Shown one piece after another: positions 1 through 24,000 of a stretch of 24,000 bases of DNA (the first letter of the stretch is position 1; each line of letters starts with the position of its first letter). The stretch is from an uncultured Clostridia bacterium (lineage in GTDB: Bacteria; Bacillota; Clostridia; Lachnospirales; CAG-274). The position numbers were made by a program, and so were the translations under genes. The stretch spans positions 5,026 to 29,025 of the forward strand of contig CALWOZ010000001.1 of NCBI GenBank assembly GCA_944383305.1, written 5' to 3'. The notes beneath the pieces were generated by a model that saw only the letters and a program-made list of their open reading frames with translations, searched no databases and was not told where the DNA came from.

Positions 1-137
1 AAATGTTAATAGAAGCAAATGGTGGTGCTAAATCAAAAGGTGGAATATCTGGAAATAGAATTAATGGCATAGGAGATAATAATAACAAGAATCTATATTT
101 AAATGAAGCTAAAAAGGAGTTTGGAGATATTGAATAA
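1..137 (+). CDS. 3' end of an ORF entering from the window edge; candidate C-terminal tip of a polymorphic (RHS-linked) toxin
   Basis: The frame is open from the window edge to TAA 135-137. The stop overlaps the next ATG (TAATG, 135-139). An immunity-like cassette and a YD-repeat stub lie directly downstream. No toxin domain is recognisable in the 44 visible residues. Confidence 0.35.
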   Translation, partial: MLIEANGGAKSKGGISGNRINGIGDNNNKNLYLNEAKKEFGDIE

Positions 138-536
138 TGAAATTAAAACTAGAAAAAAAGACTTAAATTAGGTGATATATATGAAATAGCATTACCCAAT
201 AATAAGAATGCTTATGGAAGACTATACAAAGAATGCACATTAGCTATATATAATAAACTATGTAATAATGTAGAAGAAATTCCAGAAGAAGAAAATTATA
301 AATTTTTTTGTGGAGTTTATAAGGAATTATTACAAGATGGTGAATGGAAAATTGTAGGAAATAGAGAGTTTGAAAATGAAAAAGATGCTTGGCCTCCACC
401 AACTTGTGTTGTAGATGCACTTACCGGAAAAGGTTCTATATATTATAAGGGAGAAATTATATCATCTAATTATGAAGATTGTGAAAATTTAGAAATTGCT
501 GCGGCTTGGAATAGGAACCATTTGATTAATAGATTA
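137..536 (+). pseudogene. Immunity-like gene, copy 1, with its start codon out of frame with the conserved body
   Basis: ATG 137 (GGAGAT 8 nt upstream) reads MKLKLEKKDLN and then hits TAG 170-172. The frame that is open from 153 reads KLGDIYEIALPNNKNAYGRLYKE...NYKFFCGV...KIVGNREFENEKDAWPPP, a clear paralog of 537-989. The shift maps to the A7 run at 153-159. No stop separates copy 1 from copy 2. Confidence 0.55.
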
Positions 537-989
537 ATGGGAATTAATTTATATGAAAAAAATAATTTTTTAGGAAACCCAGCAGGTAAGTTAAGACATA
601 GCAAATTTCAGTATGGAGATATATATGAAATACCATTACCAAATGGTAAAAATGCTTATGGAAGACTTTATAAAACATCTATTTTAGGAATATATGAAGG
701 GATGTATGATAGTGTGCAAGAGATACCAAAAGAAGAAAATTATAAATTTTTTTGTGGAGTTACTACAATTTTATTAAAAGATAAAGATTTAAAAATTGTA
801 GGAAATAGAAAATTTGAAAATGAGGAAGATGCTTGGGCACCTCCATTTTGTGCAATAAATATAATTGATAACAGTTGTTGTATTTATTATAAAGAAAAAT
901 TTATAAAATGTGATAAAAAAGAATGCAATGATTTACAAGTTATAACATTTTTAAATAAAGAAGAATTAATTAATAAACTGATGTTATAA
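537..989 (+). CDS. Polymorphic-toxin immunity-like protein, copy 2 (possibly Imm26-like; family name from memory only)
   Basis: This is the tracked ORF 522-989. The TTG at 522 lies inside the C-terminus of copy 1, and ATG 537 (MGINLYEKNNF) aligns with the MKLKLEKK start of copy 1. Shared motifs are GDIYEIPLPNGKNAYGRLYK, NYKFFCGV and KIVGNRKFENEEDAWAPP. It has no SD of its own. Confidence 0.6.
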   Translation: MGINLYEKNNFLGNPAGKLRHSKFQYGDIYEIPLPNGKNAYGRLYKTSILGIYEGMYDSVQEIPKEENYKFFCGVTTILLKDKDLKIVGNRKFENEEDAWAPPFCAINIIDNSCCIYYKEKFIKCDKKECNDLQVITFLNKEELINKLML

Positions 990-999
990 ATATGACCAA

Positions 1000-1635
1000 A
1001 TGTTCAATCTTAGAAAAGTTATATTGCCAAACAACATAGAAAAAGGCATAGGGACAAGTTATGAGTATGACCCATTTCATAAGCTATTAAAAACAGAAGA
1101 TGCCGAAGGCAACATATATGCAACACATAGAGATTATGAAGGGAATTTATTAAAAGAAATAGACCCAAATAGTTATGATATAAAAGCTAATGACGGTGAA
1201 GGTATATCATATGAATATGATGAATATGACAACAAAATAAAAACAATATATCCAGACGGCAGTATAGAGCGTATAAAATATGATGCTAATGGAAATGTAA
1301 TAAAAGTAATAGCACCAGAACAATATGAGGCAGATTTAGATGACGGAGCAGGGTATACATATGAATATGACTGTATGAATAGGTTGGTGCAAGTAACAGA
1401 CCAAAGATACAACATAATAAAAAGGTATGTATATGACTTAAAAGGGAATGTAATAAAAGAGATAAATGCAGATGGATATAAAACAGGGGGCAATGACGAA
1501 GAAAGAAAAGGTACTATATACAAATATAACAAAATGAACTGGCTAACAGAAAAAAGAGAGCCAGTAACAAAGACAAAATATAGACTTACAACATATGAAT
1601 ATGATTTATCAGGAAATGTTGTAAATTGTATATAA
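1000..1635 (+). CDS. RHS/YD-repeat protein fragment (orphan stub with no core end and no toxin tip; probably non-functional)
   Basis: The 211 aa consist of consecutive YD repeats (SYEYDPFHKL, RDYEGNLLKE, YEYDEYDNKI, YDANGNVIKV, YEYDCMNRLV, YDLKGNVIKE, YEYDLSGNVV). There is no SD before ATG 1000. The ORF stops right after a repeat, without a PxxxxDPxGL-type core end. Confidence 0.8.
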   Translation: MFNLRKVILPNNIEKGIGTSYEYDPFHKLLKTEDAEGNIYATHRDYEGNLLKEIDPNSYDIKANDGEGISYEYDEYDNKIKTIYPDGSIERIKYDANGNVIKVIAPEQYEADLDDGAGYTYEYDCMNRLVQVTDQRYNIIKRYVYDLKGNVIKEINADGYKTGGNDEERKGTIYKYNKMNWLTEKREPVTKTKYRLTTYEYDLSGNVVNCI

Positions 1636-1639
1636 TATG

Positions 1640-1669
1640 AGAAGATAGTTTTTGCTATCTTCTTTTTTT
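1640..1669 (+). terminator. Rho-independent terminator
   Basis: AGAAGATAG (1640-1648) pairs with CTATCTTCT (1655-1663) across a 6-nt loop. The T run extends to 1669. Confidence 0.65.
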
Positions 1670-1838
1670 ATACTCGAAATATTACATAATTTAAAACAAA
1701 AACATAATATTTTACATATTTTTACAAAAATACTAAAAAATTATGATATTATATGTATAAATAGAATTTAGAAAAATCTTGGAGTATTTATGTAAAAATG
1801 TTAATTTATATTTTTAATTTAATAATTATTTTAAAATG

Positions 1839-1875
1839 GGTAGACAGAAATTTGTTATTTGTCTACCTTTTTTTT
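1839..1875 (+). terminator. Strong rho-independent terminator with no annotated gene upstream
   Basis: GGTAGACA (1839-1846) pairs with TGTCTACC (1860-1867) across a 13-nt loop, followed by T8 (1868-1875). Confidence 0.7.
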
Positions 1876-1971
1876 ATTAAAAAACTAAAAATATATAAAA
1901 TAAGAAGTCCACCTATTTCTCTACTTAATTTTGAAAACAAAAAATTTAAGTAAAGAAATTTGGAGGAAAAA

Positions 1972-2370
1972 ATGAACAATAAAAAATATATTTATGTAAA
2001 AAAATATAAAAGCGATATTACAGAGAAGATTGAGGTAAGTGAAGAAGTTTATACTGAATATTGGAAATATACAGAAAAAGAAAAATATTTTAAAAAATAT
2101 GAAAGAAATAAAATAAGTATTGATGATATTGTTATTGATTGTAAATTTAATTTAGAAGACCATATAATAACAAAACTTATGTTAGATAAATTAAATGTAG
2201 CTTTATCTAAATTAAATGATGAAGAATTTAAAATTATAACAGATATATTTTTTAATTCAAAAACAGAAAGAGAAGTAGCAAAAGAATTTAATTGTAAATT
2301 TTATAAAGTACATACAAAAAAGATTAGCATATTAAAAAAACTAAAAAATATGTTAAAAAATGAAATATAA
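1972..2370 (+). CDS. Sigma-70 region-4 / HTH protein of the kind found next to the recombinase module of conjugative transposons
   Basis: GGAGG lies 5 nt before ATG 1972 (the tracked TTG 1960 sits inside the SD). The N-terminal IEVSEEVYTEYWKYTEKEKYF and the C-terminal LSKLNDEEFKIITDIFFNSKTEREVAKEFNCKFYKVHTKKISILKKLKN (region-4 HTH) match the ICE-associated small sigma-like proteins I recall from Tn1549/CTn-type elements. Confidence 0.7.
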   Translation: MNNKKYIYVKKYKSDITEKIEVSEEVYTEYWKYTEKEKYFKKYERNKISIDDIVIDCKFNLEDHIITKLMLDKLNVALSKLNDEEFKIITDIFFNSKTEREVAKEFNCKFYKVHTKKISILKKLKNMLKNEI

Positions 2371-2565
2371 TATAAAAAAATGTAAAGTTAAAATAAAATT
2401 TTGTTTAATATTTACAAATTTTAAACTTTAAAAAAATAATTTTTGTTGAAATTTTAAAACTTCAATATATAGTTTCATTCCTTTATATATAGAGGGATAT
2501 TTTACCTCTGTGTACATTGAAAATTGAATACACAATATAGCAAATACAAAGTTAAATAATACTAA

Positions 2566-2646
2566 AATTACTAAAGTAATTCAGTAGACTAGAATTATTA
2601 ACGTAATTCAGTAGACTATAATTGCTAAAGCAATTCAGTAGTAATG
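2566..2646 (+). repeat. Three tandem 27-nt units, each a 6-bp stem, a 4-nt loop and a CAGTAG-containing linker
   Basis: Unit 1 is AATTAC-TAAA-GTAATT-CAGTAGACTAG (2566-2592). Unit 2 is AATTAT-TAAC-GTAATT-CAGTAGACTAT (2593-2619). Unit 3 is AATTGC-TAAA-GCAATT-CAGTAGTAATG (2620-2646). Confidence 0.75.
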
Positions 2647-2697
2647 GAGCAACGCACTAAAACACGCTTGCGAATAATGTTTGTAGTGATAAGGTTT

Positions 2698-2733
2698 TAA
2701 CAATTTTTGATTATAGCATAATCAAAAATGTTA
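2698..2733. repeat. Long near-perfect palindrome / hairpin
   Basis: TTTTTGATTAT (2704-2714) and ATAATCAAAAA (2718-2728) form 11 perfect bp around the 3-nt loop AGC. The stem extends to about 16 bp with one bulge (2698-2733). No T run follows on either strand. Confidence 0.6.
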
Positions 2734-3043
2734 TAGATTGAACTAATTGCGAAGATATTTATTTAATATAATGATACTTCTACATAGTCCCAACTCATCG
2801 TAAGGAGTGTAGTCCGTCTGTAAGGGGGAAATCTGAAATGGTTATGGTTGTCTATCTAATCAATAGACCGTTTGTTATATCTTGAACATAAACAATTTTT
2901 AAATACTTTATATTCAAAAACAGATACTACTAAAATTTATTTAGATAAAATTTAATACAAAAATCCATATATAAATTTTACCTAAATAAATTAAGTTGTA
3001 CCTTAATTACAATATTAAGTAATAGAACAGGAGGAATAGGGTT

Positions 3044-3083
3044 AATAGGTTTATTATAACAAAAAAGCAATAAGCCTATTTTT
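3044..3083 (+). terminator. Possible terminator closing the non-coding block
   Basis: AATAGGTTTA (3044-3053) pairs with TAAGCCTATT (3071-3080), giving 10 bp with one G-U. The loop is 17 nt and the T run covers 3079-3083. Confidence 0.35.
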
Positions 3084-3153
3084 CCGATTGTGTTACTTAA
3101 CAGTAATATTTATATTTTGAAATACATATTATATACTTGAAGAGGTGAAAAAG

Positions 3154-3399
3154 ATGGACAACTATAAAAATTATGAAAATTACAATATAGAAAATCTTAA
3201 CAATATAAATGATACAAGGGTAAATATAAAATTACCAAAACAAGAAAGAATGCTTGATTATATAGAGCAAATAGGAAATCCTTGTTGTTATCAAGATGGA
3301 GAACGAAAAATTATCCTTACTTTTAAAGATGATTGTGAAGAAACTGAAAAAGAAAAAGAATTTTTAAGAAAATACATTAAACAATATTTAAAAATATAA
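3154..3399 (+). CDS. Small conserved protein found upstream of LSR genes in Firmicute elements (DUF6870-like, from memory)
   Basis: AGAGGTG lies 6 nt before ATG 3154 (the tracked GVG-type start GTG 3145 lies in the SD). The motif VNIKLPKQERMLDYIEQIGNPCCYQDGERKIILTF matches the remembered pattern lpkeeRi.dfi.qigNPYcf..g...V...F. Confidence 0.6.
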   Translation: MDNYKNYENYNIENLNNINDTRVNIKLPKQERMLDYIEQIGNPCCYQDGERKIILTFKDDCEETEKEKEFLRKYIKQYLKI

Positions 3400-3403
3400 A
3401 CCT

Positions 3404-3432
3404 AGACTAAAGAAGAAACTTATGTTATAATT
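3404..3432 (+). promoter_or_regulatory. Candidate sigma-A promoter for the recombinase operon
   Basis: TAGACT, a 17-nt spacer, then TATAAT with a TG at the extended -10 position (TGTTATAAT). It lies about 75 nt upstream of ATG 3508. Confidence 0.4.
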
Positions 3433-3507
3433 TCAAAAAAGGACACGATTAAATTTTTCTTTAAGCTCTAGGTATTTTTAATTAAAAAAATATTTAGGAG
3501 ATTTATT

Positions 3508-5136
3508 ATGAAGAAATATAATACAGCAATATATTTAAGGCTTTCAAAAGAAGATGAAAAGCTAGGAGAAAGCGACAGTATCATTAACCAAAAATCAATG
3601 CTTGTAGATTTTGTAAACAGTAAAGAAGATTTACACCTTGTAAAAACAATGATTGATGATGGTTATAGTGGAGGCAACTTTGAACGCCCTGCTTTTAAAG
3701 AAATGATGGAGCTTATAAAAAATAGAAAAATAAACTGTATTGTAGTGAAAGATTTTTCTAGGTTTGGGCGTGATTTTACCGAAGTAGGTAGATATTTAGA
3801 AGAAATCTTTCCGTTTATGGGAGTTAGATTTATTTCTTTAAACGATAATTATGACAGTTTAAAAAATAAAAGTGGTATAGAAAACTTGGCAATACCATTT
3901 AAAAATCTTGTAAACGATGCGTATTTGAGAGACACTTCAATTAAAATACGAAGTAGCCTTGATATTAAAAGAAAAAAAGGCGATTTTATAGGCAGTTTTG
4001 CAAGTTATGGCTATTTAAAAGACCCTAACAACAAAAATAAACTTATTGTAGATGAGATAGCTAGTAAAGTTGTGCAAGATATTTTCAAATATCGTTTACA
4101 AGGCTTTAATATAAACAAAATATCGGAAAAATTAAACAAAGAAAATGTTCTTTGTCCTATGGAATATAAAAAATCAATAGGGATAAAAGCAAGTACAAAC
4201 TTTAAGAAAAATGATAAAGCTTTATGGACACCTAAAGCTATTTTTAGGATATTAGAAAATCCTTTATACATAGGAACAACTGTTCAAAAAAAGGTAACAA
4301 CAGTAAATCATAAAGTTAAAAAACTTGTGTATGTACCGAAAGAAGAAAGAATAATAGTAGAGAATACTCACGAGCCTATCATATCAAAAGAAGTTTTTGA
4401 AATGGTGCAAAAATTAATGGAGATAGACACACGAACTGCACCAAACGAAGAAAAAATATATTTGCTTAGCGGGTTTGTTAAATGTGGCGAATGTGGTGCA
4501 AACTTAATAAGAAGAAATTATGGAACGAAAGAAAAACCGTATATTTACTATACTTGTAGCAACAAGAAAAATCAAAAAGGTTGTAAAGGTTCTAGCATTA
4601 AAGTTGAATCTTTAGAAAATATAGTTTTTAATGCCATAAAAAAGCAAATAGAAGCTACTATAACTTTAGAAGATATACTAAGCGATATAGATAGTGAAAG
4701 CTATGCAAAAACAGAAAAGCAAAAGCTAAATAAAAAAATTGAAGAAAAAGAGCAAGATTTAAAAAAATATCAACTTATAAAACTTAAAATATATGAAGAT
4801 TTAAAAATAGGACTTTTAAATGAAGAAGAATACACCGACTTTACAAAAGGTTATTCTGAAAAAATTGTACATATAAAAAATGTAATATCAGATTTAAAAA
4901 AGGAACTTGATAATGTTTTAAATGGGTTGACAGAAAAGCAACTTTGGATAGAACATTTTAAAAAGTATAATAGTATTAAGAAGTTAGATAGAGAGCTTAT
5001 TATAAGCTTGATTGAGCAAATAAAAATATATACAGATAAAACTACTGAAATACAGTTTAAATATGAAAATGAATTTAAAGATTTATTAGAATATAAACAA
5101 AGCTTAGAACAAGTGCAGGTGGCGTGCAATGGCTAG
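3508..5136 (+). CDS. Large serine recombinase, type A (A1), TnpX/TndX-like
   Basis: 542 aa. It has a resolvase-type catalytic domain (AIYLRLSKED, VKDFSRFGRD), a recombinase domain and a zinc ribbon (CGECGANL...YYTCSNKKNQKGC). A coiled-coil stretch precedes the C-terminal KLDRELIISLIEQIKIY..IQFKY tail (DUF4368-like). AGGAGA lies 6 nt before the ATG. Confidence 0.92.
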   Translation: MKKYNTAIYLRLSKEDEKLGESDSIINQKSMLVDFVNSKEDLHLVKTMIDDGYSGGNFERPAFKEMMELIKNRKINCIVVKDFSRFGRDFTEVGRYLEEIFPFMGVRFISLNDNYDSLKNKSGIENLAIPFKNLVNDAYLRDTSIKIRSSLDIKRKKGDFIGSFASYGYLKDPNNKNKLIVDEIASKVVQDIFKYRLQGFNINKISEKLNKENVLCPMEYKKSIGIKASTNFKKNDKALWTPKAIFRILENPLYIGTTVQKKVTTVNHKVKKLVYVPKEERIIVENTHEPIISKEVFEMVQKLMEIDTRTAPNEEKIYLLSGFVKCGECGANLIRRNYGTKEKPYIYYTCSNKKNQKGCKGSSIKVESLENIVFNAIKKQIEATITLEDILSDIDSESYAKTEKQKLNKKIEEKEQDLKKYQLIKLKIYEDLKIGLLNEEEYTDFTKGYSEKIVHIKNVISDLKKELDNVLNGLTEKQLWIEHFKKYNSIKKLDRELIISLIEQIKIYTDKTTEIQFKYENEFKDLLEYKQSLEQVQVACNG

Positions 5137-6793
5137 AAAAAGTAGAAAAACACCTGAAAAACAATTAACAAAAACTAATCAAAAAACTTATTCTGTTGGA
5201 GTATATGTAAGGTTATCTCTTCTTAATAACAATATGGAAGATGACAGTAGCATACAAAATCAAAAAAATATAATTTTAAATTATATAAAAAATAATGAAC
5301 AGTTTAAGCTAATCGAGATATACGAGGACAATAACTTTTCTGGGACGAACTTTAACAGAACGGCATTCCAAAAGCTTATAGAAGATGTACAAAGTGGTAA
5401 AATAAACTGTATTATAGTAAAAGATTTGTCTAGGTTTGGGCGAAATTATATTGAATGTGGCAATTATCTTGAAAAAATATTTCCGTATATAGGGGTAAGA
5501 TTTATTGCTATAAATGATAATTATGATAGCGAAAATATGAATTCTAGCGAAATTTTGATGATGCACCTTAAAAATATAATAAATCAGCTTTACGCACAAG
5601 ATATAGGCAAAAAGGTGTCAACGGCTATAAGAGCAAAACAAAAAAGGGGAGAATATGTTGGCTCTTTTCCTAATTATGGTTACAAAAAAGATGAAAAAAA
5701 TAAAAATAAACTTGTGATAAATGAAGAAACAGCACCTGTTGTAAAAATGATTTATGATTTAAAATTACAAGGTTTAGGGTATGTACAAATAGCTAGTAAA
5801 TTAAATGACCAAAACATATTATCCCCTTATGCTTATTTACATACAAAAGGTTATTTTAAAACTGATAAGTACAAAGATTTAAAATGGACACCCCTTGCAG
5901 TTAAAAGAATTTGTACAAATCAAGTGTATATAGGTAATATTGCAGAAAAGAAAAGCAACGTATATGGAGATAAAGCTAAAGATTTAGATATGGAAAAATT
6001 TATCGTTGTTAAAAATATGCACGAACCCATAGTAAGCGAAAAAGTTTTTTATAAAGTGCAACAAGTAACAGAAAATATTGCTAAAACTTTTAAACAAAAA
6101 TATGATATAAAAACAACAGAAAATATATTTAAAGGTTTAGTGAAATGTGGTAATTGTGGCAAAAATATGTACAGATTTAAACATTGTGTAAAAAATAAAA
6201 ATGGCAAAATAAATATAAGTTATGATTTTAAATGTAAAGAAATTTATGCATCAAAATGTAAAGTTGGTTCTACTAATGAAGAAACACTAAAAAGAATAGT
6301 TTTTAATCAATTAAAAACACAAATACAGTTAGTGTTAGATTTACAAGACTTAATTGTAAAAAATGATAAATTTGTATCCTATGAAGAACATTTACTTAAA
6401 AATACATTACAAAATCTACACAGTGAAATAACAAAAATTAAAAATTTTCAAAAGACTATATACGAAGATTATTGTACAGGTTTATTAGATGAAGAAGATT
6501 ATTTATTTACAAAAGCTAATTATATAGAAAAAGAAAATGAATTAAATTTACAAAAAGAAAATATCCAAAACAAACTTTTTGATTTAAAAAATACATTAAA
6601 CAAGGAAAATGAATATATAAAACAGTTTTTAAAATTTAAAAACTATAAATTTTTAACTAGGGAATTGTTACAAACTTTAATAGAAAAAATAGTTATACAT
6701 AATGACAAAAGCATAGAAATATTCTTTAAATATGAAAATGAGTATAAGCGTATACTTAATGAAATAGAAAGGGTTTCTAAAAATGCAGTATAA
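5129..6793 (+). CDS. Large serine recombinase, type B (B1)
   Basis: 554 aa. Motifs are VGVYVRLS, VKDLSRFGRN, the zinc ribbon CGNCGKNM...C..C and the tail LTRELLQTLIEKIVIH..IEIFFKY. ATG 5129 overlaps the A1 stop by 8 nt, with an AGGTGG SD upstream. Confidence 0.92.
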   Translation: MARKSRKTPEKQLTKTNQKTYSVGVYVRLSLLNNNMEDDSSIQNQKNIILNYIKNNEQFKLIEIYEDNNFSGTNFNRTAFQKLIEDVQSGKINCIIVKDLSRFGRNYIECGNYLEKIFPYIGVRFIAINDNYDSENMNSSEILMMHLKNIINQLYAQDIGKKVSTAIRAKQKRGEYVGSFPNYGYKKDEKNKNKLVINEETAPVVKMIYDLKLQGLGYVQIASKLNDQNILSPYAYLHTKGYFKTDKYKDLKWTPLAVKRICTNQVYIGNIAEKKSNVYGDKAKDLDMEKFIVVKNMHEPIVSEKVFYKVQQVTENIAKTFKQKYDIKTTENIFKGLVKCGNCGKNMYRFKHCVKNKNGKINISYDFKCKEIYASKCKVGSTNEETLKRIVFNQLKTQIQLVLDLQDLIVKNDKFVSYEEHLLKNTLQNLHSEITKIKNFQKTIYEDYCTGLLDEEDYLFTKANYIEKENELNLQKENIQNKLFDLKNTLNKENEYIKQFLKFKNYKFLTRELLQTLIEKIVIHNDKSIEIFFKYENEYKRILNEIERVSKNAV

Positions 6794-8306
6794 AATAGCT
6801 GTTTATACTAGAATTTCTATTAAAGATAAAAAGTGTAACGATGAAACACAAAGTATAAAAAATCAAAGAGATATTATAGAAAATTTTATAAAAAATAATA
6901 GTGATATTTGTTCAAGTGATATTTTCTATTATAGCGATGAAGGTTATTCTGGCAGAACATTTAAACGACCATATTTTGAAAAATTAATAGAAGATGCAAA
7001 AAAAGGTAAGATAAATTGCATTATAGTAAAGGATTTATCAAGGTTTGGGCGTGATTATATAGAGGTAAATACTTATTTAGATAAAGTTTTTCCATTCTTG
7101 AATGTAAGGTTTATATCTATAAATGATAATTATGACAGTAATAACAACAAAAATAAAACATTAGAATTAGATGTATCTTTCAAAAATTTACTCTATAATT
7201 ATTATAGCAAAGATTTATCTAACAAAGTAATAACAGGTATAAAAAATAAAGCTAGACAGGGAGAATACATAAGAATTAACGTACCTTTTGGATATAAGAA
7301 AAATAGTGAAACAAAAAAGGTTGAAATAGATGAAGAAACAGCACCTATTGTTAAAATGATATTTGAAATGGTGGCAGAAGGTAAAACATTTTCGGAGGTT
7401 TGTGATTTTCTAAATAAAAATAAAATTCCAACTAGAAGTGAATTTAAAATGAAAAATGGAGCAGTTAAAAACTATCCTCATTTAAAACAAAATAAAATTT
7501 GGAGAAACTTTGATTTAATATCAATGCTACAAAATGAAATATATATGGGAACTTTAGTTTTATTTAAAACTAAAAAGCTAAAATGTGGACACAGAAAAAG
7601 AATAAAATCTGATGAAGATGAAGTTATTGTAAAGGAAAATATATATCCACCAATAATATCAGAAGAGCTATTTTTTAAAGTTAATGCCAATAGAAAAAAA
7701 TATGCTCCTACTAGAGATATTAAAAATATATTTGCATACAAATTAAAATGCGGGCATTGTGGCTATGCATTAAAAAATACAGAGTTAAAAAAACATAATG
7801 AAGTTTTTGATAAAAAATACTACTGTAATAGTAAAAATGAATTGTATATAAAAAATTGCAAAAATACTCACATAAAAGAAAGTGAGCTAAAAAGAATAGT
7901 CTTTAACAGTTTTAGAAATGAAATATTGTTAAGATTAGAAGAAGATGAGCTAAAATCAAATTTGTTAAATTTAAAAACAGATTTAAAAAAATTAAGCAAG
8001 GAAGTGAATAATTTAAAAAGTGAAAAAAGAAATTTATATGAAATTTACTTAAATCAACAAATAAGTAAAGATGAGTATGTAATCCAAAAAAATGAAAAAG
8101 AAATATCTATACAAAATACACAAAAGCAAATACAGTTATTACAAGAAGAAATATTTGCACTTGAAAATATAACTGATGAGAATAAATTGTTTGAAAAATA
8201 TATAAAATCTAGTGAACTTACTAGAGAAATGGTTGAAGCTTTCGTTGATTGTATTTATCTGTATGATGATGCAGTAAATATAAAATGGAGCTTTAAAAAA
8301 ATATAA
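6783..8306 (+). CDS. Large serine recombinase, type C (C1)
   Basis: 507 aa. Motifs are IAVYTRIS, VKDLSRFGRD, CGHCGYAL...C...C and the tail LTREMVEAFVDCIYLY. It overlaps B1 by 11 nt. Confidence 0.9.
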   Translation: MQYKIAVYTRISIKDKKCNDETQSIKNQRDIIENFIKNNSDICSSDIFYYSDEGYSGRTFKRPYFEKLIEDAKKGKINCIIVKDLSRFGRDYIEVNTYLDKVFPFLNVRFISINDNYDSNNNKNKTLELDVSFKNLLYNYYSKDLSNKVITGIKNKARQGEYIRINVPFGYKKNSETKKVEIDEETAPIVKMIFEMVAEGKTFSEVCDFLNKNKIPTRSEFKMKNGAVKNYPHLKQNKIWRNFDLISMLQNEIYMGTLVLFKTKKLKCGHRKRIKSDEDEVIVKENIYPPIISEELFFKVNANRKKYAPTRDIKNIFAYKLKCGHCGYALKNTELKKHNEVFDKKYYCNSKNELYIKNCKNTHIKESELKRIVFNSFRNEILLRLEEDELKSNLLNLKTDLKKLSKEVNNLKSEKRNLYEIYLNQQISKDEYVIQKNEKEISIQNTQKQIQLLQEEIFALENITDENKLFEKYIKSSELTREMVEAFVDCIYLYDDAVNIKWSFKKI

Positions 8307-8324
8307 AAATTTTTATGTCCTTTA

Positions 8325-9503
8325 TTGACAATACCTTATTTAAGAGATATATCATTGAAAATTAGAAGTAGCTTTGATATTAAAAGAAAAAATGGAGATT
8401 TTATAGGCTCTTTTGCAACTTATGGATATTTAAAAGACCCTAATAATAAAAATAAGCTTATTGTAGATGAAGTTGCATCTAAAGTAGTTAAAGAAATTTT
8501 TAAATATAAATTGTGTGGATTAAGCGCTGATAAAATAGCTAAAAAACTAAATGAAAACGGTATATTATCTCCTATGGAATATAAAAAATCAATAGGATTA
8601 AACTTTAATACAGGATTTAAGAAAAGAGCAAAGTGTATTTGGAGTGCTAAAGCTATTTTTCGTATATTAGAAAATCCTATATATATTGGAACACTTGAAC
8701 AAAATAAGGTTACTACACCTAATCATAAGATTAAAAAAATAATTAATGTACCAAAAGAAGAACGTATAATAGTAGAAAATAACCACCAGCCTATTATAGA
8801 AAAAGATATTTTTGAAAATGTACAAAGACTAATGTTATTAGATACAAGAATAGCACCTAATAAGGAACAATTATATTTATTAAGTGGTATTATAAACTGT
8901 TTAGAATGTGGATCTAATTTAGTAAGAAAAAATAATGGAACTAAAGATAAGCCATATATTTATTATATTTGTAATAATGCAAAAAATAAAAAAGGTTGTG
9001 TTGGGGCTAATATTAAAGAAAATATATTAGAAAATATAATTTTTGAAGTTATAAAAAGCCATATAAACAGTATTATAAATTTAGAAAAAATAATAAATAT
9101 AATAAACAACTTACCTTATACAACAAGAGAAATTAAAAAATTTAACAAAATGATTAACACTAAAAAAGAAGAATTATTAAAATATAAAAATATTAAACTA
9201 AAAATATATGAAGATTTAAAAAGTGGATTATTAACTCAAGAAGAATATAGAGAATTTGTTGACTTATATACCAATAGAATAAAAGAAAATGAAAGTTTAA
9301 TATTAAAATTTGAAAAAGAAATAAAAATACTATTAGACAAATCAAGCCCTAACCAATTATGGATACAACATTTTAAAAAATATAAAAATATACAAAAATT
9401 AGACAGAGAAATAGTTGTAAATTTAATTGAAAAAATAGAAGTAAATAAAAATAAAGTAATAAATATTCATTTTAAATATAAAGATGAATTAGCACTAAAA
9501 TAA
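8325..9503 (+). CDS. N-terminally truncated type-A large serine recombinase paralog (dA2) lacking the catalytic domain; probable remnant
   Basis: The intact 392-codon ORF aligns with A1 from about residue 148 onward (YLRDISLKIRSSFDIKRKNGDFIGSFATYGYLKDPNNKNKLIVDE versus YLRDTSIKIRSSLDIKRKKGDFIGSFASYGYLKDPNNKNKLIVDE). The recombinase domain, zinc ribbon, coiled coil and tail are retained. The catalytic-Ser and SRFGR motifs are absent. It has only a TTG start and no SD. Confidence 0.8.
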   Translation: MTIPYLRDISLKIRSSFDIKRKNGDFIGSFATYGYLKDPNNKNKLIVDEVASKVVKEIFKYKLCGLSADKIAKKLNENGILSPMEYKKSIGLNFNTGFKKRAKCIWSAKAIFRILENPIYIGTLEQNKVTTPNHKIKKIINVPKEERIIVENNHQPIIEKDIFENVQRLMLLDTRIAPNKEQLYLLSGIINCLECGSNLVRKNNGTKDKPYIYYICNNAKNKKGCVGANIKENILENIIFEVIKSHINSIINLEKIINIINNLPYTTREIKKFNKMINTKKEELLKYKNIKLKIYEDLKSGLLTQEEYREFVDLYTNRIKENESLILKFEKEIKILLDKSSPNQLWIQHFKKYKNIQKLDREIVVNLIEKIEVNKNKVINIHFKYKDELALK

Positions 9504-9513
9504 TAGGTGACTA

Positions 9514-11094
9514 ATGGCTAGAAAAAGTAGAAAAAATTTAAAAGAAATTAAATTTATAACAAATAAGGAAATATACAATGTAGGAATTTATTTAAGAATA
9601 TCTGTACTTGACAAAGAAGATACAGATACAATAGAAAATCAAAAAAATATAATTTTAGATTATATAAAAGATAAAGAAGAATTTAAGTTAGTTGAAATTT
9701 ATGAAGATAGTAATAAAACTGGTACAAACTTTAACAGAGGTGGATTTAAAAATCTTTTAGAAGATATAAAAATTGGTAAAATAAATTGTATAATAGTAAA
9801 GGATTTATCACGTTTTGGAAGAAACTATATTGAATGTGGAAATTATCTTGAAAAAATATTTCCATTTATGAATATAAGATTTATAGCTATAAATGATAAT
9901 TATGATAGTAAAAATGAAAATTCTAGCGAAATATTAATAATGCACTTAAAAAATATCGTAAATGAAATTTATGCTAAAGATATTTCAAAAAAGGTTAGTA
10001 CAGTATTTAGAGAAAAACAAAAAAGAGGAGAGTTTATAGGAACTTGGGCAAGTTATGGATATTTAAAAAGTCCTAATAATAAAAATAAGCTTATAATTAA
10101 TGAAGAAACCTGTCATATTGTTAAAGAAATTTTTAATTTAAGACTAGAAGGATATAGTTATAATAAAATAGCTTTATTTTTAAATCAAAAAAATATTTTA
10201 TCACCATATGCTTATTTATATAGTAAAGGATTTATTAAAAATACTAGATTTAAAGATACTAAATGGCTTGAAACAACAGTAAAAAAAATATTATCAAATG
10301 AAATTTATATAGGTAATTTAGTCCAAAGAAAATATAAAACTATATCAAATAGAAAAAGAGAAAAAAACAATATAGAAGATTATATTATTGTTGAAAATAC
10401 ACACCAACCTATAATTTCAAAAGAAACTTTTTATAAAGTTCAAGAGATAAATAAAAAAAGTAGACAAATATATTATAATAAAAATAAAAAAACTAAGTCT
10501 AATGAAAACATATTTAAAAAATATATAAAATGTGGCGAATGTGGTAAAAATTTAATAAAAAGACAAAAAGAGAGTAATTATATATATACTTTTTTTGAAT
10601 GTAAATCTCATAGGATAAATGGGTGTAAATTTACTACTATTAAAGCCCATTATGTTGAAGAAATAGTATTTAATCAAATAAAAAATCAAATAGAAATTAA
10701 TATAAATTTAAAAAGTATATTAAATAAAAATAGTACTTATTTAGAAGAAAATATATTAAATAATAAGATTGAAAATATGGAAAAAGAACTTATAAAAATA
10801 AAAGACTTTTATAAAATAATATATGAAGATTACATAAATAAAACTCTATCACAAGAAGAATATATTTTTAATAAAAATTCATATTTGCAAAAAGAAAAAG
10901 TTTTATTAAAAAAGAAACAATTATTAGAAATAGAACTAATAAATATAAAAAATAGTTTAAATATACAAAACAAATGTTTAAAAGAATTTTTTGAACTTAA
11001 AAAATTAACAAGAGAATTAATAGAAATTTTAATAAAAGAAATTGTTATATCTAAAGATAAAACTATAAAAATATATTTTAATTATAAAAATTAA
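9514..11094 (+). CDS. Large serine recombinase, type B paralog (B2)
   Basis: 526 aa. It begins MARKSRK like B1. Motifs are VGIYLRIS, VKDLSRFGRNYIECGNYLEKIFPF (near-identical to B1), CGECGKNL...C....C and the tail LTRELIEILIKEIVIS..IKIYFNY. Confidence 0.9.
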   Translation: MARKSRKNLKEIKFITNKEIYNVGIYLRISVLDKEDTDTIENQKNIILDYIKDKEEFKLVEIYEDSNKTGTNFNRGGFKNLLEDIKIGKINCIIVKDLSRFGRNYIECGNYLEKIFPFMNIRFIAINDNYDSKNENSSEILIMHLKNIVNEIYAKDISKKVSTVFREKQKRGEFIGTWASYGYLKSPNNKNKLIINEETCHIVKEIFNLRLEGYSYNKIALFLNQKNILSPYAYLYSKGFIKNTRFKDTKWLETTVKKILSNEIYIGNLVQRKYKTISNRKREKNNIEDYIIVENTHQPIISKETFYKVQEINKKSRQIYYNKNKKTKSNENIFKKYIKCGECGKNLIKRQKESNYIYTFFECKSHRINGCKFTTIKAHYVEEIVFNQIKNQIEININLKSILNKNSTYLEENILNNKIENMEKELIKIKDFYKIIYEDYINKTLSQEEYIFNKNSYLQKEKVLLKKKQLLEIELINIKNSLNIQNKCLKEFFELKKLTRELIEILIKEIVISKDKTIKIYFNYKN

Positions 11095-11116
11095 TAATTG
11101 AAAGTTAAATAGGTTG

Positions 11117-11165
11117 TATACTGTTTAGATTTAGTTATTTTTTAACCTACACTAAAAACAGTATA
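11117..11165. repeat. Perfect 10-bp inverted repeat separated by 29 bp, at the end of the recombinase array
   Basis: TATACTGTTT (11117-11126) is the reverse complement of AAACAGTATA (11156-11165). No T run follows, so it is not a typical terminator. Confidence 0.6.
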
Positions 11166-11166
11166 A

Positions 11167-11206
11167 TAAAAGAGTTAATTTTTAATATATAAAAATTAAC
11201 TCTTTT
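11167..11206. terminator. Bidirectional terminator between B2 and the convergent symporter gene
   Basis: AAAAGAGTTAATTTTT (11167-11182) pairs with AAAAATTAACTCTTTT (11191-11206), giving 16 perfect bp and an 8-nt loop. A/T runs are built into both arms. Confidence 0.75.
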
Positions 11207-11225
11207 ATTATTAATTTCAATTAAT

Positions 11226-12587
11226 TTATTTAATTTGTCTTTTATAAATTTCCTCATTTAAATTATTTTCAGATTTAGAAACAATTAAAGCGGTTCCAGC
11301 ATCACCAACTACGTTTAAAGCAGTTACTAACATATCCATAGGTCTATTAATAGCAATAATTAAAGAGTATGCTATTAAGCTGGCTTCATTATTATATCCC
11401 ATAGCAGTTAGTATGGAGAATAAGATAATTGTTGAAGAACCAGGAATAGATGGAGTTCCAATAGATGCCATTAGTGCTAAAAATGAAATTAAAATAATAT
11501 TAAAAAAAGTTACATTATATCCAGCACTAGATGCAATAAACACCGTTGCTATAACCTGCATTATGGCAGTTCCGTTCATATTAACTGTCATACCTAATGG
11601 AAGGGTAAAAGATATTATCTCTTTATTAATTCCTAACTCCTCTTCACAAGTTTTTTCATTTAAAGACAAAGCAGCAGCAGAAGAGGCAGCAGAAACACCT
11701 AAAAGGGCAACTTTACTTATTTTTTTAATAAAAATAAAAGGATTTAGTTTTGTTTTAATATAAATATAGCTTGGATATCCTAAAATAAAAAATATAACAC
11801 AGCCTATTGTTGTAACTAACATATATGAAATAGCAGGTTTTAAGTGTTCTATACCATATATAGCAAATGTTCTCGAAATAAGGATAAAAATAGCAATAGG
11901 ACTAAATTTATTAATAATAAAGCTTAAAAATTCAGAAACTATACTATTAACATCTTCTAAAACATTTTTTATAACTAATATTTTATCATCTAATTTATTT
12001 ATACAAATACCTGTTATAATAGCTAAAAATACTATTGAAAGAACTCTAGAGTTTGTTGTAAAAACACTTAAAAAGTTATTAGGTACTGCGTCTAAAATAA
12101 TCATTAAAGGATTTGAACTAGAACTAGTAGCTTCAGAAGAAGAAATACCATTTATTTCAACTTTAAACATACTTAAATTATCTGCAATTAATCCTAAAAC
12201 ACAAGCTAAAGCTAAAGCTAATATATACATAATAAGAAAGTTAGAAACAGTCTTACCAGCTATTCTACCAAACTTTTTAGTATCTTTAATTTGACACATA
12301 GAAAGTGCTATTGAAGAAAATATTAAAGGAACAATAACAAGTTGTAACGAGTTTATAAAAAGTTGTCCTAAAATATAAAATAGTCCAATACTATTTGTAC
12401 CTTCGGCTACACTTATATCTTGAAATAAAATATTATTTATTATATCCCAAATATAAGAATAATCAGACTTTAATAAACTTTCTCTTAAAAACATAAAAAT
12501 AAGACCAACTATAACACCAAAACTTAAGGCTATACCCATTTTTTTAGCTAAAGTTTTGGGTTTTTTATTTTTTATATTATCTGACAT
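11226..12587 (-). CDS. Dicarboxylate/amino acid:cation symporter (DAACS/SDF family)
   Basis: 453 aa and polytopic. Family motifs are SSAAALSLNEK, GMTVNMNGTAIMQ, IPGSSTI and NVVGDAGTALIV. A GGGGGT SD lies 8 nt before the ATG. Confidence 0.85.
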   Translation of the reverse strand: MSDNIKNKKPKTLAKKMGIALSFGVIVGLIFMFLRESLLKSDYSYIWDIINNILFQDISVAEGTNSIGLFYILGQLFINSLQLVIVPLIFSSIALSMCQIKDTKKFGRIAGKTVSNFLIMYILALALACVLGLIADNLSMFKVEINGISSSEATSSSSNPLMIILDAVPNNFLSVFTTNSRVLSIVFLAIITGICINKLDDKILVIKNVLEDVNSIVSEFLSFIINKFSPIAIFILISRTFAIYGIEHLKPAISYMLVTTIGCVIFFILGYPSYIYIKTKLNPFIFIKKISKVALLGVSAASSAAALSLNEKTCEEELGINKEIISFTLPLGMTVNMNGTAIMQVIATVFIASSAGYNVTFFNIILISFLALMASIGTPSIPGSSTIILFSILTAMGYNNEASLIAYSLIIAINRPMDMLVTALNVVGDAGTALIVSKSENNLNEEIYKRQIK

Positions 12588-12629
12588 TAAATATTACCCC
12601 CTTTAAAATACATATTATTACAAATTAAT

Positions 12630-12658
12630 AGTATATTTATAAAATTAGACTTTGTCAA
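12630..12658 (-). promoter_or_regulatory. Candidate sigma-A promoter of the symporter gene
   Basis: On the minus strand, TTGACA (12658-12653), a 17-nt spacer, then TATACT (12635-12630). Confidence 0.5.
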
Positions 12659-12678
12659 GAATATAATTATTTAAAATG

Positions 12679-13566
12679 TTATAATGAAGAAGGATTTTTC
12701 TTTATGTATTCTAAAAATTTTTGTATAGCAGGTGGAAAGTATCTATTTTTTACATAAGCAAGGTATATATATCTTTTATAATTAAGTTCTTTAACTTTTA
12801 TTTGTTTAATATTATTATTTTTTAGTAAAGGTGTTTTTCCAACTAAAGCTATTCCAAAATTTTCAGCAACTAATCCTAATATAGCGTGTTCATTTTCTCC
12901 CTCAAATATAATATTTGGATTAATATTGTTATCATTAAATATTTTACAGGTTAGTTGACCTAATCCACTTTCTTTAAAATAAATAATAACATTATATTTT
13001 TCTATTTCTTTAATACTTATTTCTTTTTTGTCAGAAAGAGGGTGATTTTTGGGAACTATTAATACTAACTCTTGTTCTATTATAGGTTCAAAAATAATAT
13101 TTTCTTCGTTTTCCATATAGGAGCAAAACCCTAAATCATATTTTGAATTTTTAAGTCCCTCTATAATTTGTGAGGTTAATTCTTGTTTAAAAGAAAAAGA
13201 AATATTTTTATTTTCATTTTGGTCTAAAAAATTTCTAACTATTTTTGGTATATAAGAAGGAGCCAATGGGAATACATATGCTATATCTATATTTCCTCCT
13301 TTATTATTTGTTAAAGTTTTAATTTTATTTATACCAACTTCTAGTGTTTCTAAAGAACTTTCAACATATTCTAAAAATATTTTTCCATACTTTGTTAATT
13401 TTACATTTCTTCCTTGCTTTTCAAAAAGTTTTATTCCTAACTCATCTTCTAAGTTAGCCATAGATGCACTAAGACTAGGTTGAGATACATTTAATTTTTC
13501 TGATGCTATTCTAAAATGTTGTAAATTTGCAATTGTTTTAAAATAATAAAGTTGATTTAGATTCAT
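12679..13566 (-). CDS. LysR-family transcriptional regulator
   Basis: The N-terminal wHTH is MNLNQLYYFKTIANLQHFRIASEKLNVSQPSLSASMANLEDELGIKLFEKQGRNVKLT, followed by a substrate-binding fold. GGAGG lies 5 nt before ATG 13566 (the tracked TTG 13578 lies in the SD). It is divergent from the aroD operon. Confidence 0.9.
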   Translation of the reverse strand: MNLNQLYYFKTIANLQHFRIASEKLNVSQPSLSASMANLEDELGIKLFEKQGRNVKLTKYGKIFLEYVESSLETLEVGINKIKTLTNNKGGNIDIAYVFPLAPSYIPKIVRNFLDQNENKNISFSFKQELTSQIIEGLKNSKYDLGFCSYMENEENIIFEPIIEQELVLIVPKNHPLSDKKEISIKEIEKYNVIIYFKESGLGQLTCKIFNDNNINPNIIFEGENEHAILGLVAENFGIALVGKTPLLKNNNIKQIKVKELNYKRYIYLAYVKNRYFPPAIQKFLEYIKKNPSSL

Positions 13567-13607
13567 AAAAACCTCCAAAATAATTCAATAAATATATTAT
13601 AACAATA

Positions 13608-13659
13608 TTAATAAATAAAATCTATCAATTTATTAAAAAAATAGTATTAGATTTATTAA
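13608..13659. promoter_or_regulatory. Candidate LysR-type operator in the divergent intergenic region
   Basis: TTAATAAAT (13608-13616), N11, then ATTTATTAA (13628-13636) form a perfect 9-bp inverted repeat. A third ATTTATTAA half-site lies at 13651-13659, just upstream of TATAAT at 13666-13671. Confidence 0.4.
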
Positions 13660-13747
13660 AATGACTATAATATAATTAAAGAAAGTTAATCTATTAACAA
13701 ACAAAGTTTACTTTATATTAAATATTTTTTATCTTAAGGAGAATTTT

Positions 13748-14512
13748 ATGCAAAAATATATTCAAGTTAGAAATGTTAAAATTGGAGAGGGTATACCTAA
13801 AATTTGTGTACCTTTAGTTGCAAAAAACAAACAAGCATTTTTAGATATGGCAAAAGAATTAGAAAATATAAAATTAGATTTAGTTGAACTTAGAATAGAC
13901 CACTTTGAAGAAGTTGAAAACTTAGATAAAGTAAAAGAATTAGCAAAAGATTTAAGACAAGTTTTAAACGAAACTCCTATTCTTTTTACATTTAGAAGTC
14001 TTAAAGAGGGTGGAGAAAAAGAGGTAAGTGTAGAATATTATAAAAAGTTAAACATTGAAATGGCTAAAACAGGATATGTTGATTTAATAGACGTTGAACT
14101 TTTTACAGGTGATGAAATTGTTAAAGAAATAGTTTTAGAAGCTCATAATGTTAATGTAAAAGTTGTTATGTCTAATCACGATTTTGATAAAACACCAGAA
14201 AAAGATGAAATTGTTAAAAGACTTTGCAAAATGCAAGAATTAAATGCAGATTTACCTAAAATCGCAGTTATGCCTAAATCTACAACAGATGTTTTAACTC
14301 TTCTTTGTGCTACAGACCATATGGTTACAAAATATGCTAAAACACCAATTATTACAATGTCTATGGCTGGACTTGGCGTTATAAGTAGATTAGCAGGAGA
14401 AACATTTGGATCTGCATTAACATTTGGTGCAGCTAAGGTTTCATCTGCTCCAGGACAAGTAGAAGTTAATAAATTATCAGAAATTCTTGAAGTTTTACAC
14501 AATAGTAGATAG
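13748..14512 (+). CDS. aroD: 3-dehydroquinate dehydratase, type I
   Basis: 254 aa. Type I hallmarks are ELRIDHF, MSNHDFDKTP (catalytic His region), PKIAVMPKS (Schiff-base Lys) and ITMSMAGLGVISRL. An AAGGAG SD is present. Confidence 0.92.
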   Translation: MQKYIQVRNVKIGEGIPKICVPLVAKNKQAFLDMAKELENIKLDLVELRIDHFEEVENLDKVKELAKDLRQVLNETPILFTFRSLKEGGEKEVSVEYYKKLNIEMAKTGYVDLIDVELFTGDEIVKEIVLEAHNVNVKVVMSNHDFDKTPEKDEIVKRLCKMQELNADLPKIAVMPKSTTDVLTLLCATDHMVTKYAKTPIITMSMAGLGVISRLAGETFGSALTFGAAKVSSAPGQVEVNKLSEILEVLHNSR

Positions 14513-14579
14513 TTTATTATTATAAAAATTAATATTTATAAATATAATTAAATTTTTTATTTATTAGGAGGAAAAAATT

Positions 14580-15455
14580 ATGGCAGAAAGAATTTCAGGA
14601 CACACAGAACTTATAGGTCTTATAGCTACACCTATTAGACACTCAAGCTCACCAAAAATGCACAATGAGGCATTTGCAAAATTAGGTTTAGACTATGTTT
14701 ATTTAGCTTTTGAGGTTGGTACAGAACAGTTAGAGGATACTATTAAAGGCTTTAGAGCAATGAATATTAGAGGAAGTAATGTTTCTATGCCTAATAAAAC
14801 AGTTGTTCATAAATATTTAGATAAACTTTCTCCAGCAGCAGAGCTTTGTGGAGCAGTAAATACTATAGTAAACGATAATGGAGTTTTAACAGGTCATATT
14901 ACAGATGGTATTGGTTATATGAGTGCATTAAAAGATGCAGGTATTGACATTATTGGTAAAAAGATGACTATCGTTGGAGCAGGTGGAGCAGCAACAGCTA
15001 TTCAAGTTCAGGCTGCTTTAGATGGAGTTGCTGAAATCTCAATTTTTAACAGAAAAGATGAGTTTTATGCTAATGCAGAACAAACTGTTAAAAAATTAAG
15101 AGAAAAAACAAATTGTATTGTTAATTTATACGACTTAAGTGACTTAGATAAATTAAAAGAAGAAATATCTACAAGTGTTATTTTAACAAATGCAACTGGT
15201 GTTGGTATGAAACCATTAGAAGGTCAAACTTATATTCCAGATCCTTCTTTTTTAAGAGAAGACTTAATCGTTTCAGATATAGTTTATTCTCCTAGAGAAA
15301 CAGCTCTTTTAAAAATGGCTAAAGAAGCAGGGTGTAAAAAAACAATGAATGGTTTAGGAATGATGCTTTTTCAGGGTGCAGCAGCCTTTGAAATGTGGAC
15401 AGGTAAGCCAATGCCTATTGAATATATGAAAGAAATTTTAGACATTAAATATTAA
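14580..15455 (+). CDS. ydiB: Quinate/shikimate dehydrogenase (YdiB-type AroE paralog)
   Basis: 291 aa. The motifs SSSPKMHN, NVSMPNK, AVNTIVNDNGVLTGHITDGIGY, VGAGGAATAI, IFNRKDEFY, ILTNATGVGMKPLE and GLGMMLFQGAAAFEMWTGKPMPIEY closely track E. coli YdiB as I remember it. It sits next to aroD and an MFS gene, as in the E. coli ydiN-ydiB-aroD locus. Confidence 0.8.
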   Translation: MAERISGHTELIGLIATPIRHSSSPKMHNEAFAKLGLDYVYLAFEVGTEQLEDTIKGFRAMNIRGSNVSMPNKTVVHKYLDKLSPAAELCGAVNTIVNDNGVLTGHITDGIGYMSALKDAGIDIIGKKMTIVGAGGAATAIQVQAALDGVAEISIFNRKDEFYANAEQTVKKLREKTNCIVNLYDLSDLDKLKEEISTSVILTNATGVGMKPLEGQTYIPDPSFLREDLIVSDIVYSPRETALLKMAKEAGCKKTMNGLGMMLFQGAAAFEMWTGKPMPIEYMKEILDIKY

Positions 15456-15476
15456 TAACAACCTTTGGAGGCAAAA

Positions 15477-16682
15477 ATGGAAAGTAAAAAAAAGTTTAAT
15501 ATTTTTTATATAACTGTATTTTGTATTTATATAAATTATTTTATACACGGTATAGGAGCGTCTATTTTAGCACAAAATACAAATTCTTTACAAGCGCTTT
15601 GGAATACAGATAATGCAGCTGTGTTATATGTTATATCAGCTCTTGGAATAGGTAGATTTATAGCGTTGCCGTTTTCTGGAGTTATATCCGATAAATTTGG
15701 AAGAAGACCAACTATTATAATGGGTATGATTTTTTATATTTTATTCTTTGGATTAATATTAGTTACACCTAATTCAAAAGTAGCATTTTTTGTTGCGCTT
15801 TTAGCTGGTATTGCAAATTCTTTCTTAGATTCAGGGTGTATACCAGCTGCTATGGAAATTTTAGTTAATTCAACAGGATTTGCTAGTATTTTAACAAAAC
15901 TTTTTATTTCAATAGGTCAATATTTATTACCAATGATAGTAGGATTTTTAGTTGGAAATAACTTATATTTTGGATATTCATTTATATTATGTATTGTTTT
16001 ATTAATAATTAATGGTATATTTTTAATATTGTTACCATTTCCAGCCCAAAATTCTGATAAAAAAGAAGAAAAAGTTGAAGAAACTAACTCTGCACCTACA
16101 ATAAAATCGAATTTTTATATAGAAGGTATTGCCTTAATTATAATAGGATTTACATCAACTGCTACATTCCAAATTTTCTTAAATGTTAATAAGGCTTTTG
16201 GTATGGATATAATAGGTTTATCTGAAAGTGTTGCAGGTAAAATACAATCTAACTATGCAATGGGCTCTATTTGGGCAGTTATTATTACGGCCATTTTAGT
16301 TAAAAAGTTAATTAAACCAGTTAGATTTTTAATTATATATCCATTAATTTCTTTTATAACATTATTAGCTATGTTTATAATAAGAACAGAAAGTGTGGCA
16401 CTTATAGGTGGATTTTTAGTTGGATTTAGTGCAGCAGGTGGTGTTTTACAGCTTGCAGTTTCAACAATGGCAGATTTATTCCCTGTTTCAAAAGGTAAAA
16501 TAACAAGTATGATAATGCTTTCATCTAGTGTAGCTACATTTAGTGTTACTGCTATTGCTGGATTTATCACTGGAAGCTTTGGAATAGAGTATACATTACT
16601 TATGGCTGGCATTGTTACAGGAATAGGGGCAATACTTGCAGTTATTGTAAATTTAAGATATAACGCTTTATCAAAACAATAA
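15477..16682 (+). CDS. MFS transporter (candidate hydroaromatic/quinate-shikimate importer)
   Basis: About 12 predicted TM segments with the MFS loop motif GVISDKFGRRPTII. GGAGG lies 5 nt before ATG 15477 (the tracked TTG 15465 lies in the SD). It is co-oriented with aroD and ydiB. Confidence 0.85.
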   Translation: MESKKKFNIFYITVFCIYINYFIHGIGASILAQNTNSLQALWNTDNAAVLYVISALGIGRFIALPFSGVISDKFGRRPTIIMGMIFYILFFGLILVTPNSKVAFFVALLAGIANSFLDSGCIPAAMEILVNSTGFASILTKLFISIGQYLLPMIVGFLVGNNLYFGYSFILCIVLLIINGIFLILLPFPAQNSDKKEEKVEETNSAPTIKSNFYIEGIALIIIGFTSTATFQIFLNVNKAFGMDIIGLSESVAGKIQSNYAMGSIWAVIITAILVKKLIKPVRFLIIYPLISFITLLAMFIIRTESVALIGGFLVGFSAAGGVLQLAVSTMADLFPVSKGKITSMIMLSSSVATFSVTAIAGFITGSFGIEYTLLMAGIVTGIGAILAVIVNLRYNALSKQ

Positions 16683-16867
16683 ATAATAGCTTGTATTATA
16701 TTCCTAATATTTTTCAATCCAAAAATTAAAATAAAAGCTGTTTACAATTTTTGGACTGAATAACTAAATAATAGAAGTTTAAATTGTTGCCTTCGTTTTT
16801 TGACGAAGGTAATAATTTACTCAAAATATGAATTTTTTAATAAAATTAAAAGTAAGGAGCATTTATA

Positions 16868-18862
16868 ATGAAAAAATATAAAAATTTATTTAGTCCTTTA
16901 ACTATAAAAAATATGACTATTAAAAATAGAACAGTTATGCCTCCAATGGGAACAAATTATGGTGGAGCAAATGGAGAATTTTTAGAAAAACATATTAAGT
17001 ATTATGAACAAAGAGCAAAAGGTGGTACTGGTCTTATTATTGTAGAAAATGTTTGTGTTGATTTTCCTTTAGGCTCTAATGGTACAACTCAAATTAGATT
17101 AAATGAAGATAAATTTATACCTGGATTATATACTCTTACAGATAGACTTCACAAACAAGGTGCTTGTGTTGCTATACAAATAAATCATTCAGGAGCATCT
17201 GCTGTCCCTAGTAGAATTGGTACTCAGCCAGTTTCAGCCTCAAACATACCTTCTAAAACAGGTGGAGCTATACCACGACCTTTAGAAAAAGAAGAAATTG
17301 AAGAAATTGTAAATAAATATGCGCAAGCTGCTAAAAGAGCTCAAATTGCAGGATTTGACGCAGTTGAGATACACGCAGGTCATTCTTATTTAATAAGTCA
17401 GTTTTTATCTCCTATATTTAACAAAAGAACAGATGAATTTGGTGGAAGTCCAGAAAATAGAGCAAGATTTTGCCGTATGATAATAGATAAAGTTAGAGCA
17501 GAAGTTGGAGAAATGTTCCCTATTATATTAAGAGTAAGTGCTGATGAATTTTTAGAAGGTGGAAACACTTTAGAAGATACTCTTGAAATTTTAGAATTTT
17601 TAAATGATGGAGTTGATATATTTAATGTTTCTGCAGCATTAAATGATTCTATACAATATCAAATAGATGCTATGTATTTAGAAGATGGTTGGAGAAGCTA
17701 TATGTCTGAAGCTGTTAAAAAGAAATTTAATAAACCAACTATTACAACAGGTAATATAAGAAATCCAGAGGTAGCAGAAGATATTCTAGCAACTGGTAAA
17801 GCTGACCTTATTGGTATGGGACGTGGACTTATTGCCGATCCATATTGGGTAGAAAAAGTTAAAAATGGTAAAGAAGAAACTTTAAGAAAATGTATCTCTT
17901 GTAATATAGGTTGTGCAGGTCATAGAATAGCTTTAAACAGACCTATTAAATGTACTATAAATCCAGATTTAATTTTTGAAAACGAATATAAAAATTTAAA
18001 AGTTAATAAACCAACAAATGCAGTTGTTATTGGTGGTGGAAGCGCTGGACTTGAGGCGGCTTGTACACTTGCAGAAGTTGGCTGTACAACATTTTTATTA
18101 GAAAAAAGAGATTATCTTGGAGGACTTTCAAGAGATATTTCTAAATTTCCAGAAAAAAGAAGAATTGGAGATTTTCCAGATTATTTAGAAAACAGAGCTA
18201 AAAATCTTAAAAACTTAATTGTATTTACAAATACAGAAGCTACTATTGAAAATGTAGAAAATTTAAAACCAGATATTATTGTTAATGCAACAGGTTCTAG
18301 ACCTTTATTACCTCCAATTAAAGGCTTACACGAATATGTTGATAAAGAAAATTCAAATGTATTCTCTATATTTGGTACTATGAAAAATATGGATAAATTT
18401 GAATTTGAACAAAAAGAAGTAGTTATTATCGGTGGTGGAGCAGTTGGACTTGATATAGTAGAGTTTTTTGCGCAAAGAGGAGCAAAAGTATCTATCGTTG
18501 AAAGATTACCTATGTTGGGAAAAGACTTAGACCATATTACAAGAATTTCTATGATGCATATAATTAAAGAAAAAGGTGTTAATGTTTATACAAACACTTC
18601 TTTAATGGAAGTTAAAGAAGATAGATTTATAGTTGAACTTGAAAACAAAGAAATGAAAGAACTTAAATTTGATTATGGATTTGTTTGTTTAGGTATGGTT
18701 AGTGAAAAAGGAATATTAGCAGACTTACAAGAAAAATTTGAAGAAAATGATATACCTGTTGTTAATATTGGTGATAGCTTTAGACCACGAAAAATCTTAG
18801 AAGGTGTTGAAGAAGGAAGATTTATAACTAATACATTAGCAAAAATGGGTCTTTTAAACTAA
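16868..18862 (+). CDS. Fe-S flavoenzyme of the 2-enoate reductase / 2,4-dienoyl-CoA reductase family (OYE-like FMN domain, 4Fe-4S, FAD/NAD(P) domain)
   Basis: 664 aa. OYE motifs are NRTVMPPMGTNY and HAGHSYLISQFLSP. The cluster motif is CISCNIGCAGH...C. Two Rossmann GxGxxG motifs are present (VVIGGGSAGLEAA, VVIIGGGAVGLDIVE). Confidence 0.85.
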   Translation: MKKYKNLFSPLTIKNMTIKNRTVMPPMGTNYGGANGEFLEKHIKYYEQRAKGGTGLIIVENVCVDFPLGSNGTTQIRLNEDKFIPGLYTLTDRLHKQGACVAIQINHSGASAVPSRIGTQPVSASNIPSKTGGAIPRPLEKEEIEEIVNKYAQAAKRAQIAGFDAVEIHAGHSYLISQFLSPIFNKRTDEFGGSPENRARFCRMIIDKVRAEVGEMFPIILRVSADEFLEGGNTLEDTLEILEFLNDGVDIFNVSAALNDSIQYQIDAMYLEDGWRSYMSEAVKKKFNKPTITTGNIRNPEVAEDILATGKADLIGMGRGLIADPYWVEKVKNGKEETLRKCISCNIGCAGHRIALNRPIKCTINPDLIFENEYKNLKVNKPTNAVVIGGGSAGLEAACTLAEVGCTTFLLEKRDYLGGLSRDISKFPEKRRIGDFPDYLENRAKNLKNLIVFTNTEATIENVENLKPDIIVNATGSRPLLPPIKGLHEYVDKENSNVFSIFGTMKNMDKFEFEQKEVVIIGGGAVGLDIVEFFAQRGAKVSIVERLPMLGKDLDHITRISMMHIIKEKGVNVYTNTSLMEVKEDRFIVELENKEMKELKFDYGFVCLGMVSEKGILADLQEKFEENDIPVVNIGDSFRPRKILEGVEEGRFITNTLAKMGLLN

Positions 18863-18885
18863 TTTTATAAATTTATATTTAAAAT

Positions 18886-18925
18886 AAAGAAGATAGATTA
18901 ATTTAAAATTTATCTTCTTTATTTT
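18886..18925 (+). terminator. Terminator of the aroD-to-reductase operon
   Basis: AAAGAAGATA (18886-18895) pairs with TATCTTCTTT (18911-18920) across a 15-nt loop. TTTT follows at 18922-18925. Confidence 0.6.
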
Positions 18926-18971
18926 ATAATTAAAATAATTTATTTTATTAATAATTTTAAGGTATATACTG

Positions 18972-19286
18972 ACACTATCTTGGAATGAAAAGGGTGGATA
19001 TAGAATAGGTATCAAATCTAAAAATGGTAATTATTATTATTATGCACATTTAGATAGCTATGAACAAGGTATTGAAAAAGGAAAAGAAATATCAGCAGGA
19101 GATACTTTAGGATATATGGGCAATACTGGATATAGCAAAGCAGAGGGAACTAAAGGTAACTTTGAGGTACATTTACATATGGGCATAGAAGTGGAAACAA
19201 GCCTTACAAAAAATGAACTTTGGATAAATCCATATCCATTTTTAAGTTTAATAGAAAATAGTCAAAAAAATAGTAGTGAAAAGTAA
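18972..19286 (+). pseudogene. 5'-truncated M23 (LytM-type) metallopeptidase gene remnant
   Basis: The frame reads LSWNEKGGYRIGIKSKNGNYYYYAHLDSYEQGIEKGKEISAGDTLGYMGNTGYSKAEGTKGNFEVHLHMGIE...NPYPFL, ending at TAA 19284-19286. It keeps the YAHL and HLH motifs. It has no start codon and no upstream HxxxD motif. In-frame sequence upstream of about 18970 is AT-rich non-coding and reaches a stop at 18936. Confidence 0.65.
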
Positions 19287-19353
19287 TAAGTTATTATTTA
19301 AATATTTAATACTAAAAAATTAAAAATATTTTACAAAATAATATATTTTAGTA

Positions 19354-19382
19354 TTGATTTTAAATATATTATTTATTATAAT
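19354..19382 (+). promoter_or_regulatory. Candidate sigma-A promoter
   Basis: TTGATT (19354-19359), a 17-nt spacer, then TATAAT (19377-19382), upstream of ORF 19449. Confidence 0.4.
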
Positions 19383-19448
19383 TAAAATATAAGATAAAAC
19401 TAATTATTTTATTTTTATTATATTATAATAATAAAGGAGAAAAATAAT

Positions 19449-19877
19449 ATGAAAGTTTGTAAAGAGTGTGGAGAAATAAACAAAGATAGTGATAATTTTT
19501 GTAAAAATTGTTTTTGTAAAGAGTTTGTTGAATATAACACAGAGAAAAATAAGTCATTAAAACAGATAAATAAAATTAGCACCATAAATGAAAATATAAA
19601 AACAACTTTTATATTGTTATTTTTTATAATTTTAATATTTGCATATGTAGTTGGTTATATTAACAAAACATTATTATTTGATGATTTTATTTTTAATTTA
19701 TTTTTAAATATAATTAGCTTTTTATTTATATTCTTTACAGATAAAATCACTTATTTGTTCCTTTCTTTGATTATCAATGATTATAAAAATGAAACATCGG
19801 ATATATTTTTTTATTTTATTAAGATAATTGGGATTATTATATATATAAAAAGTATATATTATATAATTTTTATGTAA
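19449..19877 (+). CDS. Zinc-ribbon membrane protein (hypothetical)
   Basis: It has an N-terminal CKECGEINKDSDNFCKNC ribbon followed by 3-4 hydrophobic segments. AAGGAG lies before the ATG. Confidence 0.6.
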   Translation: MKVCKECGEINKDSDNFCKNCFCKEFVEYNTEKNKSLKQINKISTINENIKTTFILLFFIILIFAYVVGYINKTLLFDDFIFNLFLNIISFLFIFFTDKITYLFLSLIINDYKNETSDIFFYFIKIIGIIIYIKSIYYIIFM

Positions 19878-19911
19878 ACTAAAACAGACAGCTTAGCTGT
19901 CTGTTTTAGTT
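19877..19911. terminator. Bidirectional terminator between convergent ORFs
   Basis: ACTAAAACAGACAGC (19878-19892) pairs with GCTGTCTGTTTTAGT (19896-19910), giving 15 perfect bp and a 3-nt loop. It touches both stop codons. Confidence 0.8.
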
Positions 19912-20477
19912 TAATGATTTCTAACTATTGTTTTAGGGATATATGTTGTTCCTGGGAGTCCTGGATTACCAATTGTATTAACTGTACTTAATTCAACTTG
20001 AACTGTCCAGTTATTTTCAATAGTAAAACTTTTATTTACATAATTTACACCTTTTGTATTGTTACTTTGCCAAAAATACATATCATAAGTAGAACCAGAA
20101 TATTTGTGTAAAGCAACTCCAACGCCAACAGGAACATAACTAGGGGTATCAACAACATTAGTCCAATTTATTGTTAAAACTCTTCTACCATTACTATAAG
20201 TTGTAACATTATAGTCAACTTCAGAAAAGTACTCACTATTTCCTGTAACTATAAGTCTAAAATGGTCATTTTGTGTACTTCTATTTTTTTCTGAACTAAT
20301 TAATTTAGTTTCTACTGTAAATCCGTCAATGTTTATTTTACTGTTATTTAAGTTTGTAATATCTAATGCAGTATTTTTGATAGTTTGAAACTCTTCTTGA
20401 ACAGATATAGAATTATTATTAGCCAATGCCCAAGTTGTTTTATTAGTACCTAAAAGATTAAATTTAATTTCATACAT
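19911..20477 (-). CDS. Hypothetical beta-rich protein with no recognisable family
   Basis: This is the tracked ORF 19911-20498. The first 7 tracked codons lie in the fba terminator stem, so I start at the internal Met (MYEIKFNLLG); the start is uncertain by a few codons. There is no SD, signal peptide or TM segment. The composition is rich in N, T, S, V and Y. Confidence 0.45.
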   Translation of the reverse strand: MYEIKFNLLGTNKTTWALANNNSISVQEEFQTIKNTALDITNLNNSKINIDGFTVETKLISSEKNRSTQNDHFRLIVTGNSEYFSEVDYNVTTYSNGRRVLTINWTNVVDTPSYVPVGVGVALHKYSGSTYDMYFWQSNNTKGVNYVNKSFTIENNWTVQVELSTVNTIGNPGLPGTTYIPKTIVRNH

Positions 20478-20482
20478 ATTTA

Positions 20483-20515
20483 TAAAAATAAAACCCACCT
20501 AATGAAAGGTGGGTA
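20483..20515 (-). terminator. Terminator of fba
   Basis: On the minus strand, ACCCACCT and AGGTGGGT form an 8-bp stem with a 6-nt loop, followed by TTTTATTTTT. Confidence 0.7.
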
Positions 20516-20532
20516 AATTTAAAGATATAAAA

Positions 20533-21480
20533 TTATTTCATAGAATCTTTAGAACCTAAAACGTTTTCAATTTTATCTTCTACTAATTTTTGGATTAATT
20601 CTCTACTTGCACCTAAATATCCTCTAGGGTCAAAAGCAGATGGATTTTCACCAAAGAATTTTCTAATACCTGCTGTCATAGCAAGTCTTAAGTCTGTATC
20701 CATATTTATTTTGCATACAGCCATACTAGATGCTTTTCTAAGCATATCATTAGGGATACCACTAGCACCGTCAATTTTACCACCAAAATCATTACACATT
20801 TTTACACAATTTTGGTCAACTGAAGATGCACCGTGTAAAACAATAGGGAAATTATGTATACCTTCAGATTCTAATTTAGATGTAATGTTTTCAAGTATAT
20901 CAAATCTTAATTTAGCTTCACCTTTAAATTTGTATGCACCGTGGCTTGTACCTATAGCGATAGCTAAAGAATCTACACCAGTTCTTTTTATAAAGTCAAC
21001 AGCTTGATCTGGGTCAGTATAAGTAGCGTGTTCAGCAGCAACATTAACGTCATCTTCAACACCAGCTAACATACCAAGCTCAGCCTCAACTACAACACCT
21101 TTAGAGTGTGCATAGTCTACAACTTCTTTAGTTTTAGCAACGTTTTCTTCATATTCAAAATGAGAACCATCAAACATAACAGATGTAAAGCCAGCATCAA
21201 TAACTTTTTTTACAGTTTCTAAGTCTGGACCGTGGTCTAAATGTACTGCAATATCAATACCAGTTTCTTCGATAGCAGCTTTAACCATAGCCATTAAATA
21301 TTTAGGTCCAGCATATGCTAAAGCGCTTTTAGACACTTGTAAAATAACAGCAGAGTTAAGTTTAGCAGCAGCATTAACAACCCCTTGAATAATTTCCATA
21401 TTGTTGATATTAAAAGCACCGATAGCATATTTGCCCTCATAAGCTTTTTTAAACATTTCCTTAGTAGTAACTAAAGCCAT
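20533..21480 (-). CDS. fba: Fructose-1,6-bisphosphate aldolase, class II
   Basis: MALVTTKEMFKKAYEGKYAIGAFNINNMEIIQG, the HLDHG motif, GTSHGAYKF and VLHGASSV are typical of Bacillus/Clostridium-type class II FBA. GGGAGA lies 7 nt before ATG 21480 (the tracked TTG 21498 is an over-extension). Confidence 0.95.
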   Translation of the reverse strand: MALVTTKEMFKKAYEGKYAIGAFNINNMEIIQGVVNAAAKLNSAVILQVSKSALAYAGPKYLMAMVKAAIEETGIDIAVHLDHGPDLETVKKVIDAGFTSVMFDGSHFEYEENVAKTKEVVDYAHSKGVVVEAELGMLAGVEDDVNVAAEHATYTDPDQAVDFIKRTGVDSLAIAIGTSHGAYKFKGEAKLRFDILENITSKLESEGIHNFPIVLHGASSVDQNCVKMCNDFGGKIDGASGIPNDMLRKASSMAVCKINMDTDLRLAMTAGIRKFFGENPSAFDPRGYLGASRELIQKLVEDKIENVLGSKDSMK

Positions 21481-21655
21481 TTTATTATCTCCCTTCAAAA
21501 AAACATTTTTGTAATATAATTATAATATATTTTTAATATTAATACAATGGGAAAATTAAATATTTATATAAAAAATTACTAGAATAAATATATTTTTTTT
21601 GTTATTTTTATATATAAAATTTATGTTATAATATAAAAATATAGGAGGTGGATTT

Positions 21656-22108
21656 ATGATATACTTTTTTATAGTGATAATATTAGTATTATTAGATTTA
21701 TATTCTAAAGAGTATATAAAAAATAGGTATAAAATAAATGAAAAAGTAAATTTATATAAAGATAAATTATATATTTATCATACAAAAAATGAAGGATTTG
21801 CTTATGGAGTTTTAAAAAAATTTAAAAAGTTTATATATATAGTAGTATCTATATGCTTAATATTCGTATTTATCTTTTTCTTTAAATCTTTTAAAGAAAA
21901 TTCTAAAATAAAAAAATTAGCTTTTTCTTTTGCACTTGGAGGAGCATTAGGTAACTTTATAGATAGAGTACAAAATAAAAATATAACAGATTTTATATAT
22001 ATTAAATATAAAAAAGCACCTATATTTAATTTAGCAGATATATTTTTATTTACATCACCTATACTAATAGGTATAAAAGAAATAAAAGATATTATATTAA
22101 AGAAATAA
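21656..22108 (+). CDS. lspA: Lipoprotein signal peptidase II
   Basis: 150 aa with 4 TM segments. Motifs are NEGFAYGV, GGALGNFIDR and FNLADIF. A GGAGGTG SD is present. Confidence 0.9.
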   Translation: MIYFFIVIILVLLDLYSKEYIKNRYKINEKVNLYKDKLYIYHTKNEGFAYGVLKKFKKFIYIVVSICLIFVFIFFFKSFKENSKIKKLAFSFALGGALGNFIDRVQNKNITDFIYIKYKKAPIFNLADIFLFTSPILIGIKEIKDIILKK

Positions 22109-22203
22109 TATTGTTACTTTTTAATAACGTATAATTAAAAAATCACAGCATATTTTATATATAGACAAGATTTTTATCTTAAATAAAATATAGAGGTGAT
22201 TTT

Positions 22204-22728
22204 ATGAATTTAAAAAGGTATCATATAATAGGTTTTATCTTTACTATAATATTAGGAAGTATTTTACATTTTACCTATGATTTTTTTAATAAAAATATTA
22301 TAGTTGGATATTTTAGTGCTGTAAATGAAAGTACGTGGGAACATTTAAAACTGTTAATAACTCCTATTATAATATTTTCTATATACGAATATTTTGTATA
22401 TGGAAAAAACATAGATAATTTTATTATTATTAAAGCTTTATCTATTTTATTAGGTATGCTTGTTATTATAGCTTCGTTTTATACTTATAAAGGGATTATA
22501 GGAAAGGACTATTTTATATTAGATATTGCTACATTTATATTAGGAGCATTTTCAGCATATTATTTTAGTTATAAAATGATAGAGAATAAAAAATTTTATA
22601 ATGAAAATAGTAATTATATAGGGATTATAATATACTTTTTACTTATTTTTGCTATGATATATTTTACAACTAATCCTCCTAAAATAAATCTATTTTTAGA
22701 CCCTATTACAAATACTTATGGTATATAA
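22204..22728 (+). CDS. Conserved integral membrane protein (DUF6512-like, from memory)
   Basis: 174 aa with about 5 TM segments and the NESTWEHLKL motif. An AGAGGTGA SD is present. Confidence 0.65.
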   Translation: MNLKRYHIIGFIFTIILGSILHFTYDFFNKNIIVGYFSAVNESTWEHLKLLITPIIIFSIYEYFVYGKNIDNFIIIKALSILLGMLVIIASFYTYKGIIGKDYFILDIATFILGAFSAYYFSYKMIENKKFYNENSNYIGIIIYFLLIFAMIYFTTNPPKINLFLDPITNTYGI

Positions 22729-22750
22729 TAATATTTTTATAAAATAATAC

Positions 22751-22779
22751 TTGAAATAATAATAAATTTATGGTATAAA
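22751..22779 (+). promoter_or_regulatory. Candidate promoter of the leuS leader
   Basis: TTGAAA (22751-22756), a 17-nt spacer, then TATAAA (22774-22779) preceded by TGG (extended -10-like). Confidence 0.5.
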
Positions 22780-22829
22780 TTAATGGTATATAAAATGCTA
22801 AGAAGAGGAATATTAAGCAAATAAGTATT

Positions 22830-23055
22830 TTTAGAGAGTTGACGGTTGGTGTAAGTCAATATTACTTTTTGCCCAACTCACCTTGGAGCAAAAACATTGA
22901 AATTAACAGTAGGTGTTTTCGGTTGTCACCGTTATAGACTTATAAGTGCGTAAATTTAGGTCATACCTTTTACGAAATAGAGTGGTACCACGGAAAAAAG
23001 CCCCTTTCGTCTCTATATTTTAAAGCTAGTGCTTTAAAGAGATAAAGGGGCTTTA
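22830..23055 (+). promoter_or_regulatory. T-box leader (tRNA-Leu sensing, specifier CUC)
   Basis: It has an AGAGA box (22833-22837) and a specifier-loop CUC followed by A (22877-22880). The T-box sequence is AGAGTGGTACCACGG (22978-22992). The long terminator hairpin AAAGCCCCTTT...AAAGGGGCTTT (22997-23054) competes with it. leuS lies immediately downstream. Confidence 0.85.
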
Positions 23056-23086
23056 AATATTTATTAAAATTATTTTGGAGGTTAAT

Positions 23087-24000
23087 ATGAACAAATATGA
23101 TTTTAATAGCCTTGAGAAAAAATGGCGTAAAATTTGGGAACAAAATCCAATAAATCCCACTAATACTAATAAACCTAAATATTATTGTTTAGATATGTTT
23201 CCATATCCATCGGGAAACGGCTTACACGTTGGACATTGGAGAGGATATGTTTTAAGTGATGTAATAAGTAGATATAAAGTTTTACAAGGATATGAAGTTT
23301 TGCACCCTATGGGGTGGGACGCATTTGGCTTACCAGCTGAAAATTATGCTATTAAAACAGGTATACATCCATCTGTTGCAACAGAACAAAGTATAGCAAA
23401 TGTTAAAAGACAATTAAAAGAAATAAGTGCTATTTATGATTGGGACAAGGAGATAAATACAACAGACCCTAAATATTATAAATGGACACAATGGATATTT
23501 CTTAAAATGTTTGAAAATGGATTAGCCTATGAAAAAGAAATGCCTTTAAACTGGTGTCCTAGCTGTAAAGCTGTTCTTGCTAATGAAGAGGCTACAAATG
23601 GTGAATGTGATAGATGTGGTTCTCAAGTTACTAAAAAAAATCTTCGTCAATGGATGCTTAAAATAACAAACTATGCAGAAAGACTTTTAAATGATTTAGA
23701 ACAATTAGACTGGCCAGAAAAAGTTAAAAAAATGCAAGCAGACTGGATAGGTAAAAGCTATGGAGCAGAAGTAGACTTTTTGGTTGATGGAAAAGAAGAA
23801 AAAATCAAAGTTTTTACAACAAGACCTGACACATTATATGGAGCTTGTTTTATGGTGTTAGCACCAGAGCATAGTGTTATAAAAAACATTGTTACTAGTG
23901 AACAAAAAGAGGCAGTGGAGCAATATATATTTGAGGCAAGTACAAAATCTTCTGTTGATAGAATGACTGAAAAAGAAAAGACTGGAGTATTTACAGGAGC
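23087..24000 (+). CDS. leuS: Leucyl-tRNA synthetase (5' part; continues beyond the window)
   Basis: GGAGG lies 6 nt before ATG 23087. The sequence reads [20 protein letters not shown]...[23 protein letters not shown] (HIGH-type motif) ...[20 protein letters not shown]. The frame stays open to position 24000. Confidence 0.95.

Follow-up and report, generated by a model that had tools for sequence, protein, structure and literature searches.

The window, by which we mean the whole 24,000-nt stretch of DNA analysed here, carries five co-directional large serine recombinase (LSR) ORFs on the + strand, all at the coordinates listed in an earlier note made from the sequence alone (Table 1). A1 overlaps B1 by 8 nt and B1 overlaps C1 by 11 nt, which suggests that the three genes may be translationally coupled, and gaps of 18 nt and 10 nt separate C1 from dA2 and dA2 from B2, respectively; the earlier figures for the overlaps and for the gap after C1 were confirmed. 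Pfam analysis revealed Resolvase, Recombinase and Zn_ribbon_recom domains in A1, B1, C1 and B2 (E 1e-6 to 1e-26; 2e-18 to 1e-23 for the N-terminal Resolvase domain, PF00239), and the Recombinase domain (PF07508) followed by the zinc ribbon (PF13408) was present in all five ORFs. dA2 possessed Recombinase, Zn_ribbon_recom and DUF4368 domains and was devoid of Resolvase. With a cut-off of 25 bits, DUF4368 scored 31.8 in dA2, 24.3 in B1 and 22.8 in A1, with no match in C1 or B2. The catalytic Ser contexts (YLRLS, YVRLS, YTRIS and YLRIS) and SRFGR were visible in 4/4 full-length proteins, so that the catalytic Ser, SRFGR and zinc ribbon ascribed to them earlier were borne out by eye for the motifs and by Pfam. 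The 'TnpX-type' label also found support, since the best solved structure for A1 was the catalytic domain of TnpX (2mhc, E 3e-24).

Table 1. Features of the window; e1 and e2 are the inserted and the older element, respectively, as explained in the text.
Feature	Position	Strand	Remarks and basis
e1 right-hand cargo	1-3507	+	left end of e1 beyond the window
Imm26-like	522-989	+	e1 cargo; Pfam
RHS-repeat fragment	1000-1635	+	e1 cargo; Pfam
sigma-70 region-4-like	1960-2370	+	e1 cargo; Pfam
pemK RNA motif	2768-2847	+	e1 cargo; Rfam
DUF6870	3145-3399	+	e1 cargo; Pfam
A1 LSR, internal-position	3508-5136	+	e1; 542 aa, catalytic Ser present; Pfam, tree
B1 LSR, middle-position	5129-6793	+	e1; 554 aa; Pfam, tree
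C1 LSR, external-position	6783-8306	+	e1; 507 aa; Pfam, tree
e1 right-end attachment arm (P arm)	8313-8336	+	terminal inverted repeat TTATGTCCT at 8313-8321; TTGACA at 8325-8330, 6 nt before the crossover
Crossover core TAT (Tyr-138 codon of A2)	8337-8339	+	four-way attL/attR/attB/attP comparison
dA2, 3' portion of split A2 (codons ~138 to end)	8337-9503	+	no catalytic domain; Pfam, alignments, empty-site comparison
B2 LSR, middle-type	9514-11094	+	e2 remnant; 526 aa, catalytic Ser present, own AGGTGA ribosome-binding site
Spacer, B2 to SDF transporter gene	11095-11225		no C gene, TTGACA arm or target-gene 3' half
Chromosomal flank	11226-24000		gene order matches e1-free L109; Pfam, Rfam
Flank genes: SDF symporter (-), LysR (-), aroD, aroE, MFS	within 11226-24000		Pfam
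Flank, continued: OYE/pyridine-nucleotide oxidoreductase, class-II aldolase (-), signal peptidase II, T-box leader	within 11226-24000		

Comparison of the five proteins revealed 59% identity between A1 and dA2 over 386 aa and 49.7% identity between B1 and B2 over their full length, from the common MARKSRK start that had been pointed out before, while all remaining pairs were 27-43% identical. The homology of A1 and dA2 is thus as real as the earlier note had it, but their alignment begins at A1 residue 138 (134 counting four element-derived codons) and not at about 148. In a neighbour-joining tree of 34 LSR proteins (support out of 200), the LSRs grouped by position as internal, middle and external, which agrees with the proposed pairing of A1 with dA2 and of B1 with B2 within three clades. 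Support was 200/200 each for the A clade, the C clade and the pair of dA2 with its L004 orthologue, and 75/200 for the B clade when one distant member was included. No second C gene or C fragment was found in the window by tblastn, as had been stated, and no A2 N-terminus either. The same triplet layout at an element end was present in more than 20 related loci, and the suggested search of relatives for single triplets and an empty site yielded lone triplets in many loci and an empty site in L109. Intact orthologues of dA2 are present in L004 (90% aa) and L109 (89% aa); hence dA2 is not always short, and there is no fixed five-gene architecture.

The right boundary of the inserted element, e1, lies 33 nt past C1, at the TAT core. 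Its right arm occurs once in the window, gave 0 matches in shuffles, and is identical in L007 despite a different A gene (66% aa) behind it, which is followed by a B (61%) and a C. TTGACA-N6-[T/G]A is kept in the related ends L001, L006, L007e2, L011 and L034. A C1 protein of identical sequence is encoded on 9 contigs, which stem from several samples, and every resolvable one of these has a truncated A behind it. An exact-protein look-up returned no record of A1, look-ups for extending the window leftward returned only 3-kb contigs, and a plasmid-database search with A1-C1 gave weak streptococcal matches only. From window position 2643 onward, L080, a sister contig, shows 98.4% identity; to the left of that point it carries other cargo (methyltransferase, PDDEXK and ResIII endonuclease). 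Genes for relaxase, coupling protein and VirB4 were found neither in the window nor in the 10 kb upstream in L080. The impression of 'almost no cargo' in the array holds for the older remnant, e2, only, as e1 extends left past the window with cargo.

The left junction was found on other contigs, where an A N-terminus ending in ...NDSY is fused to ESAIIGHN and a stop codon and is followed by parA-parB. It occurs on six A alleles, 62-81% identical, whose truncated proteins share the ending ...NDxY plus [ED][SN][AD]IIGHN and stop. In the DNA of L093-L096, the A sequence runs to TAT and is followed by GAAAGTGCTATAATAGGACATAA, then parA and parB, and L096 is 92.9% identical to L109 up to TAT. Four-way comparison placed TAT in common to attL, attR, attB and the reconstructed attP, with TA as the central dinucleotide by symmetry. 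This 3-nt core lies within the A2 coding sequence, at a point in the C-terminal portion of its Resolvase domain. The reconstructed attP (50 bp, joint TTGACAATACCTTATGAAAGTGCTATAATAGG) has a perfect 9-nt terminal inverted repeat, TTATGTCCT/AGGACATAA, centred on TA, and its arms are symmetric around TA at 15/24 positions by hand comparison. The left half of attL joined to the right half of attR gives the uninterrupted A2 of L109/L004, the restored attB being AATGAYTCATATTTAAGAGATATATC. Among the contigs retrieved, no single one spans e1 end to end; we assign the parA end and the A1-B1-C1 end to one element on the strength of the inverted repeat, the complementary break point and related contigs, such as L010, in which the LSR end adjoins the parA end.

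When joined in attP, the two arms assemble a predicted promoter, TTGACA-17 nt-TATAAT with TGC before the -10, that points into parA. The putative -35 is provided by one end and the -10 by the other, with proper spacing only upon joining. The arms of L011 and L010 gave the 17-nt spacing in silico too, and related arms conserve both TTGACA and TGNTATAAT. The predicted promoter is not aimed at the recombinase genes, as the LSRs lie upstream of it and its direction is into parA-parB. A generic promoter scan was uninformative in this AT-rich DNA.

The empty site in L109 has the same chromosomal flank and an intact A2, and lacks e1. By blastn, window 8337-16688 corresponds to L109 5243-13611 with 93.6% identity, starting exactly at TAT. 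The gene order in L109, L110 and L111 is Lon, GTPase, DUF6715, a 206-aa ORF, intact A2, B2 and SDF-LysR-aroD-aroE, without e1, and the B2 orthologue of L109 (85%) occupies the same chromosomal position. The left-arm motif GTGATATAATAGGACTTAATTAAAA interrupts the 206-aa ORF about 200 nt upstream of A2 in L109. The element e2 is made up of this motif, the ~200 nt and A2-B2; cargo and a C gene are lacking, as is any recognisable right end. In two or more related genomes, e2 adjoins the gene for the SDF transporter.

The array is very probably the junction of two nested integrative elements, with e1 inserted in A2 of the older e2. We base this on the start of L109 homology exactly at TAT with A2 intact and e1 absent, on the identical right junction on a second A gene, in L007, on the left junctions that end at the same Tyr codon in six A alleles, and on the attP inverted repeat, the conserved target, the position-specific clades and the decay of e2. 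Of two readings offered earlier, insertion into the A gene of an older element is the correct one, and stacking with partial deletion stands only in that e2 is partly deleted. Likewise dA2 is not a short gene but represents the 3' half of a gene that has been split, and the TTG start of its listed ORF (8325-9503), at 8325, sits within the e1 arm and is without a ribosome-binding site. The element e1, which has the complete A1-B1-C1 triplet at its right end, sits at the TAT of Tyr-138, and its insertion splits A2 into dA2 and an N-terminal piece that is outside the window and fused to the eight e1-encoded codons ESAIIGHN and a stop. We infer that A1/B1/C1 catalysed attP x attB recombination, cutting the strands 2 nt apart at the central TA. 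Excision of e1 would rebuild A2, and the excised circle would bring the right-arm TTGACA and the left-arm TGCTATAAT together, with a 17-nt spacer, as a promoter firing into parA-parB.

LSRs normally use an asymmetric dinucleotide for polarity, and the palindromic TA (or AT) dinucleotide in the e1 core is unusual and counts against this account. Exact-pattern scans for the arms gave 0 matches in JGI metagenomes (two scans) and in viral contigs (one scan), and among the fetched loci none had the attP joint and only L093-L096 had the left-arm pattern. The activity of e1 is deduced from its distribution only, since neither a circular junction nor a restored site of this exact element was found.

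Could all five genes belong to one fixed and functional operon, with dA2, as an A paralogue of naturally small size, and B2 serving as accessory subunits of A1-B1-C1? The genes are co-directional and tightly spaced, and the five-gene order recurs on several contigs, but these represent one lineage, 98% identical, and triplets stand alone at many loci. The ORFs of dA2 and B2 are intact, with dN/dS of 0.2-0.4 against relatives. However, all values computed lie at 0.1-0.4 (0.135 for A1 against its L001 orthologue) and most of the divergence is older than the e1 insertion; therefore, dN/dS gives no discrimination between the models. The start of dA2 is element-end sequence with no ribosome-binding site, and the intact A2 without e1 at the same chromosomal position in L109 largely refutes the operon, which we regard as very improbable. 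Equally hard to credit is a tandem integration at one chromosomal site followed by random deletion of the 5' part of A2 and the intervening ends. Accretion of related elements is well known, and e2 has clearly been deleted in part (cargo, C2 and right end are missing), but random loss would not repeat the same Tyr-codon break in eight A alleles, nor leave the complementary A N-terminus fused to the other e1 arm and the e1 inverted-repeat arm intact at the junction.

An assembly chimera of similar recombinase genes at the C1/dA2 junction deserves consideration, as the paralogues share 65-80% DNA identity in patches and several contigs break near recombinase genes. The same junction nevertheless recurs in 8 or more contigs that come from different samples and assemblers (ENA, NCBI and Logan), L074, a Logan contig, matches window 9885-20703 at 100% identity, and the junction lies in non-homologous arm sequence, outside any shared stretch; an artefact is extremely unlikely.

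If nested insertion is accepted, the choice of target has still to be explained. The target sequence is conserved across A genes, and the same codon is interrupted in eight different A alleles, left junctions having been surveyed with an A-gene query whose reach does not extend to the frequency of other targets for e1-like elements. The conserved ...NLINDSY/LRDIS... segment of A-type genes (slash, crossover) would then be a recurrent landing site for the e1 family. Tentatively, use of this segment as attB may be an evolved trait of the triplet-LSR/ParAB elements of AT-rich Clostridia; with a palindromic TA dinucleotide, integration polarity would therefore have to come from different paralogues binding asymmetric arms. 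If so, every relative already in residence, down to a decayed remnant of two genes, would be a landing pad, with its A recombinase lost while occupied, and the asymmetric-arm binding would be a concrete reason for several LSRs. It is also conceivable, though we doubt it, that the A2 insertion was a chance secondary-site event of a multi-targeting DUF4368-type LSR element with no preference for recombinase genes. According to Durrant et al. (2022, PMC10083194), multi-targeting is typical of DUF4368/TndX-like LSRs, the 90%-identical relative (L001, L097) is sited in an S8-peptidase gene, whose 5' part carries the CspB prodomain and whose half-site is 13/21 identical by hand alignment, and further family members interrupt amidase-like and other genes. 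Against chance stand the eight A alleles struck at one codon, the location of all resolvable copies of the exact C1 in A genes, and two other element types that interrupt A-type genes close by (L101 after ...KNLM and L068 after ...RFIAI). In the right half-site, 3-4 positions distinguish the A genes of the e1 clade itself from the target, which also speaks against chance. Truncated A proteins of 173 aa (P0008 type), considered as a second hot spot, were decayed A genes instead, belonging to a small relaxase-bearing element within an S8 peptidase gene.

LSR triplets, nested elements and joint promoters are already known; the apparent novelty lies in a recombinase gene that repeatedly serves as landing site and in an att pair defined for a triplet. 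The question of why some integrative elements need two or three serine recombinases has been hard to test, as triplet attachment sites are poorly defined. The present locus gives four sites at base resolution (attL, attR, a natural unoccupied attB and the reconstructed 50-bp attP) along with three intact paralogues and close variants with other targets such as the S8 peptidase gene; therefore, the subunit requirement, arm recognition and orientation at a palindromic core become directly testable. One element's recombinase gene as the preferred landing site of another, if true, would offer a simple route to composites and to silencing of residents. Circular-form switches are known from Tn4451 and Tn916, and the split promoter of attP, if real, would add a triplet-LSR example.

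Serine-integrase triplets, with three adjacent co-directional LSR genes at one extremity, occur in Streptococcus ICEs, where the paralogues group as internal, middle and external, and insertion is site-specific in protein-coding genes with 2-8 bp repeats, one reported target being the traG gene in the remnant of another ICE (Ambroset et al. 2016, PMC4701971). The element e1 resembles these in layout, position clades and insertion in a coding gene with a short repeat. In contrast, e1 has inserted into the recombinase gene that holds the internal position in a related element, e1-type elements carry parA-parB at the far end, no conjugation module was seen in the e1 DNA available, and the hosts are very AT-rich uncultured Clostridia. 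With Tn4451/Tn4453 (TnpX) and Tn5397 (TndX), e1 shares the LSR subfamily and, as predicted for e1, a 2-nt crossover; a DUF4368-type tail may be present in A1 and B1, which score just below the cut-off. The crossover dinucleotide of TnpX and TndX is GA, which is also seen in several e1 relatives, unlike the palindromic TA of e1. Tn4451-type elements have a single recombinase, and their joint promoter drives tnpX, whereas e1 has three LSRs and a predicted joint promoter into parA-parB, away from the LSR genes. Creation of a promoter by the joined ends of circular Tn4451 is on record (Lyras & Rood 2000, as cited in PMC13023037). In C. difficile, the composite Tn6103 has Tn6104, Tn6105 and Tn6106 nested within it; the portion of that report drawn on here gives ORFs 1743 and 1776 as sites of nested insertion, two LSR genes in Tn6105, and a 2-bp repeat and a demonstrated circular form for Tn6104 (Brouwer et al. 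2011, PMC3158075). There, as here, an LSR-bearing element lies inside another, whereas what is split in e1/e2, compared with the two ORFs so given for Tn6103, is the gene of a recombinase, at a codon that is hit recurrently. LSR-bearing, gene-intervening elements of spore formers include skin in sigK. Another is gin in gerE (PMC5595907). Like these, e1 interrupts an ORF whose reading frame is restored on joining the flanks, and its relatives interrupt S8 peptidase (CspB prodomain) and amidase-like genes; unlike in skin and gin, the interrupted gene is a mobile-element recombinase and not a host developmental gene, and nothing suggests programmed excision. The ccrAB genes of staphylococcal SCCmec are LSR paralogues that lie side by side and are assumed to act together; SCCmec has two LSR genes, of a different subfamily, and targets host rlmH (orfX). 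Both systems have more than one adjacent LSR paralogue, e1 having three and A2 as its target.

Some smaller features of the e2 region were also recorded. Compared with L109, the spacer after B2 is longer by about 59 nt (roughly 11104-11162), a segment that contains the inverted repeat TATACTGTTT/AAACAGTATA; the SDF terminator hairpin comes next. Local alignments for C2 remnants 3' of B2, against B/C boundaries and C ends, scored no better than shuffles. L105-L108, which have parA beside a chromosomal decarboxylase gene in the same samples, were withdrawn as the left end of e2; the 12-nt match at 11159-11170 paired with them was not significant (28/300 shuffles), and L109 shows e2 to be cargo-free. 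A possible hybrid promoter for dA2-B2 (TTGACA-17-TATATC), spanning the right junction in its integrated form, was rejected, as its second hexamer is poor and the scan gave fewer sites than shuffles. M23-peptidase identity of the 206-aa ORF was also discarded, being based on the HTGTD motif alone with no Pfam match. A2 in the remnant lineage appears to start with ATA, not ATG.

Five genes for large serine recombinases (LSRs), all in one direction, span 3508-11094 of this very AT-rich window (G+C ~18-33%). The array is explained by an insertion of one element into another: the complete triplet (A1, B1 and C1, lettered by position) of an incoming element, e1, abuts the split A gene (A2, of which dA2 is the 3' portion) and the intact B gene (B2) of a resident element, e2, which has decayed.

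Recombinase genes, chromosomal flank and attachment sites of the inserted element
Feature	Position in window	Strand	Description
A1	3508-5136	+	ORF; Resolvase, Recombinase and Zn_ribbon_recom domains (Pfam)
B1	5129-6793	+	ORF; Resolvase, Recombinase and Zn_ribbon_recom domains (Pfam)
C1	6783-8306	+	ORF; Resolvase, Recombinase and Zn_ribbon_recom domains (Pfam)
dA2	8325-9503, TTG start	+	Recombinase, Zn_ribbon_recom and DUF4368 domains, without Resolvase domain (Pfam)
B2	9514-11094	+	ORF; Resolvase, Recombinase and Zn_ribbon_recom domains (Pfam)
Chromosomal flank genes	from 11226		SDF symporter, LysR, aroD, aroE, MFS transporter, oxidoreductase, aldolase, signal peptidase II
attB (empty target)			...AATGATTCA TAT TTAAGGGATATATC...
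attL (left junction of e1)			...AATGACTCA TAT GAAAGTGCTATAATAGGAC...
attR (right junction of e1)			...GACAATACCT TAT TTAAGAGATATATC...
attP (joined e1 ends, reconstructed)			TTATGTCCTTTATTGACAATACCT-TA-TGAAAGTGCTATAATAGGACATAA

The ORF coordinates matched the spacing read in the earlier note, namely overlaps of 8 and 11 nt followed by a gap of 18 nt; the gap between dA2 and B2 is 10 nt. The nearest solved structure for A1 was the TnpX catalytic domain (E 3e-24). A1 and dA2 revealed 59% identity in an alignment starting from A1 residue 138, B1 and B2 49.7% across their full length, and the remaining LSR pairs of the array 27-43%. No further recombinase fragment, be it the A2 N-terminus or a C2, was detected anywhere in the window by tblastn. 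Mobile-element-type genes (Imm26-like, RHS fragment, sigma-70 region-4-like and DUF6870) lie 5' of the array and ordinary chromosomal genes 3' of it; therefore, the array lies at the right edge of mobile DNA extending past the left end of the window. Another copy of e1 (L080) was 98.4% identical to the window from 2643 on and differed in its leftward cargo (window 1-2642 vs L080 1-5859), with Imm26-like, RHS-fragment and sigma-like genes in the window and an N6/N4 methyltransferase, a PDDEXK protein and a ResIII/DEAD restriction endonuclease in L080. A pemK RNA motif (Rfam RF02913; 42.1 bits vs gathering score 34.8) occupies 2768-2847 (+), in the gap 5' of the DUF6870 gene within e1, with no pemK gene nearby, and a full-length T-box leader (RF00230, 144.7 bits) lies at 22791-23017 (+) in the chromosomal flank, 5' of an ORF starting after 23000.

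With one genome scanned for each species, 72 loci were obtained, of which more than 20 carried three tightly packed LSR genes in unchanged order. A neighbour-joining tree of 34 proteins, with columns limited to those present in dA2, sorted the LSRs by position: first-position and third-position proteins were each grouped in 200/200 bootstraps, and the second-position LSRs formed one group (75/200 with one distant member included). dA2 joined the intact A of the related locus L004 (200/200) and B2 fell among the B proteins, bearing out the three LSR types and the assignment of the second set to A and B in the earlier note. This agrees with the serine-integrase triplets of streptococcal ICEs, whose paralogues cluster as internal, middle and external (PMC4701971).

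An element boundary lies between C1 and dA2, where the sequence following the C1 stop codon is AAATTTTTATGTCCTTTATTGACAATACCT-TAT-TTAAGAGATATATCA. In locus L007, from another metagenome-assembled genome (B1 99% and C1 100% identical in amino acids), the boundary sequence is identical as far as TAT, and is followed by another truncated A (66% to dA2), another B (61%) and a C. The apparent TTG start of dA2 (8325) is part of the TTGACA inside the boundary sequence; true A2 sequence starts at 8337, with a Tyr codon. The nearest relative of B2 (85% in amino acids) was found on contigs L109-L111, which share the chromosomal neighbours of the window (SDF, LysR, aroD, aroE, MFS), are free of e1 and carry an intact A2-like gene immediately 5' of the B2 relative. 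Window 8337-16688 matched L109 5243-13611 with 93.6% identity (blastn), the match beginning precisely at TAT. In L109 the A2 reading frame runs on upstream via IDRFKTSLYLRLSKEDEK, and the catalytic serine region is therefore present. The A2 gene was also present in L004 (90% amino acid identity).

For the left junction, a protein search was started from the A2-type N-terminus and gave many truncated hits, six of which end in ...NLINDxY followed by ESAIIGHN*, DSAIIGHN* or DNDIIGHN*; since their A parts are just 62-81% identical to one another, six different A genes were broken at one shared codon. In L093-L096 the A sequence continues through TAT into GAAAGTGCTATAATAGGACATAATTAAAAAACC, then parA, parB and one more gene, and L096 was 92.9% identical to the A2 region of L109 as far as TAT. 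The reconstructed attP is 50 bp long and centred on the TA of the shared TAT, with a perfect terminal inverted repeat of 9 nt and 15/24 positions symmetric when its arms were compared by hand. In L093 (~1830-1890), the stretch from the left-arm TATAAT to parA contains a hairpin (AGGACATAATTAAAA...TTTTAATTGTGTCCT) and then a T run; this structure resembles a terminator or attenuator and takes in the terminal inverted repeat.

Relatives also support the two ends of the element. L010 carries a related element (ParA 84% identical) whose LSR and parA ends adjoin each other, and the arrangement differs from a simple joint by only one inversion, which runs from the joint to a site in gene B that contains TA (~codon 228). 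The inverted segment, the 3' part of B plus C, is L010 12297-14800, corresponding to 5466-7970 in the uninverted triplet of L011. L010 thus has the appearance of a circular or plasmid-like molecule after secondary recombination inside a recombinase gene. In L016, from a complete genome, parA-parB and a triplet are ~9 kb apart.

Right arms carry TTGACA precisely 6 nt ahead of the crossover in e1 of the window, L001, L006, the second element of L007 (L007e2), L011 and L034, and several further family members have CTTGACA right behind the last LSR gene. Left arms carry TGNTATAAT in L093/L096, L010, L016, L068 and the L109 remnant. Joined, the e1 ends would read TTGACA-ATACCTTATGAAAGTGC-TATAAT, a promoter predicted at the sequence level, with a 17-nt spacer and an extended -10, directed into parA; joining the L011 and L010 arms also gave a 17-nt spacer. 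Lyras and Rood reportedly described a joint promoter in the Tn4451 circle in 2000. The predicted e1 joint is alike, but would not drive the recombinase genes.

In L109 just ~200 nt separate A2 from the left-arm motif GTGATATAATAGGACTTAATTAAAA, which cuts short a 206-aa ORF (ending ...VVENIG, then CLSDIIGLN*). On its right side B2 is followed by the SDF terminator, and a C gene, a TTGACA arm and the 3' half of the 206-aa ORF are all missing there; e2 is therefore a decayed remnant retaining A2-B2 only. As close B2 relatives on long enough contigs all lie within triplets, C2 was probably lost, with no detectable remnant. The window has ~59 extra nt right of B2 (~11104-11162) which e1-free L109 is without; this segment holds a perfect 10-bp inverted repeat (TATACTGTTT...AAACAGTATA), and a diverged version follows B2 in L080. 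In the remnant lineage (L109 4880-4935, L004 9989-10010), the A2 frame opens IDRFKTSLYLRLS, with ATA, 7 nt past a good AGGAGG, where relatives have ATG. A2 thus appears to start with ATA in this lineage, and may have been poorly expressed already before e1 arrived. Gene callers start it at an internal Met and so miss the catalytic serine.

Precedents exist for LSR triplets, for nesting of elements, for LSR integration at a short core and for joint promoters. A limited, full-text-only literature search, which may have missed an earlier description, found no account of a recombinase gene that recurrently serves as attB, of a triplet whose att sites are all defined, or of a palindromic core.

The A genes of many triplets conserve TTTAAAAATYTWATWAATGATnnn-TAT-TTAAGRGATATWTC. 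Those of the inserting clade (window A1, L001, L080, L097) have GTRAAYGATGCR-TAT-TTGAGAGAYACTTCA instead, including an Ile-to-Thr change, and this altered segment might protect the element from itself. Nearby spots of A-type genes are interrupted in L101, by an element whose only LSR has 679 aa (after ...KNLM), and in L068, by a more distant, G+C-richer parA-parB element (after ...RFIAI). A 90%-identical e1 relative (L001, L097) is inserted in an S8-peptidase gene, whose half-site is identical to the A-gene half-site at 13/21 positions only (hand alignment), and other members of the e1 family are inserted in other genes. The left-junction survey was seeded with an A gene, and the true target spectrum is therefore not measurable from it. 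DUF4368-type LSRs have been described as multi-targeting (PMC10083194).

The S8-peptidase gene, with a CspB prodomain in its 5' part (L100), is interrupted twice (L097 2242-13624, L100 1812-8803), once by a small element (133-aa ORF, relaxase, DUF6870 and a decayed A-type LSR) and once, in L097, by an additional full A-B-C element; L001 uses the same target. Widespread A-type LSR fragments (P0063-P0104) all end ...AIADWLNG* at ~residue 216, for example P0082 (216 aa, 124 contigs, the longest 175,904 bp), and IGRAHV* closes both P0022 and P0100, two fragments from different positions; such shared ends may mark more points at which LSR genes are recurrently interrupted. In L006, L036, L041, L046, L048 and L052, sequence coding for a GHGG-D-G motif (CAGGACACGGCGG...), which is typical of amidase genes, lies directly 3' of the last LSR gene. 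The elements abutting it include both single-LSR and triplet ones, and these junctions suggest one target common to distant LSRs.
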